Assembly (NCBI GenBank): GCA_964016885.1
Contig: OZ024759.1
Coordinates: 9,114,001-9,178,000, forward strand
Length of the DNA stretch: 64,000 bases
Source of the DNA: Eledone cirrhosa
Taxonomy: Eukaryota
Direction: 5' to 3'
The position numbers were made by a program, and so were the translations under genes. Positions within the stretch are counted from its first letter, which is position 1; the number at the start of each line of letters is the position of its first letter. The notes under the pieces are model-generated. The model was given only the letters and a program-made list of their open reading frames with translations, was not told the DNA's origin and did no database searches. Positions 1 to 64,000 of this stretch are shown in pieces.

Positions 1-2175
1 CAATAACAATAATGAAATATTGTGCACAGTGCCCAGGTGCACCACAACCCATCAAAAAAGTGCATGTACAGTACATAGGGCAATGCACAAACATCAGTAA
101 AATGAACAGTGCACGAGTCATGATACACACGTGTGCATGTGTATGGAAGGGGCACATCAGGTGTAGTTTTGGCGTATTTCGGGAAGCATGAGTGTCTTAA
201 AGGATGCAGTGTCTCGGCAGCTAACAATTGACGCAGGCAGTTTGTTCCATGCTTCAGCAACTCTGAGCGTGAAAAAATGTCTGCGAAAGTCATGGGAGCT
301 GTGCTGTTTTCTTATCTTGTAGGCATGTCCACGTGTGTTAGACACATGGAGATCAAAGAGGCGCTCAGGGTTGCAGTTGGCGAGATGGTTAAAAACTTTG
401 TGGGTATTCACCAAGTCCATTGCCAGACGTCGGAGCTTCAATGAATCCATGCCCAGGGAAGCAAGGCGTTCAGAGTATGGTAGGTGTCTGATGGAGGGTA
501 TGCGCTTGGTTGCACGTCTCTGAACAGTTTCCAGGAGGTCAATGTTCCGAGCAAGATAGGGGTTCCAGACTGATGATGCGAATTCCAAGTGTGGTCGCAC
601 CATAGCTGTATACAGTTTTAAATAGATGGCTGGAGAGCGGCTAACAAAGGTCTTGCTGAGTGATTCCAAGACACCCTCGGCCTTCTTGACAATCTTAGAG
701 ACATGCTTTGTCCAACGCAAATCGTTGCTGACAGTAATGCCCAGGTCACGTTCACAAGAGGACTTTTTGATGTCAGTGTTGTGGAGGGAGTATGTGGACG
801 CTGGATTTTTCCTTCCAAAATGCATGGTGGTACACTTGTCCACAGCCAGCTTCAGTTGCCAGTCTGTGATCCATTGCTGCATTGTGTCCAGGTCTGATTG
901 TAGGAAAGAGTTGTAAATTTCAGGATCAGTCCTTTTGATTTCAAGGTACAGCTTGATGTGATCTGCATATTTTAGTACCGTGGCATTCTGTAAGTTGGCA
1001 TCTATGTCATTAATATATGCCACAAACAAAAGAGGACCAAGAACAGATCCCTGTGGTACACCAGATGACATCTCATATGGTGAAGAATGCTGTCCTAGAA
1101 CCGTGACTACTTCCTTTCGGCTGAGAATGAAGGATTTCAGCCAGTCGAAAAGATCATCCCTCACACCCATTGCAGAGAGTTTTGCCATAAGTCTTTTGTG
1201 TGGCACAGAATTAAAAGCCTTAGCAAAGTCAAGGTAAACAACATCCACCCATGAGCCGCTGTCAGTGATCCGGGTGATGTCCTCAAGGAACTTGATAAGC
1301 TGATCACAGCAGCTGGAGTTAGGGATAAATCCAAACTGTGAGGGCCGGATGAGGCTGTGAGAGCTCCAAAAGTTCCAAAGTGTTTCTCTGACACAGGATT
1401 CCATCAGTTTGGCCATACAGCTAGTAAGACTGACTGGACGATAGTTGACAGGTGACATGCGGTTGCCCTTTTTGAACAGGGGAATGACACTGGCAGTTTT
1501 CCACTGCTCCGGAGTAGCACCATTGCTGAGACAGTATTGAAAGAAAAAAAAAAGCTGGCACAAAAGGAAATCCCCGCCACGTTTGAGAAGCAGATATGTC
1601 ACACCATCAAGACCAGGGGAGGCATAGTTGCGCTTATTCTTAAGGTGACGTCGCAACATTGCAGGTGTAAATTCCATAGTTGTTATGGAATTTGATGTTA
1701 GAGATGGTGGAGATGGTACATTCTGGTTTTCAACAGTAAAAATACTTGCATAGCACTCAGCAATGAGTTCTGCGCATTCCTTGGGATCGTCAGTGATCTG
1801 GCTTGTGTGGGGATTGCGAAGAGGACCAACTGGAGAGTGAGGTCTCTGCTTTGAATGAACATATTTCCAGAACACCTTACTGTCAGGATTGGTTGCGATG
1901 CACTGTTCAAATTCAAGCACTGCCTTCTTTGTCACTTGCTTGAGATGGTTAGAAGATTTATTCCGCTTTTTTCTGTTGGCATCTGATCTATGCAGTTTAT
2001 ATTTCCGTTCAGCGTTCCGACGTTCTTTCCTGGCAAGTCGGACCGCTGAAGTTTCCCAGATTGCACTTTTGGGGTGGTTATTTTTCCGCTTCCGTGGCAC
2101 TGATGCTGCACATGCTATCCATATTGAGTCCAGGATGCTCTGGAGTATAGAGTTCACATCTCCAGAGTTATACAT
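1..2175 (-). mobile_element. 5'-truncated CR1-clade LINE (ORF2 RT region, 3'UTR, ATT-type tail)
   Basis: ORF 157-2175 has RT motifs NYRPVSLTS, QFGF, VYLDFAKAFNSVPH, SGVPQGSVLGP, KYADHIKL and the CR1-like C-terminus NTRGHAYKI..FFTLRVAEAWNKLP. No endonuclease domain; catalytic YADD reads YADH. Confidence 0.92.
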
Positions 2176-2185
2176 CTCATGCCAG

Positions 2186-2918
2186 TTTCATCATCATCAT
2201 CAGCGTTTAACGTCCGTGTTCCACGCTTGCATGGGTTTGGACGGGGGTTTTCCCACTTGAGGCGAGAGTGGTTGTCTTGCTCGCATAGGACTGTCTGGCG
2301 GGTTTTCTACAGCTGGATGCCCTTCCTAACACCAACCACATTTACAGTGTGGGGCTGGGAGGTTTTTACCGTGTTACCTACACGGCCACATTACAGCGTG
2401 GACTGTCTGGCAGGTTTTCTACAGCTGGATGCCCTTCCTAACACCAACCACGTTTACAGTGTGGGGCTGGGAGGTTTTTACCGTGTTGCCTACACGGCCA
2501 CATTACAGCATGGACTGTGTGTTTTTTTGTCGTGACACCTACACGATCTCATTCGTTTCGGCCTGGATGGTGTGGCACCAGCATAACTTTACATAGAAGG
2601 GGGGCGGTGTGGATGGGGTGGGGTGGTGGGACGGGGGTGTATTTTGTTAGAGATGCCTACGGACTGTAGTAGGTTTTACTATGTATTTAGGTAAGGCGGG
2701 TCTTCTGTATTACTGAGTACCGCCAAAGGTCTCGGTCCAGTGACATTGTCTTGGAGAGGTGTAAGTGTGTGAGGTCGGAGTTTATCAGCTCGTCCCAGGT
2801 TTTTCTAGGTCTGCCTATTCCGTGGCTACCGTCTATCTTTATTGCCCTTCACTTTGTTATACAGCTATCGACTTTCATGCGCATCACGTGTCCATACCAA
2901 CGTAGCCTTCTCTCGAGT
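2186..2918 (-). mobile_element. 3' fragment of an RTE-clade LINE (ORF C-terminus, long 3'UTR, (GAT)n tail)
   Basis: Reverse complement matches 60720-61325 (RRLRWFGHVMRM...LWRY) and 17200-17400. (CAT)n tail at 2186-2202. Confidence 0.85.
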
Positions 2919-2951
2919 ACTATATATCTATTAACTCTTTCTCCACCACAG

Positions 2952-3040
2952 ATGTCAATCTACAGCCCTGACTTCAGCATGATTCTCACAGTAAACGCAA
3001 CAGTTGGCATTGTTCGAGTAAACAGGGAAGAACTCATCAG
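2952..3040 (+). CDS. CDH23/PCDH15/Cad87A-like cadherin, internal exon (start of membrane-adjacent domain)
   Basis: ccacag|ATG..ATCAG|gt. Only open frame is MSIYSPDFSMILTVNATVGIVRVNREELIR; ends in phase 2 and joins 5679 in frame. Confidence 0.75.
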
Positions 3041-3118
3041 GTCTCTAATGGTTCCATTTCTTAATAATACTAAGTTGATAAATCCTTCTGTTACCATACT
3101 TCTAATGAAATATACTGA

Positions 3119-4425
3119 CTCTTCTTCTTCTTCTTCTTCTTCATCTCCTCCTTCACCCACTTATACCTGAGAGGGTTGTGGGGGCAGAGACCTCAAACAG
3201 CCCCCCCCCCCTTCCAGCAGGCCCTGTCAAAAGCAACCGTCTTCAATTGATCTGGCTGGATCCCCAAACAAGACCAGCAAAGCTCATGGATGTTATCCAA
3301 CCATCTTGCTCAGGGTCTCCTGCCTGTTTGTTTTGCCTGTAAAATCTGTCCAGAGATTCTTTCCTGAGACATTCTAACCACATGTCCATAGTATCAGAGC
3401 TGTGATCCCTCAATTTGGAGAAGTAGTGGCTCTATCTGAAGTGACTCTCTGATCTCTGAGCTACAAATCTGTCCAGAGATTCTTTCCTGAGACATTCTAA
3501 TCACATGTCCATAGTATCGGAGCTGTGATCTCTCAATTTGGAGAAGTAGTGGCTCTATCTGAAGTAACTCTCTGATCTCTGAGCTACAAATCTGTCCAGA
3601 GATTCTTTCCTGGGACATTCTAACCACATGTCCATAGTATCAGAGCTGTGATCTCTCAATTTGGAGAAGTAGTGGCTCTATCTGAAGTGACTCTCTGATC
3701 TCTGAGCTACAAATCTGTCCAGAGATTCTTTCCTGAGTCATTCTAACCACATGTCCATAGTATCGGAGCTGTGATCTCTCAATTTGGAGAAGTAGTGGCT
3801 CTACCTGGAGTGACTCTCTGATCTCTGAGCTACAAATCTGTCCAGAGATTCTTTCCTGAGACATTCTAACCTCATGTCCATAGTATCAGAGCTGTGATCT
3901 CTCAATTTGGAGAAGTAGTGGCTCTATCTGAAGTGACTCTCTGATCTCTGAGCTACACATCTGTCCAGAGATTCTTTCCTGAGACATTCTAACCACATGT
4001 CAATAGTATCAGAGCTGTGATCTCTCAATTTGGAGAAGTAGTGGCTCTACCTGGAGTGACTCTCTGATCTCTGAGCTACAAATCTGTCCAGAGATTCTTT
4101 CCTGAGACATTCTAACCACATGTCCATAGTATCGGAGTTGTGATCTCTCAAATCGGAGAAGTAGTGGCTCTATCTGAAGTGACTCTCTGATCTCTGAGCT
4201 ACACATCTGTCCAGAGATTCTTTCCTGAGACATTCTAACCTCATGTCCATAGTATCGGAGCTGTGATCTCTCAATTCGGAGAAGTAGTGGCTCTACCTGG
4301 AGTGACTCTCTAATCCCCAAGCTACACACTTTATCAAGTAATATTTCTCGCAAGACCCTTCAGAGGAACCCCATTTCAAGCACTTGTATTTGCAATCATA
4401 TTCTTTCAGTCATTATACCATCTAT
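3119..4425 (-). mobile_element. RTE-clade LINE 3' fragment with internal tandem amplification
   Basis: (GAA)n tail at 3119-3142; encodes EPLLLRIERSQLRYYGHVVRMSQERI, an RTE ORF C-terminal motif. Confidence 0.8.
3340..4325. repeat. Tandem array, 123-bp unit, ~8 copies, from RTE coding sequence
   Basis: gagacattctaaccacatgtccatagtatc recurs every 123 bp (41 codons). Confidence 0.92.
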
Positions 4426-5027
4426 GTGCATCAACTAATGAGATATCTAACCTTCTCATTAGTAAGCTGCTGTTTGAACATTACTTAACAAAAATGTCTT
4501 CAATGAACTGACAGTTTTTATTTTAGTATGAGTGCAATTAGTGTGAATGTTGTGTGTTGTGCTTCAGAAGAAGGAAGCCACGGTAGAGGTAGTCAAAGAG
4601 CTGACCTGTGATATTGCCAGCTCGTTTCTGCTGAAACTGACAGAAGAGATGACAAAGGAACTTGTAGTAAGACGCCTCACGCCTCTTGATAGAACAACCC
4701 TAGTTATCTCCCGCTGGTTGAGAACGCGAGAAATAAAACAGACAGCCTCTGGAAAGCAGACTGATCACACGCCAGAAACCAGCCTCTGTACCACACCATT
4801 GTTTGTGCTACATGAAAAATAAACATATATTTCATCTCTAATTTCTGCTGTTGAAATCATTATTATGTCACTCGTGTTTCAATAACATCTATAAACCATA
4901 CTGCTAAAAACTCAACAAGTAGAGAAATGGTGAAAAAGATCCATCCATGCAGGCGTAAACACGACGATGGTGATGATATCAACAAACATAGTGCTATTTT
5001 ATACTTTTGAAGGATAACATAATATAA

Positions 5028-5640
5028 TTGTTTCTACTTTTGGCACAAGGCCAGCAATTACCCCAGTGTATTACTGGTACTTTATTTTATTGACCCCATA
5101 AGGATGAAAGGCGAAGTTAACCTCGACAATAATAAAATAATTGTTTCTACTTTTGACACAAGGCCAGCAATTACCCCAGTGTATTACTGGTACTTTATTT
5201 TATCGACCCCGTAAGGATGAAAAGCAAAGTTAACCTCGACAATAATAAAATAATTTTTCTATCTTTGACACAAGGCCAGCAATTACCCCAGTGTATTACT
5301 GGTACTTTATTTTATTGACCCCGTAAGGATGAAAAGCAAAGTTAACCTCGACAATAATAAAATAATTTTTCTATCTTTGACACAAGGCCAGCAATTACCC
5401 CAGTGTATTACTGCTACTTTATTTTATTGACCCCGTAAGGATGAAAAGCAAAGTTAACCTCGACAATAATAAAATAATTTTTCTATCTTTGACACAAGGC
5501 CAGCAATTACCCCAGTGTATTACTGCTACTTTATTTTATTGACCCCGTAAGGATGAAAAGCAAAGTTAACCTTGGCGGGAATTGAACTGAGAACGTAAAG
5601 GGCCGTAACTCTATGTCGCAATCTACCGATATTGCCAATC
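5028..5640 (-). mobile_element. tRNA-derived SINE (octopus OK/OR-like) with its 3' ~113 bp repeated ~5 times
   Basis: Unit cacaaggccagcaattaccccagtgtattactggtactttattttattgaccccgtaaggatgaaa; same family as the single copies at 32735, 56190, 61545 and 62170. Confidence 0.8.
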
Positions 5641-5678
5641 CAGTGTCTTTAATGTTATATGTGTTTATGTAACTTCAG

Positions 5679-5765
5679 AAACATGAGTGAAGTCCTTGGT
5701 TTACAGATTGTTGTGGACCACATCCAGATACATGTTGATGGGAAACACAACCCAGATGTGAAGAG
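5679..5765 (+). CDS. Cadherin exon (membrane-adjacent domain)
   Basis: ttcag|A..AAGAG|gtgag; 87 nt, phase 2-2; NMSEVLGLQIVVDHIQIHVDGKHNPDVKR, resembling CDH23 LSNITGAIVNTDNVQFHVD (from memory). Confidence 0.88.
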
Positions 5766-5778
5766 GTGAGACCCACAG

Positions 5779-6072
5779 ATGCTACTGCTACTACTACTGC
5801 TACTACTGCTGCTACTGGTAGTATTGCTACTGCTACTACTACTGCTACTGGTAGTATTGCTACTGCTACTACTGCTGCTCTGCTACTACTACTGCTACTG
5901 GTGCTACTACTACGACTTCTAGTATTGCTACTACTGCTACTACTACTTCTACTACTACTACTACTACTACTACGACTGCTACTACTGCTACTGCTGCTGG
6001 TAGTATTGCTACTACTGCTACTGCTACTATTTCTACTACTACTACTACCACTACTACCACAATCACTACTAC

Positions 6073-6105
<33 letters not shown>

Positions 6106-6131
6106 CACTAGTACTACTACTACTACTACTG

Positions 6132-6166
<35 letters not shown>

Positions 6167-6238
6167 ACTACTACTACTACTAGTACTACTACTACTACTA
6201 CTACCACCACTACTACTACTAATACTACTACCACCACC

Positions 6239-6282
<44 letters not shown>

Positions 6283-6400
6283 CACCACCACCACTACTAC
6301 TACTACTACTAGTACTACAACTACTACTACCACCACCACCACTACTACTACTACTACCACTACTACTGCTACTACAATCACTGCTATACAACAACAACTA
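5779..6400. repeat. Compound (CTA)n/(CTG)n/(CCA)n microsatellite
   Basis: Seen directly; fills most of the intron. Confidence 0.95.
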
Positions 6401-6439
6401 AAACAACAATTTTCAAATTTTCTGTTCTTCATATTTCAG

Positions 6440-6508
6440 AAGTGACATTCTATTCCACGCCATCAACAAAGATACTGGTCAATTAATTCCGAGAAAAGAA
6501 CTTGAACA
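6440..6508 (+). CDS. Cadherin exon (membrane-adjacent domain)
   Basis: tttcag|A..GAACA|gtaagt; 69 nt, phase 2-2; SDILFHAINKDTGQLIPRKELEQ. Confidence 0.88.
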
Positions 6509-6604
6509 GTAAGTGATTAAGTCTAATTCGGGGACATGATGGAAATGCAGGGGCTTAGCTTTGTTTCTAACCAATCATCTTTTAGTCTTTTAATGTGCAC
6601 TTTG

Positions 6605-6780
6605 CCCACCCAAGCACCCGGTCCACTCTGTACAGTGGTTGTGTAGATGTCACGACAAAAAGCACCCAGTCCACTCTGTAAAGTGGTTGCGTAGATGTCA
6701 CGACAAAAAGCACCCAGTCCACTCTGTAAAGTGGTTGTGTAGATGTCACGACAAAAAGCATCCAGTCCACACTGTAAAGG
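6605..6780. repeat. Short 48-bp tandem (~3.5 copies) related to the RTE 3'UTR unit
   Basis: ccagtccactctgtaaagtggttgtgtagatgtcacgacaaaaagcac repeated. Confidence 0.8.
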
Positions 6781-6814
6781 CTTTATCTCACATAATATCT
6801 CACATAACATTTAC

Positions 6815-7128
6815 ATGTTTTATGAAAGGTGGGTGAAAGTAGGGAGAATGGCCAGAGTGAATGGGTCTTCTCTCTATATCAGCATGTAGGTGAAAGAAGA
6901 GGAAAAAGAGGAGACGAGGGAAGCACCTACTCTTTGTGCTCCTGAAGAGAAGGGTTGCACATTTTTTCCGGGGTGTGTGCGACCCATGTTAATGCCCCCT
7001 CCCTATTGAGGACTTCGTTTGTTGTTGTTATTTCATTTTTATATTTTTGTACTCGTTTATTTATATGTAAACTTCCCCCCTTGTATCTGTCCCTACCTTT
7101 TGTGCCCTGGTGGCAAATAAAGAAATTA
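6815..7128 (+). mobile_element. LINE 3' end (Tx1/L1-like)
   Basis: Residual ..RWVKVGRMARVNG; 3'UTR ending gccctggtggcaaataaagaaatt; shared with 19772-20295. Confidence 0.5.
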
Positions 7129-7612
7129 CTCTATATATACTATTGTATTGTCACAGTAAAGGCTTTACCTCACATAATATCTCATATAACATTTACATTA
7201 CTCTATATATACTATTGTATTGTCACAGTAAAGGCTTTACCTCACATAATATCTCACATAACATTTACATTACTCTCTATATACTATTGTATTTTCACAG
7301 TAAAGGCTTTATCTCACATAATATCTCACATAACATTTACATTACTCTATATATACTATTGTATTTTCACAGTAAAGGCTTTACCTCACATAATATCTCA
7401 CATAACATTTACATTACTCTATATATACTATTGTATTTTCACAGTAAAGGCTTTACCTCACATAATATCTCACATAACATTTACATTACTCTATATATAC
7501 TATTGTATTGTCACAGTAAAGGCTTTACCTCACATAATATCTCACATAACATTTACATTACTCTATATATACTATTGTATTTTCACAGTAAAGGCTTTAC
7601 CTCACATAATAT
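7126..7612. repeat. 72-bp tandem array, ~7 copies
   Basis: ttactctatatatactattgtattgtcacagtaaaggctttacctcacataatatctcacataacatttaca repeated. Confidence 0.93.
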
Positions 7613-7856
7613 CGAATCTATGAGATTTTGGTATTATTTATTTTGAGAACAATAACTTAACATCAGTATGAGTGGCCAGTTACGGCCGGTTTGAACAGAA
7701 AGAGGTAGAGAATTCTAAAGGGTTAATCCTTTCACTATAATTATGTTGTAAATCCCATCTTAATAAGGAAAGTCCAGCTTGGTCACTAAATAAACTCTTT
7801 TTCATTACAAATTTGTTGACTCTCTTTCTCTTCTTGTTTGTGATGATCTATAGCTG

Positions 7857-7891
<35 letters not shown>

Positions 7892-8115
7892 CACTCTCTG
7901 TCTATCAATCACACTCTCTCTCTATCACACTCTCTCTCTCTATCACACTCTTTCTCTCTATCACAATCTCTCTCTATCACACTCTTTCTCTCTATCACAA
8001 TCTCTCTCTCTCTCTCTCTCTATCACACTCTCTTTCTCTATCACACTCTCTTTCTCTATCACACTCTCTCTCTCTATCACACTCTCTCTCTCTCTATCAC
8101 ACTCTCTCTCTATCG

Positions 8116-8146
<31 letters not shown>

Positions 8147-8235
8147 TCTATCACACTCTCTATCACTCTCTCTCTCTCTCTATCACTCTCTCTCTATCAC
8201 TCTCTCTCTCTCTCTCTCTATCACTCTCTATCACT
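7857..8235. repeat. (TC)n/TATCAC compound microsatellite
   Basis: Seen directly. Confidence 0.93.
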
Positions 8236-8322
8236 GCCCCCCCCCCCCCCCTCTATAACTCTGACTCTCACAACCAAGACATTAATATATTTATCCGTTT
8301 GTATTCTATTCCCGTTTCCTAG

Positions 8323-8538
8323 GAGACTGAAGGCCAAGGAAAGGGAGATCTCCAGCTTATTAAAGAGATTGAAACTAAATAAAGACGCTATCAAACACGC
8401 AGACAATGTACCAGTCTCTGTAAAGAAGCCGCACAAATCCAGTGGTGATGGAGGTTTGATTGTTATCATCATCTTAGCCGTTATAGTTTTACTTATTGCT
8501 ATCACTACTATAACTGTGTTTGTTCTTATAACAAGAAG
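8323..8538 (+). CDS. Cadherin exon encoding juxtamembrane linker and transmembrane helix
   Basis: tttcctag|G..AGAAG|gttagt; 216 nt, phase 2-2; ..GDGGLIVIIILAVIVLLIAITTITVFVLITRR (hydrophobic helix, basic stop-transfer residues). Confidence 0.9.
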
Positions 8539-8640
8539 GTTAGTAACATTTCTCTGTCTACAAGATCCCATTTAGGGAGAAGCCTTGATATATTGCTTAA
8601 ACTTTTAATCTGTACTAATAATTTATATATTTGTATGTAT

Positions 8641-11600
8641 GAGATCGAGATCGTGTAGGTGTCACGACAAAAAAAACACACAGTCCACGCTGTAATGTGG
8701 TCATGTAGTTGTCACAACAAAAAACACACAGTCCACGCTGTAATGTGGTCATGTAGTTGTCACAACAAAAAACACACAGTCCATGCTGTAATGTGGCCAT
8801 GTAGGTATCACGACAAAAAAACACACAGTCCACGCTGTAATGTGGCTGTGTAGGTGTCACGACAAAAAACACACAGTCCACGCTGTAATGTGGCCGTGTA
8901 GGTGTCACAACAAAAAACACACAGTCCACGCTGTAATGTGGTCGTGTAGGTGTCACAACAAAAAACACACAGTCCACGCTGTAATGTGGCCATGTAGGTG
9001 TCACGACAAAAAACACACAGTCCACGCTGTAATGTGGCCATGTAGGTGTCACGACAAAAAAAACACACAGTCCACGCTGTAATGTGGCCATCTAGGTGTC
9101 ACAACAAAAAACACACAGTCCACGCTGTAATGTGGCCGTGTAGGTGTCACAACAAAAAACACACAGTCCATGCTGTAATGTGGCCGTGTAGGTGTCACGA
9201 CAAAAAAAACACACAATCCACGCTGTAATGTGGCCATGTAGGTGTCACAACAAAAAACACACAGTCCACGCTGTAATGTGGGCGTGTAGGTGTCACAACA
9301 AAAAACACACAGTCCATGCTGTAATGTGGCCATGTAGGTGTCACAACAAAAAACACACAGTCCATGCTGTAATGTGGGCGTGTAGGTGTCACAACAAAAA
9401 ACACACAGTCCACGCTGTAATGTGGGCGTGTAGGTGTCACAACAAAAAACACACAGTCCATGCTGTAATGTGGCCATGTAGGTGTCACAACAAAAAACAC
9501 ACAGTCCATGCTGTAATGTGGGCGTGTAGGTGTCACAACAAAAAACACACAGTCCACGCTGTAATGTGGCCATGTAGGTGTCACAACAAAAAACACACAG
9601 TCCACGCTGTAATGTGGGCGTGTAGGTGTCACAACAAAAAACACACAGTCCACGCTGTAATGTGGCCATGTAGGTGTCACAACAAAAAACACACAGTCCA
9701 TGCTGTAATGTGGCCGTGTAGGTGTCACGACAAAAAAAACACACAATCCACGCTGTAATGTGGCTGTGTAGGTGTCACGACAAAAAACACACAGTCCACG
9801 CTGTAATGTGGCCATGTAGGTGTCACAACAAAAAACACACAGTCCATGCTGTAATGTGGCCGTGTAGGTATCACGACAAAAAAACACACAGTCCACGCTG
9901 TAATGTGGTCATGTAGGTGTCACGACAAAAAACACACAGTCCACGCTGTAATGTGGCCATGTAGGTGTCACGACAAAAAACACACAGTCCACGCTGTAAT
10001 GTGGCCATGTAGGTGTCACAACAAAAAACACACAGTCCACGCTGTAATGTGGCCATGTAGGTGTCACGACAAAAAACACACAGTCCACGCTGTAATGTGG
10101 CCATGTAGGTGTCACAACAAAAAACACACAGTCCATGCTGTAATGTGGCCGTGTAGGTATCACGACAAAAAAACACACAGTCCACGCTGTAATGTGGTCA
10201 TGTAGGTGTCACGACAAAAAACACACAGTCCACGCTGTAATGTGGCCATGTAGGTGTCACGACAAAAAACACACAGTCCACGCTGTAATGTGGCCATGTA
10301 GGTGTCACAACAAAAAACACACAGTCCACGCTGTAATGTGGCCATGTAGGTGTCACGACAAAAAACACACAGTCCACGCTGTAATGTGGCCATGTAGGTG
10401 TCACAACAAAAAAACACACAGTCCATGCTGTAATGTGGCCATGTAGGTGTCACAACAAAAAACACACAGTCCACGCTGTAATGTGGCCATGTAGTTGTCA
10501 CAACAAAAAAACACACAGTCCATGCTGTAATGTGGCCATGTAGGTGTCACAACAAAAAACACACAGTCCACGCTGTAATGTGGCCATGTAGGTGTCACGA
10601 CAAAAAACACACAGTCCACGCTGTAATGTGGCCGTGTAGTTGTCACAACAAAAAACACACAGTCCACGCTGTAATGTGGCCATGTAGGTGTCACAACAAA
10701 AAACACACAGTCCACGTTGTAATGTGGCCATGTAGGTGTCACAACAAAAAAACACACAGTCCACGCTGTAATGTGGCCGTGTAGGTGTCACAACAAAAAA
10801 CACACAGTCCACGCTGTAATGTGGCCGTGTAGTTGTCACAACAAAAAACACACAGTCCACGCTGTAATGTGGCCATGTAGGTGTCACAACAAAAAACACA
10901 CAATCCACGCTGTAATGTGGCCGTGTAGGTGTCACAACAAAAAACACACAGTCCACGCTGTAATGTGGCCATGTAGGTGTCACAACAAAAAACACACAAT
11001 CCACGCTGTAATGTGGCCGTGTAGGTGTCACAACAAAAAACACACAGTCCACGCTGTAATGTGGCCGTGTAGGTGTCACAACAAAAAACACACAATCCAC
11101 GCTGTAATGTGGCTGTGTAGGTGTCACAACAAAAAACACACAGTCCACGCTGTAATGTGGCCATGTAGGTGTCACAACAAAAAACACACAGTCCACGCTG
11201 TAATGTGGCCATGTAGGTGTCACAACAAAAAACACACAGTCCACGCTGTAATGTGGCCATGTAGGTGTCACAACAAAAAACACACAGTCCACGCTGTAAT
11301 GTGGCCATGTAGGTGTCACAACAAAAAACACACAGTCCACGCTGTAATGTGGCTGTGTAGTTGTCACAACAAAAAACACACAGTCCACGCTGTAATGTGG
11401 CTGTGTAGTTGTCACAACAAAAAACACACAGTCCACGCTGTAATGTGGCCATGTAGGTGTCACAACAAAAAACACACAATCCACGCTGTAATGTGGCTGT
11501 GTAGTTGTCACAACAAAAAACACACAGTCCACGCTGTAATGTGGCCATGTAGTTGTCACAACAAAAAACACACAGTCCACGCTGTAATGTGGCCATGTAG

Positions 11601-14600
11601 TTGTCACAACAAAAAAACACACAGTCCATGCTGTAATGTGGCCATGTAGGTGTCACAACAAAAAAACACACAGTCCATGCTGTAATGTGGCCATGTAGGT
11701 GTCACGACAAAAAACACACAGTCCACGCTGTAATGTGGCCGTGTAGTTGTCACAACAAAAAAACACACAGTCCACGCTGTAATGTGGCCATGTAGGTGTC
11801 ACAACAAAAAAACACACAGTCCATGCTGTAATGTGGCCATGTAGGTGTCACAACAAAAAAACACACAGTCCACGCTGTAATGTGGCCGTGTAGTTGTCAC
11901 AACAAAAAACACACAGTCCACGCTGTAATGTGGCCATGTAGTTGTCACAACAAAAAACACACAGTCCACGCTGTAATGTGGCCGTGTAGTTGTCACAACA
12001 AAAAACACACAGTCCACGCTGTAATGTGGCCGTGTAGTTGTCACAACAAAAAAACACACAGTCCACGCTGTAATGTGGCCATGTAGGTGTCACAACAAAA
12101 AAACACACAGTCCATGCTGTAATGTGGCCATGTAGGTGTCACAACAAAAAAACACACAGTCCACGCTGTAATGTGGCCGTGTAGTTGTCACAACAAAAAA
12201 CACACAGTCCACGCTGTAATGTGGCCGTGTAGTTGTCACAACAAAAAACACACAGTCCATGCTGTAATGTGGCCATGTAGGTGTCACAACAAAAAACACA
12301 CAGTCCACGCTGTAATGTGGCCATGTAGTTGTCACAACAAAAAACACACAGTCCACGCTGTAATGTGGCCGTGTAGTTGTCACAACAAAAAACACACAGT
12401 CCATGCTGTAATGTGGCCATGTAGGTGTCACAACAAAAAACACACAGTCCACGCTGTAATGTGGCCATGTAGTTGTCACAACAAAAAACACACAGTCCAC
12501 GCTGTAATGTGGCCGTGTAGTTGTCACAACAAAAAACACACAGTCCACGCTGTAATGTGGCCATGTAGGTGTCACAACAAAAAAACACACAGTCCACGCT
12601 GTAATGTGGCCATGTAGGTGTCACAACAAAAAAACACACAGTCCACGCTGTAATGTGGCCATGTAGGTGTCACAACAAAAAAACACACAGTCCACGCTGT
12701 AATGTGGCCATGTAGGTGTCACAACAAAAAAACACACAGTCCATGCTGTAATGTGGCCATGTAGGTGTCACAACAAAAAAACACACAGTCCACGCTGTAA
12801 TGTGGCCGTGTAGTTGTCACAACAAAAAACACACAGTCCACGCTGTAATGTGGCCGTGTAGTTGTCACAACAAAAAACACACAGTCCATGCTGTAATGTG
12901 GCCATGTAGGTGTCACAACAAAAAACACACAGTCCACGCTGTAATGTGGCCATGTAGTTGTCACAACAAAAAACACACAGTCCACGCTGTAATGTGGCCG
13001 TGTAGTTGTCACAACAAAAAACACACAGTCCATGCTGTAATGTGGCCATGTAGGTGTCACAACAAAAAACACACAGTCCACGCTGTAATGTGGCCATGTA
13101 GTTGTCACAACAAAAAACACACAGTCCACGCTGTAATGTGGCCGTGTAGTTGTCACAACAAAAAACACACAGTCCACGCTGTAATGTGGCCATGTAGGTG
13201 TCACAACAAAAAAACACACAGTCCACGCTGTAATGTGGCCGTGTAGTTGTCACAACAAAAAACACACAGTCCACGCTGTAATGTGGCCATGTAGGTGTCA
13301 CAACAAAAAACACACAGTCCACGCTGTAATGTGGCCATGTAGGTGTCACAACAAAAAAACACACAGTCCACGCTGTAATGTGGCCATGTAGGTGTCACGA
13401 CAAAAAACACACAGTCCACGCTGTAATGTGGCCGTGTAGGTGTCACAACAAAAAACACACAGTCCACGCTGTAATGTGGCCGTGTAGTTGTCACAACAAA
13501 AAACACACAGTCCACGCTGTAATGTGGCCGTGTAGGTGTCACAACAAAAAAACACACAGTCCACGCTGTAATGTGGCCGTGTAGGTGTCACGACAAAAAA
13601 CACACAGTCCACGCTGTAATGTGGCCATGTAGGTGTCACGACAAAAAACACACAGTCCACGCTGTAATGTGGCCATGTAGGTGTCACGACAAAAAACACA
13701 CAGTCCACGCTGTAATGTGGCCATGTAGGTGTCACGACAAAAAACACACAGTCCACGCTGTAATGTGGCCATGTAGTTGTCACAACAAAAAAACACACAG
13801 TCCACGCTGTAATGTGGCCATGTAGTTGTCACAACAAAAAACACACAGTCCATGCTGTAATGTGGCCATGTAGTTGTCACAACAAAAAACACACAGTCCA
13901 CGCTGTAATGTGGCCGTGTAGTTGTCACAACAAAAAAACACACAGTCCATGCTGTAATGTGGCCATGTAGGTGTCACAACAAAAAAACACACAGTCCATG
14001 CTGTAATGTGGCCATGTAGTTGTCACAACAAAAAAACACACAGTCCACGCTGTAATGTGGCCATGTAGTTGTCACAACAAAAAACACACAGTCCACGCTG
14101 TAATGTGGCCATGTAGGTGTCACAACAAAAAACACACAGTCCACGCTGTAATGTGGCCATGTAGGTGTCACAACAAAAAACACACAGTCCACGCTGTAAT
14201 GTGGCCGTGTAGTTGTCACAACAAAAAACACACAGTCCACGCTGTAATGTGGCCGTGTAGTTGTCACAACAAAAAACACACAGTCCACGCTGTAATGTGG
14301 CCATGTAGTTGTCACAACAAAAAACACACAGTCCACGCTGTAATGTGGCCATGTAGTTGTCACAACAAAAAAACACACAGTCCACGCTGTAATGTGGCCG
14401 TGTAGTTGTCACAACAAAAAACACACAGTCCACGCTGTAATGTGGCCGTGTAGTTGTCACAACAAAAAACACACAGTCCACGCTGTAATGTGGCCATGTA
14501 GTTGTCACAACAAAAAAACACACAGTCCACGCTGTAATGTGGCCATGTAGGTGTCACGACAAAAAACACACAGTCCACGCTGTAATGTGGCCATGTAGGT

Positions 14601-17400
14601 GTCACGACAAAAAACACACAGTCCATGCTGTAATGTGGCCATGTAGGTGTCACAACAAAAAACACACAGTCCACGCTGTAATGTGGCTGTGTAGGTGTCA
14701 CAACAAAAAACACACAGTCCACGCTGTAATGTGGCTGTGTAGGTGTCACAACAAAAAACACACAGTCCACGCTGTAATGTGGCTGTGTAGGTGTCACAAC
14801 AAAAAACACACAGTCCACGCTGTAATGTGGCTGTGTAGGTGTCACAACAAAAAACACACAGTCCACGCTGTAATGTGGCTGTGTAGGTGTCACAACAAAA
14901 AACACACAGTCCACGCTGTAATGTGGCTGTGTAGGTGTCACAACAAAAAACACACAGTCCACGCTGTAATGTGGCTGTGTAGGTGTCACAACAAAAAACA
15001 CACAGTCCACGCTGTAATGTGGCTGTGTAGGTGTCACAACAAAAAACACACAGTCCACGCTGTAATGTGGCTGTGTAGGTGTCACAACAAAAAACACACA
15101 GTCCACGCTGTAATGTGGCTGTGTAGGTGTCACAACAAAAAACACACAGTCCACGCTGTAATGTGGCTGTGTAGGTGTCACAACAAAAAACACACAGTCC
15201 ACGCTGTAATGTGGCTGTGTAGGTGTCACAACAAAAAACACACAGTCCACGCTGTAATGTGGCTGTGTAGGTGTCACAACAAAAAACACACAGTCCACGC
15301 TGTAATGTGGCCATGTAGGTGTCACGACAAAAAACACACAGTCCACGCTGTAATGTGGCTGTGTAGGTGTCACAACAAAAAACACACAGTCCACGCTGTA
15401 ATGTGGCCATGTAGGTGTCACAACAAAAAAACACACAGTCCACGCTGTAATGTGGCCGTGTAGGTGTCACAACAAAAAACACACAGTCCACGCTGTAATG
15501 TGGCTGTGTAGGTGTCACGACAAAAAACACACAGTCCACGCTGTAATGTGGCCGTGTAGGTGTCACAACAAAAAACACACAGTCCACGCTGTAATGTGGC
15601 TGTGTAGGTGTCACGACAAAAAACACACAGTCCACGCTGTAATGTGGCTGTGTAGGTGTCACAACAAAAAACACACAGTCCACGCTGTAATGTGGTCGTG
15701 TAGGTGTCACAACAAAAAAAACACACAGTCCATGCTGTAATGTGGTCGTGTAGGTGTCACAACAAAAAACACACAGTCCACGCTGTAATGTGGCCATGTA
15801 GTTGTCACAACAAAAAAACACACAGTCCACGCTGTAATGTGGCCGTGTAGGTGTCACAACAAAAAACACACAGTCCACGCTGTAATGTGGTCATGTAGGT
15901 GTCACAACAAAAAACACACAGTCCACGCTGTAATGTGGCCATGTAGTTGTCACAACAAAAAAACACACAGTCCATGCTGTAATGTGGTCGTGTAGGTGTC
16001 ACAACAAAAAAAACACACAGTCCATGCTGTAATGTGGTCGTGTAGGTGTCACAACAAAAAACACACAGTCCACGCTGTAATGTGGCCATGTAGTTGTCAC
16101 AACAAAAAAACACACAGTCCATGCTGTAATGTGGTCGTGTAGGTGTCACAACAAAAAAAACACAGTCCATGCTGTAATGTGGTCGTGTAGGTGTCACAAC
16201 AAAAAAACACACAGTCCACGCTGTAATGTGGCCATGTAGGTGTCACGACAAAAAAAACACACAGTCCACGCTGTAATGTGGTCATGTAGGTGTCACAACA
16301 AAAAAACACACAGTCCACGCTGTAATGTGGCCGTGTAGGTGTCACAACAAAAAACACACAGTCCACGCTGTAATGTGGCCATCTAGGTGTCACAACAAAA
16401 AACACACAGTCCACGCTGTAATGTGGCCATGTAGGTGTCACAACAAAAAACACACAGTCCACGCTGTAATGTGGCCATCTAGGTGTCACAACAAAAAACA
16501 CACAGTCCACGCTGTAATGTGGCTGTGTAGGTGTCACGACAAAAAACACACAGTCCACGCTGTAATGTGGCCATGTAGGTGTCACAACAAAAAAACACAC
16601 AGTCCACGCTGTAATGTGGCCATGTAGGTGTCACGACAAAAAAAACACACAGTCCACGCTGTAATGTGGTCATGTAGGTGTCACAACAAAAAAACACACA
16701 GTCCATGCTGTAATGTGGTCGTGTAGGTGTCACAACAAAAAACACACAGTCCACGCTGTAATGTGGCCATGTAGGTGTCACGACAAAAAACACACAGTCC
16801 ACGCTGTAATGTGGCCATGTAGGTGTCACAACAAAAAACACACAGTCCACGCTGTAATGTGGCCATGTAGGTGTCACAACAAAAAACACACAGTCCACGC
16901 TGTAATGTGGCCATCTAGGTGTCACAACAAAAAACACACAGTCCACGCTGTAATGTGGCCATGTAGTTGTCACAACAAAAAACACACAGTCCACGCTGTA
17001 ATGTGGCCATGTAGTTGTCACAACAAAAAAACACACAGTCCATGCTGTAATGTGGTCGTGTAGGTGTCACAACAAAAAAACACACAGTCCACGCTGTAAT
17101 GTGGCCATGTAGGTGTCACGACAAAAAAAACACACAGTCCACGCTGTAATGTGGCCATCTAGGTGTCACAACAAAAAACACACAGTCCACGCTGTAATGT
17201 GGCCATGTAGGCAACACGGTAAAAACCTCCCAGCCCCACACTGTAAATGTGGTTGGTGTTAGGAAGGGCATCCAACTGTAGAAAACCCGCCAGACAGTCC
17301 TATGCGAGCAAGACAACCACTCTTGCCTCAAGTGGGAAAACCCCCGTCCAAACCCATGCAAGCGTGGAACACGGACGTTAAACGTTGATGATGATGATGA
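8641..17400 (+). mobile_element. RTE LINE 3'UTR copy whose 48-bp segment is massively amplified
   Basis: 17210-17400 is the near-identical reverse complement of 2186-2380 and ends in (GAT)n; the start gagatcgtgtaggtgtcacgac matches 2530-2550. Confidence 0.85.
8653..17210. repeat. Intronic satellite, 48-50-bp unit, ~175-180 copies
   Basis: tgtaggtgtcacaacaaaaaacacacagtccacgctgtaatgtggcca repeated over ~8.55 kb. Confidence 0.98.
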
Positions 17401-17904
17401 TATATATGTGTATGTGTGTGTATGTATGTATGTGAATGTATATATGTGTATGTATGTATATATATTTTTTTATTATTATTATTATCATTTTTTTTCGTGC
17501 AGTGGCCATACTTGATAACAAGGGGGCAGCCATCATATATGTATATATATGTATGTATGTACGTACGAATGTATGCATGTACGAATGTATGTATGTATGA
17601 ATGTATGTATGCATATATGTATGTATGTACATGCATTCATTCATACGTACGTATGTATGTTATGTATGTATGTGCTTCTGGTTTTATAATTTCACAAATG
17701 TTTGCCAATAGAGAGAGAGAGTCGGTTTCTAACATAGACACAAGACTCTCTCATTGGAATTTACACAACATCAACTAGGTAGATATGTATGTATGTATGC
17801 ATGGATGTTATTGTATGTGTGGATGTGGATGTTTTGAGTTGTATGTGTGCATGTGTATATGCTTTGCATCTGTACATGTGTATATGCAGTTATTAGATAT
17901 CAAA

Positions 17905-18286
17905 TATTTACAATGTCTTACATATTTTTACTGTTCCATTAATGGATTGTACTTGTAATTTCCTAACTAGTTGTGTTCTTTCTGTTCTGTGAAGCCCAGC
18001 TTCTCAAGATTTGTACTAGGCAGTTACTAACATATCCCAGTGCCCCAATAATCACAGGTATAAATCTGAAGGTATAGTCAGGGTGGAGTATCTGCAGATT
18101 TCTCATCAGTTCTGTATAAATATTCTCCTTTTCACTAATCTTTGATATTATATTGGCATCTGCTGGGCAGCTAACTTCCACTACTGTGCATGCCTTCTTC
18201 TCCCTGTCCCGTATCATAATATCTGGTCTGTTATGCCTGCATTTTATTGGGGTTTTTACTGGAACATTCCACCAGTACTCTTTCAT
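17905..18286 (-). mobile_element. R4/Dong-like non-LTR retrotransposon 3' fragment (restriction-like endonuclease)
   Basis: WWNVPVKT..HNRPDIMIRDREKKACTVVEVSCP..KENIY..FIPVIIGALG; PD-(D/E) RLE motif, frameshifted at the end. Confidence 0.8.
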
Positions 18287-18292
18287 ATTATG

Positions 18293-18324
<32 letters not shown>

Positions 18325-18494
18325 TGTATGTATGTATGTATGTATGTATGACAAAGGGCGGAAGAACTCATAAGGGTCAACGGCCATCCAAAAGTGTGTA
18401 AATATGTATATACACATGTATATGTGTATATGCATGGGTGCATGTGTATGTATATGTATATGTGTATATGCATGGGTGCATGTGTATGTATATG

Positions 18495-19010
18495 CGTGGG
18501 GACATAGAAATAGTCGGGCTGGACACCCGATCGCGCGGTTAAACCACTGGGAGTGAAGGACCCCTAGCCTTTGTCAGGGCATTCTTCTAGGAGGAGGCAA
18601 CTCAGGAAACTGGGATGACCCCGATATAAAACCTGCGGCTCAGTAGTTACCAATGATGTTGATCTTTTCTTCTTTTCAGGTTATAGCTACTGTCTCTCAG
18701 AGAGTGGGATTGGCTCAGTGCACAGTCTTTCCTCACTTTAAATAATATCTTCACGCACAGACATTGCACGATAGAATTAATTAATTATTATTAATAATGG
18801 TATATCGTGCAATGGCCATACTCGATAACGAGGGGGCAGCCATCATCATGTATGTATGTATGTATGTATGTATGCATGCATGTATGTATGTCAGATCGCT
18901 CTCCAGCGCTACTGGTAACATGTAACCCATTACAACCTGTGCATGGTTGAGTCATCAGCAACCAAACTGCCAATCTCACCAAACTTGCTTGGTGAGGAGG
19001 ATGATTATGG
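18495..19010 (+). mobile_element. Fragments of a dispersed repeat, probably an RTE 5'UTR
   Basis: Homologous to 37770-38170 (gctactggtaacatgta..acaacctgt; gagagtggga.tggct). Confidence 0.5.
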
Positions 19011-19549
19011 ACGTAATAATATAGCATGGCAATATTGCCATGCTATATTATTATAATGGATGTCAACCCACTGTGGGTCAATATATACATATGTTTCTAT
19101 ATGTCTCTTGTGTTGAAAAGGAGGTCAAGTATGTAAAAAATCACTGAATAATTGCTCCGAAGACTCCAAACCTCGGTTTGGAAGAAACAATTGTAAGCAA
19201 ATAAATGATTTAAACAGAACTTTGATTCATGTAATTTCTATATCTATATATATATATATGAATGTATGTATAGTATATTTGACAATATACCGTATATTTA
19301 ATTAAAAACATTTAGAAGACCATACGCTATCAGTTTTAAAGTAGTGACTATGTCACTTCTTTTTGGCGAAAGAAGGGAGAGAAGCTGACAGTCTGTTTCA
19401 CGCTGGTTGGCGTACATCAGAGCCACGTACTCCCCTGCTTTCGCCGAAAATTATAGACGCTGGATTCTTATAGAATTCCAGTAATAATCAGAAGCTGATT
19501 ATACAGAGTGATTGCCGGTCCAGCAAAAATTAGGTATTAGGATTGGTGA

Positions 19550-19760
19550 GGGTAAAGACCTCGTTTGGTCACAAATGACCATGGGATTCGCACCTAGTAG
19601 TTTCTCTCAAGTCCGGGCAAAATTGTTTGAGGAAGACCAGCAGTTGCTCTTGCGTACCAGTCTCCCCTCTCTACGCCACCAATGTTGGCCGATACAGCTT
19701 GGCATCAGTTACTTCTCAACTCATTTTTACAGTTGAGTAAACTGAAGTAACATGAAATAT
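19550..19760 (-). mobile_element. SINE fragment with Meta-like core
   Basis: Shares gggtaaagacc..gaccatgggatt..gaagaccagcagt with 49165-49290 and acag.tgagtaaactg with 46140. Confidence 0.5.
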
Positions 19761-19771
19761 CTATCTATCTG

Positions 19772-20295
19772 TCTAGGGGTGTGTGCGACCCCCCCCCCCA
19801 AACGCCCCCTCTCTATTGAGGACTTTATTGTTAATTTTATATTTGTTATTTGTTTTCTTTACTCGCCTTTTTGTGTAAACTCTCCCCTTGTATTTGTCCC
19901 CTTCTTTTGCGCCCTAGTGGCAATAAATAGAAATCTATCTATCTATCTAGGGGGGTGTGCGACCCCCCCCCCCCAAACGCCCCCTCCCTATTGAGGACTT
20001 TATTGTTAATTTTATATTTGTTATTTGTTTTCTTTACTCGCCTTTTTGTGTAAACTCCCCCCTTGTATTTGTCCCCTTCTTTTGCGCCCTAGTGGCAATA
20101 AATAGAAATCTATCTATCTATCTAGGGGGGTGTGCGACCCCCCCAAACGCCCCCTCCCTATTGAGGACTTTATTGTTAATTTTATATTTGTTATTTGTTT
20201 TCTTTACTCGCCTTTTTGTGTAAACTCCCCTCCTTGTATTTGTCCCCTTCTTTTGCGCCCTAGTGACAATAAATAGAAATCTATCTATCTATCTA
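19772..20295 (+). repeat. Three tandem ~170-bp copies of a LINE 3'UTR separated by (CTAT)n
   Basis: Unit ggggtgtgcgacc..cccctccctattgaggacttt..gccctagtggcaataaatagaaatctatc; related to 6970-7125. Confidence 0.88.
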
Positions 20296-20465
20296 GGGTG
20301 GGTAAAATTGCCGAGATCCATGGACGAGTTCTCTCCAGTGGTCTCTGTCCTTCATCATCACTGCCATGTCCTGCGTCCCCAACAGACCAGTGTCTGTTCT
20401 TAGGGCATCAACATATGTCAACCTCGGGCTCCCTCTTCCAGTGTGTCCATCATGCAGGAGCTCCC
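20293..20465 (-). mobile_element. RTE-like ORF C-terminal fragment
   Basis: HTGRGSPRLTYVDALRTDTG..MKDRDHWRELV. Confidence 0.7.
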
Positions 20466-20550
20466 ATATATACAGTATATATGTATATGAAGGACTAATT
20501 TTATAATATGTAATCCATGTGCAACCATGCAGTATTTTTCTCCCCATGTT

Positions 20551-20609
<59 letters not shown>

Positions 20610-20846
20610 GTGTGTGTGTGCAGTATATATGCCTGATTTTACACTCATGTATGTATGTATGTAAATACCATATATATACCCCAATAACATATTTACCTTA
20701 CACAGACAGATCAACACAGGCACACACAGACAGATCAACACAGACATACACAAGCACACACGGACACACACAGCCATACATATGCAGTCACATACACATA
20801 CCATCGTTTATATTTAAATAATGTTAACTTCTGTTTCTCCTTACAG

Positions 20847-20933
20847 ATACAAGAAGAAATTTGATGAACTGCAGTCACTGTTGTTTCGCGAACCCGAAGA
20901 AAACAAAGGGTATGAGAAAGAAGATACGGCCAT
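20847..20933 (+). CDS. Cadherin exon, membrane-proximal cytoplasmic segment
   Basis: ttacag|A..GCCAT|gtaagt; 87 nt, phase 2-2; YKKKFDELQSLLFREPEENKGYEKEDTAM continues the TM exon frame. Confidence 0.88.
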
Positions 20934-21109
20934 GTAAGTTGTTTAGAGAGAGAGATGAGTGTGTGTGTTAGGGTCAGATTATGTCCTTTTGAAGCCCTCA
21001 GCACTTAAAAGGTTTTGGTCCCCCCCCCCCCCCCATCCACCCACCCTCGATGGACTGAATACAATCAGGAGTGAGGATTTACTTCTTGAAGGTAAATCCT
21101 CACTCCCGA

Positions 21110-24100
21110 TTGTCACTCTCTCAGTTGCCAGCCTGTCACTCTCTCAGCTGCCAGCCTGTCACTCTCTCAGCTGCCAACCTGTCACTCTCTCAGCAGCCAA
21201 CCTGTCACTCTCTCAGCTGCCAACCTGTCACTCTCTCAGCAGCCAACCTGTCACTCTCTCAGCAGCCAACCTGTCACTCTCTCAGCAGCCAACCTGTCAC
21301 TCTCTCAGCAGCCAGCCTGTCACTCTCTCAGCAGCCAACCTGTCACTCTCTCAGCTGCCAACCTGTCACTCTCTCAGCAGCCAACCTGTCACTCTCTCAG
21401 CTGCCAACCTGTCACTCTCTCAGCTGTCAACCTGTCACTCTCTCAGCAGCCAGCCTGTCACTCTCTCAGCTGCCAACCTGTCACTCTCTCAGCTGTCAAC
21501 CTGTCACTCTCTCAGCAGCCAGCCTGTCACTCTCTCAGCTGCCAACCTGTCACTCTCTCAGCTGTCAACCTGTCACTCTCTCAGCAGCCAGCCTGTCACT
21601 CTCTCAGCTGCCAACCTGTCACTCTCTCAGCTGTCAACCTGTCACTCTCTCAGCAGCCAACCTGTCACTCTCTCAGCTGTCAACCTGTCACTCTCTCAGC
21701 AGCCAGCCTGTCACTCTCTCAGCTGCCAACCTGTCACTCTCTCAGCTGTCAACCTGTCACTCTCTCAGCAGCCAACCTGTCACTCTCTCAGCTGCCAACC
21801 TGTCACTCTCTCAGCTGTCAACCTGTCACTCTCTCAGCAGCCAGCCTGTCACTCTCTCAGCTGCCAACCTGTCACTCTCTCAGCTGTCAACCTGTCACTC
21901 TCTCAGCAGCCAGCCTGTCACTCTCTCAGCTGTCAACCTGTCACTCTCTCAGCAGCCAGCCTGTCACTCTCTCAGCTGCCAACCTGTCACTCTCTCAGCT
22001 GTCAACCTGTCACTCTCTCAGCAGCCAGCCTGTCACTCTCTCAGCTGTCAACCTGTCACTCTCTCAGCAGCCAGCCTGTCACTCTCTCAGCTGCCAACCT
22101 GTCACTCTCTCAGCTGCCAACCTGTCACTCTCTCAGCAGCCAACCTGTCACTCTCTCAGCAGCCAACCTGTCACTCTCTCAGCAGCCAGCCTGTCACTCT
22201 CTCAGCAGCCAACCTGTCACTCTCTCAGCTGCCAACCTGTCACTCTCTCAGCAGCCAACCTGTCACTCTCTCAGCTGCCAACCTGTCACTCTCTCAGCTG
22301 TCAACCTGTCACTCTCTCAGCAGCCAGCCTGTCACTCTCTCAGCTGCCAACCTGTCACTCTCTCAGCTGTCAACCTGTCACTCTCTCAGCAGCCAGCCTG
22401 TCACTCTCTCAGCTGCCAACCTGTCACTCTCTCAGCTGTCAACCTGTCACTCTCTCAGCAGCCAACCTGTCACTCTCTCAGCAGCCAGCCTGTCACTCTC
22501 TCAGCTGTCAACCTGTCACTCTCTCAGCAGCCAGCCTGTCACTCTCTCAGCTGTCAACCTGTCACTCTCTCAGCAGCCAACCTGTCACTCTCTCAGCTGC
22601 CAATCTGTCACTCTCTCAGCTGTCAGCCTGTCACTCTCTCAGCAGCCAGCCTGTCACTCTCTCAGCTGCCAACCTGTCACTCTCTCAGCTGTCAACCTGT
22701 CACTCTCTCAGCAGCCAGCCTGTCACTCTCTCAGCTGCCAACCTGTCACTCTCTCAGCTGTCAACCTGTCACTCTCTCAGCAGCCAGCCTGTCACTCTCT
22801 CAGCTGCCAACCTGTCACTCTCTCAGCTGTCAACCTGTCACTCTCTCAGCAGCCAGCCTGTCACTCTCTCAGCTGCCAACCTGTCACTCTCTCAGCTGTC
22901 AACCTGTCACTCTCTCAGCAGCCAACCTGTCACTCTCTCAGCAGCCAGCCTGTCACTCTCTCAGCTGTCAACCTGTCACTCTCTCAGCAGCCAGCCTGTC
23001 ACTCTCTCAGCTGTCAACCTGTCACTCTCTCAGCAGCCAACCTGTCACTCTCTCAGCTGCCAATCTGTCACTCTCTCAGCTGTCAGCCTGTCACTCTCTC
23101 AGCAGCCAGCCTGTCACTCTCTCAGCTGCCAGCCTGTCACTCTCTCAGCTGTCAACCTGTCACTCTCTCAGCAGCCAGCCTGTCACTCTCTCAGCTGTCA
23201 GCCTGTCACTCTCTCAGCTGCCAATCTGTCACTCTCTCAGCTGTCAGCCTGTCACTCTCTCAGCAGCCAGCCTGTCACTCTCTCAGCTGCCAGCCTGTCA
23301 CTCTCTCAGCTGTCAACCTGTCACTCTCTCAGCAGCCAGCCTGTCACTCTCTCAGCAGCCAGCCTGTCACTCTCTCAGCTGTCAACCTGTCACTCTCTCA
23401 GCAGCCAGCCTGTCACTCTCTCAGCTGTCAGCCTGTCACTCTCTCAGCTGTCAGCCTGTCACTCTCTCAGCTGCCAATCTGTCACTCTCTCAGCTGTCAG
23501 CCTGTCACTCTCTCAGCAGCCAGCCTGTCACTCTCTCAGCTGCCAGCCTGTCACTCTCTCAGCTGTCAACCTGTCACTCTCTCAGCAGCCAGCCTGTCAC
23601 TCTCTCAGCAGCCAGCCTGTCACTCTCTCAGCTGTCAACCTGTCACTCTCTCAGCTGTCAGCCTGTCACTCTCTCAGCAGCCAGCCTGTCACTCTCTCAG
23701 CTGCCAGCCTGTCACTCTCTCAGCTGCCAACCTGTCACTCTCTCAGCTGCCAACCTGTCACTCTCTCAGCTGCCAACCTGTCACTCTCTCAGCTGCCAAC
23801 CTGTCACTCTCTCAGCACCCAGCCTGTCACTCTCTCAGCTGTCAATCTGTCACTCTCTCAGCTGTCAGCCTGTCACTCTCTCAGCTGCCAATCTGTCACT
23901 CTCTCAGCTGTCAGCCTGTCACTCTCTCAGCTGTCAGCCTGTCACTCTCTCAGCTGTCAGCCTGTCACTCTCTCAGCTGCCAACCTGTCACTCTCTCAGC
24001 TGCCAACCTGTCACTCTCTCAGCACCCAGTCTGTCACTCTCTCAGCTGCCAGCCTGTCACTCTCTCAGCACCCAGTCTGTCACTCTCTCAGCACCCAGCC

Positions 24101-25800
24101 TGTCACTCTCTCAGCTGCCAACCTGTCACTCTCTCAGCAGCCAACCTGTCACTCTCTCAGCTGCCAACCTGTCACTCTCTCAGCTGCCAACCTGTCACTC
24201 TCTCAGCTGTCAACCTGTCACACTCTCAGCTGCCAGCCTGTCACTCTCTCAGCAGCCAGCCTGTCACTCTCTCAGCTGCCAACCTCTCACTCTCTCAGCA
24301 GCCAGCCTGTCACTCTCTCAGCTGTCAACCTGTCACTCTCTCAGCTGCCAACCTGTCACTCTCTCAGCTGTCAACCTGTCACTCTCTCAGCTGCCAACCT
24401 GTCACTCTCTCAGCTGTCAACCTGTCACTCTCTCAGCTGCCAACCTGTCACTCTCTCAGCTGTCAGCCTGTCACTCTCTCAGCTGCCAACCTGTCACTCT
24501 CTCAGCTGTCAACCTGTCACTCTCTCAGCTGCCAACCTGTCACTCTCTCAGCTGTCAGCCTGTCACTCTCTCAGCTGCCAACCTGTCACTCTCTCAGCTG
24601 TCAACCTGTCACTCTCTCAGCTGCCAACCTGTCACTCTCTCAGCTGTCAGCCTGTCACTCTCTCAGCTGCCAACCTGTCACTCTCTCAGCTGTCAACCTG
24701 TCACTCTCTCAGCTGCCAACCTGTCACTCTCTCAGCTGTCAACCTGTCACTCTCTCAGCTGCCAACCTGTCACTCTCTCAGCTGTCAACCTGTCACTCTC
24801 TCAGCTGCCAACCTGTCACTCTCTCAGCTGTCTGCCTGTCACTCTCTCAGCTGCCAACCTGTCACTCTCTCAGCTGTCAACCTGTCACTCTCTCAGCTGC
24901 CAACCTGTCACTCTCTCAGCTGTCAGCCTGTCACTCTCTCAGCTGCCAACCTGTCACTCTCTCAGCTGTCAACCTGTCACTCTCTCAGCTGCCAACCTGT
25001 CACTCTCTCAGCTGTCAGCCTGTCACTCTCTCAGCTGCCAACCTGTCACTCTCTCAGCTGTCAACCTGTCACTCTCTCAGCTGCCAACCTGTCACTCTCT
25101 CAGCTGCCAACCTGTCACTCTCTCAGCAGCCAACCTGTCACTCTCTCAGCTGCCAGCCTGTCACTCTCTCAGCAGCCAGCCTGTCACTCTCTCAGCTGCC
25201 AGCCTGTCACTCTCTCAGCACCCAGCCTGTCACTCTCTCAGCACCCAACTTGTCACTCTCTCAGCTGCCAACCTGTCACTCTCTCAGCAGCCAGCCTGTC
25301 ACTCTCTCAGCTGTCAACCTGTCACTCTCTCAGCTGCCAACCTGTCACTCTCTCAGCTGTCAGCCTGTCACTCTCTCAGCTGCCAACCTGTCACTCTCTC
25401 AGCTGCCAACCTGTCACTCTCTCAGCTGCCAATCTGTCACTCTCTCGGCAGCAAACCTGTCACTCTCTCAGCTGCCAATCTGTCACTCTCTCAGCAGCCA
25501 ACCTGTCACTCTCTCAGCTGCCAACCTGTCACTCTCTCAGCAGCCAACCTGTCACTCTCTCAGCTGCCAACCTGTCACTCTCTCAGCTGCCAACCTGTCA
25601 CTCTCTCAGCAGCCAACCTGTCACTCTCTCAGCAGCCAACCTGTCACTCTCTCAGCAGCCAACATGTCACTCTCTCAGCTGCCAACCTGTCACTCTCTCA
25701 GCTGCCAGCCTGTCACTCTCTCAGCAGCCAACATGTCACTCTCTCAGCTGCCAGCCTGTCACTCTCTCAGCACCCAGCCTGAAGCTTGTCACTCTCTCGG
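21110..25800. repeat. 23-bp minisatellite, ~200 copies
   Basis: cagcWgYcaRcctgtcactctct repeated over ~4.7 kb. Confidence 0.98.
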
Positions 25801-26179
25801 TAGTCAGCTTGTCACATTTCACAACTTCTCCTTCCGTCATATGAACACACCTTAATGCACATAAACATGCATGCACTCCCACACACAATCTAACACATGC
25901 ACACATAGTCCCTATACACTAGTTATCTCCCTTCGTAAACCTCTTTTATGCTGAAGTTACCGTTCATCAGCCATTCTCCAAAATGAATGTACATGTGTGC
26001 TTCTTTCTCCCCATATTTTTTCTCATATTCCCCATTCCTTCTCATCACTCTTTACTTTCTATTTATCTTCTATCTCTAACTCTATCTTCTGATGAAGGAC
26101 TCTCTACCTGCTATTTCAAGCGTTAAACTAATATATTTCTTCCATATACTGTGCTGTTTGTTTTATTATTTTTGTTTAT

Positions 26180-26186
26180 CTTTTAT

Positions 26187-26240
<54 letters not shown>

Positions 26241-26504
26241 ATGTGTATATGTATATATGTACATATCTATATGTATATATATATATTTGTATATATGTAT
26301 ATATATATATATATATGTGTATATATATATGTATATATATATATATATGTATATATATACATACATGTATATATATGTATATATCATCATCATCATCATC
26401 TTCATTTAACGTCCATTTTCCACGCTAGCATGTATATATATATATGTATGTATATATATGTATATATGTATATGCGTATATGTATATGTGTATATATGTA
26501 CATG

Positions 26505-26535
<31 letters not shown>

Positions 26536-26614
26536 GTATATATGTATATATATATGTATATATGTATATATATATGTATATATATATGTATATATATATG
26601 TATATATGTATATA

Positions 26615-26659
<45 letters not shown>

Positions 26660-27086
26660 GTATATATGTATATATATATGTATATATATATATGTATATA
26701 TGTATATATATATGTATATATATATGTATATATATATATATATGTATATATATATGTATATATATAAAAATATTAAACAAATAATGAATAAACAATGAAA
26801 CAGTTCCTTATATTAAACAAAAAAAGTTCATTATTTAACGATCGTTTCTAGGATATATATGTGTTAGAATTGGTATGCATATTCAACAGATCTATGTACA
26901 AAATTATACAAAATTATACAAACTATCAAGATTAAATATACATACCAACACATATATACGCCGTCTTCAGAAATAATGAAATATATTTATTGATAATAAC
27001 AACAATTCAATGTATATATATATGTATATATATATGTATATATATATGTATATATATATATATATGTATATATATATGTATATATG

Positions 27087-27141
<55 letters not shown>

Positions 27142-27278
27142 GTATATATATATGTATATGTATATATATATGTATATATATATATGTATATATATATATG
27201 TATATATATATGTATATATATATGTATATATATATGTATATATATATATGTATATATATATATATGTATATATATATG

Positions 27279-27309
<31 letters not shown>

Positions 27310-27354
27310 GTATATATATATGTATATATATATATGTATATATATATGTATATA

Positions 27355-27401
<47 letters not shown>

Positions 27402-27538
27402 GTATATATATATATGTATATATATATGTATATATATATGTATATATATATGTATATATATATATGTATATATATATATGTATATATATATATGTATATA
27501 TATATATGTATATATATATATGTATATATATATATATG

Positions 27539-27603
<65 letters not shown>

Positions 27604-27643
27604 GTATGTATATATAGATGTATATATATATATATGTATAAAG

Positions 27644-27674
<31 letters not shown>

Positions 27675-27689
27675 TATACATATATATAT

Positions 27690-27738
<49 letters not shown>

Positions 27739-27753
27739 CATCTATATATATAC

Positions 27754-27785
<32 letters not shown>

Positions 27786-27850
27786 ATACATATATATATG
27801 CATATGTATAAAGATATATATATATACATACAGTCATATATATATATATA
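26180..27850. repeat. (TA)n/(TATG)n microsatellite tracts with an RTE tail stub at 26384-26432
   Basis: Seen directly. Confidence 0.93.
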
Positions 27851-27934
27851 AGTTTATCCCGGGTTGAATCGGAGGTAACCACAGTAAGTAAGGTCGTCAA
27901 TACAAAGCAGAGTATAAATATTTAATATAGAAAG

Positions 27935-27983
27935 GCTTCTACAGGACTAGAACTGTTTCATTCAGGAGAAATCATCAGGAAGC
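27935..27983 (-). ncRNA. Type I hammerhead ribozyme motif in a Penelope-like pLTR fragment
   Basis: Minus strand: gcttc CTGATGA tttc tcct gaat GAA acag ttctagtc ctgt A gaagc. Stems I and III pair well, stem II is weak, site GUA. Confidence 0.7.
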
Positions 27984-28347
27984 TTTCCAAGTAATATGGT
28001 GGTATTTATATCTTTTCTGGTGGTAGGAGAGGGTGGTAATTGGGATGGGTGGAGGTCATTGGTTGATGGGTTTAAATAAAAGGGAATTCTTTAAAAACTA
28101 TATTTAGAGTAACAAAGGCAGAAAGAAATCTATAGTCAAGTTCACTCTGGAGTGTCACTCTGGGGTGTCACTTGGGGGTGTTTCTCTGGGGTGCCACTCT
28201 GGGTGTCACTTTGGAGTGCCACTCCTGGTTTTTTAGGTTCACTTTAGCTAACAATGGCTATGGTCAGGTGTCTACAAACACACTCACAGGCGCACACATA
28301 TAAGGCCCTCACTCCCACACACTCGCACAAACACACACTCTTATACT

Positions 28348-28379
<32 letters not shown>

Positions 28380-28492
28380 AATACATACATATAAATACAC
28401 ACACACTATATACTCTATATATATACGCATATACGTACATATACACATATATATAGATAGATAGATAGATATAAATATACATATATATACAT

Positions 28493-28525
<33 letters not shown>

Positions 28526-28536
28526 CACACACACAC

Positions 28537-28770
28537 ATCATCATCATCATCACCGTTTTACGTCCGTTCTTCCACGCTAGCATGGGTTAGACAGGTTGTT
28601 TTGTTGTGGGCAGTGTCTGGTCGGCTGACCATGCCTTGCTCATACAGGAACTGATCTGGCTTGATTTCTACAGCTGGATGCCCTTCCTAACACCAACCTC
28701 ATTTACAGTGAGTGCTGGGTGCTTTTTCGTGGCGCCTACACGTCCACTTTACAGTGTGACTGGGTGCTTT
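28537..28770 (-). mobile_element. RTE 3' end fragment with (GAT)n tail
   Basis: catcatcaccgttttacgtccgttcttccacgctagcatggg..ctacagctggatgcccttcctaacaccaacc, as at 2186. Confidence 0.8.
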
Positions 28771-28980
28771 TATATATATTTTTACATACAAACCCACATA
28801 CATATATCCATATATATATATATATAGAGAGAGATTTTGAGTTTATGTTGGTTGTATACCAACACCTCAGTATGCAGGCTGGAGCACTCGACGAAGTGCG
28901 CAGGTTGGTTTGGTTACTCCGGAGTAGTGTAAAATAAAGTTAAATAAAAGTCAAATGATTAAAATTTAGCTTCGTTTATT

Positions 28981-29035
28981 ACTGCTATATATATTTCAGT
29001 GACAGCCATCTTTGGCTGTGACCTCTTCAGGCAGT
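28981..29035 (-). ncRNA. Type I (minimal) hammerhead ribozyme motif in a Penelope-like inverted repeat (28930-29198)
   Basis: Minus strand: actgc CTGAAGA ggtcacagcc aaagat ggctgtcact GAAATATATATA gcagt; partial inverted copy at 29125-29198. Confidence 0.7.
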
Positions 29036-29191
29036 TTGAATTAGTATGGTATAGACAAGTACATATGTTGTTGAGGTGTATAATATTGTCAATACTCTGA
29101 TATGCCCAGTTCCTTGCTGGGTTTGTCACTGAAATATATATAGCAGTAATAAACGAAGCTAAATTTTAATCATTTGACTTTTATTTAACTT

Positions 29192-29238
<47 letters not shown>

Positions 29239-29414
29239 ATATATATATATATGTTATATATATATATATATATATATATGTTATATATATATATATGTTA
29301 TATATATATACAGGTTCTATTATTATCACCACACATTATCCACATACTGGTCATCTTTTAACATCTTTGGACTTAAATGCTTAATTGTCCTTGAAGAGAT
29401 AATTAGAGATACCA

Positions 29415-29525
29415 ATAATTGTTTCTACTTATGGCACAAGGCCAGCAATAACCCAGTGCATTACTGGTACTTATTTTATCGACCCCGTAAGGATGAAAGG
29501 GAAAGTTAACCTCGGCTGGATTTAG
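29415..29525 (-). mobile_element. tRNA-derived SINE fragment
   Basis: Same family as 5028-5640. Confidence 0.75.
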
Positions 29526-29696
29526 AGATACCAATAATGTTATGCAAAAATATTCAGCAGTTATTGTTGTTAATAATCACTAAATGGAGTGTTTTTTTTT
29601 TTTATTTGATTTTGCTCTCAAAGGGATTTTAAAGGTAAACCATTACAATAATCACCTGGCATAATTACAATTATTATATACGTATTGGGTGGGGCT

Positions 29697-31032
29697 TGTT
29701 GGGTGGATGGCTGGTTGGATGGTTGGATGGTTGGATGGCTGGTTGGATGGTTGGGTGGATGGTTGGATGGTTGGTTGGTTGGTTGGCTGGTTGGTTGGTT
29801 GGTTGGATGGTTGGATGGTTGGTTGGTTGGATGGTTGGATGGTTGGGTGGATGGTTGGATGGTTGGTTGGTTGGTTGGCTGGTTGGTTGGTTGGTTGGAT
29901 GGTTGGATGGTTGGTTGGTTGGATGGTTGGATGGTTGGGTGGATGGTTGGATGGTTGGTTGGTTGGTTGGCTGGTTGGTTGGTTGGTTGGATGGTTGGAT
30001 GGTTGGTTGGATGGTTGGTTGGATGGTTGGATGGTTGGTTGGATGGTTGGATGGTTGGTTGGATGGCTGGTTGGATGGTTGGATGGTTGGTTGGATGGTT
30101 GGTTGGTTGGTTGGCTGGTTGGTTGGTTGGTTGGATGGTTGGATGGTTGGTTGGTTGGATGGTTGGATGGTTGGATGGTTGGTTGGATGGCTGGTTGGAT
30201 GGTTGGGTGGATGGTTGGATGGTTGGTTGGTTGGTTGGCTGGTTGGTTGGTTGGTTGGATGGTTGGATGGTTGGTTGGATGGTTGGTTGGATGGTTGGAT
30301 GGTTGGTTGGATGGTTGGATGGTTGGTTGGTTGGATGGTTGGTTGGTTGGTTGGATGGTTGGATGGTTGGTTGGATGGTTGGTTGGTTGGCTGGCTGGCT
30401 GGTTGGTTGGATGGTTGGTTGGTTGGTTGGATGGTTGGTTGGTTGGTTGGTTGGTTGGTTGGTTGGCTGGCTGGCTGGTTGGTTGGATGGTTGGTTGGTT
30501 GGTTGGATGGTTGGCTGGTTGGTTGGATGGTTGGATGGTTGGTTGGTTGGTTGGTTGGTTGGCTGGCTGGTTGGTTGGATGGTTGGTTGGTTGGTTGGAT
30601 GGTTGGCTGGTTGGTTGGATGGTTGGATGGTTGGTTGGTTGGTTGGTTGGTTGGATGGTTGGTTGGTTGGCTGGTTGGTTGGTTGGTTGGATGGTTGGAT
30701 GGTTGGTTGGTTGGATGGTTGGATGGTTGGTTGGTTGGTTGGATGGTTGAATGGTTGGTTGGATGGTTGGATGGTTGGTTGGATGGTTGGATGGTTGGTT
30801 GGATGGTTGGTTGGTTGGTTGGTTGGTTGGCTGGTTGGCTGGCTGGTTGGCTGGATGGATGGTTGGATGGTTGGTTGGTTGGTTGGATGGTTGGTTGGTT
30901 GGTTGGCTGGTTGGATGGTTGGTTGGATGGTTGGTTGGATGGTTGGTTGGATGGTTGGTTGGTTGGTTGGATGGTTGGATGGTTGGTTGGATGGTTGGTT
31001 GGTTGGTTGGTTGGTTGGTTGGTTGGATGGTT
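29697..31032. repeat. (TGGT)n/(TGGA)n microsatellite
   Basis: Seen directly. Confidence 0.97.
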
Positions 31033-31092
31033 GTAGTTTTTGTTGCCGTTTTAATTGTAGAAATAATTATGAATGTTCTGTTTTTTTGAAAG

Positions 31093-31444
31093 GGACAACT
31101 TTGAGAGGGACAGCATCAACAGCAGTGGTCATGTGAGTGGTAGCAGCCGGGAGACAGATCTCTCTGCATATGCTGCTCTACCTTTTTCTATATCCCAGAT
31201 GAAATCGCGCCTGACTCCATCACAGAAATCAGAAGCTACTCCGGCACATATATCACTAAATGTTGACCAATTTCTACCCGAATCAACCACCGATGATGTT
31301 CCCAACAAATCTGAAGACACAACTGACCTTCCAGATTGTCCAGGAGATGTGTTGAACTCTTCGAAAACGGTAACAGTTTTGGGAGAGGACAAGGAAAACA
31401 CAGAGGAAGCTGGAGATGTAGATGATTTTAGCACAAGCCTTTAA
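31093..31444 (+). CDS. Cadherin last coding exon; acidic Ser/Thr-rich tail ending STSL
   Basis: ttttgaaag|G GAC AAC..; phase 2 matches 20933; [29 protein letters not shown]. Confidence 0.85.
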
Positions 31445-31844
31445 CATCATCATCATCATCATCATCACCATCATTGCCATCACCAGTGAAACCTCTACAT
31501 GGTCACTTGCCCTGCTAGAAATAATAGCCAAATTTTCAGTAACATTTTTTCTACCAATCTTCCCCCAAACCATCTCTGGTTCTATGAAACAAATTACCTA
31601 TTTTAAAAGGTTCTTATTTAAATTTAAATCTTCCAACAGAATTTTAAATGTCAATTACTATCTTAGTAATGCAATAATTAATAATTTTAGTAAATGCCTC
31701 AAAATTCGTCGTTAACCCTTTTGACACAAACCTAGCCAAAACCATCTCTGGCTCTATAAATTAAAATACCCATTTTAAAAAGTTCCTATTTAAACTTAAA
31801 TCTTCCAGTATTTTAATAAATGCCTCTGAAATATTCATTAATTC

Positions 31845-32370
31845 ATTAATTGACAGTGTATGTCATTGACTGAGAGTCAGTGTATGTCATTAACTGACAG
31901 TGTATGTCATTGACTGAGAGTGTACGTCATTAACTGGCAGTGTATGTCATTAATTGACAGTGTATGTCATTGACTGAGAGCCAGTGTATGTCATTAACTG
32001 ACAGTGTATGTCATTGACTGAGAGTGTATGTCATTAACTGACAATGTATGTCATTAATTGACAGTGTATGTCATTGACTGAGAGACAGTGTATGTCATTA
32101 ACTGACAGTGTATGTCATTGTCTGAGAGACAGTGTATGTCATTAGCTGGCAGTGTATGTCATTGACTGACAGTGTATGTCATTAACTGACAGTGTATGTC
32201 ATTGACTGAGAGTGTATGTCATTAGCTGGCAGTGTATGTCATTGACTGACAGTGTATATCATTAACTGACAGTGTATGTCATTAACTGACAATGTATGTC
32301 ATTAATTGACAGTGTATGTCATTGACTGAGAGACAGTGTATGTCATTAACTGACAGTGTATGTCATTAGA
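31845..32370. repeat. ~20-24-bp minisatellite
   Basis: cagtgtatgtcattRactga repeated ~25 times. Confidence 0.93.
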
Positions 32371-32734
32371 AATATGGTAACAACAGGCTTCATTTTCAAT
32401 CTAATGTAGTCTTATTTCCTACAACTAAGCCTGAAGTAAAATAAAATAATACTTGATGGGCATGGCTAGAATGTCTTTGATGAGAGGTTTGCTCAATCAA
32501 CATTGATTAAGGGAGGTGGTTAACAACATTGTCATCATCATCATCATTATTATCAGCTGATGTTTGACTTTTCTATTTTTTTCTCAATATATACATATAT
32601 ACATATTAAAATAGAAATAGGAGCTTTGCTGTAACATTGACAATATAGTCTAAAAATGGGGCATAGGGACCTACTGCATGGAAACAGATGGTTATTAGCA
32701 GACATGGCTTTATATACACCATTATTACATTATG

Positions 32735-32925
32735 TAGGCGGTGGATTGGCAGAATCGGTAGAGGGTCGGACGCCATGCTTTCCAGCATAGTTACGTCCCT
32801 TTATGGTCTGAGTTCAAATCCCGTCGAGGTTGACTTTGCCTTTCATCCTTACGGGGTCGATAAAATAAAGTACCAGTAATGCACTGAGGTAATTGCTGGC
32901 CTTGTGCCAATAGTAGAAACAATTA
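32735..32925 (+). mobile_element. Near full-length tRNA-derived SINE
   Basis: A-box-like tggcagaatcgg, B-box-like gagttcaaatccc, body gttgactttgcctttcatccttacggggtcgataaaataaagtaccag. Confidence 0.85.
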
Positions 32926-33088
32926 TTACTATATGTAGTAAATGTTATGGTGACTTTTCTAATTTTATTTCAATTCTGAAACTTTGCTCACCACATTCCA
33001 AACATATCGCCATATATATCCCCTCCATATACTGTACCAATTGTGTTGTTATTTCTGTTTACCTTATATATGTATGCATATATATATA

Positions 33089-33160
<72 letters not shown>

Positions 33161-33182
33161 TATATATTGTTATACATATATA

Positions 33183-33264
33183 TATTGTTATACTTTGGGA
33201 GGGTCATGTTGCCAATAATGGTTGCCAATTATTGGCAACATGACCCTCCCAAAGTATAACAATA
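33183..33264. repeat. Short inverted repeat; motif also at 46508-46541
   Basis: attgttatactttgggagggtcatgttgccaataat..attattggcaacatgaccctcccaaagtataacaat. Confidence 0.85.
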
Positions 33265-33319
33265 TCGGTTTCAACACACGATTTCAGATAAAGAATCTTG
33301 CTAAACAAATTCAGAAACG

Positions 33320-33394
<75 letters not shown>

Positions 33395-33514
33395 TATAGA
33401 CATAGAATATTCGAAAATATTCTGTATGTTTATAATAAACATTTTGAAGACCTAATCGCTATAGAATAGAATACGTCACGTATTACAATTAGATTCTCGA
33501 TAAAAGCAAGGGAA

Positions 33515-33557
33515 GTAATCTACGCGTTTCATTCTTGTTAGAATTCATCAGGACTAC
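33515..33557 (-). ncRNA. Type I hammerhead ribozyme (inverted copy)
   Basis: Exact reverse complement of 33864-33906. Confidence 0.8.
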
Positions 33558-33839
33558 ATATCCAGTGCTTTTATCGAGAATGACACAGCTAGAGACTTCC
33601 CTTGCTTTTATCGAGAATCTAATTGTAATACGTGACGTATTCTATTCTATAGCGATTAGGTCTTCAAAATGTTTATTATAAACATACAGAATATTTTCGA
33701 ATATTCTATGTCTATACTCACATATATATCGCTATTTCAGAGCATTTATTCCAATTTCTAATTTCTGCCGGACCGGCAACCGCTCTTTCAAACCAGTTCC
33801 AGTACACAGCTAAGTATTCTATAAGTCTCTAGCTGTGTC

Positions 33840-33928
33840 ATTCTCGATAAAAGCACTGGATATGTAGTCCTGATGAATTCTAACAAGAATGAAACGCGTA
33901 GATTACTTCCCTTGCTTTTATCGAGAAT
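33840..33928 (+). ncRNA. Type I hammerhead ribozyme with extended stem I
   Basis: gtagtc CTGATGA attct aaca agaat GAAACGCGTA gattac; stem I extended by attctcgataaaagca/tgcttttatcgagaat across an internal loop; palindromic ACGCGT stem III; GUA site at 33898-33900. Confidence 0.85.
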
Positions 33929-34059
33929 CTAATTGTAATACGTGACGTATTCTATTCTATAGCGATTAGGTCTTCAAAATGTTTATTATAAACATACAGA
34001 ATATTTTCGAATATTCTATGTCTATACTCACATATATATCGCTATTTCAGAGCATTTAT

Positions 34060-34543
<484 letters not shown>

Positions 34544-34949
34544 AAATCCCCAATTGGGATCCCTGTTCATTTCTTGAGATAGGGGTGGGAGGCAACAAAA
34601 ATAAAGGGCAAACATTTTTTTAAGGGATTAATTTCATCCCAGTGACCTGCTTACACCAGCCTTAACACCACTACCACCATCACACCCTTCAGTACATTTA
34701 ATAGATTGACCAGTTTAACCACCACCACCTCTACCATGTCATTCTTGAGTATCTGAAGTCCTCAGAAGGTTATTCCACTGTCTAATAACACTATCTGGTC
34801 CTTGATACAATTCACTCTGCTGCAATCAGAGGATAAGCTCTTTCTTTGCCATCTCGCCAGTGTTGGGACTACTCAGGAAAGGGTCATAGCGATCACCTAC
34901 CTTCTCCTGGTAAAGCTATACCATGCGGTACTCCTGTATATCAGCTCTG

Positions 34950-34986
<37 letters not shown>

Positions 34987-35427
34987 TATTTAATTAGAAT
35001 TGAGCTTCGACATAGGTGTATACATATGTATCATATATGTATGCGATTCTATTTTAAATTGAACCAACTTATACACCTTTGTATGCAAATGAGGTTAATC
35101 AGCCCATTTACACAGGCAATAAAGCAATATTTTCACCTGTCTCAAAGTCCAACATTGTCCATCTAAGTTTAAAATGCATAGACAATTATCCCCCGTGCTT
35201 CTGCTGGATTCCACTAGACAGTGCGTGGAAGATAGATGTTAAACGAAGATGATGATGATGGTGATGATGAGTGCTGGCTGTCAGCCTTCTATTCAGAGCT
35301 GCGGCTTTCAAAATGTTAATTTATTAAGCATACTGTATATCTTTAGATGTACAAAATTCACATACATGTATGTATACACACTACAGTATGTACTGGGAGA
35401 ATTTTGTGTGGCACCAACACCACCAGC

Positions 35428-36718
35428 TTACAGGAGGGACTAGGTGCTTCTTTGCCATGGCTCCAATAATTACACAGGAGGGACTAGGTGCTTCTTTGTC
35501 ATGGCTCCAATAATTACACAGGAGGGACTAGGTGCTTCTTTGTCATGGCTCCAATAATTACACAGGAGGGACTAGGTGCTTCTTTGTCATGGCTCCAATA
35601 ATTACACAGGAGGGACTAGGTGCTTCTTTGCCATGGCTCCAATAATTACACAGGATGGACTAGGTGCTTCTATGTCATGGCTCCCTATAATTACACAGGA
35701 TGGACTAGGTGCTTCTTTGTCATGGCTCCCTATAATTACACAGGATGGACTAGGTGCTTCTATGTCATGGCTCCCTATAATTACACAGGATGGACTAGGT
35801 GCTTCTTTGTCATGGCTCCCTATAATTACACAGGATGGACTAGGTGCTTCTTTGTCATGGCTCCCTATAATTACACAGGAGGGACTAGGGGCTTCTTTGC
35901 CATGGGTCCCTATAATTACACAGGAGGGACTAGGGGCTTCTTTGTCATGGCTCCCTATAATTACACAGGAGGGACTAGGGGCTTCTTTATCATTGCTCCC
36001 TATAATTACACAGGAGGGACTAGGTGCTTCTTTGCCATGGCTCCCTATAATTACACAGGGTGGACTAGGGGCTTCTTTGTCATGGCTCCCTATAATTACA
36101 CAGGAGGGACTAGGTGCTTCTTTGCCATGGCTCCCTATAATTACACAGGGTGGACTAGGGGCTTCTTTGTCATGGCTCCCTATAATTACACAGGAGGGAC
36201 TAGGGGCTTCTTTGTCATGGCTCCCTATAATTACACAGGAGGGACTAGGGGCTTCTTTATCATGGCTCCCTATAATTACACAGGAGGGACTAGGTGCTTC
36301 TTTGCCATGGCTCCAATAATTAGACAGGATGGACTAGGGGCTTCTTTGTCATGGCTCCAATAATTACACAGGAGGGACTAGGGGCTTCTTTGTCATGGCT
36401 CCAATAATTACACAGGAGGGACTAGGGGCTTCTTTGTCATGGCTCCAATAATTACACAGGATGGACTAGGGGCTTCTTTGCCATGGCTCCAATAATTACA
36501 CAGGATGGACTAGGGGCTTCTTTATCATGGCTCCCTATAATTACACAGGAGGGACAAGGTGCTTCTTTGCCATGGCTCCAATAATTACACAGGATGGACT
36601 AGGGGCTTCTTTGTCATGGCTCCAATAATTACACAGGAGGGACTAGGGGCTTCTTTGTCATGGCTCCCTATAATTACACAGGATGGACTAGGGGCTTCTT
36701 TGCCATGGCTCCCTATAA
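35428..36718. repeat. 44/45-bp minisatellite, ~29 copies
   Basis: acaggaKggactaggKgcttctttgYcatggctcc(aa/cta)taattac repeated. Confidence 0.96.
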
Positions 36719-36879
36719 CATTCCATTGCTCAGTGTATCAGACGGCATTGGTGAGGGTGTACGGGCTGCTGCCAAATGGTTAGACATAACACAATGGGGA
36801 AAGGAAGTACTGGATCCTAGATGTGACCTGGGGTAGGGGTAGTGTCTGACACATTCTGGAATGTGTATGGCTTTCCAAT

Positions 36880-36880
36880 G

Positions 36881-36917
<37 letters not shown>

Positions 36918-36918
36918 G

Positions 36919-36974
<56 letters not shown>

Positions 36975-37267
36975 TGTATATATATGTATATATATATATA
37001 TATGTATATATATATGTATATATATGTATATATATGTATATATATATGTATATATATGTATATATATATATATACATATGTATATGTATGTATATATATA
37101 TACATATATATATATATGTATATATATATAAGTGTATATATATATCTGTGTGTATATATTAAATATATATATATATATAGATATATATATATGTAGATAT
37201 ATATATGTATATATATGTATATCTATGTATATATATGTATATCTCTCTCTATATATATATTTATGTA

Positions 37268-37299
<32 letters not shown>

Positions 37300-37466
37300 C
37301 ATATGTATCTGTATATATACATATATGGATACATATATATACATATATATATATATACATATGTATCTGTATATATATATATGTATATATATATATCCAT
37401 ATATATATATATATACATATATATATATGTATCTGTATATATATATATATGTATATATATATATCC

Positions 37467-37498
<32 letters not shown>

Positions 37499-37701
37499 GT
37501 ATATATATATATACATATATATATGTATATATATATGTATATATATATGTATATATATATGTATATATGTATATGTATATATATATACATATATATATGT
37601 ATATATATATGTATATATATATGTATATATGTATATATATATATGTATATATATATGTATATATATGTATATATATATATATGTATATGCATATATATGT
37701 A

Positions 37702-37734
<33 letters not shown>

Positions 37735-37770
37735 GTGTGTATATATACATATATATATATGTATGTATGT
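36880..37770. repeat. (TA)n-rich compound microsatellite
   Basis: Seen directly. Confidence 0.95.
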
Positions 37771-38170
37771 CAGGTCACCAGTTGGTGCTACTGGTAACAT
37801 GTATCCCAGTACAACCTGTCTCATGGTCGGGTCGTTGGCGACTAAACTGGCAACCCCACCAAGGTTTCTTGGGTGACTTTGGACATCCTGCAGGACTAAA
37901 AACAAAACCTGTCAAAGGGCAAAGGAGCTCTTAAGTGTCAATGGCCATCCAAAATCACTGGGAGAGATGACCCCTTAGCCTTTGTCAAGGCAGAATTCTA
38001 GAAGAAGGAAAACTCTGATATAACACCTGCAACTCTGATGGTATCCAATGATGTTGACTAGTTCTTCTTTTTGGTAAATATCATCTTGGTTAAGAGAGTG
38101 GGACTGGCTTTGTGCAGTGCCTTTGCTCACTATAAAAGCTTCACGGCACAGGCATTGCTTTATATCTGGA
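37770..38170 (+). mobile_element. Dispersed repeat, probably an RTE 5'UTR segment
   Basis: Homologous to 18560-18770 and 18890-18990. Confidence 0.5.
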
Positions 38171-38365
38171 GATCTCTCTGCACTTGTCACATGGTACCAT
38201 GGACCCAGCACTATGTGTCAATAGTTGTCACAAGTGTAGTGTTTGTACCAGAGTTTTCAAGTCGCTGGCTGGACTAAAAAGTCACACTCGTTCAGCGCAT
38301 CGGTAGGGGTTCTCCTACATGGATATAAAGTAGTGGCCGTACTCGAAAACGAGTTGGCAGCCACC

Positions 38366-40313
<1,948 letters not shown>

Positions 40314-40660
40314 AAACCTTGATGAGGCTGTTTAAACATTCTTAGTGTCTTTGTCAAAATAAACTGAACACAATTCGTATATAATATGTAAACTTTATTC
40401 ATTTTTGTCAAAATAAACTCAGCACGATTCGTATATATGTATTGTTACGGCAACACAGCATATCACCTTGAAGGCTGGACATCTGCAAAAAGAAATAAAA
40501 GACATTTACATACGTTATCAATAAAAAGAATATTAAACTTTATAAGATTCTTCCAAGTTTGTTTTTTATTATATATACATTTAAAAAGAGGAAACAAGAA
40601 AACCTTTTCCTACATCAAGGGAGGTAACTAACGAAGGAAACTAAGAATGTAAATGGTTCT
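40314..40660 (-). repeat. Dispersed third copy of the palindrome arm module
   Basis: 40314-40575 matches 54637-54902 (direct) and 47760-48036 (inverted). Confidence 0.85.
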
Positions 40661-41224
40661 AAGTTAAAGTGATATCGATCTAGTTAACACGGTCATGATA
40701 TCTAAAAAAAAATGGCTACGATTGTCTTGAATCTCCAAAGTATGTGAAGAGGGGGGGGGGGGTGCGATAGCGTGTTGGCTCCGGACATCCTGTCGCGAAA
40801 AGCTTATCCCCTAAAGTGACTTAGAGTACAAGACTCCCCCCCCCCCGAACGTAAGTCCATCACAGGGTTAACCCCCCACTTATTGCTGGTGCTCTTGAGT
40901 CATACGTAAAACTAAAACAATTGTAAATTCATTTCAGTTTTTCGATCACTTTCTTCCGCTGTATGTTAATCATTGGTTAACTGTCGATCAGTGTTTGTAA
41001 AGATCGATATTGACTAACTTGTGGGTTTATTTCGCCATCATTAAGTCCCAGATTCGATCACACCCCATGTGAAACTGGGTAAACAGAAACTGTGTGTCAT
41101 CTGTAATTGACAATGGCCAATCTTATAATACTGAATTTCCCTGAGAATTACGCATGATTAATTAGTGCTGTAGCATGGCCAGGCATCTTAGAAGGTGCTG
41201 CAGCATGGTCAGTATAATTGAAAC

Positions 41225-41363
41225 ATGCGCACTGGATTTCTAAATCTCGCGCTTGCGCATTCAAAACAAGAAAACAAATGGCCGTCAGCTTGTAGAATTT
41301 TACAAGCTTTACAAAAACTCTTGCTAAATGGTTTCACAATGGACAATAGCAGCTTTCCGAAAG
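41225..41363 (+). promoter_or_regulatory. Candidate Pol II promoter and first exon
   Basis: NRF1-like gcgcttgcgca (41249), YY1-like aaatggccg (41276), ATG at 41339 (MDNSSFPK) then AAG|gtaacg; no downstream exon confirmed. Confidence 0.3.
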
Positions 41364-41924
41364 GTAACGTAGATTTCTATATTATGTTGAGGTTTGTAAA
41401 TCTTTCCCTCTTAGTCTCTTTCGTATGATATACTATTTACACCTTCTAGTTCTCTTGTTTACGTATTCTAACTCATTCCCAATTAACAATCTAACGTGGT
41501 CGTTTCGATTGTTGCCTACCTCTTGCGATCTTTCCGAGTTACACACAATAAGTCCAGCTGTTCACCATCTATGTTTTAAACCCTTTTTCTCCCATTTGAC
41601 TTTGTCGGTGGGGGAATCTTATCTTCCGTCTTGTAATGTCGTAAATTTAGTTCTATACACCTAAGTTTTGTTTTCGCCTTTAATAGTCCAAGAACAGTGT
41701 ACGTCTGTTTTTCTGGTTGAAGTATTGATCAGTGTTAATAGATCGATATCGATTAACTTTCCCCACGTGAATTCTCAATCATTAGGGTGAGAGAGTGACA
41801 TCTTGGGCAAGAGTCATCATAAACTTTAGTTGACCCATGAGGGAAATTTAGTAGACAGCATCTATTCTGGAAGCCTGTACCTGTAATTGAGTCAGTCTTG
41901 TCACACACCGTGTGGAACTTCAGT

Positions 41925-42480
41925 ATTTCTTCGCATAGTGGTTACAGTGTTGGACTTACGATCATAATGTCATAAGGTCGATTCTTGATCGTGTTGTGTT
42001 CTTGAGCAAAAGAATTCATTTCACGTGGATCCAGTATACTTAGGTGAAAATGAATACCAGCTAGTCTCTTCTGCCATCTGCAGGCGACGCCTGGGCTGGT
42101 TTGGGCACGCTTTGAGACTTCCCCCGGAGAGACTGGCGAACCAAGTACTTAAATGGAACCCACAGGGAAGCAGACGGAGAGGGCGACCCAAAATGAACTG
42201 GCGCCAGACAGTTGAGAGGGACCTGCGAGCGACAAACAGAATGGCTGGCTGCTGACCGAACGCGGTGGAACACTATGATTGCCTGATGCATCGCAAGACG
42301 CGGGAGCTTCTGAGTATCATGAGGTGTAACTCTGTGATAGACTGGCGTTCTGTCCAGGTGAGGTTCCTGTATTTTCAGCCGACTAACTGACTCGGATAAA
42401 CACCGGTCTAATGAGGCTCCGGATTTGAGACAGACTTTAATCTTGCAATCGACTGGCGTCCTATCCAGGGGAAGTCTCTT
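41925..42480 (+). mobile_element. tRNA/Meta-core SINE interrupted by an RTE 3' fragment (42065-42312)
   Basis: agtggttacagtgttggact..ggtcgattc..cttgagcaa; insert encodes RRRLGWFGHALRLPPERLANQVLKWNPQGSRRRGRPK. Confidence 0.7.
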
Positions 42481-42889
42481 ACCGTATTCCTAATGAAATA
42501 CACAGACCACGTGTTCCAATTCATGCTGAAAATAAACAATAAAATTCAACATGTTTCTTTTTTATTCACAGAAAATATGTCGAGTGTATTTCTTTAAAAC
42601 TCTTCCTAGTTGTTAATATTTCAGTGTATTTAAATCCTTCTTTCAAGATTGAGATCAAAGACCTTAAATTGTTGATTCAATTCTACAACAGTGCTAAACA
42701 TTTTCTGAAACTGTTGTAAATTAATTTTGTATTCTGGAGAGGTTTTCTCAGGTGTTTTAACGATTGCAGTTATTCAATCGCCACTCCCACACACATATGT
42801 TACGTAAGTCCGTAATTATGATTGTACCCTGAGATGATCGATATTGATACGATTGCAATATGCCAATAAAGTTTATATATATATATATG

Positions 42890-43595
42890 ATAATAATGAA
42901 ATTATTGTGTAAAGTGCTCAGGTGCACTACAAGTCGTCAAAGGTGTATGTATAGTACATAGAATAATACACAAATGTCAGGGAAGTATATGTGTGTATGT
43001 GTTAGCTGTAGTGTTGGCGGATCTCGGGAAGCATGGAGGCCTTAAAGGATGCAGTGTCTCGACAGCTAACAACTGATGCAGGTAGTTTGTTCCATGGAGG
43101 CCTTAAAGGATGCAGTGTCTCGACAGCTAACAACTGATGCAGGTAGTTTGTTCCATGCTTCAGCAACTCTGAGCGTGAAAAAATGTTTCCAAAAGTCATG
43201 GGAACTGTGCTGTTTTCTGACTTTGTGGGCATGTCCACGTGTGTTAGACACATGGAAATCAAAAAGGTACTCGGGGTTGTTGTTGGCAACATGGTTAACA
43301 ATTTTGTGAGTGTTTACCAAGTCAGTTGCCAGGCGTCGGAACTTCAATGTATCCATGCCCAGGGAAGCAAGGCGCTCAGAGTATGGTAGATGCCTGATGG
43401 AGGGTATTCGCTTGGTTGCACGTCTCTGAACAGTTTACAGGCGGTCAATGTTCTGAGCAAGATAGAGGTCCAGACTGTTGATGCAAATTCTAAGTGTGGT
43501 CGCACCATAGCCATGTACAGCCTTAAATAGATATCTGGAGAGCGGCTGACAAAGGTCTTGCTGAGTGATGCTAAGACACCCTCGGCCCTCTTGAC
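42890..43595 (-). mobile_element. CR1 LINE 3' fragment, same family as 1-2175, with a ~59-bp internal duplication
   Basis: MDTLKFRRLATDLVNTHK..NTRGHAHKVRKQHSSHDF..WNKLPASVVSCRDTASFK. Confidence 0.9.
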
Positions 43596-43734
43596 TTCGA
43601 TCCTGCTTATATATATATATGAGCGGTCACCCCACCGAACTTGCCTCTAAATGGGACAGACTCGTCTAATCCATTCTAGCGTGGAAGTTAGACATTAAAC
43701 GTTGATGATGATATATAGGCATAATTATGTCCTC

Positions 43735-44215
43735 AGGTTCATTCACCTTCGATGGACATAGCCTTGGTGTTGATGTCCGTGTCCTTTGTTCATTGGGAAT
43801 ATTTACCCTCAATCCCCTCTCTCCTTCTCCAAAGCCTCCCTCATCCTGCGAACTACAGCCTTCTTCTCTCGTCCTGTCATTCCAATGATTGTGAGCATCC
43901 TCCATACTGATTAAGCCGATGATTCCCTGCAGCCCACCTCGACTGGAAATAGCCATACCTACGAACCTTTCTCCTACACAACTTCTTACTGTCCAGCTTC
44001 ATGTTTAATCTTCCACACGTTAGTACAGTCTATCAAATCCACTGGTCACCTTTGCCAGTCTGTTGCGGATTTCCCTCTCAATCTTGGCATGTGATGTGAA
44101 GATGCTGCCCAGGCAGCTGATATGATGGACTGTTCAGTTCAGTCTCGCCAATGGTGATATGGGGTGTAGGCTGGAGGAATACCTCCATCTTCTTTAAGTT
44201 TACTTACAGTCTAGA
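43735..44215 (-). mobile_element. Decayed LINE (RTE-like) RT C-terminal fragment
   Basis: Fragmentary similarity with many stops. Confidence 0.35.
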
Positions 44216-44224
44216 GAGTTGGGC

Positions 44225-44700
44225 CTGCCTTTTAACGTGATATACTGTTACATCTAAGGTTGTGTTGGTCCTTTAAACGTCCTTTATTTACAGTATATTG
44301 TGGTAGCTCTCCCTCCATAAGAGCCACAGTTAAACGTAATATAAGTTTGTGTCTGTCTTTTAACGTCCCTGTTATACAGTATACTGTGGTAGCTGTCCCC
44401 CCACATGGCAGCTGTAAGGTTGTGTTTGTCTTCCAGCATATTGTGGTAGCTGTCCCTCCTTACCGTCCACAGTTACATCTAAGGATGGGTCTGTATTTTA
44501 ACGTCACTGATATACAGTATTCTGTCCTTCCACGCGGCCTACAGTTACATCTAACGTCCCCTTTATAGTCTATTATGGTAACTGTACCTCCATACGGCCT
44601 ACAATTACATGTAAGGGTGTGTCCCTGATATACAGTCCCTCCTTACCGTTTACATCTAAGGCAGCTTATAAAAGGTTGACCTGTATTTTAACATCCCAAG
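44225..44700. repeat. Degenerate ~60-70-bp tandem repeat
   Basis: Recurring acagttacatctaagg / tttaacgtcc / atacagtat / gtggtagctgtcc. Confidence 0.6.
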
Positions 44701-45503
44701 AACGGGTCATGTGTCCTTAAACCTGGAATCCATCAAGGTACGTATTAGTCACATTTGTATCGATCTTTTTAAATATTCGTTGCTAAAATGACATATGTAA
44801 ACGGCATAAATGGAAGTAATTCAGGTGTTAATATGTTTTTCATTTGAAAATTGTTAATGTATTGCTGATGATATGTGTGTGTTGTTACGGGGTGCACTTA
44901 TGGCTGTCAATGTCAGTCTATACTTCCTTTGGTGACTGTACAGGCAGTAGATATTTCAGTGGAAGTGTCTTTCCCACCTCAGTCTCTTTCCCTCTCGAAG
45001 GCTCAATGTCCTGTAAGATTTTGTGGCCAACGCATGTACGCCAAAAGAGCGGTTAAAAGACATGTCTAACCTATATAATCTTCTATGGCTATCGCTTGAT
45101 GTAAACAAAGATTTAGAGACGTCTAATTTGCATCTCCATCATAAGGTCTTGCAGTCATCAAAGGATCCTCAATTGTAGAACACGGTCGTCATCGAACTTC
45201 GATAAACCTCCACAATTAAACCCCCTAAACACTCCGTTGGCAGACATTGAAAACCCCATCTTCACAACACCACCAATGCGTTAATAATTGTCTTATGAAA
45301 AAAATATTTGTTCCCTTTGCATATACTATTTATTTTTAATCAAAATATTTCCCAAGTAGCCATAAGTACCATTAATTTACTCAGTAGAATTGCGGCCTTC
45401 GCGGTGGCATGCGAACTGAGTCTCGGACTTCCAGTATAGGTGGCTGGCGTTTCTTTTCGAAATGTTATTAATATGTAAATGAACCTTTGAAGTTTCTATA
45501 TAT

Positions 45504-45676
45504 ATAAGGAGAGCTGGATGATCATCAACGAGGAAGAGAAGGGGTTCGAGTCAGATCCAGGGAACAGGGCCCTCAGCTATTTCCTCTTCCTATTCTCGGG
45601 CCCTGTTCCCTGGATCTGACTCGAACCCCCTCTCTTCCTCCCTGTGATCTCGTTGATGATCATCCAGCTCTCCTTA
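45504..45676. repeat. Inverted repeat (~65-bp arms)
   Basis: taaggagagctggatgatcatcaacgag..gggttcgagtcagatccagggaacagggccc and its reverse complement at 45598-45676. Confidence 0.85.
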
Positions 45677-45934
45677 CACCTAGACCTGTCAACCGCTCTC
45701 TCCACACTTCTGATCTTCTCTATCAGAGCTGACGATGCTTCCTCTTCTTCTCTTTCCTCGGCACCAGGGTCTCACTTGCATTGGTGAAGTACCGGTACCT
45801 CCCCGTCACACTCTCCTTAGTCCCTCCAATCTCTCTCTCCTCTGAGCACTGAACCTGTTCCTCACTTCTACTGTGAACCTCTCCTGTAGCTTATCATCTT
45901 CCTTGAAACATATACATATGTCTGTATAATTTCA

Positions 45935-46250
45935 TTTCATCATCATTTCATTTTACGTCCGCTTTTTCCCTGCTTGCAAGGGTGGGACAGGAACTGATTC
46001 TGGCTTGATTTCTACAGCTGGATGCCCTTCCTAACACCAACCTCATTTACAGTGAGTGCTGGGTGCTTTTTTGCCGTGGCGCCTCCACGACCACTTTGCA
46101 GTGGAATGATAGGGAACCCAGTTCTATCTTCTCATTTCTACAGCTGAGTAAACTGGAGCAATGTGAAATAAAGTGTCTTGCTCAAGGAAATAACACATCA
46201 CCGGTCTGAGAATTGGGTGATGTGTTGTTTCCTTGAGCAAGACACTTTGT
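45935..46250 (-). mobile_element. RTE 3' stub followed by a SINE core folded into a hairpin
   Basis: ctacagctggatgcccttcctaacacc; aaagtgtcttgctcaaggaaa..tttccttgagcaagacacttt. Confidence 0.7.
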
Positions 46251-46504
46251 ATATGTATATATACACATATAATTATTCATAAACTTATGTATATATATAC
46301 ACACACCCACACATATGTGTACATATTTTTATCTCCATAATAATTGTTCTGTATATATGTACAAAATACTTGTAGATTCTAAATTAATTTAAATATAGAA
46401 ACGGAATGTGAGATAACACACGAAATATATTTTGAGACGTGTTACCTCCTTTTCCGTTTCTATTTTTTTTTTTAAATGAATAAAATTTTACCTATAAGTA
46501 TACT

Positions 46505-47205
46505 AATTTTGTTATACTTTGGGAGGGCCATGTTGCCAATAAGAAACACACGCACCAGTTGCTTTCACTCCAATTTATTATAAATTAAATTTATAAATTT
46601 AGGATTTTATAAATTTCCGGTTGGTTGGTTGGTTGGTTCCACAAGCGGACGGTTGTTCATATATTGTCAAAGTTCTTTCGCCACAAATTCTGTGACCTTT
46701 TCAGTGACTGGGGATTCTTTTCTTTGTTTTGTGCCTCTCCTTTGTTCTGTCCTACGCCATCTTGTTTTTGTGTGTGTTGTGTGCTTAGTTTGCGCATGTG
46801 TTACATCTGGGTGTCTGTGTGTGTTTTTATTTGTTTATGTAAATGCTACTGGTTGGTTGTTTGTTCTATGTGTGTGTGTGTTTTCATTTTGTCCTTAACT
46901 GTAAGTTGTGATGTTGCTATTCCATTCATGTTTTCTATTTAATTCTGGTTGGAGTTCATTTATGTTTATTGCCTCTGTGATTTGTCTAAACATTGCGTCT
47001 TTTCTGTGTGTAGATTCTATTTTTATTTCTATGTTCTCTAATTTGTCCTTATGTTCTATTTTAGCATGTTGGTGGAGTATTGATGATTCTTTTTTATCTT
47101 GAAGCTCTCGCCAGTGTTCATTTAACCGTTCTCCTATACTACGAGCTGTCTCACCTATGTACACTATATTCTTATCTTTACATTGTCCTTCAGTACATCT
47201 TACGC
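46505..47205 (-). mobile_element. Penelope-like element 3' fragment: GIY-YIG endonuclease plus 3' region
   Basis: CTEGQCKDKNIVYIGETARSIGERLNEH..SILHQH..RQITEAINI..PELNRKHEW; hammerhead-like motif downstream at 46666-46708. Confidence 0.88.
46666..46708 (-). ncRNA. Variant hammerhead motif (core CUGAAAA)
   Basis: Minus strand: gtca CTGAAAA g gtcacag aat ttgtggc GAAAG aa CTT tgac; conserved G8 reads A. Confidence 0.45.
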
Positions 47206-47208
47206 TAT

Positions 47209-47759
47209 ATCTACATTTCTAGAAATGTAGTATTTAGCATAAGATTACTAAAACTCGAGAACCACCCAACCGAGTTTTATTCAAACTTTACACATGTAGT
47301 ACTTATGGTCCCGTGAGTGGTGTTTTGAGCAAAATAAATTTCAAATGTTCAATGCATTAGGCGATTTAGCGATCTCTCTCTATAATTCTTAGTCTTTCTC
47401 TTTTTAGATAGATACATACATATAACGTCGCACCCTTATAATATCTGTCTGTATGCCTAACTGTCTGCAAATAGTCTTCCTGTTTTCCTTCGATTGCAAC
47501 GTTTTTCGAAATATTTACTTCTGCGTTCACAGATTGATTTTTTTAGTTTCAGAAGATCCCGTTAAGGGTGAAAGCAGCGATTCTTTGCTTAAACATTAAT
47601 CTGTAATTTTAATATATATAATTATATATTCGTGTACAGATATTTTTGCATATACAATAGCAAAATATAAACAAACATATTTATTTCGCGAGGCTCGATA
47701 AGGATAAATATATAAGAACCCTAGAGCAAATCCCGAGCAACGCCGGGCCATTCTGCTAG
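47209..47759 (+). mobile_element. Non-autonomous Helitron
   Basis: A|TC start; 3' hairpin cccgagcaacgccggg then ccattctgCTAG|T. Confidence 0.75.
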
Positions 47760-49101
47760 TAAAACAAACTTGGAAGAATTTTATAAAGTTTAATATTCTT
47801 TTTATTGATAACGTATGTAAATGACTTTTATTACTTTTTACAAATGTCCAGCCTTCAAGGTGATATGCTGTGTTGCCGTAAAAAATGGCGAACTCTCTGT
47901 TAAGAAAGCTTACATATATACGAATCGTGTTCAGTTTATTTTGACAAAAATGAATAAAGTTTACATATTATATACGAATTGTGTTCAGTTTATTTTGACA
48001 AAGACACTAAGAATGTTTAAACAGCTTCATCAAGGTTTCAAATCCAACAGTCGCTCCAAAAATAGACAGTATCACCAATGGTTACAATCTAAGGAAAAAG
48101 AATAGAAAATATCAATAATGTGAAAAGGAAAGAAATATCAGAGAAAGAACCATCAAGGGTTCGAATGTAACAGTTGTCCAAAAGTAGTAAGTAACAGAAA
48201 GGGAATGAAAAGTAACCATCAATAATGTAAAAAGTGTCATTAAGGGTTCGAATCCAACAGTCGTCCAAGAATGTAACCATCTAAGTATCAAGAACCTTCA
48301 AGTATGTAAAGAAAGTATTGAAGGTTCGAATCCAACTGTCTTCCAAGAACCTTGAAGTATCAAAGGTTCGAATCTAAGTGAGTCAAGAAAGTAGTAAGAA
48401 GTAGCTAAGGTTCTAATCTAACTGTCTTCCAAGAATGTAAAGAAAGTATCTAAGGTTCAATCTAAGTAAGTCAAGAAAGTAGTAAGAAGTAGCTAAGGTT
48501 CTAATCTAACTGCCTTCCAAGAATGTAAAGAAAGTATCTAAGGTTCGAATCTAAGTGAGTCAAGAAAGTAGTAAGAAGTAGCTAAGGTTCTAATCTAACT
48601 GTCTTTCAATAATGTAAGTAACCTTCAAGGGTTCTAAGAAGACAGTTGGAATAGAACCTTAGTTACTTCTTACTACATTCGAACCTTCTAACTTAACTCG
48701 ATTTTTGCTCTAAAATTTTAATGTATTTATCTCCCTTTTTTTAAACTCTTTTTTTTTTTAAGTGACTTCCGGTTCTTTGGAAGAGAACCATTTTGGATAT
48801 TACTTTCATGTAAAGAGGTATGTAATGTTTTCTTTGCTACTAGGACTAATATATACACTTTATGTCAATAACGGATATAGTTTTCTGTACACATACATTC
48901 TCTTAGATACACACTTTTCAGAAAACACGTTTCACATAGAATCTTTCTCGACATTTTATAGTGTTTACCTCTGATCAGAGGTAAACACTGTATTTAAGGT
49001 CGAGTGATTAGCGGCCTTTAGACTCACCTGATCAATGAAACTTTTGATAATACTAGAAATAAAACCTTTTTGTGCAGCCGACCATGTTATTCTTCAATCT
49101 T

Positions 49102-49167
<66 letters not shown>

Positions 49168-51020
49168 GTAAAGACCCTCACGATTGACCATGGGATTTTC
49201 ATCCTCCGAGACCGGGCAACGTTGTTTGTGGAAGACCAGCAGTCTTCCCTCCCCACGCCACTGATGTTGTCCAACTCATTTCTACAGACTGATCTAGAGA
49301 AACGTGAGACAACGCTAGTAAATCTTTATTTTATATTGAAGAGTTTCACTTGAACATTTTCCGTTTATTTCCCTCCATAATGTCAGCAATAATTAACCAA
49401 TAGTTTTGTTTAGCTGCTGCCCCACCTCCACGTTGTGTTGTATTTCCAATGTAATGTCACCTCACACATTTCTCGGTCATATCAAATAGAATTTAGCGTA
49501 TTTCTATATTATTTAAGTTGGCAAATAAGATAACATCTCTGTCTGACGACCGATCCAGATGTTTACTATTATTGTCTATGATCCAGAAACCTTTGGTAAT
49601 GGAGTAGTTTGTGTTGTTCGCTTTCTAATATATATATAAACTCATCGCTATTTATATACACACACAGACATATATTTATATATATGTATATATAGTTATG
49701 TAATAAACAACATAAAGCAATTATTCCATTTACCAGTGGTTTCTTAAAAGCAAAAAATTTTGCTTTCAATCATCAGAATGAAAAAATCCTGGTGTCTTTA
49801 TTGATATTGGATTCTAAAAACAAAAATGCAATCTATAACTATTAAGCTCTGTTACCTACATAGAGCACTCTTTTTTCCTGGATTTGTCCGACGGAATTAC
49901 TTCATTTATATGTATATATATACACACACAGAGACAGACATATATATATATACACACACACACACAGACATATATATACACATACATATATATATACACA
50001 CACACATATATATACACACACACACAGACATATATATACACACACACAGACATATATATACACACACACAGACATATATATACACACACACATATATATA
50101 TACACACAGACACACACACACTTATATATATATACAGTTGGTAAATAATATACTTGTTCTTCTCTTCATCATATCCTCGTGTTGGAGGACTTTCTCTTTG
50201 TCAACATGTCCCAGTCAGTCGTTGGAGTGTCATACTAGATGTGCAGTCGTGCTTTACAATCATGAGTTCGATTCTCGTAGCAAGCTTCTGAAGGACTTGT
50301 GCTTGATTCTGATAGTTACTTTACCATGGCAGAATCTCCTTTGGCCCTGCTAGATTCTGGTTATTAATATTAACCAGAATCTTTTGAGAACTGTCGTCTT
50401 TGGTCAGAGTGAATATTTCACCCGTCTCCGTAACACACACACACACACACTTAATATGCATTTTTAGTTTAATATTATTTTTATTGATAATGTACGTAAA
50501 TGACTCTCATTTCTTTTTACAGATGTCCAGCCATCAAGATCATATGCTGTGTTGTTTGCCGTAACAAGTGGGAATGTCGTAGTTTCTTTTAATAAATATA
50601 CGAGAAAACTAATCGCTATACACACACACACACACATCTTTTAATAAAGAAAGTTTACATATTATATACGAATTGTATTCAGTTTATTTTGAGAAAAATG
50701 AATAAAGAAAGTTTAGATCTTATATACGAATTGTGTTCAGTTTATTTTGACAAAAATGAATAAAGAAATGAAGAAATGAATAAAGAAACTGAGTAAGTCG
50801 TGATATAAAGAACGTAAGTCTATTGAAGTTTCTAAATAAAGAAACTAAGAGAAAGATAAAGTTTCTTGAAAGAAACTAAAAATGATGAAGTTTCTAAATA
50901 AAGAAACTAAGAATGTTTTTGAAATTATCGAAAAAAAAATCTATGAAATAAGACCCTGTCTTTAAAATTTTTTTTATTAAAGGGAGGTAACTCTGTAATA
51001 TTTTGAAATGAATTACCTCC

Positions 51021-51321
51021 CTTTGAAACACCTTCGTCACCGTCGTTACCACCATCGGCACCTTCGTAACCGTCGTCACCATTACCGCCGCCACCTGGTG
51101 GCGGAGGAAAAGATACCGACGACGACGGTGGTGCACCGTCGTCTTCGTCGGTGTCTTTACCGCCGCCACCTGGTGGCGGAGGAAAAGATACCGCCGAAGA
51201 CGGTGGTGCACCTTCGTCGTCGTCGGTGTCTTTACCGCCGCCACCTGGTGGCGGAGGTAATGGTGACGACGGTTACGAAGGTGCCGATGGTGGTAACGAC
51301 GGTGACGAAGGTGTTTCAAAG
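51021..51321. repeat. GC-rich apex of the palindrome with 75-bp tandem hairpin units
   Basis: ccgccacctggtggcgg x3 alternating with aaagataccg..gacggtggtgcacc..cggtgtcttt x2. Confidence 0.92.
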
Positions 51322-52809
51322 GGAGGTAATTCGTTTCAAAATATTACAGAGTTACCTCCCTTTAATAAAAAAAAAATTAAAAGAGGGGAGTCTTATTTCA
51401 TAGACTTTTTTTTCGATAATTTCAAAAACATTCTTAGTTTCTTTATTTAGAAACTTCATCATTTTTAGTTTCTTTCAGGAAACTTTATCTTACTTTTAGT
51501 TTCTTTATTTAGAAACTTCAATAGACTTACGTTCTTTATATCACGACTTACTCAGTTTCTTTATTCATTTCTTCATTTCTTTATTCATTTTTGTCAAAAT
51601 AAACTGAACACAATTCGTATATAAGATCTAAACTTTCTTTATTCATTTTTCTCAAAATAAACTGAATACAATTCGTATATAATATGTAAACTTTCTTTAT
51701 TAAAAGATGTGTGTGTGTGTGTAGCGATTAGTTTTCTCGTATATTTATTAAAAGAAACTACGACATTCCCACTTGTTACGGCAAACAACACAGCATATGG
51801 CCTTGATGGCTGGACATCTGTAAAAAGAAAAGAGAGTCATTTACATACATTATCAATAAAAAGAATATTAAACTAAAAATTCATATTAAGTGTGTGTGTG
51901 TGTGTGTGTGTGTTACGTAGACGGGTGAAATATTCACTCTGACCAAAGACGACAGTTCTCAAAAGATTCTGGTTAATATTAATAACCAGAATCTAGCAGG
52001 GCCAAAGGAGATTCTGCCATGGTAAAGTAACTATCAGAATCAAGCACAAGTCCTTCAGAAGCTTGCTACGAGAATCGAACTGATGATTGTAAAGCACGAC
52101 TGCACATCTAGTATGACACTCCAACGACTGACTGGGACATGTTGACAAAGAGAAAGTCCTCCAACACGAGGATATGATGAAGGGAAGTAGAAGTATATTA
52201 TTTACCAACTGTATATATATAAGTGTGTGTGTCTGTGTGTAAATATATATATTGTGTGTGTGTATATATATGTGTGTGTGCATATATATGTCTGTGTGTG
52301 TGTGTGTGTCTGTGTGTATATATATATATATGTCTGTGTGTGTGTGTATGTATATATATATATATATATATAGCGATGAGTTTTCTCGTATATATATATC
52401 TATAAATGTCTGTGTGTGTATATATATAGCGATGAGTTTTCTCGCATATATGTCTGTGTGTGTGTATATATATTATATACATATATGTCGGGGGGGGGGG
52501 GGTATATAGCGATGAGTTTTCTCGTATGTATATATATATATATATAACCCATGCTAGTGCGTCTAACCCATGCTAGCATGGAAGAACAGACGTAAAACGA
52601 TGATGATGATATATATATATATTAGAAAGTGAACACAAAATATAACTACTCCATTACCAAAGGTTTCTGGATCATAGACAATAGTAAACGTTTGGATCGG
52701 TCGTCAGACAGAGATGTTATCTTATTTGCCAACTTAAATAATATAGAAATACGCTAAATTCTATTTGATATGACCGAGAAATATGTGAGGTGACATTACA
52801 TTGGAAATA

Positions 52810-52990
52810 CAACACGTGGAGGTGGGGCAGCAGCTAAACACAACGTGGGGGTGGGGCAGCAGCTAAACACAACGTGGAGGTGGGGCAGCAGCTAAACACA
52901 ACGTGGGGGTGGGGCAGCAGCTAAACACAACGTGGAGGTGGGGCAGCAGCTAAACACAACGTGGGGGTGGGGCAGCAGCTAAACACAACT
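52810..52990. repeat. 29-bp tandem x6, right arm only
   Basis: cagctaaacacaacgtggRggtggggcag with alternating A/G variants; single copy at ~49410-49437. Confidence 0.92.
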
Positions 52991-53085
52991 ATTGGTTAAT
53001 TATTGCTGACATTATGAGTACTTGATACTTGGGATAGTAAAGTGTGACTCTGCCAGTATATTCACATATACTTATCTATATTGAA

Positions 53086-53161
<76 letters not shown>

Positions 53162-54903
53162 GCATGCACACTTCCATATATGAATGTGTAAACATATATA
53201 GTGATTGCTTAATCTTTGCAAATGATTGCCGTTTCCCTATGCAACCCCTAGTATTGATGTACCCAGATTTAGAGAGCAGTAGACGACCACACACTTCACA
53301 ACTCCAGCTCCCTATGTTCTTATTGATAACAAGAGAAATAGAGAAGATAATAAAAATGTAGCTGTATATAGAGAAGGTATGTGTCTAGTGAAGAATGTGT
53401 GTCTCTAAAGAGGAAAGGTGTAAATAGAATCATGTCAATAAAGAAGATATATGTATAAAGAGGTTTAGTTTCTACGAATAAAATGTACATATTGATATGG
53501 TGTGTAGAGTTATATTGTATACAAAGAAAACATTACATACCTCTTTAAATGAACGTAATATCCAAGATGATCTTTTTCAAAGAACCGGAAGTCAATCGAA
53601 AATAAAGCAACAGAAGAGTTCCATAAAGGGGAAATAACTCAAATAAAAAACGATTGCTTGCGCTATCTAAGAGGCAGGCCAACATATAACCATCCTGCAC
53701 ATAATCCTGGCTGCCGAGGCCGCGTGCCCTCGCAACGATTCGATCTTCCGACACATAGAATGTGTCACGCCGAGGGTTCGAATCCAAAAGTTCTCCAAGA
53801 ATGTAAGTAACTATCGTGGGTTCTAAGTATCAAGAATGTAAAGAAAGTATCTAAGGTTCGAATCTAAGTAAGTCAAGATAGAATGTAGTAAGAAGTAACT
53901 AAGGTTCTATTGGAACTGTCTTCTTAGAACCCTTGAAAGTTACTTAGATTAGAACCTTAGATACTTCTTACTACATTCTAAACTTGACTCTTAGATTCTA
54001 ACCCTTGATACTTCTTACTACATTCTTGACTTACTTAGATTCGAGGTTCTTGGAAGACAGTTGGATTCGAACCTTAGATACTTCTTACAGAAAGCTTACA
54101 TATATTTCTAAGAATGTAATATAACCTTCAAGGGTTCTAAGAATCTAAGTTAGAAGGTTACTTACATTCTTGGAAGACTGTTAGATTAGAACCTTAGCTA
54201 CTTCTTACTACATTCTTGACTTACTTAGATTCTAACCCTTGATAATTCTTACTACATTCTTGACTTACTTAGATTCTAACCCTTGATAATTCTTACTACA
54301 TTCTTGACTTACTTAGATTCGAGGTTCTTGGAAGACAGTTGGATTCGAACCTTCAATACTTTCTTTACATACTTGAAGGTTCCTGATACTTAGATGGTTA
54401 CATTCTTGGACGACTGTTGGATTCGAACCCTTAATGACACTTTTTACATTATTGATGGTTACTTTTCATTCCCTTTCTGTTACTTACTACTTTTGAACGA
54501 CTGTTACATTCGAACCCTTGATGGTTCTTTCTCTAATATTTCTTTCCTTTTCACATTATTGATATTTTCTATTCTCTTTCCTTAGATTGTAACCATTGGT
54601 GATACTGTCTATTTTTGGAGCGACTGTTGGATTTGAAACCTTGATGAGGCTTTTTAAACATTCTTAGTGTCTTTGTCAAAATAAACTGAACACAATTCGT
54701 ATATAATATGTAAACTTTATTCATTTTTGTCAAAATAAACTGAACACGATTCGTATATATGTAAGCTTTCTTAACAGAGAGTTTGCCATTTTTTATGGCT
54801 TGAAGGCTGGATATCTAAAAAGAAATAAGTCATTTACATACGTTATCAATAAAAAGAATATTAAACTTTATAAAATTCTTCCAAGTTTGTTTTTTATTAT
54901 ATA

Positions 54904-55299
54904 CTAGGAGAATGGCCCGGCGTTGCTCGGGATTTGCTCTAGGGTTCTTTATATATTTATCCTTATTGAGCCTCATCAAATAAATACGTTTGTTTATATT
55001 TTGCTATTGTGTATGCAAAAATATCTGTACACGAATATATAATTATATATATTAAAATAACAGATTAAAGTTTAAGCAAAGAATCGCTGCTTTCACCCTT
55101 AACTCTGAAACTAAAAAAAATCAATCTGTGAACGCAGATGTAAATATTTCGAAAAACATTGCAACCGAAGGAAAACAGGAAGACTATATGAAGACAATCA
55201 GGCATACAGACAGATATTATAAGGGCGCAACTTTATATCTATGTATCTATCTAAAAAGAAATTATAGAGAGAGATCGCTAAATCGCCTAATGCATTGAA
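54904..55299 (-). mobile_element. Inverted, 5'-truncated copy of the Helitron at 47209
   Basis: ctaggagaatggcccggcgttgctcggg is the reverse complement of the 3' terminus. Confidence 0.75.
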
Positions 55300-55332
55300 A
55301 ATTGTAATAGAATTGCCAAAGTCATAGAGTCC

Positions 55333-55958
55333 TGTGTCAGAAAAACACTCTGGAACTCTCACAGCCTTATCTGGCCCTCGCAATTTGGATTTCTCCCTAA
55401 CTCCAGCTGCTGTGATCAACTCATCGAGTTTCTTGAAGACATTACCCAAATCACTGATGGCGGCTCATGGGTGGATGCAGTTTATCTTGACTTTGCTAAA
55501 GCTTTTAACTCTCTGCAATGGGTGTGAGAGATGATCTTTTTAACTGGTTGAAGTCCTTCATTCTCAGTCGAAAAGAGGTAGTTCGGGTCTAGGACAGCAT
55601 TCCTCACGGTATGAGATGACATCTGGTGTACCAAAGGTCATATATTAATGACATAGATGCCAACATAAAGAATGACACAGTGTTGAAATATGCAGATGAC
55701 ATCAAGCTGTACCTTGAGATAAAAGGACAGATCGTGAACACTATAGATCTTTCCTGCAATCAGACCTGGACACAATGTAGCAATGGACCATGGACAGGAA
55801 ACTCAAGCTGGCTGTGAACAAGTGTACTACCATGCATTCTGGGAGGAAAAACCCAGTTTTCACATACTCCCTCCACAACACCAATCTCAAGATGTCTTCT
55901 TGTAAACATGACCTGGACATTACTGTCAGCAGCAATTTGTGTTGGACAAAGCACATCT
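55333..55958 (+). mobile_element. Decayed CR1 RT fragment
   Basis: YINDIDANIKNDTVLKYADDIKLYLEIK; homologous to 700-1395; deletions and stops. Confidence 0.88.
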
Positions 55959-56189
55959 CTACACCTGATATTCCCCCTGCATACACACGTGTGTGTGTGT
56001 CTATGTGTATATCATGACTCATACACTGCTCCCTTTCCTGACAATTGTACATTATTCTATGTACCATACCTGCACCTTTGATACCGAGGAAGTTGATCAT
56101 TCTATTATTATTTTCTATTTCAAGATGAAGACTGTAATTATTTAAAAAAAAAGTTATTATTTTCTTTCCTATTTAGAATTATTAGGTCT

Positions 56190-56316
56190 TTTTACGATCT
56201 GAGTTCAAATCCCGCCGAGGTTGACTTTGCCTTTCATCCTTACGGGGTCGATAAAATAAAGTACCAGTAATGTACTGGGTAATTGCTGGCCTTGTGCCTA
56301 AAGTAGAAACAATTAT
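56190..56316 (+). mobile_element. tRNA-derived SINE, 5'-truncated
   Basis: gagttcaaatcccgccgaggttgactttgcctttcatccttacgggg. Confidence 0.8.
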
Positions 56317-56959
56317 TATGGTTAACTAACATGAAAAGAGCATCATTGTGGTACAAACCACCGCCAAGTTCAGGTAACCTTCTGTTAATTAGGTTAAGGA
56401 TAAAAATTCTACCTAGCCGAGTCTGTGGATCTCATGGTGATGTGAAAATTCCCAGGTCGGTCGGCTCTGTTGAAATTAATTATCATCTTCCTAGCCGTAA
56501 AGATGTTAACTTCACTCGAAAGATCAATATATTTTGTCTATATTAGGGCTCTATTGAGTAGTGTTGGTGAAATTGGAGAGTAGTAGTTACTTATGTCCAT
56601 TTGTATAAATTTAATTCTGTTTTTATTTGGAAGTTCAATAAACCAATCAATAACGTCATTGGTTCCATTCCATAATTTAAGTTGGGATCATAGCTTCAAC
56701 GTTGGTATGATTCTGACTAGAATGTTCTTATAATTCCTAAATCTTAGATGGTGCTATAAGTCTACCTAGTAGCTCAGATTCAAAGTTATTTTTATGGTCT
56801 TCCATATTTATTCTCAGTGTTTTAGTTATGAAAGGTTCAGTCCGGTGTTCAATCCCCAGTTTGGTGACAATTTTATTTGCTTCTTTATTTATAGATTCAA
56901 TGTTTTATGGTAGTTTTTATTCCTAAGTTCTCTGATTATTAGTTTATTATTGGACTTAC

Positions 56960-59205
56960 GTATCAGATATGAGCGGCACCAAGTCTCAAGTTGACTACAT
57001 TATGGTCAACAAAAACTGGAAAAACTCTGTACACAACTGCGAAGCATACAACAACTTCAGCAGCATGGAATCGGATCACCGTATCACAACAGCAGAGCTT
57101 AAATTAAGCTTGAGAACCAGTAAAGCGTTATCTACCAGAGTCAACTATGATTGAGCTTCACTAAGGGATCCTGATTTGAGCGATCTTTATACTGTTACCT
57201 TTAGAAACAAGTATGCAAGCTTGTGCACAGAAAACGAATCCATCACAGACATACACTCACCTCATTCAAGCAAATGACGGAGCAGCCACAGAGCTTCTTC
57301 CACGAAAAAAGAACAAAAAGAAACAAACTTCGGATGATCCGCGAGTCATCGATGCAAGAGAGAAAATTCAGAAGGCTTCTAGGGCATACACAGAGGATCC
57401 AACAGAGCATAATTGCCAGAAACTTCAACGATGCAAGAATACACTGCAGAAGGCATATGACACTATTTCCGAGGAAGAACTTGATAAATGGATAGCTGAA
57501 GTAGAATCTGCAGATGCGAAATCGAAGCATGGAGAAAGCTGGAAGCTAATAAACGAGATCACTGGGAGGAAATCTGTCAAACAAGCCATAACAAAAGCAA
57601 ACTCTAAGGAAGATCACATCAAGAAGTGGTACTTACACTTCAAGGAATTACTTGGAAAAGAACCTAAGGTTGTGGTTGAGATCAGCGAAATTGCACCAGT
57701 GCTGAAAAATCTGGGAATCTCAGACATAATCTTCACACCTGCTGAATACTCAATAGCCAAGAAGTCTCTGAAGGAGGGGAAAGCCTTTGGATCTGATGGC
57801 ATCGGCCCGGAAGTTCTCAAGCATTGCAACCTGGATGACATCATGCTCGGCTATGTCAACAAGCTGATGGTCGGCGAGAAGCCTGACCAATGGTCAGAAA
57901 GCAATATGAAGCCTCTACCAAAGTCGGGTGATCTCGGCCATACAGACAACTACAGGGGAATAGTTTTGTCCTCCATTGCAGCCAAATTGGCAAATCGAAT
58001 GCTTCTCAACAGGAATCCACCAAAAATCAATCCACAACTATGTCTGAACCAGAATGGCTTCCAACCAGGAAGATCGACTGTTGCTTATATTCTTGCATTG
58101 AGGAGATTAATCGAGGGTTTCCAATCACACAACCTAAAAGCTGTCTTGACGTTTGTAGACTTTCAAAAGGCATTCGACAGCATCCACCGAGGGCGAATGC
58201 TCCAGATACTGAGAGTATATGATGTGCCTGAAAAGATAGTTCAGGCTATAGGTCTGATGTACGAGGGTACTTGAGCTCACATATTGACACAAGACAGAAA
58301 CACTGATTACTTTGAGATTCTCGCAGGTGTTCACCAAGGTGACACGATTGCACCTTTCCTATTTGCAATTGTCCTCAATTATGCAATGAAACAGGCCATT
58401 CATGGGAAGGAAGAAGAGATTGGTTTCAAATTGGATCGAAGGAGAAGTTGTCACTGAAACAGACTTCGCCGATGACAATGGCTTGATCAAAGAGGAAATC
58501 AGCCAAGCTCAAAGAATTCCTCACACGTGTCGAGGTTGAATCAGGCAAAATAGGACTGCATCTCAATGCAAAGAAGACCGAAATCATGCACTACAATCAG
58601 GTTGATCCAGCTCCAGTTCTTGCTAAGGACGGTACAACAATCAAAACAGTTGAGAACTTTAAGTATCTTGGTGCTTGGATGCACAGCCCACGCAAGGAAT
58701 TTGAAGTTAGAAAAGCACTAGCATGGGCGGCATGTCATAAGTTACTGAAGGTGTGGAAGTCCAACCTATACCGCAAAATCAAGGAGCGTCTCTTCCTAGC
58801 AACTGTTGAATCCGTCCTGCTTTACGGCAGTGAAACGAGGACTATTGACAAAGTGCTATGCAAGAGACTTGACGGATGTTGAGAATGGCTCTCAACATTT
58901 CTTGGAAACAGAAGCTGACAAATACAGAACTATACAGATCACTACCACCAGTCTCAAATAAAGTTGTCTGCGGACGAATGAAACTGGCTGGGCACTGCAT
59001 ACGTCATCCAGAAGAGACAGCATCACAACTTGTACTCTAGAAACCGACGGTCAGACAAAGAAACGTGGGAAGACAGGCCGTCTCATTCATTGATACCCCG
59101 CTGAGAGATTGATACCCATTGATAACATCGAGGAACTGAGAAATGTCATGCTCGACCGGAACGATTGGAGAAAGCGTGCTGAATCTGCGAGTGTAAACTC
59201 GGCCG
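56960..59205 (+). mobile_element. Decayed RTE-like LINE (end of APE endonuclease, RT, C-terminus)
   Basis: SQVDYIMV..SDHRI; NYRGIVLSS, NQNGFQPGRST, FVDFQKAFDSIHR, FADD at ~58465, ESVLLYGSET; several stops and frameshifts. Confidence 0.9.
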
Positions 59206-59489
59206 AAGAAGAGAGTAGTTTATTATACTCATCTTTATCTAGAAACATAGAGGTTGTTGGTTTTGGCACCAGAATTTTTTGTTTTTTTTTGAGTTCATTA
59301 ATTTTGCCCCTTAGGTTTTTTAGATACTCCTGACCTCTGTATGGGTCTTTCTTAAATTTTATACCTCGAATGATATTGGCTAATTTATTTTCAAATTCTG
59401 CTAGATACCTGTTATATGGTGGGGTTTTCCTAGACTTAGCTCTCCATTCCAGATTGTTCTTAACTGAGTTATCTTGTATTTCTTTTAGT

Positions 59490-59872
59490 TTTCACATCAA
59501 AGTGATAAGCCCGCCAGAGTGTAGTGTTAGGGTTCACATCAAAGTGATAAGCCCGCCACAGTGTAGTGTTAGGGTTCACATCAAAGTGATAAGCCCGCCA
59601 CAGTGTAGTGTTAGGGTTCACATCAAAGTGATAAGCCCGCCATAGTGTAGTGTTAGGGTTCACATCAAAGTGATAAGCCCGCCACAGTGTAGTGTTAGGG
59701 TTCACATCAAAGTGATAAGCCCGCCACAGTGTAGTGTTAGGGTTCACATGACAGTGATAAGCCCACCACAGTGTAGTGTTAGGGTTCACATCAAAGTGAG
59801 AAGCCCGCCACAGTGTAGTGTTAGGGTTCACATCAAAGTGAGAAGCCCGCCACAGTGTAGTGTTAGGGTTCA
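59490..59872. repeat. 42-bp tandem, ~9 copies
   Basis: ttcacatcaaagtgataagcccgccacagtgtagtgttaggg. Confidence 0.95.
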
Positions 59873-60260
59873 CCGTAGGAGTTGCGTCGGCTTTTTAACT
59901 CCTAATTCTTCCGCTATAAGGAGCTGGTGTAGGTGGTTTTGTTGTGACTCTGACGTCCTCTTGATTAGATTTACTTTGAATGTGTCGTATAACACAGAGC
60001 CAGGTGGTGCCAATACCAGGTGACAGACAACATTCATGATCTCTGGAGACAACGAACCAATGACGTGAGTTAGATGAGCTGCCTTACTAACAATCCAGTT
60101 CAATGCCAACTGAGCAATATGTGCGAACCATAGGACTGGGTTGTGTACCCAGAATGGTGGTATTTTTGATGTAATCACTGCTTGAACTGCCATATCTGTA
60201 GTGGACGAGTTGTCGTCCATTAGAGACATTGATGGTGTTGTGATGTTCTGCAATGAAGCG
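59870..60260 (-). mobile_element. Gypsy-type LTR retrotransposon gag N-terminal fragment
   Basis: KIPPFWVHNPVLWFAHI.AQ..YDTFKVNLIKRTSESQQNHLHQLLIAEELGVKKPTQLLR. Confidence 0.8.
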
Positions 60261-60464
60261 AAGACTGTGATTCGTAAGCGTCAACAGTTGAAGTAAAACA
60301 ATGACAGGAGCATAAATTTGTTCAATTAGAGAGAATCAGTTGATTTAGAATCAACCGACTTTTAATAAACAGATGTCAAGCACTCAACAGTATATGTTTG
60401 TCTTTTTTATTTATTATTATAACAAAACTCCAGTTACTTTAGTCCATCCCTATTTATATATATA

Positions 60465-61325
60465 ATTCAGAGAGCTTATACCATTATTGGCCACAAAAGG
60501 TTTCTCTCTAAAAATGAAAGGCAGGCTGTATGATGCCTGTATACGAACAGCAATGTTACATGGCAGTGAGACATGGGCATTGTGGGCAGAGGATCTGCGC
60601 AGACTGGAGAGGAACGAAGCTTGCATGCTCCGTTGGATGTGTAATAGTAATATACGCGAATGGCAAAGCATAAATGAACTAAGTGAGAAATTAGGAATAA
60701 GAGGGATCAGATGCTGTTTACTCGAGAGAAGACTACGTTGGTTTGGCCACGTGATGCGCATGAAAGATGACAGCTGCATAAAAAAGTGCAGGGCGATCAA
60801 AATAGACGGTAGCCATGGAGTAGGCAGACCCAGAAAAACCTGGGACGACTTGATAAATTCCGACCTCACACACTTACACCTCTCCAAGACAATGTCACTG
60901 GACCGAGATCTTTGGCGCTACACAGTAATACAGAAGACCCGCCTTGCCTAAGTACAAAGCGAAACCTACAGTCAGTAGGCACCTCCTAACCAAATATACA
61001 CCCCCAACCCACTACCCTTACCCCCACCCCTTTCTCTGTTAAGTTATGTTGGTACCACAACATCCACTCCAAACTAATGAGGTCGTGTAGGTGTCACGAG
61101 AAAAAAACACACAGTCCACGCTGTAATGTGGCTATGTAGGTAAAAAGTTGCCAGTCCACACTGTAAACGTGGTTGGTGTTAGGAAGGGTATCCAGCCGTA
61201 GAAAACCTGCCAGACAGTCCTATACGAGCGAGACAGGGTCACCCAACCAATCTTGCCTCAAGTGGGACAAATCCAGTCTAAACCCATGCTAGCGTGGAAG
61301 ATGGACGTTAAACGACGATGATGAT
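60465..61325 (+). mobile_element. RTE LINE 3' fragment (ORF C-terminus, 3'UTR, GAT tail)
   Basis: KGRLYDACIRTAMLHGSETW..RRLRWFGHVMRM..GRPRKTW; contains one copy of the 48-bp satellite unit at ~61085-61140. Confidence 0.9.
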
Positions 61326-61539
61326 ATAATACCAGGTCATTGTATAATCATTTATAGTCCTTTTGAAACGACATTTAATCATATTTTCTTATATATATTT
61401 TTCCTCTTTAACAAAAATAACATTTTCAAAAATATATTCGTATCTCCGCGAAATTTCATTAAAAAATATGTAATATTAAGAAATTTAAAAGGAAAAGCAG
61501 TCGGGCCACTAAAGCAATGTTATGCCATCAATATATATT

Positions 61540-61710
61540 TGTCTCTACTTTTGGCACAAGGCCAGCAATTATCCAGTGCATTACTGGTACTTTATTTTAT
61601 ATACCTCGTAAGGATGAAAGGTAAAGTTAACCTCGGCGGGATTTGAACTCAGATCGTAAAGGGGTGTAACTCTATGCTTCAAAGCATGGTGTCCGACCTT
61701 CTACCGATTG
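61540..61710 (-). mobile_element. tRNA-derived SINE
   Basis: Reverse complement of the 32735 family. Confidence 0.8.
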
Positions 61711-62164
61711 TAATAATATATTTTGTAAACAATTTCGTGGGTGGTAGTAAAATTTGACAGACTAAGCGATATAATACATTACAATGTCTCTTATATTATT
61801 AGGGATTATTTTTTAAAAGAAAACCATTCTTTCATTTCATGACTGATCTCCATGAAATATAAAATGTGGAAAGAAAAACAGAAGAGAAAAAAGACTGTCG
61901 TTTGTCTCGCTTACACTTTCTTGAACTTTTAGACTGAAGTTGAACCATTGTAGCAGACGATCGCTGAAAATATAGGCAACCTTAGGAGGAATGTCAGCAG
62001 TTTTCTGTGAATTATTTTTGTGGCAACATTCTTTCAGTACCTTCTACAAATCAATGTTATTGTTGCCATCGTGTTGTAATCAAAATTCACGGTGGCCATT
62101 TTCTTTTTCAAAATTACCGCAAAATAACCAAGGGAGATAACTGTGTATATATTTCTGTATGTTT

Positions 62165-62355
62165 AACCGGTGAATTGGCAGTATCAGTAGAGGGTCGGAC
62201 GCCAGGCTTTGACGCATAGAGTTACGGCCCTTGCCATTCTGAGCTCAAATCCTGCCGAGGTTAACTTTGCCTTTCATCCTTAGGTGGTCGATAAAATAAA
62301 GTACCAGTAATGTACTGGGTAATTGCTGGCCTTGTGTCAAAAGTAGAAACAATTA
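62165..62355 (+). mobile_element. tRNA-derived SINE
   Basis: Same family as 32735; related diverged copies at 62455-62600 (+), 62825-62975 (-) and 63200-63290 (+). Confidence 0.8.
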
Positions 62356-63304
62356 ATTGGAATATTCTTCAAAGTAGATTGTAATAAAAGCTGAATTGCT
62401 AAAATGTTTTAATAAAATAGTCTGAATTAAAATATATACATATATATTTAATAAAGGCAGTGAAATGACTTGTTAGGACGTCAGATAGAATGCTTTGCAG
62501 TATTCGATCTGGCTATCTTTGCTCTCTCCAGGTTCTGGCTTCAAATCCCATCGAGGTCAACTTTGCCTTTCATCTTTTCGAGGTCGGTAAAAAGAAAAAA
62601 AAGTAAATAGAACTAAGGGTAGTTTGGTATCAAAAGGGTTCAACAATCTTCATTGTCATACATGGTATGGACCCTTAACTCCCGAAGGAGTCGTAGAGGT
62701 GCCATATTGACATACAGCGTTTCATAAGGTATTTTAAAACCTGGTGGAACCCATCTCCAGGTCTGAATACAGCAGATTTCTTCCAAAGGATAAAGAATGG
62801 AAAGCAGGAAGAAATATAGAGGAAGAATCGACCCCAGTACTGGTACTTTTTTTATCAACCCCGAATGGGTGAAAAGCAAAGTTGACCTCGGTGGAATTTG
62901 ACCTGAGAGAGAAGAGAGCTGGAATACTGCAAAGCATTCTATCTGACTTTCTAACGATTCTGCCAATTCGCTGCCTCCTTATTGATATTTAAAAAAGAGA
63001 AAAAAGTTCTTAAATATAGAACTTATGAGATTATCAGGTGATAACCAGGCAAAGCTGCCATTGTTAGAGGATGTAATAGATTTGTGGTGTTTGTTCCAGC
63101 TGAGCAGACTAGGAGTTTAAATCCCCCTGAGGTCGATTATATAATTTTCATCACTTTGGTGGGGGAGAGACAAGAGGATTAAATATAATAGAAGTCTAGA
63201 GCAGTGGATTGGTAGAGCATCAGACGAGATGCCCTGTGATATTTTTGTTCCAGTTTTTTGTGTCTTGAGTTCAAATCTCGCTGTAATCTACTTGAGTGGT
63301 AGAT

Positions 63305-63555
63305 TTAATGTCACCCAGTTTAACACTACCACCTGGTCCTTGGGTGGTAATCTGTCACCCAATTTAATACCAGCACATGGTCCTTGGTTGGTAGACATAA
63401 TCTGTCCCCCAGTTTAACACCGCCTGGCCCTGGGGTGGTAGACATAATCTGTCACTCAGTTTAACACCACCTGGCCTTGGGGTGGTAGATAATCTGTCAC
63501 CCAGTTTAACACCACCACTTGGCCCTGGGGTGGTAGACTTAATCTGTGACACAGT
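63305..63555. repeat. Degenerate ~42-46-bp tandem
   Basis: aatctgtcacccagtttaacaccacctggcc..ggggtggtaga repeated ~5 times. Confidence 0.8.
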
Positions 63556-63659
63556 TTCCCTAAAGTGTCTTTAGCAGGGTCCACTTCTGTTACAAGTATT
63601 CAGAAATGGTCTCCTATATGTAGAATATCCTTCCATTAGACTTAGAGGCCCTGAAAAGT

Positions 63660-63870
63660 GCTAGGGTCCCCGTGCTAGTTATCGAGATTGACGAATATAG
63701 GGTCCAAGAGGCAATTAAGGAAATAAAAATGGTAAAGCCACTGGACCGTCGGGGATAGTTGCTGAGATGCTGAAGGCATCAGGGGATGTAAGCACTAAAT
63801 TGGTTGCACACATCATCAATCAGGCTATATATGGCGGTGTCATACCCAAAGACTGGTGCAGCAGTATTCT
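63660..63870 (+). mobile_element. RTE RT N-terminal fragment
   Basis: GPSGIVAEMLKASG..VIPKDWCSS. Confidence 0.65.
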
Positions 63871-64000
63871 CAGAAATTATGATGAAATGAGAGAAAATAT
63901 GATGAAATAAGCGAAAATATGATGAAATGAGAGGATTTTATTATCAAAACATTCAACTTTTCATGTTTTTATTTGTTTTTTATGTTTTTTGTATTATATT

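Follow-up and report, generated by a model that had tools for sequence, protein, structure and literature searches.

A diverged 8-kb palindrome turning on a GC-rich hairpin repeat in Eledone cirrhosa: a candidate local fold-back inverted duplication

The locus lies in a window of 64,000 nucleotides of contig OZ024759.1 of Eledone cirrhosa, and all positions given are those of this window. In this repeat-rich animal genome, octopus-like by its SINE motifs, a mirror-symmetric segment of ~8 kb is folded around a small, self-folding GC-rich repeat (Table 1). A sequence-only reading had claimed mirror symmetry about ~51171, which is borne out by self-BLAST, with inverted matches of 47344-48528 to 55303-54162 (1614 bits) and of 49913-52428 to itself (3729 bits), and by the exact ends of the inverted repeat at 47348 and 55299; the centre of symmetry is at 51171.

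Table 1. Features of the palindrome, its flanks and a dispersed module copy.
Feature	Position	Strand	Remarks
Left flank, GIY-YIG endonuclease remnant	46895-47218	-	Pfam PF01541, 23.8 bits (cut-off 22.6)
Left palindrome arm	47348-51081	+	~3.7 kb composite repeat unit
Outermost 25 bp	47348-47372	+	Identical in both arms; mirror 55275-55299
Non-autonomous Helitron-like piece	47373-47759	+	TC start after A; 16-bp hairpin 47732-47747; CTAG end before T
Module M, outer copy	47761-48010	+	Acceptor-like site and 54-58-bp duplicated unit; mirror 54664-54902
Degenerate 44/88-bp tandem array	48011-48700	+	Ends in short local fold-back 48632-48680
Low-identity block	48716-48836	+	Mirror 53522-53648; ends in donor-like site
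Unalignable zone	48837-49375	.	Counterpart 53017-53521
SINE-like piece, left arm only	49165-49243		71% to 19549-19644
Block 97% alike	49376-49640	+	Mirror 52605-53016
Inner block	50129-50430	+	Mirror 51916-52217; 31-bp hairpin 50352-50382
Module M, inner copy	50462-50760	+	58-bp x2.2 unit; mirror ~51580-51880
Stem beside apex	50885-51081	+	Hairpin 50979-51024; GC-rich 9/21-bp repeats; mirror 51261-51455
Apex	51082-51260	.	179 bp; direct tandem of 75-bp GC-rich unit x2.3
Right palindrome arm	51261-55299	-	
Retroposon 3' stub, right arm only	52547-52615	+	
Helitron-like piece, mirror copy	54904-55274	-	
Right flank, decayed LINE reverse-transcriptase remnant	55312-55961	+	78% to copy 696-1416
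Third, lone outer-module copy	40314-40575	-	9/252 substitutions (96% alike) to left outer copy

The Helitron-like piece (387 bp, less than one-tenth of each arm) starts 25 bp inside each palindrome end. Helitron ends are described as a 5' TC, a 16-20-bp hairpin near the 3' end and a CTRR end, with no target-site duplication (PMC6544945), and 47373-47759 conforms to this description; its 16-bp hairpin folds weakly (z -1.9). A related internal piece at 8562-8636 is 76% alike. The nested arrangement of module M proposed earlier stands, its outer and inner copies differing by 22 substitutions in 223 positions. The third copy of the outer module carries neither the Helitron-like piece nor the terminal 25 bp, yet the sequence upstream of it is different, so that it does not represent a clean empty site; stem and array motifs follow it at 40617-40660 in the other orientation. 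The mirror of the tandem array (~53770-54663) has expansions of its own, and all 17 window matches of the array motif fall inside the two arms.

Summed over seven blocks, the two arms differ by 59 substitutions in 2156 aligned bases (2.7%). The Helitron-like piece accounts for 20/395 (5.1%), the outer module for 5/230 (2.2%), the start of the tandem array for 7/341 (2.1%), 49376-49434 for 2/59, 49435-49640 for 6/202 (3.0%), 50129-50430 for 5/302 (1.7%) and 50450-51081 for 14/627 (2.2%), and six of the seven blocks thus lie at 1.7-3.4%. The outer arms had been described as more diverged than the inner ones; this is not so in general, but applies to the Helitron-like piece alone (5%), while the tandem array differs by its expansions.

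The middle of the arms is largely unalignable, as had been stated: aligned with 53200-53521, 48837-49100 reaches a score of 42, below the highest score of shuffled sequence (49), and 49165-49375 does no better than shuffled sequence either. One block was overlooked in that reading, namely 48716-48836, which is 84% alike to its mirror (19/120 differences; score 148, shuffle maximum 33). Either this block or its mirror was likely taken from an older paralogue. The events private to each arm were also recovered, comprising the SINE-like piece on the left and, on the right, the retroposon stub and a 29-bp array (x6.1, 52814-52989), of which the left arm carries one unit. The stub is 94% alike over 50 bp to 28543-28592, has further matches at 61276-61328 and 2193-2237, and is taken from its tail pattern to be RTE-like.

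Several stable single-stranded DNA hairpins occur in each arm according to folding z-scores, among them the hairpin of the inner block (z -4.8). Those of the apex are more pronounced (z -8.3): its 75-bp unit consists of two hairpins, in the order A-B-A-B'-A. The claim that the palindrome has essentially no spacer is half right, as the central 179 bp are a direct tandem with 13 mismatches in 89 inverted pairs (85% alike, against 4/75 differences, or 95%, in direct orientation), which nevertheless forms one long hairpin in the folding model. The three hairpins A are identical in direct orientation, and the switch to the mirror strand coincides exactly with the end of the third and last of them. 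At its asymmetric bases the right apex junction departs from the reverse complement of the left one; the asymmetric centre is thus kept once and gives way abruptly to the mirrored left stem, the pattern expected of a fold-back duplication. Frames of the apex, rich in Pro, Gly and Asp on both strands, gave no protein match, near or longer, were absent from the collection searched, and are best regarded as a side effect of palindromes built on triplets. Two pattern matches of the apex in metagenomes were similar over only 35 bp and were taken as chance.

Sequencing reads were compared over 50140-51290, chiefly in X1, a single short-read run which holds 0.45 of the sampled words and may come from another population or species. 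Depth in X1 was 78-93 for the stem contigs (78 for the contig of 50129-50430, and 93 for the single 197-bp contig of 50885-51081) and 144-593 for the apex bins, against 4-8 for the lowest contigs. Although contig depth does not equal copy number, as the tool itself warns, these values suggest that stem and apex are likely multi-copy. The inner module M is a high-copy dispersed repeat, its summed depth in X1 reaching 2354 and 0.89-0.95 of the RAD reads continuing into unlike sequence. Depth in X4 and X5 is zero from 50959 on, and X6 shows only traces to 51036.

Of 74 variant rows 40 were listed, and of these 27 were used for X1 and 13 dropped (nine with no or minor X1 depth, four in an indel cluster). 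Both arms share the window letter in 19 of the 27 rows used, and in 13 of these 19 (two of them beside indels) 83-100% of the X1 depth carries another letter. Since alleles rare in X1 are common to both arms, the arms are likely sister copies; the shared letters could also be lineage differences, should X1 derive from another population or species. Where the arms differ at a listed site and either letter is present in X1, the run agrees with the right arm in 7/7 cases, in a table that lists only departures from the left arm, such that the size of the asymmetry cannot be read from it.

The two flanks are unrelated, each being a broken retroelement. The left remnant is presumably Penelope-like, by its association, and the right one is taken to be CR1/L2-like. 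The LINE is cut in mid-element, 12 bp from the arm end, and its upstream part, present in the copy at 696-1416, occurs nowhere else in the window, the left flank included. Among 23 x 23 pairings of possible ends, the best exact repeat was 5 bp of A/T, with no target-site duplication and no flanking direct repeat of at least 8 bp even when one mismatch was allowed. The cut LINE and the lack of a target-site duplication mark the distal palindrome end as a rearrangement joint rather than an insertion site.

Taken at somewhat better than even odds (about 0.55), the palindrome is an inverted duplication that formed locally by fold-back copying of a young multi-copy unit. A 4-kb patchwork of multi-copy repeats, satellite-like arrays among them, was likely copied back on itself, and the result would be neither a transposon nor an RNA gene but a rearrangement scar. 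The 75-bp minisatellite may have been exposed by a break or a stalled fork at the end of the ~4-kb unit; there the 3' half of the last hairpin could pair with the 5' half of the first (10/11 bases) and serve as a primer. Synthesis would then have run back along the arm for ~4 kb, and the new end would have been joined to the old LINE, with loss of the intervening sequence. Later the arms would have drifted to 2-3%, retroposon pieces would have entered one arm or the other and the arrays would have changed, and one arm likely swapped its middle for that of an older paralogue. The apex switches strand exactly where fold-back priming predicts, at the close of the last hairpin, and the uniform divergence of six of the seven blocks fits one event. 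In yeast and in mammalian cells, large palindromic duplications arise from such priming at short inverted repeats (PMC7999016). As in those cases, a large mirror surrounds a short, pre-existing inverted repeat and the asymmetric centre is kept once; unlike the cases described there, the present one lies in an assembled animal genome and has aged to 2-3%, and its primer is a tandem hairpin array that is itself likely multi-copy. The palindrome likely persists owing to its mismatched centre, the possibility of local hairpins in place of one cruciform, and arms broken by indels, and it is likely without function. Against this reading, the number of private insertions within 4 kb is high for a divergence of 2.7%; a single recent event does not account for the 84% block, which calls for a subsequent exchange with a paralogue; and a multi-copy stem and apex in X1 also fit a family in which every member is palindromic.

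Such a hairpin-centred, non-autonomous family, copied by a rolling-hairpin or rolling-circle mechanism with an HUH/Helitron-type enzyme acting in trans and leaving palindromic dimers without target-site duplication, is an unlikely alternative. It would be an undescribed animal family in which a GC-rich minisatellite acts as turning point and multi-kb palindromic dimers carry Helitron pieces and possibly exon fragments. The X1 depth of stem (93) and apex, the stable hairpins of each arm, the position of the Helitron-like 5' end just inside each palindrome end and the occurrence of family motifs in both orientations at the third locus all speak for it. Yet neither Rep nor any other coding remnant is found in the frames scanned, a second palindromic copy was not seen, and the Helitron-like piece looks like a passenger, since it is complete, ends in a CTAG of its own and is lacking from the third copy. 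A viral origin was rejected as well, as two patterns, of apex and module, gave 0 matches in viral contigs and 0/33 candidates were confirmed. No such element appears in the titles and opening abstract lines of the octopus papers retrieved on foldback or palindromic transposons and genome assemblies. The main text of a paper on O. vulgaris repeats (PMC13282606) is without the terms palindrom, foldback and hairpin, though its supplements or repeat library may list the family as unknown.

The sequence-only reading had offered a modular foldback element or a retained hairpin-RNA locus. Its description of the parts as modular, nested, non-coding and multi-copy stands, whereas neither identification is supported. 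A classical foldback transposon, non-autonomous and related to Mutator or P, with modular terminal inverted repeats of 4 kb and a tiny middle domain, is rather improbable here. Long modular inverted arms, internal tandem repeats, a variable middle and the lack of an open reading frame do recall Tetris (PMC4079207), Galileo and FB, and the multi-copy parts agree with this; the arms are, however, more than twice the length of the Tetris inverted repeats (up to 1,735 bp; PMC4079207). Unlike in foldback transposons, no target-site duplication of 8-10 bp was found in any end pairing tried, the flanks are unrelated broken elements, no second full copy is shown, the terminal 25 bp are absent from the third copy and the frames scanned within the window contain no transposase.

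An assembly artefact, in which fold-back reads, two paralogous loci or two haplotypes were joined at the apex repeat, is improbable to a greater degree, in agreement with the earlier view that this is not a simple fold-back read artefact. Over 50140-51290, no apex-spanning read or contig and no strand-changing joint was seen among the pieces listed, a multi-copy unit invites mis-joins, and fold-back reads make up ~0.55-0.6% of ONT genomic reads (PMC12338684). Such reads are, however, near-perfect mirrors (PMC12338684), whereas the present arms have private content on the kilobase scale and unrelated flanks; allelic arms would remain similar past 47348; and the window has no N and resolves arrays of 8.5 kb, as would be expected from reads much longer than the apex of 179 bp.

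More doubtful still is an older pair of inverted gene fragments, namely paralogous exons, whose likeness is maintained by patchwise gene conversion between the arms. The 84% block resembles a short exon, with a donor-like end and conservative changes; an acceptor-like site precedes module M, one frame of which is open in the inner copies. At the acceptor AG (50521), three contigs of X4, a run whose kind is not on record, leave the stretch, and this run shows relative enrichment over the module. In the outer and third copies, however, that frame carries a stop. Frames of module M and other short ones (28 peptides) gave no Pfam match above cut-off and no match in PDB or Atlas, and a 94-aa frame of the outer module matched no protein (Pfam DUF5733 at E 0.004, below cut-off), short queries making these weak tests. 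With a dispersed third copy that is 96% alike, the parts are young, and an old palindrome kept by conversion therefore ranks low.

Least probable of all is a selected long hairpin-RNA locus that serves as siRNA source or ADAR substrate. A long duplex is predicted for any transcript that crosses the apex, but the plus-strand arm mismatches show no G-U bias (16 G-T, 17 A-C, 24 other), the arms decay by insertions like neutral DNA, and none of the 103 Rfam matches listed at E up to 1, nearly all of them generic miRNA hairpin or TA-repeat matches, reaches its gathering score.

If the fold-back reading is true, the locus documents the natural formation of a palindrome in well-preserved form, down to a priming site that can still be read, and the minisatellite may seed such rearrangements wherever it is present, which would be useful but would not constitute a new system. 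If instead most members of the family are palindromic, they would spread by hairpin-turned copying, for which no description for animal repeats was found in the literature searched, and would provide a built-in source of long double-stranded RNA. The unit also shares features with non-autonomous Helitrons and the bivalve Cg_HINE Helentrons (PMC6544945, PMC7492417), which in the available text of these papers are not described as palindromic. HINE elements are marked by 11-12-bp subTIRs, a 5' inverted repeat, a microsatellite, a central array and a 3' palindrome; no pair of such subTIRs framing the unit occurs among the best (longest) 25 of 212 inverted pairs. The likeness lies in modular microsatellites, short arrays, hairpins and the lack of a target-site duplication, together with the TC start, 16-bp hairpin and CTAG end (PMC6544945) of the 387-bp piece in each arm.

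The palindrome is real, and likely the product of local rearrangement, built from an undescribed repeat family. The window is animal DNA dense in repeats (N count zero); its SINE motifs suggest that the host may be octopus-like. The mirror symmetry described by the sequence-only reading is present, as are the private pieces that it ascribed to each arm. Across seven alignable blocks the arms differ by 59 substitutions in 2156 bases (2.7%), with 1.7-3.4% divergence in six of the seven and 5.1% in the outermost. An eighth block is clearly homologous (score 148 vs a shuffle maximum of 33) and only 84% alike, and the adjoining zone, rightly called unalignable, scores at shuffle level. The palindrome's reading frames matched no protein family or protein.

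Features of the window, with the arm pieces listed from outside to inside
Feature	Position	Strand	Description
Likely exon	8403-8540	+	Transmembrane-coding stretch, donor site at its end
Minisatellite array	8654-17211		48 bp x177; unit resembles part of dispersed repeat at 2333-2553
Minisatellite array	21111-25771		23-bp-based, 4.7 kb
Likely last exon	31073-31444	+	Acidic, Ser/Thr-rich, with stop
Pro-rich frame	38701-39033	+	110 codons, ATG start, between two TA microsatellites; no match in Pfam search
Third module M copy	40314-40575		9/252 bases differ from left outer copy; lacks Helitron-like piece
Hairpin	45505-45676		170 bp, 75% self-match over 183 columns; at edge of apparent LINE fragment (by motif presumably RTE-type); likely a 5' inversion
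Short inverted junction	46170-46248		Inside SINE-like piece
Short inverted junction	47189-47252		5' end of GIY-YIG remnant
Palindrome	47348-55299		Centre 51171
Outermost arm piece			25 bases, identical between arms
Helitron-ended piece			387 bp; A|TC, 16-bp hairpin, CTAG|T
Outer module M			Carries 54-58-bp duplicated unit
Degenerate 44/88-bp array			Own small fold-back at its end
Array motif	48158-48690, 53775-54520		One decamer, 9 exact copies, all within the two arms; we take it to be B-box-like
84% block	48716-48836, 53522-53648		
Unalignable zone	48837-49375, 53017-53521		
97% block			
Microsatellites			
300-bp block			Contains 31-bp hairpin
Inner module M			Diverged 10% from outer copy
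31-bp repeats			
Stem	50885-51081, 51261-51455		Hairpin and GC-rich 9/21-bp repeats
Apex	51082-51260		Direct tandem, 75-bp unit, 2.3 copies
RVT_1 remnant	57180-58274	+	
DUF7041 remnant	59870-60280	-	Presumably retrotransposon gag-like

Each apex unit consists of two hairpins, A and B (z -8.3), and the units, compared directly, differ at 4 of 75 bases. The direct asymmetry is identical in all three A hairpins and the switch to the mirror of the left stem follows directly after the third, from which we infer that the last A used its 3' half to pair with the first A's 5' half, and that the stem was then copied. In a folding model the apex forms one long hairpin (-240.8 kcal/mol over 411 nt), so that we regard it as an imperfect centre and not as a true spacer. 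The earlier claim of essentially no spacer therefore stands for the fold, but not for the centre itself, a direct tandem whose halves, compared inverted, mismatch at 13 of 89 pairs (five being G-T on the plus strand).

We favour, at a probability of roughly 0.55, a duplication in place: a single member of a young repeat family of modular build would have folded back at its terminal minisatellite and primed synthesis of a second arm, which then became joined to a LINE, each arm ageing on its own from that point. The main loose end of this reading is the 84% block, which would call for a subsequent exchange with an older paralogue. According to the sections of PMC7999016 consulted, fold-back priming acts on inverted repeats 42-229 bp long and, in mutants, on ones of 5-9 bp, and both longer spacers and arm divergence lower instability.

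Seven runs from one study were listed, none on record as RNA; four contain 0.23-0.45 of the sampled words, and four were compared with 50140-51290. In the short-read run X1, single contigs cover 50140-50276 (depth 78) and 50885-51080 (depth 93), summed depth is 144-593 in the apex bins (51037-51231), and module bins reach 2354, the lowest contigs standing at 4-8. Depth is no copy number; if the low-depth contigs are single loci, stem and apex would be present in arm copies numbering, roughly, ten or more. In X5 and X6, RAD reads match almost only in module M, the repeat module with a duplicated unit, and mostly continue into unlike sequence (0.89 and 0.95), the pattern of a dispersed repeat. 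Run X4 shows enrichment of module M (50523-50605) over the adjoining sequence and has no depth from 50959 onward. An X1 joint skipping 50591-50700 (depth 86) indicates that other family members link M directly to the 58-bp unit. No contig or read piece listed in the four runs crosses the whole stretch or contains a strand-changing joint that would confirm the apex join independently.

Among 27 variant rows used (from 40 of 74; X1 departures from the left arm), both arms keep the window's letter in 19, and in 13 of these 83-100% of X1 depth carries another (two beside indels); the right arm carries X1's letter in seven, and one row shows a third letter. A contig of 109 bp (depth 17) matches both arms without a difference. 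The arms thus resemble sister copies belonging to a larger family, subject to the possibility that X1 represents a different population or species. The seemingly multi-copy stem and apex would also suit a mobile family of hairpin-centred elements, which we regard as unlikely.

A GIY-YIG remnant lies on the left flank and a decayed LINE (78% to a longer copy at 696-1416) on the right, the latter's homology beginning 12 bp beyond the arm end; the part expected before that point is nowhere else within the window. An old LINE cut at a young arm's end suggests a rearrangement joint. Among 23 x 23 end pairings no target-site duplication was found, the best exact flanking repeat being 5 bp of A/T. 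A classical foldback transposon, as proposed earlier, fits the outward look, which recalls Tetris as presented in part of PMC4079207, but no 8-10-bp duplication was found, which leaves this reading rather doubtful.

An assembly artefact is improbable, since fold-back reads are nearly perfect mirrors (according to the portion of PMC12338684 consulted), a property that the present arms lack. An inverted pair of gene fragments is a lead of still lower probability: an acceptor-like site precedes module M, the inner copies are open and three X4 contigs depart at the site's AG, but the outer copies contain a stop and the frames found no match. A selected hairpin RNA, the other earlier suggestion, is most improbable, with arm mismatches of G-T 16, A-C 17 and other 24 and no Rfam family reaching gathering score.

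Both fold-back palindromes and repeats of foldback type are already known; no description of this family or palindrome was found in the literature searched, and the main text of PMC13282606 contains none either. Helitron end features were taken from part of PMC6544945. Elsewhere in the window, the two exons, neither with a Pfam family above cut-off, likely belong to one single-pass membrane protein gene, and the palindrome lies ~16 kb downstream of them.
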